A DNA stretch of 20,000 bases, taken from IMG/VR virus record IMGVR_UViG_3300009104_000003; one strand, given 5' to 3'. The notes under the pieces are model-generated. The model was given only the letters and a program-made list of their open reading frames with translations, made no database searches and had not been told where the DNA came from. This document shows, in pieces, positions 1 through 20,000 of the stretch (positions are counted from its first letter, which is position 1; the number at the start of each line of letters is the position of its first letter). The translations under genes and the position numbers were made by a program. This DNA is from an uncultured virus (IMG/VR IMGVR_UViG_3300009104_000003) (lineage: Duplodnaviria > Heunggongvirae > Uroviricota > Caudoviricetes).

Positions 1-486
1 ATCTGAAGCTAATCCATCTATTTGTGCCTGGACATCAGCACCAAATCCTTGAACATCTGCCATTAATTGATCTAGATAAGCTCTATCAGAAACTAATTTA
101 ATTAAATCTATTTGTAATCCTAGTAAAGGTAATGTGAAATTTATAGGGATTATATTACTAACTAATTGTAAGATTGTATTTTGAATATACATAGGATATT
201 CTTCCATCAATCTTTGTATCATTATCTCCCATTCTTTCTCTGGCATTTCTAATCTTTTCCATTTAGGATCATATGCAACTAGAAATTCTCTAAAGGTATC
301 TAATATATCTTTTAATTTTTCTCCTTCATCTCTCCATTCTGCAACTGCAGATAAAGCGAATTTTTCTGCATTGGTTGCTATAGTGCCAAACATATTGGTC
401 ATATTAGCAGGAGTAGGTAATAGTTCTCCTACACATTCAAAAGGAGGTACCGAGATTTCTGGGAGTGTTTCTGCTGCTTCAGCCAT
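1..486 (-). CDS. Hypothetical protein downstream of gp5, 3' end outside the window; probably virion/baseplate associated
   Basis: Not in the ORF track. ATG at 486-484 overlaps the gp5 stop (TAATG). The frame is open to the window edge: MAEAAETLPEISVPPFECVGELLPTPANMTNMFG... Confidence 0.8.
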   Translation of the reverse strand, partial: MAEAAETLPEISVPPFECVGELLPTPANMTNMFGTIATNAEKFALSAVAEWRDEGEKLKDILDTFREFLVAYDPKWKRLEMPEKEWEIMIQRLMEEYPMYIQNTILQLVSNIIPINFTLPLLGLQIDLIKLVSDRAYLDQLMADVQGFGADVQAQIDGLASD

Positions 487-1139
487 TATGATATCTTGGT
501 TTTCTTTCCGATACCAGAACTAATTATAATATCTTCTGATAAAGATGTTACGTAAACTTTTCCAGCAACTGAAGTCAAATATACATTACCATCTTCTGAT
601 TCTATATCTGTTTTTCCAGTCGTCTTAATACTGGTATCACCGCCAGTAGTTATACTGGTATTTCCAGAATTGGTAATAGTGATGTTATTATCTTTATCAA
701 TATTAATCTTTGTACCCTTTGCGTGGGTTACTTGAATTGTTTCATTATCTTTTTCATTTTGTAATTCTATTAGATGACCAGCTTTTGATCTATAAATTTT
801 ATTTGTTGTTGAAGCTGAAGAATGAAGATCTTCAGTACCATTATCTGAAGTAGTTATACTTCCCATAACAACAGGGTCTTGCGCGCTAGCACCATCTCTA
901 AAGAATCCAATTACCCACGAACCTTCTTCGAGGTGATGATTAGCTCCTACGTTTTGTATACCAGCTGAAGTTGTCGGCATCATAACTGTTGCCCAGGGTA
1001 GATCCTCTTTTTTTATATCCTCTGGGTGATAACCGTGGCATTTTACTTTAACCCTATTCCATTTTTTAGTATCATTTATATCTAATACTTCACCACTAAA
1101 CCAGTAAAATTTTTGTCCTATGAAATCATCTTCTCTCAT
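486..1139 (-). CDS. gp5: Baseplate hub/spike protein, gp5-like (N-terminal OB-fold plus short beta-helix, no lysozyme domain)
   Basis: Motifs WFSGEVLDIND..RVKVKCHGYH..LPWA..GSWVIGFFRDG..AQDPVVMGS match the gp5 OB domain. SKAGHLIE..HAKGT is followed by roughly 8-residue beta repeats. Synteny with gp53. Confidence 0.9.
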   Translation of the reverse strand: MREDDFIGQKFYWFSGEVLDINDTKKWNRVKVKCHGYHPEDIKKEDLPWATVMMPTTSAGIQNVGANHHLEEGSWVIGFFRDGASAQDPVVMGSITTSDNGTEDLHSSASTTNKIYRSKAGHLIELQNEKDNETIQVTHAKGTKINIDKDNNITITNSGNTSITTGGDTSIKTTGKTDIESEDGNVYLTSVAGKVYVTSLSEDIIISSGIGKKTKIS

Positions 1140-2683
1140 TATACTTTAATCTCCTCATCAAGATCTACTGTTGATGAATCTTTTATAATTTCACAATCCA
1201 TTGTATATCCAGTAGATTTAAAATAATGATTAATTTTTTTTATTATAAATCTTCCGCCCATTAATGTATCACCATCTGTTGCTTTAGTTGTAATTTCTTC
1301 ATCAGTAAGATTTTGATCTTGTATTTTGTGTACATGTAATTGAACTATCATTCCTGCTCCTAATACTGGATCTCCAGGTATTTCCATGGTATGAGTTAAT
1401 ACATCCATATTAGCTCGATAAGATTCTTTTTGCTGTATTTCTTTTACTTTTAATGCTGAATGATAATTTTTCCAATCCTTAAAAGCATTTAGATTTAGAC
1501 TTACAAAAAAGTTTCTAGCATCTTTATTAGAATCTGTATTAAGAGAATCACCATTAAATTTAATTTTATCTGAGAAAGGTTTATAGCTATTTAATTTCTT
1601 CATTTCATCATTATTATCATATTTAAAAACACTACCCCAATTTTTCCCAGTCATATAGCGTTTTGTAGAAAAATCAACTGAAGTTAGATTAGAAGCATAT
1701 GCTCCTTTTCTAGCATCATTATATTTAGAAACCCCTAATGAACTTTGGAGTGATATTATTTTTCTTCTTTGATAATCATAATAATCTGGATTATCGATAG
1801 TCATTTCTCTACCTTTATATATTGAATCGAATGGAAGATTGGTAAATGGCATTACAGGACCATAAGGAAAATTATCTGCAACATCTAGAATCATATCTTC
1901 CCATGATTTTAATTGATAACCATATGTCATACTCTCATAAAAAAATATAGGAGTACCAAGATCACTAGCATTTCTTAATAACCAATTAATTGCTGCCATA
2001 GGTCTAAGTTTAGGATATATTCCTTTTATTGGTTCACCATAACCACTATCATCAGGAGGTGAACTATAAACTGTATCATCAATAGCTTTAATTAAATCAA
2101 TTGAGTTTGGTTTAAATTTTCGGCCTTTTTCTCCTAGTTCTATTTCTAAATCACCTTCAGCTATATTTTTTATCAAATCTGCTGGTGTACCTTCAAAGCT
2201 TTCATTTAAAACTTTTAATTGATTTAGAAAAGCAGGTTTTGTAACACATTCTAGTGTATAAGTTTGTGTGTCAATCTTAGGTTTTTCAAAGTTTTTTATA
2301 TCTGAAATATAAAGTTCTAGATCAATGTCTTTTGTTAAATCTTGCAAAAAACTACTTGAAAAAACAGTCTGTTTAATTTTTTGTTCAATTCGTAAATGTA
2401 TTTTTTCTCCCCCTTGTATACGAAGTTCATCTAAAATTCCAACAGCATCTATAATACCAAAACTAACATGGAGAGCACTTTGGAATATTGATTCTGTAAT
2501 TAGAATCATATTTACCTGGGGTCTAAGATCTATAGATGTTTTATCTCCTTCTTTTTCCTTGAATGTTACAGTATGGGGATATAATTCTACCTTTTTTATA
2601 TCATAAGCAATAGGATCAACATGAAATCCTTGATGATCTGCTTTGGAGGTTGGGGATAAAGGTTCTGTTATATTTTCAGTCAT
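1139..2683 (-). CDS. Baseplate hub protein, gp27-like
   Basis: Lies between gp53 and gp5. It has N-terminal ITESIFQSALHVSFGIIDA..GGEKI and C-terminal EIPGDPVLGAGMIV..MGGRFIIKKINH, typical of gp27/VgrG-like hubs. Start and stop overlap the neighbours. Confidence 0.65.
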   Translation of the reverse strand: MTENITEPLSPTSKADHQGFHVDPIAYDIKKVELYPHTVTFKEKEGDKTSIDLRPQVNMILITESIFQSALHVSFGIIDAVGILDELRIQGGEKIHLRIEQKIKQTVFSSSFLQDLTKDIDLELYISDIKNFEKPKIDTQTYTLECVTKPAFLNQLKVLNESFEGTPADLIKNIAEGDLEIELGEKGRKFKPNSIDLIKAIDDTVYSSPPDDSGYGEPIKGIYPKLRPMAAINWLLRNASDLGTPIFFYESMTYGYQLKSWEDMILDVADNFPYGPVMPFTNLPFDSIYKGREMTIDNPDYYDYQRRKIISLQSSLGVSKYNDARKGAYASNLTSVDFSTKRYMTGKNWGSVFKYDNNDEMKKLNSYKPFSDKIKFNGDSLNTDSNKDARNFFVSLNLNAFKDWKNYHSALKVKEIQQKESYRANMDVLTHTMEIPGDPVLGAGMIVQLHVHKIQDQNLTDEEITTKATDGDTLMGGRFIIKKINHYFKSTGYTMDCEIIKDSSTVDLDEEIKV

Positions 2684-3806
2684 TGATCAAAGACTCGAAT
2701 TTAGATACAAACTCTGAAATAAATGTAGGATCTATAATTCTTATCTTAGAACGTTCTTCATTTTTCTCAAATATGTATTCTCTATTAGAAGTATAAAGAG
2801 GTGCTGCAACAGACCCTTCTTGTTGAAGTAAACGCTCTGCTGCGGTTGCATCATCTGTGACTGAAAAGAAATTAGCATTTGAAACGTGAGCTTCAATACC
2901 ATATTTTGGGGTTCCATCCGGATAGGTAGAAGGTATTATTACCTTTATCTCTGCACCATTTACTGGTGCTGAAGAAAAGGTTAATGTTATACCATTTAAA
3001 GTCCAATTATAATTTGATTGATTATTTACTTGAACTTGGACTTTTTCTGAGGCATAAGGTAAACTAGTTAAAGTAAATACGCGTGTTGTACCATCACCTT
3101 CAAATTCATCTTGAAAAAATGATTCATTTTCAATAGCATCACCTGATATATACCAGTGATGAGGTGCATCAGCATATGGCCATGCTTTCCAAATTTGAAC
3201 TGAGCATGGTATAATAGCTTTAGTAACAGGATCTATCCAACTACCCGTAACATCTTCTAAGGTATTTCCATCTCCAGCTCCTAGGAAAGTTCCAGTGACA
3301 TCTTGTACGACTAGTTGATTTAAGTAAAGATCTTTTCTTTTAAGAATACCAGTAGCACCACTGGTAGCTCCAGTAACAGTTCTTCCAACAGTCCAAGCAC
3401 CTTGTTTTTGTGCTTTGTCTTCTCCTGCAAGAGAATTCCTGAATTCAGTAATACCACCATCTGTATCTCGTACAATATTTGGTCTTGTTTCTAAGGCAAC
3501 TCCTTCATATTCAAGATCAATATATTGATTCAAATCTTGCATACCCATTGGCCAAGAACCTATTCCATTTTGAAGAAAATCATTAATTATAAAAAAGGTC
3601 CAATAATAACTTGTATTTCCATATAATTTTTGAGATACTATATCTGGTCTTTCGCCATCTCTAATTGAATAAAATTTATAAGCAGTAAAATTGTCTACAT
3701 AATTTTGTATTGGTCTAACCTGCCTAAATATATCAACCACTGAATTAACAACGCCTTCACGATTAAAATCATAAACTAATTTAGGGAATCTTTTAAAATA
3801 ACTCAT
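2676..3806 (-). CDS. gp53: Baseplate wedge subunit gp53 with internal insertions
   Basis: MSYFKRFP..Y, YSIRDGERPDIVSQKLYG..YYWTFFIIN..WP, and C-terminal SNREY..EKNEERSKIRII are hallmarks of gp53. Confidence 0.92.
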   Translation of the reverse strand: MSYFKRFPKLVYDFNREGVVNSVVDIFRQVRPIQNYVDNFTAYKFYSIRDGERPDIVSQKLYGNTSYYWTFFIINDFLQNGIGSWPMGMQDLNQYIDLEYEGVALETRPNIVRDTDGGITEFRNSLAGEDKAQKQGAWTVGRTVTGATSGATGILKRKDLYLNQLVVQDVTGTFLGAGDGNTLEDVTGSWIDPVTKAIIPCSVQIWKAWPYADAPHHWYISGDAIENESFFQDEFEGDGTTRVFTLTSLPYASEKVQVQVNNQSNYNWTLNGITLTFSSAPVNGAEIKVIIPSTYPDGTPKYGIEAHVSNANFFSVTDDATAAERLLQQEGSVAAPLYTSNREYIFEKNEERSKIRIIDPTFISEFVSKFESLIND

Positions 3807-3928
3807 TTGTTTTTCTCTCTAAACTCTTTTTTTATCCTAAGTTCTCTTTTTATATCTTCATCAATAAGTGTTTGAAGCTCTTTTATTTCTTCTGGGGTTA
3901 ACTCATTGAATTTCCAGTAACCACCCAT
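3803..3928 (-). CDS. 41-aa hypothetical protein (MGGYWKFNELTPEEIKELQTLIDEDIKRELRIKKEFREKNK)
   Basis: Exactly fills the gp48-gp53 gap, with a TAATG overlap on the gp48 stop and an ATGA overlap on the gp53 start. Confidence 0.7.
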   Translation of the reverse strand: MGGYWKFNELTPEEIKELQTLIDEDIKRELRIKKEFREKNK

Positions 3929-4845
3929 TATTCTGCTGAAACTTCACCTGTAAATGCTTCAGGCGCAGTTGATTCTAATCCACCTCTTTCATAATGATAT
4001 GTAGTTGATTTAAAATTTAATGGATCCTTATATAATCCTTCTCTTGTATTTTGTTGTGCTTCATCAAAAGCTAAAGCTAGATCTAATTCAATCGGTTGAC
4101 CTTTTTTATGATAGGCATTTGTGGAACTATTATAGGTAGTACTTACACTTCTTAAATAACAAAGATCAATATAAGGCAAATAAGGATTCTCATCTACTTT
4201 TCCATCTCTATGGCTCATAAATTGTATTGACCAGTATGGTGGATATTTAAGTACTATGCCCAGTTCTTTTTCATTACTTGGATATAAAAATTTTCTAAAT
4301 GTATTTTCTATTTTTCTTATCTCTTCAGATTCTTTTTCAGATTCACCAACCAGTTTAAATGTAAAAGTAAAAGATCTCATACCAACACCATCAAATGCAA
4401 GATTAGTATGAGCATTTTTTGCACGGCCGGCTGTTATCATTCCTTTTTGTAATACTCCCCAGCCTAATTGATCTTTAGCTGCTACTGCTAATCCTCCAGC
4501 AACTTCTGATTTATTTGCAAGTATAGTATCTTTCAGAGAAGAAGTTGCTCCTGCGTCACCTTTTATTGCAGGAGCTACACTTGTCATATTTTGTTGTAAA
4601 GCTCCTGTAAATCCAAAGTCTTGAGTATTGTAAGTAGCTGAATCAGCACTTGCAACGCCAGCTGGAGTATAAAGATATATGGTTTGTTTATCTTCTTCTA
4701 AATTATCCCTAGATTTTATAGAGAATCTCATTAATTCCGTCACTTCTTCATTTAATATATTTAATGGGTATTTTAAAATACCTTCAGTATCACCTCCTAC
4801 AGGACCAGCTGGTTCTTTAGTTTGGTTACTCTCTTTTTCTGCCAT
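3928..4845 (-). CDS. gp48: Baseplate tail-tube cap gp48
   Basis: LKYPL, IYLYTP, NAHTNLAFDGVGMRSFTFTFKL..ESEKESEEIRKIENTFR, CYLRSVSTTY, GQPIELDLALAFDE. SD-like AGGA upstream. Confidence 0.88.
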   Translation of the reverse strand: MAEKESNQTKEPAGPVGGDTEGILKYPLNILNEEVTELMRFSIKSRDNLEEDKQTIYLYTPAGVASADSATYNTQDFGFTGALQQNMTSVAPAIKGDAGATSSLKDTILANKSEVAGGLAVAAKDQLGWGVLQKGMITAGRAKNAHTNLAFDGVGMRSFTFTFKLVGESEKESEEIRKIENTFRKFLYPSNEKELGIVLKYPPYWSIQFMSHRDGKVDENPYLPYIDLCYLRSVSTTYNSSTNAYHKKGQPIELDLALAFDEAQQNTREGLYKDPLNFKSTTYHYERGGLESTAPEAFTGEVSAE

Positions 4846-4857
4846 AGTTTTTTCCTA

Positions 4858-4865
4858 TATAAATA
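4858..4865 (+). promoter_or_regulatory. T4-type late promoter (TATAAATA) for the gp4 operon
   Basis: Exact TATAAATA in the short divergent intergenic region, 35 nt before the gp4 ATG. Confidence 0.8.
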
Positions 4866-4893
4866 GAGTTAACATTAATTTAATATATAGAAT

Positions 4894-4901
4894 TATTTAT
4901 A
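4894..4901 (-). promoter_or_regulatory. T4-type late promoter (TATAAATA) for the gp48-53-hub-5 operon
   Basis: TATTTATA on the + strand, which is TATAAATA on the - strand, upstream of gp48. Confidence 0.8.
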
Positions 4902-5353
4902 TGAGTTACAAAGGCAGATACAAAATTACTAAACCAGAGAAATATGTTGGGGATTCTACCAATGTTGTATATCGTTCTCTCTGGGAAAGACAATCATTTA
5001 AATGGTGTGAGAACAATCCAAACGTTAAAGCATGGAATAGTGAAGAGGTAGTTATACCATACATTGCACGAGAAGATAAAAGAATGCATCGTTATTTCGT
5101 AGATCTATTAATAGAAATGAAAAATGGTGATACATTTCTAATAGAAATTAAACCTAAAAGCCAAACAAAACCCCCTAAACAACCTAAGAGAAAGACCAAA
5201 AAGTATCTTAAAGAAGTTATGACCTATGTGAAAAATCAAGATAAGTGGGAAGCAGCTGATAAGTTTGCTCAACATAAAGGTTGGAAATTTCAAGTCTGGA
5301 CAGAAGATACTTTGAAAAATTTAGGCATCAAACTTCTGAAGTCCCAGGTATAA
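4901..5353 (+). CDS. gp4: Head completion nuclease gp4 (TnsA-like fold)
   Basis: MSYKGRYK..PEKYVGD..VVYRSLWER..WC..WNSEEVVIPY..HRYFVD..IEIKPK..NQDKWEAA..WKFQVWTE. The likely start is the ATG at 4901, not 4679. Confidence 0.95.
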   Translation: MSYKGRYKITKPEKYVGDSTNVVYRSLWERQSFKWCENNPNVKAWNSEEVVIPYIAREDKRMHRYFVDLLIEMKNGDTFLIEIKPKSQTKPPKQPKRKTKKYLKEVMTYVKNQDKWEAADKFAQHKGWKFQVWTEDTLKNLGIKLLKSQV

Positions 5354-5356
5354 ATA
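5349..5356 (+). promoter_or_regulatory. Late promoter TATAAATA for gp2
   Basis: Exact TATAAATA overlapping the gp4 stop, 5 nt before the gp2 ATG. Confidence 0.8.
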
Positions 5357-5361
5357 GATAT

Positions 5362-5955
5362 ATGGCAAGTTTATTTGATACATTACAAGCTGGAGCATAT
5401 AGAGCTAATATAGTTCCTAGAACTAAGAAATCTAGGGCTTGGTTTCAAGCGCGCGTACGTGAGCTCGGGGACGTATCTAGAGCTAAAATAATGAAAGATG
5501 ATCAGCTGAAAGTACGTGCTCAACCCAAGATAGGTGATATGTGTATGTATGTTTATGATCCTAAATTAAAAGCCGAATTACCATATTACGATAAATTCCC
5601 TATGTCAATAATGGTACAACCAGCACCAGGGGGATTTCATGCATTGAATTTGCATTATCTTTCTCCAGGAGTAAGAGCTTTATTTCTAGATGAATTAATG
5701 GGATTAGCACCTAAAAAATTAGCAGAAACAACTAGACTAACAAGATTAAAATATGATCTATTAAAAGGTGCAACAAAATATAAAGAATTTAAACCTTGTT
5801 TTAAACATTATCTTATGTCACATGTTAAATCTAAAATTAATAGAGTACCAATGACCGAATGGGAAATTGCAGTATTCTTACCAGTAGATGAATTCAAAAA
5901 AGTATCTCGAGATACTGTTTGGAGATATTCTAGAAAATCTATATACGGAAAATAA
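5362..5955 (+). CDS. gp2: DNA end protector protein gp2
   Basis: SRAWF..IGDMCMYVYDPKLKAELPYYDKFP..GFHALNLHYL..FKPCFKHYL..W..A.FLP. The likely start is the ATG at 5362. Confidence 0.93.
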   Translation: MASLFDTLQAGAYRANIVPRTKKSRAWFQARVRELGDVSRAKIMKDDQLKVRAQPKIGDMCMYVYDPKLKAELPYYDKFPMSIMVQPAPGGFHALNLHYLSPGVRALFLDELMGLAPKKLAETTRLTRLKYDLLKGATKYKEFKPCFKHYLMSHVKSKINRVPMTEWEIAVFLPVDEFKKVSRDTVWRYSRKSIYGK

Positions 5956-5963
5956 ACATACAG

Positions 5964-6608
5964 ATGGCTAATTCAATAGAAGATTTAAAAGCAAGTATAT
6001 CTAAACATGGTGGATTAGTACCAGCAAATAGATTTAATATAATCTTTACTCCTCCACAAATTTCTCTTATAAATTTAAACCCTACTAATTTAATAGGAAG
6101 TTTAATATCCGGATCATTCAGTGCAAAAAGTTTAATTAATGATCCAAGAGATATAACTTTATTGTGTAAAACTGCTTCTTTACCAGGGCAACAAATAAAT
6201 ACTCTGGATTATCAAGCACACAAAGAATCAAGAAAAATGCCTAACGCAGCAACACAAGAAGATATATCTACAGTTTTTTACGTTACCAGCGACATGTATA
6301 TTAAGACAATGTTTGATGGCTGGTTAGACGCTATATTCGACAGAGAAAATTATCACGTCGGATTTAAAGATGAATTCAGTACTGATGTAACTATACAGCA
6401 GTTGAATAAAGAAAATAGACCTGTTTATGGAGTAAGATTGCGAAATGCATTTCCTACTTCTGTAGGAGGTCTTGGCCTGGATCATAGTAGTGAAAATACT
6501 ATGCAGGAGTTAACGGTTAGCTGGTCCTATGATAAATGGGTACCAGAGAATGCGATAACATCGACTCTTGGTGGTGGACTAAGAGCGATTAAAAATTTAA
6601 TTTCATAA
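5964..6608 (+). CDS. gp54: Baseplate tail-tube initiator, gp54-like (gp19 tube fold)
   Basis: GGL..ANRF..LLCKTASLPG..K.P..FDGW..I..IQQL..L.NAFPTSVG..L..LTVSWSY. Located next to gp26. Confidence 0.7.
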   Translation: MANSIEDLKASISKHGGLVPANRFNIIFTPPQISLINLNPTNLIGSLISGSFSAKSLINDPRDITLLCKTASLPGQQINTLDYQAHKESRKMPNAATQEDISTVFYVTSDMYIKTMFDGWLDAIFDRENYHVGFKDEFSTDVTIQQLNKENRPVYGVRLRNAFPTSVGGLGLDHSSENTMQELTVSWSYDKWVPENAITSTLGGGLRAIKNLIS

Positions 6609-6626
6609 TAATTGGAGAATAAAATT

Positions 6627-7337
6627 ATGGCTTTACCAAAACTTGATGTGCCTCGTTATCCGGTGACAATTCCGTCAACGGGAGAGGAATACATTATGAG
6701 ACCTTATTTAGTTAAGGAAGAAAAGGTCTTATTGTTAGCTATGGAATCTCAGGATCCCAAACAAATAGCATTAGCAATAAGAAATTTAATAAGTAATTGC
6801 ATTGAAGGTGAAATTAATATTGATTCTCTTGCAGGGTTTGATATTGAAAAACTTTTCTTAGAATTGAGAGGAATCTCAGTTGGAGAAAAGATTCAATTAC
6901 AAACTAAATGCCAAGCTGAGGAGTGTGAACACCCTAATGGCGTTGAGATCGATATTAAAGATATTCAATTAAAGGATTATAATCCAGATGACTCAATAAT
7001 TAAGCTTTCAGAAGATGTTGGCGTAACTATGAGATACCCAACCATTGATTTATTAAATGATATGGAAGGTGATTTGGATTCATTAGATACTTTAATGAAT
7101 ATTGTAACATCATGTATTAATACTATTTTTGATAATGAAAATATTTACGATTGTAAAAAAGAAAATATTAAAGAAGTTCAAGACTTTGTTGATAATTTAA
7201 CTTCTGATCAATTTAAATTGATAAGTAGTTTCTTTCAAAATACTCCGGTATTAGAATACGACTTAAGATTTAATTGTGAAAAATGTGAGCACGAAAGTTC
7301 ATATGAACTGAGAGGGCTCCAAAGTTTTTTTACGTAG
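6627..7337 (+). CDS. gp26: Baseplate hub assembly protein gp26
   Basis: MALPKL..P.Y..PSTGE..RPYLVKEEKVLLLA..FDIE.LFL.LRG.SVGE..MRYP..CEKC..GLQSFF. SD GGAG at 6614-6617 favours the ATG at 6627. Confidence 0.92.
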   Translation: MALPKLDVPRYPVTIPSTGEEYIMRPYLVKEEKVLLLAMESQDPKQIALAIRNLISNCIEGEINIDSLAGFDIEKLFLELRGISVGEKIQLQTKCQAEECEHPNGVEIDIKDIQLKDYNPDDSIIKLSEDVGVTMRYPTIDLLNDMEGDLDSLDTLMNIVTSCINTIFDNENIYDCKKENIKEVQDFVDNLTSDQFKLISSFFQNTPVLEYDLRFNCEKCEHESSYELRGLQSFFT

Positions 7338-7357
7338 GCCTCTCACATGAGAGCATC

Positions 7358-7510
7358 ATGAATCATTATCAAACTAACTTTGCGTTGGTACAACATCACA
7401 AATATAGTTTGAATGAATTGGAAAACATGATACCGTGGGAGCGCGATGTTTACGTTACAATGTTAAAAGATCATATAGAGGAAGAACTGGAAAAACAGAG
7501 GAATAAGTAA
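7358..7510 (+). CDS. gp51: Short gp51-like baseplate hub assembly catalyst; possibly the C-terminal part of a -1 frameshift fusion with gp26
   Basis: Not in the ORF track. MNHYQTNFALVQHHKYSLNELENMIPWERDVYVTMLKDHIEEELEKQRNK carries the ENMIPWER..Y motif of short gp51 proteins in marine T4-like phages. Confidence 0.88.
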   Translation: MNHYQTNFALVQHHKYSLNELENMIPWERDVYVTMLKDHIEEELEKQRNK

Positions 7511-7896
7511 TGGCAGAACACGATAGATTTCATGGCGATATGAGCCGGAATGAAGTGGAAATGGACTTATCAAAGTTCATGGAAATGCTTGCGGAGAATG
7601 GAAAATTAAAAGATAGGATAAGAGAATTAGAAGATATACATGATCAAAATCCATGGCAAAAATGGATTTACCTATCTAAAATGATCGATTCTTGGCGTAT
7701 ATGGCCAAGAGCATTCTTAAGTGTTTACATATTTTTAATATATTATGTAGTAATGTGGTTCTTAGATCTAGAGGCTCCAACAATGGAACAATCTGGATTA
7801 CTATCAATATTGGTAGGTGCAGGAGCAGCATGGTTTGGATTGTATGTTAACAGCGCAGCAAAAGATCATGCGGCAGATATATCAATCAAAAAATAG
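7510..7896 (+). CDS. Membrane protein with an N-terminal coiled coil and two TM helices; holin-like is possible
   Basis: Hydrophobic segments AFLSVYIFLIYYVVMWFL and GLLSILVGAGAAWFGLYV. TAATG-coupled to the gp51-like ORF. Confidence 0.75.
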   Translation: MAEHDRFHGDMSRNEVEMDLSKFMEMLAENGKLKDRIRELEDIHDQNPWQKWIYLSKMIDSWRIWPRAFLSVYIFLIYYVVMWFLDLEAPTMEQSGLLSILVGAGAAWFGLYVNSAAKDHAADISIKK

Positions 7897-7904
7897 GAAA
7901 ATAA

Positions 7905-9959
7905 ATGGCTGACGATAAAACAGATGCTGAAAGCCAAAGAGGTAAAACAGGTAAATCAAAGCCTGACCCAGTCTCGGGTAGTACTCAAAAAGAATTACTA
8001 TCTGAAATAAAAGAAACTCTGATTAAACAATCAGAGAACCTTGGCGAATCCCTAGGAAGAGATACGATTAATGTTCGTAGACATCTCCTTGAAATGAAGA
8101 ATATGACTGCTGCGCAGTTAGAAAATCAAAAAGCCCTTAATAAAACCTTCGGTGCTCAACTTGAAAATGAAGAGGAAAAGCTAGAAGGAGAATCAGTTGA
8201 AGGTCTTAAAGAGGAAGAAAAATCCGATGATATGCAAAAGATCTTTGAGGATATAAGAGATTCTCTAAAAGGACAACCAGAAGCTTTAGCTAAAGAAGGA
8301 TCAAAAGAATCCGGAAAATTAGCTGAAGGTCTAATGGGTGGTATGGGCAAGATGCTGGGCGGCTTAGGTATAGGTGTTGGAGCTGCTGGACTCGGAGCTG
8401 CAGCTGTTATAGGAGCAGGAGCTTATCTATTAAATGTATTAGATGATATAGATTCTGAAAAGATAAAAGAAAATGTTGCAAACCTATTAAGTATTAGTGA
8501 TCTAGTTGAAGCAGATGGGGATTCATTTATAGGAGAAGGAAGTAAATTCTTCTTAGCCATGCTTGGTTTAGGCCTTGGATTAGCAGCATTTGCAATAGGT
8601 TCGGCCGCGACCATGGGCGCGTCAGCTTTAAGTCCAGTAGTAGAAAAATTTACAGGAAAGAAATGGACTGATGATGTTAAAGATAATGTTATAACCCTTT
8701 TAAGTATATCTGATGAAGTAGGTGGTGCTGGTGAAATGCTTAAAGATGGTGGTGCATTCTTCCTTGCAATGACTGGTTTAGGTCTTGGATTAACAGCTTT
8801 TGCTATTGGTCAAGGAGCTTCAGCAGTTGCCTCAGGACTTTCGGCCGGTGTAGAGATGTTTACAAAAGAAGGAGACTGGGCAGAAAAGATAAAGAAAGAT
8901 GTTATAACATTATTATCTATTTCAAAAGAGCTAGGTGGTGCTAAAAATCTTATGGGAGAAAGCGGTGCATTCTTCCTTGCAATGACAGGTCTTGGATTAG
9001 GTTTAGTAGCATTTGCAATTGGTAAAGCTGGATCCGGTGTTGGTGATGCAATTACATTGTTCCAAGGTGAAAATTTTGCAGAGGATATTAAAGCAGAAGT
9101 AGAAACACTATTATCCATATCACAAATAGAAGGAATGGGTTGGGATACAACTAAATTCATAGCTGTTATGGGTGGATTAGCTGCAGGTCTAGTAGCATTT
9201 TCTTATGGTAAAGGCATGGCTGGATTAGCTGATGCAATAACTAAATTCTCAGCTGGTGATAATTTTGCTGAAGATATTAAAAGAGAAGTAGCAACACTAT
9301 TAACCATTGGTGATTTACCTTCAGCAACATTAGAAAAAACTACAAAAACAACTGCCATATTAGTAGAATTAGCTGCAGGTCTAGCTGCCTTTGGCGGTGG
9401 TACATTTATTGGAGCATTAGGTCAAGCCATGGCAGCTGTTGTAAAATTCTTTTCAGGTGAAAAAGGTCCAGTAGAACAAGCGCTTATCTTAGCAAATAAT
9501 GCTGATCAAATTGATAAAGGAGTTGATTCTTTAGAAAGATTTAGAAATGTTTTAACTGATTTCCAAGGATTAGGTGATATAACATTTGATATGGATACGG
9601 AGCAAATGGCTGAGGATCTATTGGACGCTACAAAGGTATTTGAGGTAGCTTTAGAAGGTGGAATTGATTATAGAGGATTCAATACAGAAGTTAAGGGATT
9701 ACTTAATATAGAAGGAATAGATAGGGTTACTGAAGAAATTAATCTATTAAAATCCTTATTTGCTCCAATTCAGACTACTGGTTTAGAATTAGTTGCTGCT
9801 GGTAATCCTGCTTTAGCGACTGCCGGAGGACCTACTTCTGTTGATCAATCTGTCTTCTCACCAACAAGTTTAACTACTAGTACAAACATCACTAATTTAG
9901 CTTCTATACATTCAACACCAGATTCATCTGATACGACTAATTCTTTAAAGATTGGATAA
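7905..9959 (+). CDS. Tape measure protein (gp29 equivalent)
   Basis: 684 aa with a charged helical N-terminus, Gly/Ala-rich helical repeats and a Ser/Thr-rich C-terminus. It follows gp54-26-51. Confidence 0.75.
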   Translation: MADDKTDAESQRGKTGKSKPDPVSGSTQKELLSEIKETLIKQSENLGESLGRDTINVRRHLLEMKNMTAAQLENQKALNKTFGAQLENEEEKLEGESVEGLKEEEKSDDMQKIFEDIRDSLKGQPEALAKEGSKESGKLAEGLMGGMGKMLGGLGIGVGAAGLGAAAVIGAGAYLLNVLDDIDSEKIKENVANLLSISDLVEADGDSFIGEGSKFFLAMLGLGLGLAAFAIGSAATMGASALSPVVEKFTGKKWTDDVKDNVITLLSISDEVGGAGEMLKDGGAFFLAMTGLGLGLTAFAIGQGASAVASGLSAGVEMFTKEGDWAEKIKKDVITLLSISKELGGAKNLMGESGAFFLAMTGLGLGLVAFAIGKAGSGVGDAITLFQGENFAEDIKAEVETLLSISQIEGMGWDTTKFIAVMGGLAAGLVAFSYGKGMAGLADAITKFSAGDNFAEDIKREVATLLTIGDLPSATLEKTTKTTAILVELAAGLAAFGGGTFIGALGQAMAAVVKFFSGEKGPVEQALILANNADQIDKGVDSLERFRNVLTDFQGLGDITFDMDTEQMAEDLLDATKVFEVALEGGIDYRGFNTEVKGLLNIEGIDRVTEEINLLKSLFAPIQTTGLELVAAGNPALATAGGPTSVDQSVFSPTSLTTSTNITNLASIHSTPDSSDTTNSLKIG
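8455..9405 (+). repeat. About five degenerate 55-72 aa repeats in the tape measure protein (consensus IK.dV.tLLsI....FflAM.GLglGL.AFaiG)
   Basis: Visible in the translation. The DNA repeat GGTGCATTCTTCCTTGCAATGAC occurs at about 8751 and 8964. Confidence 0.85.
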
Positions 9960-10021
9960 TAAGATTTGGTGTGTTCCTTTTCTCAGGCTATCACTTTATA
10001 TATACGTTTTGAATTCCTAAG

Positions 10022-10058
10022 AAAAAGGGATTCGGATTTACGGTCACGAACCCCTTTT
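10022..10058 (-). terminator. Intrinsic terminator for gp32, probably bidirectional between the converging operons
   Basis: Minus strand reads AAAA-GGGGTTCG-(12 nt)-CGAATCCC-TTTTT, with one G-U pair. There is a T-tract on both strands. Confidence 0.75.
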
Positions 10059-10101
10059 AAAGTTTAGAATTGACTACGATAGAGTATACTAAACCCGTGT
10101 A

Positions 10102-10989
10102 CTATGATTCGTTTGCTAGTTTAGCAAAATAACTCAAAGTATCATCTTCTTCAGAAGAAGATTCAGGTTGTACTTCAGGCATTGAATCCATAGTTACATT
10201 AGATGTGGCAGTAGCAGGTGCAGTTGCTGCAGCTGTAATACCAGCATCAACTCCAAGAACCCTATTCAATTTAGCTTTAAGCTCATCATATGATTTGTAG
10301 TTCTCAGGAGAAGCAAACTCTGACAAAGTATATAATTTACCATATACTTCTTCTAGTACAGAATCATCTTCCGACAAAGGAGTCGGTGTAGAAAATTCTG
10401 ATGCATCATAGTTTGTCCAACCATCTATTTTTCTGATTTTTAATTTAAAATCAGCACCTTCCCAGAAGTCGAACGGATTAACCGGTACTTCATCTGAGAA
10501 TGCAGGTTGCATTGCATCCATGACTTTGTCAAAGATTTTTTTACCAAACCTGTAAAGGAATACTTTTCCTTCAGCATCAGGTCTAGTAGAGTCAGATATC
10601 ACCTGGATATTTGACACATAATGTAATCTACGTTTACGTTCACGAGCAAGTGCTTTATCTTCTTCACGACCAGTATTCCAAAGAAGCGTATTAGCTTCAG
10701 ATACAGGATCTGGTTGATTAATTGAAGTTAAAGAATTCTCGATATACCAGAGACCAGTTGGGCCTTTAAAGCCATGATCCCAGTAACGAACCCAAGGTAG
10801 ATCCTCACCCTCTTTAGCAGGCAAGAAACGAATAACAGCGTATCCATTGCCAGCTTTATCTTGAGTGGGTTTCCAGAAACGTTCATCAACATATGATTTA
10901 GTTTCTGATTTTGTTGAAACAGCTTCCGCTGCTTTTACGAGATTGTCGATTGACGAGCCTCGTGCGCTCTTTAAATTTGCAAATGACAT
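10102..10989 (-). CDS. gp32: Single-stranded DNA-binding protein gp32
   Basis: DERFWKP..DKAGNGYAVIRFLP..LPWVRYWDHGFKGPTGLWYIENSLT..GKVFLYRFGKKIFDK..PFDFWEGADFKLKIR, with acidic tail DDTLSYFAKLA. Confidence 0.98.
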   Translation of the reverse strand: MSFANLKSARGSSIDNLVKAAEAVSTKSETKSYVDERFWKPTQDKAGNGYAVIRFLPAKEGEDLPWVRYWDHGFKGPTGLWYIENSLTSINQPDPVSEANTLLWNTGREEDKALARERKRRLHYVSNIQVISDSTRPDAEGKVFLYRFGKKIFDKVMDAMQPAFSDEVPVNPFDFWEGADFKLKIRKIDGWTNYDASEFSTPTPLSEDDSVLEEVYGKLYTLSEFASPENYKSYDELKAKLNRVLGVDAGITAAATAPATATSNVTMDSMPEVQPESSSEEDDTLSYFAKLANES

Positions 10990-11051
10990 TGTATTTCTCC
11001 GTATTGCATTGTATTTACTGAATTATCCACTTTCCCATAATATAGACTCTT

Positions 11052-11081
11052 ATTATACCACACTATTGTGGTTTTGTAAAC
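11052..11081 (-). promoter_or_regulatory. T4-early-type sigma70 promoter for gp32
   Basis: Minus strand GTTTACA, then a 17-nt spacer ending TGTGG, then TATAAT, with an A-tract upstream. Confidence 0.85.
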
Positions 11082-11653
11082 CTCTTTTTGATAATATTTA
11101 AACATTTATCTTTTTTGAAGTTTACGAATGGACTATACTTTTTGATCTTTCTAGAAGTATCGGGCCAAAACAAAGTTTCGGTTATCTTACTCCCTTCTTT
11201 CTCAACAAAGTTAGTCAATTGATCAAGGATGACCACTGTTTCCAGTGTTATGTCTTCCTCCATCCATCTTTTAATAATCTCCGGAGGTGTGTTTATATTG
11301 TTCACCACCAAAAGATCATCAAATTCTTTATTACCAATAGTATTTATATCTTTTTCGAACACACGATGTATTGCTTCATGTACTCTTTTATATTCAACAT
11401 AATTTTTCTTGGCTGTAGGATCCATCATATCTCCTACGTATTTTGCATCATTAATAAATTGTGATACATAAAATTCTTTTAATTCCTTTGGATAATTTTT
11501 AGCTAACTTAGCAAAATAATACTTATCCTTTCTTTTAAAGAAACTATTATGATTAATTGTAGTATGAAAATTATATTTGATAGCATCATATGTATCACTC
11601 TCAAAATGAAGTTTAAGTGCATTATATAATTTATAACTGTCGAAAGGATCCAT
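11063..11653 (-). CDS. gp59: Helicase loader gp59
   Basis: MDPFDSYKLYNALKLHF..YD..KY..F.KRKDKYYF.KL..ITLETVVILD..KKYSPF. The likely start is the ATG at 11653 (TAATG coupling). Confidence 0.92.
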   Translation of the reverse strand: MDPFDSYKLYNALKLHFESDTYDAIKYNFHTTINHNSFFKRKDKYYFAKLAKNYPKELKEFYVSQFINDAKYVGDMMDPTAKKNYVEYKRVHEAIHRVFEKDINTIGNKEFDDLLVVNNINTPPEIIKRWMEEDITLETVVILDQLTNFVEKEGSKITETLFWPDTSRKIKKYSPFVNFKKDKCLNIIKKRFTKPQ

Positions 11654-11841
11654 TAATATAAATTGCTCCAATCTATAGGTATATGCCACAATATTGTAAA
11701 AAATAAATAAATCATAGCACCAACAAAAAGACCTAATCTTTGCTGTTTCCAAAATAGAGATATTATTAAAAACATAATAACTACAGCTATATCAAAGTTA
11801 AACATAGCCCACTGCATTTGAATTTCTATATTCGAATTCAT
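11653..11841 (-). CDS. Small membrane protein, 62 aa, two TM segments
   Basis: Two hydrophobic stretches. Coupled to gp33 (ATGA) and gp59 (TAATG). Confidence 0.7.
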   Translation of the reverse strand: MNSNIEIQMQWAMFNFDIAVVIMFLIISLFWKQQRLGLFVGAMIYLFFTILWHIPIDWSNLY

Positions 11842-12080
11842 ACTGGTAAGCTATTTTTCTTTTTAACTTTAACTAGATTTAGACCTTGAGCTTCTTGTGT
11901 GAGTTTTTCTTTTAATGCAGGAGAAATGAGTTTCTTTACATTCATATAATCCATTCCTCTTTCTTCTATTATGTAAGTCATTGCATCTATATAACTCATA
12001 TTCTTTTGAGATACTAAAACTTCAACTGCTTTAGTGAATCTCTTCTTGGTCATTATCTTGTGTTCTAATTCTTCAATCAT
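11838..12080 (-). CDS. gp33: Late transcription coactivator gp33
   Basis: F..AVE.LV....SYIDA....E......V.KLIS..LKEKL..EA..LN.......LPV, in the gp33-gp59-gp32 synteny. Confidence 0.92.
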   Translation of the reverse strand: MIEELEHKIMTKKRFTKAVEVLVSQKNMSYIDAMTYIIEERGMDYMNVKKLISPALKEKLTQEAQGLNLVKVKKKNSLPV

Positions 12081-13228
12081 TCTACTCGTAATAAAATTGT
12101 ATCTTTATTTATTCTTCCTGTGGGTATACCAATTTTAGTGGTTAAAGATTTCCACACATTATTAATTTGTTTTTCTGTCTTGGTAAGAATTTGGGGTAAG
12201 ATCTCATCAGGTTTCCTGAGTGTTGTAATTCGACTAGTGGTATCATCCCAATTCTTTAGTGTTGATCCTTTAATCTCAAATCCTAACACAGAGTTAGAAT
12301 GAAATTCTGTAAGCTTTCTTGTCTTAATATTATACATCCAAAACATTTGAGATTTAGGTATAAGAGCTGGAGCAATAGAATGAAGTTTAGCATCTTCATC
12401 TTCTACTAAATATTTTAAAGTCTTGACTTGATCAGTAGCAGTATATACTTTCTTTGCTCTAGTAGTTCTTTGAGCTTTTTGTGCTTCCCTATATCGTTCT
12501 ATATCATCAAAAATGCTATCCATAAGATCAATCATCTTTCGCTTATCACCTTTCTTGATATGTGCATATCCTTCTACGCATTGCTCATCTGTTTTCTCGT
12601 AAGCAGCTTTAATTGTTTCATATTCTTCCATTACTATATCACGAAACATATTAATGGCAGAACCTTTTAATCCATGTAATTGTAATAAACTATATGTAGG
12701 AAATTTAACTATCTTTTTATCAAATTCATTATCCATCCATTTATCAATAACCATTTTATCCCAATCAACTGCTATAGTCTTTAATACCTTTAGGCGCATT
12801 CTTTCATGCGGACTTATAACAGGAGGTTTATCTTTTTTCTTTTCGTCTAATTCGGTTTTTAATTTCTTTGCTTCTTTAAAATACCCAGCAATCTTTTCTT
12901 TCATGTTTTCTTTCCACTCGTCTTCATATATCCATCCTTGATAAAAGAGACGAACCCATGAACCTGCATGAATTCCTAGTTTCCAGGCCGGTAATTTTTT
13001 AAGTATAGCTATATCTGATTTAGAATATCCTAATTCTTCTTCACAATATTTAAGAACTATGGGTACATGATCTTTTGATTTATAAAAATAATCATACCAA
13101 TGAGATGATTTAGACCATTCCATTCCTCTTCCTTTTGACCCTATTGGGGGACAAGGATTAGTTTCATCCCAGAAAGGTTCTTTACCCATGTACAGTTCAT
13201 CAACTGATTTTATTCTTTTCTTTACCAC
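12077..13228 (-). CDS. Conserved hypothetical protein of T4-like phages upstream of gp33
   Basis: 383 aa with a GTG start coupled to the upstream micro-ORF. C-terminal motifs YN.KTRKL..G.EIKGSTL..TLRKP..TGRIN..TILLRV. Confidence 0.85.
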   Translation of the reverse strand: MVKKRIKSVDELYMGKEPFWDETNPCPPIGSKGRGMEWSKSSHWYDYFYKSKDHVPIVLKYCEEELGYSKSDIAILKKLPAWKLGIHAGSWVRLFYQGWIYEDEWKENMKEKIAGYFKEAKKLKTELDEKKKDKPPVISPHERMRLKVLKTIAVDWDKMVIDKWMDNEFDKKIVKFPTYSLLQLHGLKGSAINMFRDIVMEEYETIKAAYEKTDEQCVEGYAHIKKGDKRKMIDLMDSIFDDIERYREAQKAQRTTRAKKVYTATDQVKTLKYLVEDEDAKLHSIAPALIPKSQMFWMYNIKTRKLTEFHSNSVLGFEIKGSTLKNWDDTTSRITTLRKPDEILPQILTKTEKQINNVWKSLTTKIGIPTGRINKDTILLRVE

Positions 13229-13332
13229 TAAACTACAGTACTTACTATAAATATCATTAGTATACCAAGTCCAAATGTTCCTAGAATTAGGTATACTGAA
13301 TATTTAATTAAGTTTGTTAAAAAATTCCACAT
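13228..13332 (-). CDS. 34-aa single-TM peptide (MWNFLTNLIKYSVYLILGTFGLGILMIFIVSTVV)
   Basis: Not in the ORF track. Its TAG overlaps the GTG of the next gene (TAGTG). No clear SD. Confidence 0.55.
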   Translation of the reverse strand: MWNFLTNLIKYSVYLILGTFGLGILMIFIVSTVV

Positions 13333-13349
13333 AATATTATCTATAAAAT

Positions 13350-13394
13350 GCCGGTCCTACCCTTTGATAAGGAGTTAGGGTAGGTAAGACCGGC
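13350..13394. other. GC-rich 14-bp bulged hairpin with an SD/anti-SD loop; terminator-like on the minus strand
   Basis: GCCGGTC-CTACCCT [TTGATAAGGAGTT] AGGGTAG-GTAA-GACCGGC. On the minus strand it is followed by ATTTTAT. Confidence 0.8.
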
Positions 13395-13410
13395 CAAAAC
13401 GCTAAGCGTT

Positions 13411-13683
13411 TTATTTTGCCCTATATCGCCTAAAGCGATCGATAAGAGTTTCACCTTTTGCTCTCTTACCTATATAAACTGTTTTTCCAGTAGAACTTAT
13501 TTCTCTTCTAATGAGTCCAGAATTAAATGTGGTATCGATTACTCGACCATCTCCTTTTCTATCATCATACCATACATTGGTATCATCAGAATTAAACATG
13601 TGGATATTATTAACTTTTTTACCCCATGCTTCAGCAGCTGCCTTGATGCGCTGCTTTTCTACTACATCATCATATTGAGTCAT
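13411..13683 (-). CDS. Hypothetical protein, 90 aa
   Basis: ORF track; GGAGG upstream; ATGA-coupled to the upstream micro-ORF. Confidence 0.8.
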   Translation of the reverse strand: MTQYDDVVEKQRIKAAAEAWGKKVNNIHMFNSDDTNVWYDDRKGDGRVIDTTFNSGLIRREISSTGKTVYIGKRAKGETLIDRFRRYRAK

Positions 13684-13826
13684 AGCTTAGGTTTTTCCTC
13701 CCGCCTTGCTTGTTCGTTCCTGATAAGTTTTTCTAAAATGTTTTCCCATAATTTTTTAAACTCAGGATTTTGAGCTCTTTTCATTGCTTCTCTAACCGCA
13801 AAGACTCTTCTATTAAATAGTGTCAT
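13680..13826 (-). CDS. 48-aa hypothetical protein (MTLFNRRVFAVREAMKRAQNPEFKKLWENILEKLIRNEQARREEKPKL)
   Basis: Not in the ORF track. ATGA overlaps at both ends exactly fill the gap. GAGGA upstream. Confidence 0.75.
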   Translation of the reverse strand: MTLFNRRVFAVREAMKRAQNPEFKKLWENILEKLIRNEQARREEKPKL

Positions 13827-14116
13827 AGTTTTTTAATCCTCTCTAATATTATATTTACCATATTATCATCTAAATATCCGATCACATCTGATGTGATAGG
13901 TGTATCATAAGTAATATCTCCCCAAGGATCAAGAACTGCTAGTTCCCATAATCCCTTTTCAAATCCATATGATCCAGGAAACATAACTACGCTCGCGCCC
14001 ATACCATTTCGAAATTTGTATAGCTTTTGTATACCTCCATTCGAATGGGTTTGGACTTCAAGGGTTGGTTGTCCTTCCTTCATCTTTTGATTTAAAGCTT
14101 TGGAAATATTATTCAT
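13823..14116 (-). CDS. Hypothetical phage protein (F.NG.GASV...SYG...GLWELAVL..ITYDTPIT.DVIGYL family)
   Basis: ORF track; I recall this motif from widespread uncharacterised phage proteins. Confidence 0.85.
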   Translation of the reverse strand: MNNISKALNQKMKEGQPTLEVQTHSNGGIQKLYKFRNGMGASVVMFPGSYGFEKGLWELAVLDPWGDITYDTPITSDVIGYLDDNMVNIILERIKKL

Positions 14117-14123
14117 AATACAT

Positions 14124-14150
14124 AAAAGACCCCCAACGCGATGGGGGTCT
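14124..14150 (-). terminator. Intrinsic terminator or attenuator hairpin
   Basis: Perfect 9-bp stem AGACCCCCA/TGGGGGTCT with a 6-nt loop, followed by TTTATGT on the minus strand. Confidence 0.75.
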
Positions 14151-14151
14151 C

Positions 14152-14232
14152 CAACTGGCTGCTCACGGTTCTCTCGGTCCCCTGCAGGGGCTCACCAACA
14201 GATACGCTGTTGGGGAGAGCGTGGCCCGGTTG
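14152..14232. ncRNA. Candidate structured RNA (three-way junction), family unknown
   Basis: GC-rich intergenic island with nested pairings CAACTGG/CCGGTTG, CACG/CGTG and CTCTC/GAGAG enclosing hairpins CCCC-TGCA-GGGG and CCAACAG-ATACG-CTGTTGG. Confidence 0.6.
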
Positions 14233-14243
14233 TTCTAAATAGT

Positions 14244-14660
14244 TCATGCAGATACTTCGCCAATATCTTCTAGATTGAAGTTGTAATCAGCTAAACAAGC
14301 CTCTTCATCTCCATATCTAACATCAGTTTCTCTAAAAATCTTTAGAGCAAAATCAGCTGCAACGCCGCAGGTATAATAAGGACCTCCAACATTCCATGTG
14401 ATTTCTTCTGAATCATCATTAAAGTTTCTAGCATAATGCCAGTCATAAAGACTAAAGGTTCCTGTTTCAAGGTCACCCCAAGCATCATAGTATTCGAAAT
14501 CAACTACAAATTCTGTAGTGATTTTATCACCTTTACCTTCAAAGGCAGGTGTACCAAACATCTGTTCTAGCTCGTAGAAAGATGCGGTTATTGAGCCTTG
14601 AAGAGAACCACCAGCGGTTCCATCATCACAAGGTTCAAATCTTATTTCATTTTTTTCCAT
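14244..14660 (-). CDS. Hypothetical acidic phage protein (SLQG.I.A...EL...FG.P....DK...E....F.LYDW family)
   Basis: The ORF track gives 14678 as the start. SD AAGGAG at about 14670-14675 favours the ATG at 14660. Confidence 0.85.
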   Translation of the reverse strand: MEKNEIRFEPCDDGTAGGSLQGSITASFYELEQMFGTPAFEGKGDKITTEFVVDFEYYDAWGDLETGTFSLYDWHYARNFNDDSEEITWNVGGPYYTCGVAADFALKIFRETDVRYGDEEACLADYNFNLEDIGEVSA

Positions 14661-14829
14661 AATAATTAACTCCTTCAAAATTGAATTTAGAAAAATCGTT
14701 TGTAAATCTTTTATTAAACCTCTCCATAAAAAAGTCTGGAGCGATTTTATAAATCAAAAAATCTAACAACGAGACCTTTATCCCTAGATTTTTTGATCTA
14801 CTGTTTATTGTAAAATTAGCTACGAACAT
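14647..14829 (-). CDS. Hypothetical protein, 60 aa
   Basis: Its ATG directly follows the upstream stop (TAAATG), and it fills the gap between neighbours. Confidence 0.6.
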   Translation of the reverse strand: MFVANFTINSRSKNLGIKVSLLDFLIYKIAPDFFMERFNKRFTNDFSKFNFEGVNYYGKK

Positions 14830-15171
14830 TTAATAATCTCCATCAGCTGATCTGTTAGCATTATATGCGTCCATTATAGAACTATCCGCGAGGAATTTTT
14901 CTGTATCTTTATCAGAGTAATACATATTCTCTGGACGATTAAAATCTAAACCACCTTTTGCAAGATGTCCAGCTTTTTTAACTTGACCGGTTAGGTCCTT
15001 AGCAACTTTGCGCTCTTCTTTTTTGCGAGCTTTTTCAGCTGCTTTTGCTGCTGCTTTGCGAGCATCGAGCTCATCGCAGATTAGCTTTCCTTCATATTGC
15101 TCGAAGGTCAAGCCAAGTTTTTTAGCCTCAAGTTTCATTGCGGCTTTTTTGATTATTTCGATTCGATCCAT
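14830..15171 (-). CDS. Hypothetical early protein, 113 aa, Lys/Ala-rich helix
   Basis: Strong RBS ATAAGGAGTTATAATG directly behind an early promoter. Confidence 0.85.
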   Translation of the reverse strand: MDRIEIIKKAAMKLEAKKLGLTFEQYEGKLICDELDARKAAAKAAEKARKKEERKVAKDLTGQVKKAGHLAKGGLDFNRPENMYYSDKDTEKFLADSSIMDAYNANRSADGDY

Positions 15172-15206
15172 TATAACTCCTTATTGAATTTTGTATCTAT
15201 ATGGCC

Positions 15207-15236
15207 ATTATACCACATTTCGAGAGGTTTGTAAAC
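15207..15236 (-). promoter_or_regulatory. T4-early-type sigma70 promoter
   Basis: GGGGTTTACA, then a 17-nt spacer ending TGTGG, then TATAAT. AT-rich UP region with the repeat TGAAAATAATT twice. Confidence 0.9.
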
Positions 15237-15268
15237 CCCTTTTTTGAAAATAATTGAAAATAATTTCA

Positions 15269-15628
15269 TTAATATCTCACCTTTTTCCATGGATAACACC
15301 TACCAAATAAGTCATATTCAGCAGTTTTAGCTTCCATTTCTGAGGGATATTCCCCTCTCATAAATTGTTTTGCGTGAACCATTTCATGAGCTAATGTTAA
15401 CATCTGTTCATAAAATGATTGTTTTTGAGCAATATCAATATCAGCATCTCTTCTGTCTCCTTCACAAGCTCCCAGAGAATCTCCATATCCATTAGGCATT
15501 CTTTTTCTAAACCTTATGGTAATAGTTCCATGCTTACGCCTGTCAAGTCTAAATCTCTTGATTATATTCACGGCATATTCTTCGACTAAATGTCGATCTT
15601 TAACACTACCTGTAATTTCAAGCATCAT
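15269..15628 (-). CDS. Putative zinc metallopeptidase (HExxH; SprT/ImmA-like small zincin)
   Basis: TLAHEMVHAKQ motif with a downstream third-ligand candidate in PSEMEA. Confidence 0.7.
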   Translation of the reverse strand: MMLEITGSVKDRHLVEEYAVNIIKRFRLDRRKHGTITIRFRKRMPNGYGDSLGACEGDRRDADIDIAQKQSFYEQMLTLAHEMVHAKQFMRGEYPSEMEAKTAEYDLFGRCYPWKKVRY

Positions 15629-15725
15629 TAAATTTTAAATCCTTTTTAGATTTTTGCCTTTCTTTTGTCTCACGAATCTTTTTAAGTTTTTTAGATTCTT
15701 TTCGAGATAAAGAATTAGTGTTCAT
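15618..15725 (-). CDS. 35-aa highly basic peptide (MNTNSLSRKESKKLKKIRETKERQKSKKDLKFNDA)
   Basis: Not in the ORF track. The ATG is 1 nt after the upstream stop and its end overlaps the start of the peptidase gene. Confidence 0.55.
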   Translation of the reverse strand: MNTNSLSRKESKKLKKIRETKERQKSKKDLKFNDA

Positions 15726-15726
15726 T

Positions 15727-15954
15727 TTAATAGTCATAGCCCCAATCCTTGAAATGACCCTCACGCTCGTTATCTTCATAACCTTGATGATATTCTTTAA
15801 CTTGTTTTGGTGTCATAAATTCTTCTATGACCAAAGGATTTTTATATGTTCCATTTGGATAGAAATGAGGTTTTGCTAATCTCCTGTAATAAGAATCTGC
15901 TGTTCCTCGATCGTACGGGGATCCGTGAACTTGTTGTTCTATTTTAATAGCCAT
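15727..15954 (-). CDS. Hypothetical phage protein (HGSPYDRG.ADSYY.R family)
   Basis: ORF track; TAATG coupling and GAGGAG SD. Confidence 0.85.
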   Translation of the reverse strand: MAIKIEQQVHGSPYDRGTADSYYRRLAKPHFYPNGTYKNPLVIEEFMTPKQVKEYHQGYEDNEREGHFKDWGYDY

Positions 15955-16394
15955 TATGCTGTCTCCTCGTAAATTTCTTCAGTATACTGACGATTTTCTT
16001 GTTCACCGCCAGGTGCCATGTTATAAGTTGCAACTGACTGTCCGCGAGGACCTTTATATTGCTCAGTAGCAAAATAAGTTCCATCTTCGCGACGTGTGAT
16101 ACGTGTATCATATCTAACACCATCACCATAGCGATCTTCTTTCTGCCATCTTTCGAAATCAGAGCAATATCCATCTTCTTCAAGATGAACTGCGATAACG
16201 AATTCCTCGCTAGCCTCATTTTTGTAATTAATGAGATTAGTGAGTTCGTTTATCACATTTTTGTGATTAACGTCACCGGTTACTAAATAGGTTGACCCAC
16301 CTTTGGGCTTCCAATACTGAGGGCATTCGCCTTCGCCGTCCCAAGAATGGGCTCCGTAGTTCTCGCGGTATTGGGTATCAATTGCTAAAATCAT
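15954..16394 (-). CDS. Hypothetical early protein (TQY.ENYGAH.WDG.GECPQYWK.KGG family)
   Basis: First gene after an early promoter; RBS ATAAGGAGTTATAAATG. Confidence 0.88.
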   Translation of the reverse strand: MILAIDTQYRENYGAHSWDGEGECPQYWKPKGGSTYLVTGDVNHKNVINELTNLINYKNEASEEFVIAVHLEEDGYCSDFERWQKEDRYGDGVRYDTRITRREDGTYFATEQYKGPRGQSVATYNMAPGGEQENRQYTEEIYEETA

Positions 16395-16431
16395 TTATAA
16401 CTCCTTATGATTAATTTTGAATATGGGTACC

Positions 16432-16461
16432 ATTATACCACATTTTTGGCCCCTTGTAAAC
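16432..16461 (-). promoter_or_regulatory. T4-early-type sigma70 promoter
   Basis: GGGGTTTACA, then a 17-nt spacer ending TGTGG, then TATAAT, with phased A-tracts upstream. Confidence 0.9.
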
Positions 16462-16464
16462 CCC

Positions 16465-16506
16465 TTTTTTCAACTTTTTTCAACTTTTTTCGTAACAAAT
16501 CGTAAC
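16465..16506. repeat. 10-bp phased repeats (TTTTTTCAAC x2, TTTTTTCGTAAC, second CGTAAC) forming an UP element or bent DNA
   Basis: T6 tracts start at 16465, 16475 and 16485. CGTAACA occurs at 16491 and 16501. Confidence 0.75.
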
Positions 16507-16682
16507 AGTTTTGGCATAAGTTTATGCCCATTCTGCATATAAGGCCCCCAGAAAGGGCCCCATATAAACATAAAGGTCCCCCCGCGCAAACGCGCTTAGG
16601 CGCGCGCTACGGAGCTTAAAAAGGGTGTTTTAGGTGAAGAATTGGTAGGTTTCGCGACTAGTGCCCATATGCGTGCTTAGAA

Positions 16683-16805
16683 TCACACATAAGTCATTGA
16701 GCTTTTTAGTACTATCCCTAATAGGTAGCCACAAAAGAAAAATGCGGCTGCCCAGCCTGGATATTCTTTACAGAATTCCCAGATAGCGATCATATAATTT
16801 CTCAT
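16683..16805 (-). CDS. Small membrane protein, about 40 aa
   Basis: The ORF track start is 16898, but the SD GAGGT favours the ATG at 16805. One hydrophobic segment, WAAAFFFCGYLLGIVL. Confidence 0.65.
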   Translation of the reverse strand: MRNYMIAIWEFCKEYPGWAAAFFFCGYLLGIVLKSSMTYV

Positions 16806-16821
16806 TTCATTTACCTCACTC

Positions 16822-16851
16822 ATTATACTCATGTCCAAAATAATATTGCAA
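16822..16851 (-). promoter_or_regulatory. Possible sigma70 promoter (TTGCAA-18-TATAAT)
   Basis: Near-consensus hexamers just upstream of the small membrane gene. The 18-nt spacer is suboptimal. Confidence 0.45.
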
Positions 16852-16907
16852 AAAAAGCAAACCCGCCTATACCATAGACGAGTGTACCTATTAACCAAAC
16901 TGGTATC

Positions 16908-17360
16908 TTATTCAACATCATTTAATGGATTTTCTAGTATTTGTTCAATTCTATCTTCAAGTTCGTCTCGCATTTCACGTACATCATCATCCACTTCTCT
17001 GAAGCGATCTTGCATTTCTTGCTCCATTTCATATACGTCATTGCGAACTTCTCTCTGTGTCTCGGCAGTTGAATCTTCAACATCTCGAACTAAGTCTTGG
17101 ACTTTGTCAAGATCTTCTTTTACCTCATCAATATCAGCTCGTAATTCTTCTTTAATTACTTCTGATACTGATCTTAGGTTTTCAACCTCTGCCAATATTG
17201 TAGTAGGATTTAATTTTTGGAGTTTTCCTTCTGCTAACAAAAGTCTGTTATACAGTTCGAAACCTCCCCAGAGACCACCTACTAAGGTACCTATTAATGG
17301 CAGGATCATAAGCCATTTGCTTCCGCCTACCTTTATTCCTTGATATTCTACTTGTGCCAT
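16908..17360 (-). CDS. Protein with an N-terminal TM anchor and an acidic coiled coil
   Basis: Hydrophobic segment WLMILPLIGTLVGGLWGGFELY followed by a D/E/R-rich helical region. SD GGGAG. Confidence 0.85.
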   Translation of the reverse strand: MAQVEYQGIKVGGSKWLMILPLIGTLVGGLWGGFELYNRLLLAEGKLQKLNPTTILAEVENLRSVSEVIKEELRADIDEVKEDLDKVQDLVRDVEDSTAETQREVRNDVYEMEQEMQDRFREVDDDVREMRDELEDRIEQILENPLNDVE

Positions 17361-17363
17361 GTC

Positions 17364-20000
17364 TTACTCCCGGTTGTATTGCATATCTATCATTTTTTGT
17401 AATTTACCTTGGGTTTTACCCGCCATCATATAAAAGTTATATTGGTTATCATCTATCTTATTACTAGCATATAATGTTTTAGATCGATACCAATCTTCTT
17501 TATCGCTTAATTGTTCTTGTCCAGTATAATCTGAGAATCCAGCTTTATACCCTAAGAAAGCGACTGTTGCAGTTTGATCTGAATCAAAACCTCCACTTTG
17601 TTGTACATCTGATAATTGTGATTGGAGATTAGCTGCTGCTACCGCTGCACCTTGTCTATCCGCTAAGGATTCAACAGCTTCTGAAACCTGTTGTTCATCG
17701 ACTGTAGGTGGAGCAATATCAAACTTTGCAAAACTCGGTGCTGTATTACTTAGGAATTGTCCAATACTTTGTCCTGATCCTAATGCATCATCAAATGAAT
17801 CTTCAAAGTTTTGAGCTGCTACTCCAAAAGAGCTACCATCATCAAATGTAAATTCTTGTGTATCTGCTGTTTCTTCTTGTTGTTGCTCTGCAACTTCAAA
17901 CGCAGATATTACTGGTCCAGAATCAATTACTTCTGCTACCTGTATTTGTGTTTGTACTTGACCACTAACTTGTTCTTGTTGTTCTACTACAAATGTATCT
18001 CCAGTAGATTGTGTAATTTGTCCTCCACCAGAACTTGAGCTACCAGAAGAGAAACTATTACTATCAAAACTAGAACTTCCTCCACCAGTAGATCCATCAT
18101 CCAATTGTTCCTGAATTACTTCAGCAACTGTTTGTTGTTCTTCTTGTGTTCCACCAAAGTCAATTTCTGATATAGCTGCCTGTGTAGCTTGAGTAGAAGA
18201 ATTTGAATCTTGTGATACGGCTTGTTGTATTGTTTGTTGTTCTTGTTGTTGCTCTTGGGCAATCATTACAGTAATTTTTTCTTTCTCTTCTTCTTCCTCT
18301 TCTTCTCTTGTTCTCATCTCCGAATCATCTCCTTCAAAAAGTTCTTCTCTATCTTCTTCAAAAAATTCTTCTGCCTCTTCCTCGTTGATAAGTTCTTCTA
18401 ATTCTTCTTCATTAATTAGATCTTCAAGTGCTTCATCTTCGATTTCTAAAAATTCTTCCTCTAAGCTCTCATAAGCTTCTTCAAATTCTTCATAGACCTC
18501 TTCTTCTTGTGTTTCCATTGCATCTCTTTCATAATCTTCTAATACTTCTTCATAAACCTCTAATACTTCTTCTGGTGACCAATCTTCTTCTATAAAGATC
18601 TCAACACCAATAGCTTCTTCTAATATATAAAGATCATCTACATTTGCAGTTAAAACTTCTTCAAATGAAGTTTCTTGGAAAGATGATTCTTCAACAAATC
18701 CTTCCTCATCAAATGATACCTCTTCACCCCACCATTCATCAACTTGTTCTTGACCAAAGGTTTCTACCTCATAGTCATACCAATCTGCATCAGTTTCCAT
18801 ATTTGCAACAGTTTCAACAAAATACTCTACAGCTTCTTCTGTAAACATTTCAGCATATTCTTCTTCTGTTGCTAATTGCTCTAAATATGCCAGTTCTTCT
18901 TGATATTGTTCCTGTTCTATATCATATTGATCCATATTAGCATCCAATGCTGAAAAGAATTCTTCTTCTGTTGTTCCATATTGTTCAAAATCCATATAAC
19001 CTTCATCAGAGAATTGAACATCTTGTCCATACCATTCATCAACTTGTTCTTGGCCAAACTGCTCAATGTCTAATGCATACCAATCAGCATCTGTAAATCC
19101 TTCACAAGCATTTTGATAACAAGGGTCATTAGGGTCTAAGTATTCACCATATTCTTCATCATACCACATATCATCTTGAGTATAAGCATTTCCGTATTCA
19201 TCATATCCATATTCATCTTCATAACCATACATATCATCATTAGTTCCATAGATCGCATCATATAATGCTTCCTCTTGCGCTAGCGCGCTCGCGTACCCGT
19301 CGCACGAAGTAGAATAAAATACATCTAAATCACATTCATATATTAATAAAGCTGCTGCGTATCCTGTACAATCTTCATCATATAAAACATTCAAAGCACA
19401 TTGCTGAGCTAAATAAGCTGCTGCATAGCCTGTGCATTGTGTAGAGTACAAAGTATTCAAAGCACATTGTTGAGCTAAGTAAGCTGCTGCGTATCCTGAA
19501 CAATCTGTACTATATAAAGCATTAAGATCACACATTTGAGCTTCTGTTCCACCGAATAGTGAACCACCATTTTCTAAATCAGGCCCACCATAATCTGCAT
19601 ATTGTTCATCACATTGACTTGCACCATCTAAAAACATATCAAAAGTCTGACACCCACCTAAAGCTTGTGTATAATCATTATAGTATAGAAATGTTTTTGT
19701 ATCTGCTGGAGTAGTTGAGTGATTACCTTGTTCGCCTATAAGAACATCATGGTTAATAATATCTAATTCTCTATATCTGTATTCGTATGAATTATTATCA
19801 TAAAGGATTGCTTCAAAGCTATTACTTGAACTTCTATTATATTCTCTCATGTAATACCAACCAAAAACAACATAATCACCGAAGTCTTTAAATAACATCT
19901 TAGAAGTTTGTCCACCTGATGCTGTTCCTCTGATGTGATCAGTCCACATTGGATATAAAGTATAGTTTCGATAAGGTAAAGATTGTGGTGTGTAGTCTGA
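17364..20000 (-). CDS. Very large acidic protein, 5' end outside the window: NIDO-like beta domain, Cys repeats, Glu-rich linker, C-terminal domain
   Basis: The frame is open from 20000 (SDYTPQSLPYRNYTLYPMWTD...), so the true start is outside the window. LYPMWTD and FEAILY..YEYRY resemble nidogen-like extracellular domains. Confidence 0.85.
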   Translation of the reverse strand, partial: SDYTPQSLPYRNYTLYPMWTDHIRGTASGGQTSKMLFKDFGDYVVFGWYYMREYNRSSSNSFEAILYDNNSYEYRYRELDIINHDVLIGEQGNHSTTPADTKTFLYYNDYTQALGGCQTFDMFLDGASQCDEQYADYGGPDLENGGSLFGGTEAQMCDLNALYSTDCSGYAAAYLAQQCALNTLYSTQCTGYAAAYLAQQCALNVLYDEDCTGYAAALLIYECDLDVFYSTSCDGYASALAQEEALYDAIYGTNDDMYGYEDEYGYDEYGNAYTQDDMWYDEEYGEYLDPNDPCYQNACEGFTDADWYALDIEQFGQEQVDEWYGQDVQFSDEGYMDFEQYGTTEEEFFSALDANMDQYDIEQEQYQEELAYLEQLATEEEYAEMFTEEAVEYFVETVANMETDADWYDYEVETFGQEQVDEWWGEEVSFDEEGFVEESSFQETSFEEVLTANVDDLYILEEAIGVEIFIEEDWSPEEVLEVYEEVLEDYERDAMETQEEEVYEEFEEAYESLEEEFLEIEDEALEDLINEEELEELINEEEAEEFFEEDREELFEGDDSEMRTREEEEEEEKEKITVMIAQEQQQEQQTIQQAVSQDSNSSTQATQAAISEIDFGGTQEEQQTVAEVIQEQLDDGSTGGGSSSFDSNSFSSGSSSSGGGQITQSTGDTFVVEQQEQVSGQVQTQIQVAEVIDSGPVISAFEVAEQQQEETADTQEFTFDDGSSFGVAAQNFEDSFDDALGSGQSIGQFLSNTAPSFAKFDIAPPTVDEQQVSEAVESLADRQGAAVAAANLQSQLSDVQQSGGFDSDQTATVAFLGYKAGFSDYTGQEQLSDKEDWYRSKTLYASNKIDDNQYNFYMMAGKTQGKLQKMIDMQYNRE
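18695..19095 (-). repeat. Two copies, 300 nt apart, of TDADWY....E.FGQEQVDEW.G..V.F..EG
   Basis: The identical 22-mer ACCATTCATCAACTTGTTCTTG is at 18731 and 19031. Confidence 0.88.
19269..19532 (-). repeat. Four tandem 66-nt (22-aa) Cys repeats, C.Ln.lYs..C.GYAaA
   Basis: CDLNALYSTDCSGYAAAYLAQQ / CALNTLYSTQCTGYAAAYLAQQ / CALNVLYDEDCTGYAAALLIYE / CDLDVFYSTSCDGYASALAQEE. Confidence 0.92.

Follow-up and report, generated by a model that had tools for sequence, protein, structure and literature searches.

A GC-rich structured insert with a predicted terminator, present in some marine T4-like phages and absent from close relatives

The locus, its genes and its promoters

The window (the whole stretch of DNA that was analysed, 20,000 nucleotides) derives from a T4-like myovirus, with baseplate, tail-tube and head-closure genes at 486-7510, and all of its sampled words are contained in a 50-kb IMG/VR record (G001) that is 30% complete. 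The gp32 of the window has 55% identity to that of Methylophilales phage Melnitz and 53% identity to those of pelagimyophages, and we conclude that the genome that hosts the insert described here belongs to a marine T4-like phage similar in type to Melnitz and the pelagimyophages. The insert sits in a variable region, among small minus-strand genes upstream of gp33, and protein-family matches bear out the gene context given in an earlier note on this DNA, namely, a position upstream of gp33 and gp59, and add gp32 to the genes downstream. The genes and the promoter that concern the locus are as follows.

10102-10989, minus strand: gp32
11063-11752, minus strand: gp59
11838-12080, minus strand: gp33
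13823-14116, minus strand: 97-aa gene, first gene after the insert; phrog_4074
14244-14678, minus strand: 144-aa gene, last gene before the insert; no PHROG or Pfam match; relatives at 15 IMG/VR loci
15207-15235, minus strand: strong sigma-70-type early promoter (TTTACA, 17 nt, TATAAT, with TG; 11 of 12 matches)

The promoter at 15207-15235 is the nearest strong promoter upstream of the insert, with three genes in between, and a consensus scan finds no equally strong promoter-like site from the insert to the next terminator, near 13340. The insert has no promoter of its own: the number of promoter-like matches (25, vs. 22.7 expected) is at chance level, and there is no late-promoter match on the sense strand of the insert. 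A candidate antisense late promoter in the insert, consisting of TATAAATA and the one-mismatch TCTAAATA (14234-14241, plus strand), was dropped because these sequences occur at chance frequency, and a sigma-70-like site on the plus strand (14091-14119) does not rise above noise. With respect to translation, operon-initial genes have AAGGAG and the corresponding junctions of relatives have no Shine-Dalgarno sequence; internal genes of these operons rely on stop/start overlaps.

Two long open reading frames of the window are also anonymous by family search: an 861-aa frame at 17364-19949 (minus strand) has no PHROG and no Pfam match, and a 684-aa frame at 7905-9959 (plus strand) has no PHROG match.

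Fold, terminator hairpin and open frame of the insert

The insert and its parts, with structural elements taken from RNA folding, are as follows.

14112-14116, minus strand: right ATGAA repeat, with the start codon (ATG) of the 97-aa gene; overlaps the 44-codon frame at its TGA
14113-14247, minus strand: open frame of 44 codons that crosses the insert and meets both neighbouring genes in ATGA overlaps
14117-14242, minus strand: insert core, 126 nt, absent from the related loci L003, L004 and L026 by junction comparison
14122-14152, minus strand: intrinsic-terminator-like hairpin with U-rich tail, from consensus scan and folding
14152-14232, minus strand: Y-shaped three-way junction, every pair Watson-Crick, -32.2 kcal/mol alone
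14215-14232 with 14152-14176, minus strand: bulged closing stem of the junction
14195-14213, minus strand: hairpin A
14179-14190, minus strand: hairpin B
14243-14247, minus strand: left ATGAA repeat, with the start codon (ATG) of the 44-codon frame; overlaps the 144-aa gene at its TGA stop

The GC-rich island that the earlier note had described is present with that sequence and at those coordinates, having a GC content of 0.61 over 14120-14236, vs. 0.355 for the whole 50-kb record. RNA folding of 14110-14250 yields -54.5 kcal/mol (z -3.82) for the minus strand and -56.8 kcal/mol (z -3.56) for the plus strand, with none of 200 dinucleotide shuffles as stable in either case, and DNA folding parameters yield an identical fold (z -3.54). 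The two most stable of 2652 sliding 120-nt windows on both strands are those of the insert (-56.8 and -51.5 kcal/mol, against a background mean of -19.4 and standard deviation of 6.8 kcal/mol). The folding reproduces, almost base for base, the three-way junction drawn in the earlier note, and a comparison of both strands, as suggested there, gives the three-way junction and the terminator hairpin on each. The junction contains 28 pairs, with connecting strands of 1-4 nt, loops of 4-5 nt and almost nothing unpaired; an AU-rich single-stranded linker (14233-14242) lies immediately upstream. Because the junction is wholly Watson-Crick, it is expected to fold alike on both DNA strands.

The next most stable fold of the window (-49.3 kcal/mol) belongs to another non-coding GC-rich block, at 16538-16657 (minus strand), within a 500-nt intergenic region upstream of a promoter at 16432-16460. 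This block is nearly identical in L004 (about 620-700), where the flanks are merely ~61-78% identical.

The terminator hairpin (14126-14151) adjoins the three-way junction and comprises 10-11 pairs, six of them G-C, and a 6-nt loop, followed by the tail UCUUUUAU, with a U-run on the minus strand only. The minus-strand terminator that the earlier note had seen next to the junction is thus found, with its U-rich tail. Folded alone, the hairpin has an energy of -17.4 kcal/mol; its pair probability is 0.99998, and, in a consensus scan of 11500-17500, it ranks first among six terminator-like sites. It has the sequence characteristics of an intrinsic terminator (a GC-rich stem of 5 or more pairs, a 3-8-nt loop and, immediately behind the stem, a U-run on the transcribed strand), and the flanking genes on either side are on the minus strand, in the same sense as the U-run. 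We conclude that 14122-14152 is, by sequence, a canonical intrinsic terminator on the sense strand, with termination itself being predicted. The GGGGG that had been proposed as a Shine-Dalgarno sequence is a poor candidate for that function, since it is paired within the stem of the terminator and lies 13 nt away from the start codon at 14116.

A two-hairpin terminator lies farther downstream, at 13340-13412 (minus strand), between genes of 90 and 383 aa, and has counterparts in L024 (1157-1242) and L026 (1412-1505). Among these three sequences, five of 22 predicted pairs are maintained through two-sided changes, and the ~25-nt apex of the second hairpin is unchanged even in the distant L026; there is no Rfam match. 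The apex contains CUCCUUA, which resembles the 3' end of 16S rRNA. As a possible conserved RNA motif, the 13340-13412 terminator seems more promising than the 126-nt insert.

The 44-codon frame through the insert has a third-position GC content of 0.68, vs. 0.17-0.33 in 14 phage genes, and its GC content by codon position is 0.57/0.41/0.68. In shuffled sequences, the frame remains open in 861 of 5000 cases (~17%); multiplying by 1/3 for the needed length class gives an overall chance of ~6% for an open frame, a value that is suggestive only, as a hint of selection for a non-polar insert. A word-indexed protein search finds no homologue, and an exhaustive search of 1.84 billion representatives finds two weak matches (E 6e-5 and 4e-4), both of them multi-stretch matches to tandem-repeat proteins, and no credible homologue. 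The frame has no Pfam or PHROG match and no Shine-Dalgarno sequence before its start at 14247, and two of the six frames of the insert are open because of GC content. That the frame is instead a real 44-aa gene acquired from a GC-richer source, with the RNA fold incidental, would accord with the ATGA overlaps at both ends of an open frame and with a positional GC pattern as in coding DNA of GC-rich genomes, but the failure to find a credible homologue or family, the openness of a second frame through GC content and the oddity of a 10-pair terminator hairpin and a 28-pair junction within 44 codons make such a gene most improbable. We conclude that the frame is probably a translated spacer or a chance occurrence and no native gene.

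Filled sites, empty sites and identical copies

To place the insert among related phages, we gathered relatives through the proteins that flank it. The insert is absent at all 15 IMG/VR loci that have a relative of the 144-aa gene. At two empty sites the 144-aa and 97-aa genes overlap directly, as TAATG in L003 and as ATGA in L004; at a third, in L026, which has a neighbour protein 70% identical to the 383-aa protein, the C-terminus of the 144-aa protein directly adjoins the next gene but one. Across most of 5 kb, L003 has 98-100% identity to the window, yet is empty, and 12 of its 54 differences from the window in 12200-15300 cluster in the 62 nt just downstream of the insertion site, a pattern that, as judged from the alignment, looks like a short exchanged patch. 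The comparison of junctions leads us to conclude that the insert is an insertion polymorphism between the two small genes, of 126 nt, or of 131 nt if one ATGAA copy is counted. The 5-nt ATGAA repeat is equally expected from target-site duplication, from microhomology-mediated joining or from selection for a restored start codon. The insert may also be older than is assumed here, with empty sites arising from deletion between the ATGAA repeats.

Two further observations concern the junction. The empty junction of L003 (2905-2945) has 7 bases that are present neither at the empty sites of L004 and L026 nor at the window's left junction, and a MAFFT alignment places the 7 extra bases opposite the AT-rich tail of the insert; they could be an excision footprint or a chance similarity. 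In the four more distant relatives L014-L017, another small gene, of ~85 codons, separates the two homologues (of the 144-aa gene and of the 97-aa gene), some 30-300 nt past the end of the match; it thus seems that cassettes have entered this junction repeatedly.

Rfam 15 (4227 families) has no match at gathering score in the whole window; in 13900-14500, at E up to 10, there are three snoRNA noise matches, two outside the insert and one on its last 5 nt. The supposition in the earlier note that the insert belongs to no known family thus holds upon an Rfam check. ARAGORN finds no tRNA or tmRNA gene in the window, and the insert has no similarity to the permuted tmRNA of Melnitz. The 50-kb record contains one copy of the insert, and a single-sequence covariance model (R1) matches the window and L024 only (two of 33 sources, 358 kb). 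No further copy is found in IMG/VR with exact, degenerate or back-translated peptide patterns, or in five related phage records (G002-G006) with BLAST and, for four of the five, also with model R1. INPHARED blastn gives five short chance matches, none over 80% of the query, and a Tsuneonella match, among the matches listed in the genome-contig search, proved upon alignment to be a chance GC-rich similarity. All but one of the GC-rich islands of G002-G004 overlap long open reading frames, and none is like the insert. We conclude that the insert is without relatives in Rfam, in INPHARED, in IMG/VR, in one JGI metagenome scan beyond L024 and in protein collections; a cellular source is conceivable.

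These searches also turned up two structures at other sites. The cultured relative Methylophilales phage Melnitz-3 (L029, 4232-4684) has a permuted two-piece tmRNA ~270 nt upstream of gp33; no tmRNA is found at the corresponding place in the window. A GC-rich island near a contig end in G003 (441-600; L037) folds, over 220 nt, into several strong hairpins (-72.7 kcal/mol); the sole frame that it overlaps is a stop-to-stop one of 123 codons, and Rfam has no match to it.

Identical copies of the insert are found on differing backgrounds. A metagenome contig scan with a loop-degenerate pattern finds a single locus, L024, with the insert at the same site and 100% identical; over 3069 nt, the identity of L024 to the window is 90.3%, and the insert is unchanged. 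At least half of the sampled words of 13950-14450, comprising the insert and its flanks, are present in 18 marine DNA runs from at least six studies; in RNA runs X19-X21 the fraction is 0.13 or less. Five contig records, from four of four runs and four studies, span the insert, and exhibit no differences in 14112-14247. (No contig in the four runs skips the insert; the contigs show presence, not absence.) In run X17, record 3 (13725-14360, 636 nt) has 23 substitutions and 4 indels, all outside 13957-14251, and, assuming an even spread, the 136 nt would escape change with a probability of ~0.0015. In its upstream flank, this record has the letters of L004, which is empty, at 14252, 14264, 14265, 14274, 14277 and 14316, and the downstream flank is L024-like from 13956 onward. 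The insert therefore occurs behind two upstream allele families that are ~17% apart in the adjacent 65 nt, each of which also occurs empty; for the L004-like background the data are thin, with just one record bridging both junctions. Similarity between filled and empty alleles stops within 5-10 nt of the insert boundary. Since the copies are identical and their flanks differ, all copies share a very recent ancestor and have moved between backgrounds. A conserved non-coding RNA, judged by the refuting condition given in the earlier note, is not what is observed: all copies found are identical, which allows no covariation signal, and close relatives are without the insert.

Interpretation and comparison with known systems

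The explanation that we favour, and to which we give about an even chance, is that the insert is a discrete, non-coding, GC-rich foreign cassette in the ATGA overlap, acting in cis as a terminator and 3'-end structure, keeping translational coupling and spreading by recombination. According to this explanation, the insertion would have hit precisely the ATGA stop/start overlap by which two small early genes are coupled. In an empty allele, six small genes would form one early unit under the promoter at 15207-15235, extending to the two-hairpin terminator at 13340-13412; in the filled allele, the early transcript would end, or be strongly attenuated, at the insert, after the third gene, and a transcript ended there would keep a 3' structure of high stability. 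On leaving the 144-aa gene, ribosomes would re-start, cross the hairpins and re-start on the 97-aa gene; because the frame is open and has ATGA overlaps at both ends, translational coupling should survive on read-through transcripts. A ribosome close behind the polymerase would oppose hairpin formation and weaken termination. The insert would sense no ligand, and it would have reached different genomes by recombination between co-infecting relatives. A terminator inside the operon should be polar on the three downstream genes, and a benefit to the phage is therefore not obvious. The three-way junction is unnecessary for termination and, where the insert is read as a terminator, has at most a generic stabilising role.

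The main rival is a selfish mobile foldback element without a role for the phage, either REPIN/MITE-like and moved by an enzyme acting in trans or spreading in a homing-like manner at ATGAA, the terminator being incidental; we consider this possible, if on balance unlikely. The presence/absence polymorphism with a 5-nt direct repeat at the ends would fit such an element, as would the foreign composition, the zero diversity on diverged flanks, the occurrence of filled and empty sites in both upstream allele families with a similarity break within 5-10 nt of the boundary, the Watson-Crick-only junction by which both DNA strands fold alike, and the divergence of L003 just beside the site, which is like a co-conversion tract. 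However, the element occupies one site only across IMG/VR, INPHARED, the metagenome scan and the five related phage records; it has no terminal inverted repeats, its sole repeats being the two internal hairpins; no Y1 transposase (PF01797) is found in the 50-kb record, which is 30% complete, and no endonuclease gene is recognised nearby; and an ATGAA repeat would also be required of any viable insert to restore the downstream start codon. A more specific proposal, that a protein-less cassette spreads site-specifically in the manner of homing, driven by an endonuclease encoded elsewhere or by breaks at its own Y-shaped DNA fold, strikes us as rather improbable. It would explain why identical copies stand at one ATGAA junction behind alleles ~17% apart, and it would explain the empty sites in both allele families and the sharp boundaries (5-10 nt). 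In a close variant of the homing-like proposal, a newly acquired functional RNA may be sweeping the population by recombination. Origin (mobile or not) and function (terminator or not) may be partly independent questions, and a selfish arrival may be compatible with action as a terminator.

Two further alternatives assign the RNA itself a function. We consider it distinctly improbable that the insert yields a trans-acting small stable RNA, cut from the 3' end of the early transcript at the AU-rich linker (the earlier note had raised a processed sRNA from this transcript), having its own terminator and working by protein binding or as a decoy, not by base pairing. The architecture would suit such an RNA, with a compact and highly stable fold that ends in a sense-strand terminator hairpin and U-tail and is immediately preceded by the single-stranded linker at 14233-14242, and the insert is common (18 marine DNA runs), with a lack of diversity that fits a recent sweep of a useful allele; but the insert has no promoter of its own, offers almost no unpaired nucleotides as a seed and has no homologues for covariation, and phages near-identical around the site manage without it. 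Hardly credible, in our judgement, is the riboswitch-like attenuator of the earlier note, taken with the junction as an aptamer and with hairpin A and the terminator contending for the G-run, so that read-through to gp33/gp59 is gated. The junction does abut the terminator, and the complementary segment named in the note exists: the alternative pairing is possible on paper (10 pairs, with a single A bulged out), but it is 16 kcal/mol weaker, at -35.5 kcal/mol vs. -51.5 kcal/mol for junction plus terminator. The connecting strands (1-4 nt) and loops (4-5 nt) leave almost nothing unpaired for a ligand pocket, the terminator hairpin forms with a probability of 0.99998, none of the 4227 Rfam families matches even at E up to 10, and what lies downstream is a set of small hypothetical phage genes with no metabolic gene among them. 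The insert is absent from close relatives in which these downstream genes are the same, and, since it is missing from phages 98-100% identical around the site, it is no conserved regulator of those genes. A GC-rich fold beside a terminator in an AT-rich phage thus need not be a riboswitch, and the comparison of the insertion site with relatives settled the matter quickly.

Among known systems, the REP/REPIN, MITE, Correia and Rickettsia palindromic elements are short, GC-rich, hairpin-forming and insertion-polymorphic and can supply terminators; Rickettsia palindromic elements can also sit in-frame. The insert shares with these elements its small size, GC-richness, hairpins and polymorphism, but differs in having no copy family, no terminal inverted repeats and no transposase seen, and in occurring at one site. 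Nothing points to a classical MITE or REPIN: a repeat search and inspection of the termini found no terminal inverted repeats, and there are no copies at other sites in the collections searched. Rho-independent terminators with upstream stabilising hairpins provide a second likeness, in the GC-rich 10-pair stem, the 6-nt loop and the sense-strand U-run of a hairpin that closes a three-gene early unit; the difference is that the terminator of the insert comes on a discrete insertion, inside an open frame and after a full three-way junction. Riboswitch and attenuator leaders likewise have a structured domain right before a terminator, with some alternative pairing, but the insert has no known aptamer, no conservation and a 16 kcal/mol gap between folds. 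Phage T7 has RNase III hairpins between its early genes, and enterobacteria have small RNAs derived from 3' ends, providing examples of a protective 3' structure or a released RNA. The insert, too, would place bulged double-stranded RNA in a polycistronic early message, between two of its genes, but the T7 hairpins and 3'-end-derived RNAs are conserved and resident, whereas the insert is recent and without relatives.

In kind, the insert resembles known small palindromic insertion elements and terminator cassettes, and the part that deserves attention is an invariant non-coding cassette on mosaic backgrounds. The variable regions of T4-like phages are usually described as exchanging protein-coding cassettes; the insert is a purely non-coding, structured cassette that behaves like the protein-coding ones in a natural marine population, and it would split an early operon by a predicted terminator while the translational coupling of its neighbours would stay intact. 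If its spread is driven, and not neutral, the insert would count among the rare non-coding elements of phages that are inherited in a homing-like manner; should it prove a working RNA, that RNA would be new.

Homing itself, of T4 seg endonuclease genes, is treated in the SegB paper (PMC2330249). With the homing of T4 seg/mob genes and of introns the insert has in common filled and empty alleles of one site and a flank divergence concentrated beside the site, but it encodes no endonuclease, and none is recognised nearby. Promoter-early stem-loops (PeSL) of T4-type phages were reportedly described by Arbiol et al. in 2010 (PMC2839356). In a PeSL, as given in a later article, a stem-loop precedes a sigma-70-like promoter, itself followed by a Shine-Dalgarno sequence and a start codon, and the cassette is repeated in the genome (Comeau, Arbiol and Krisch, 2014; PMC4122927). 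The same article places such small non-coding regulatory stem-loop sequences at indel boundaries of related T4-like phages, in hyperplastic regions (PMC4122927), and in these respects the insert is alike. By that description, the insert differs in having no promoter and in being single-copy, and only ~6 nt separate the end of its U-rich tail (14122) from the ATG at 14116. The identification of the insert as a PeSL was accordingly rejected: there is no minus-strand promoter-like site before the ATG, and there is one copy in G001 and none in G002-G006. Elsewhere in the window, two promoter cassettes on the minus strand, at 16385-16470 and 15165-15250, are ~80% identical to each other, each having an A-tract, GTTTACA, an extended -10 element TGTGGTATAAT, AAGGAG and a start codon, and these two cassettes look PeSL-type.
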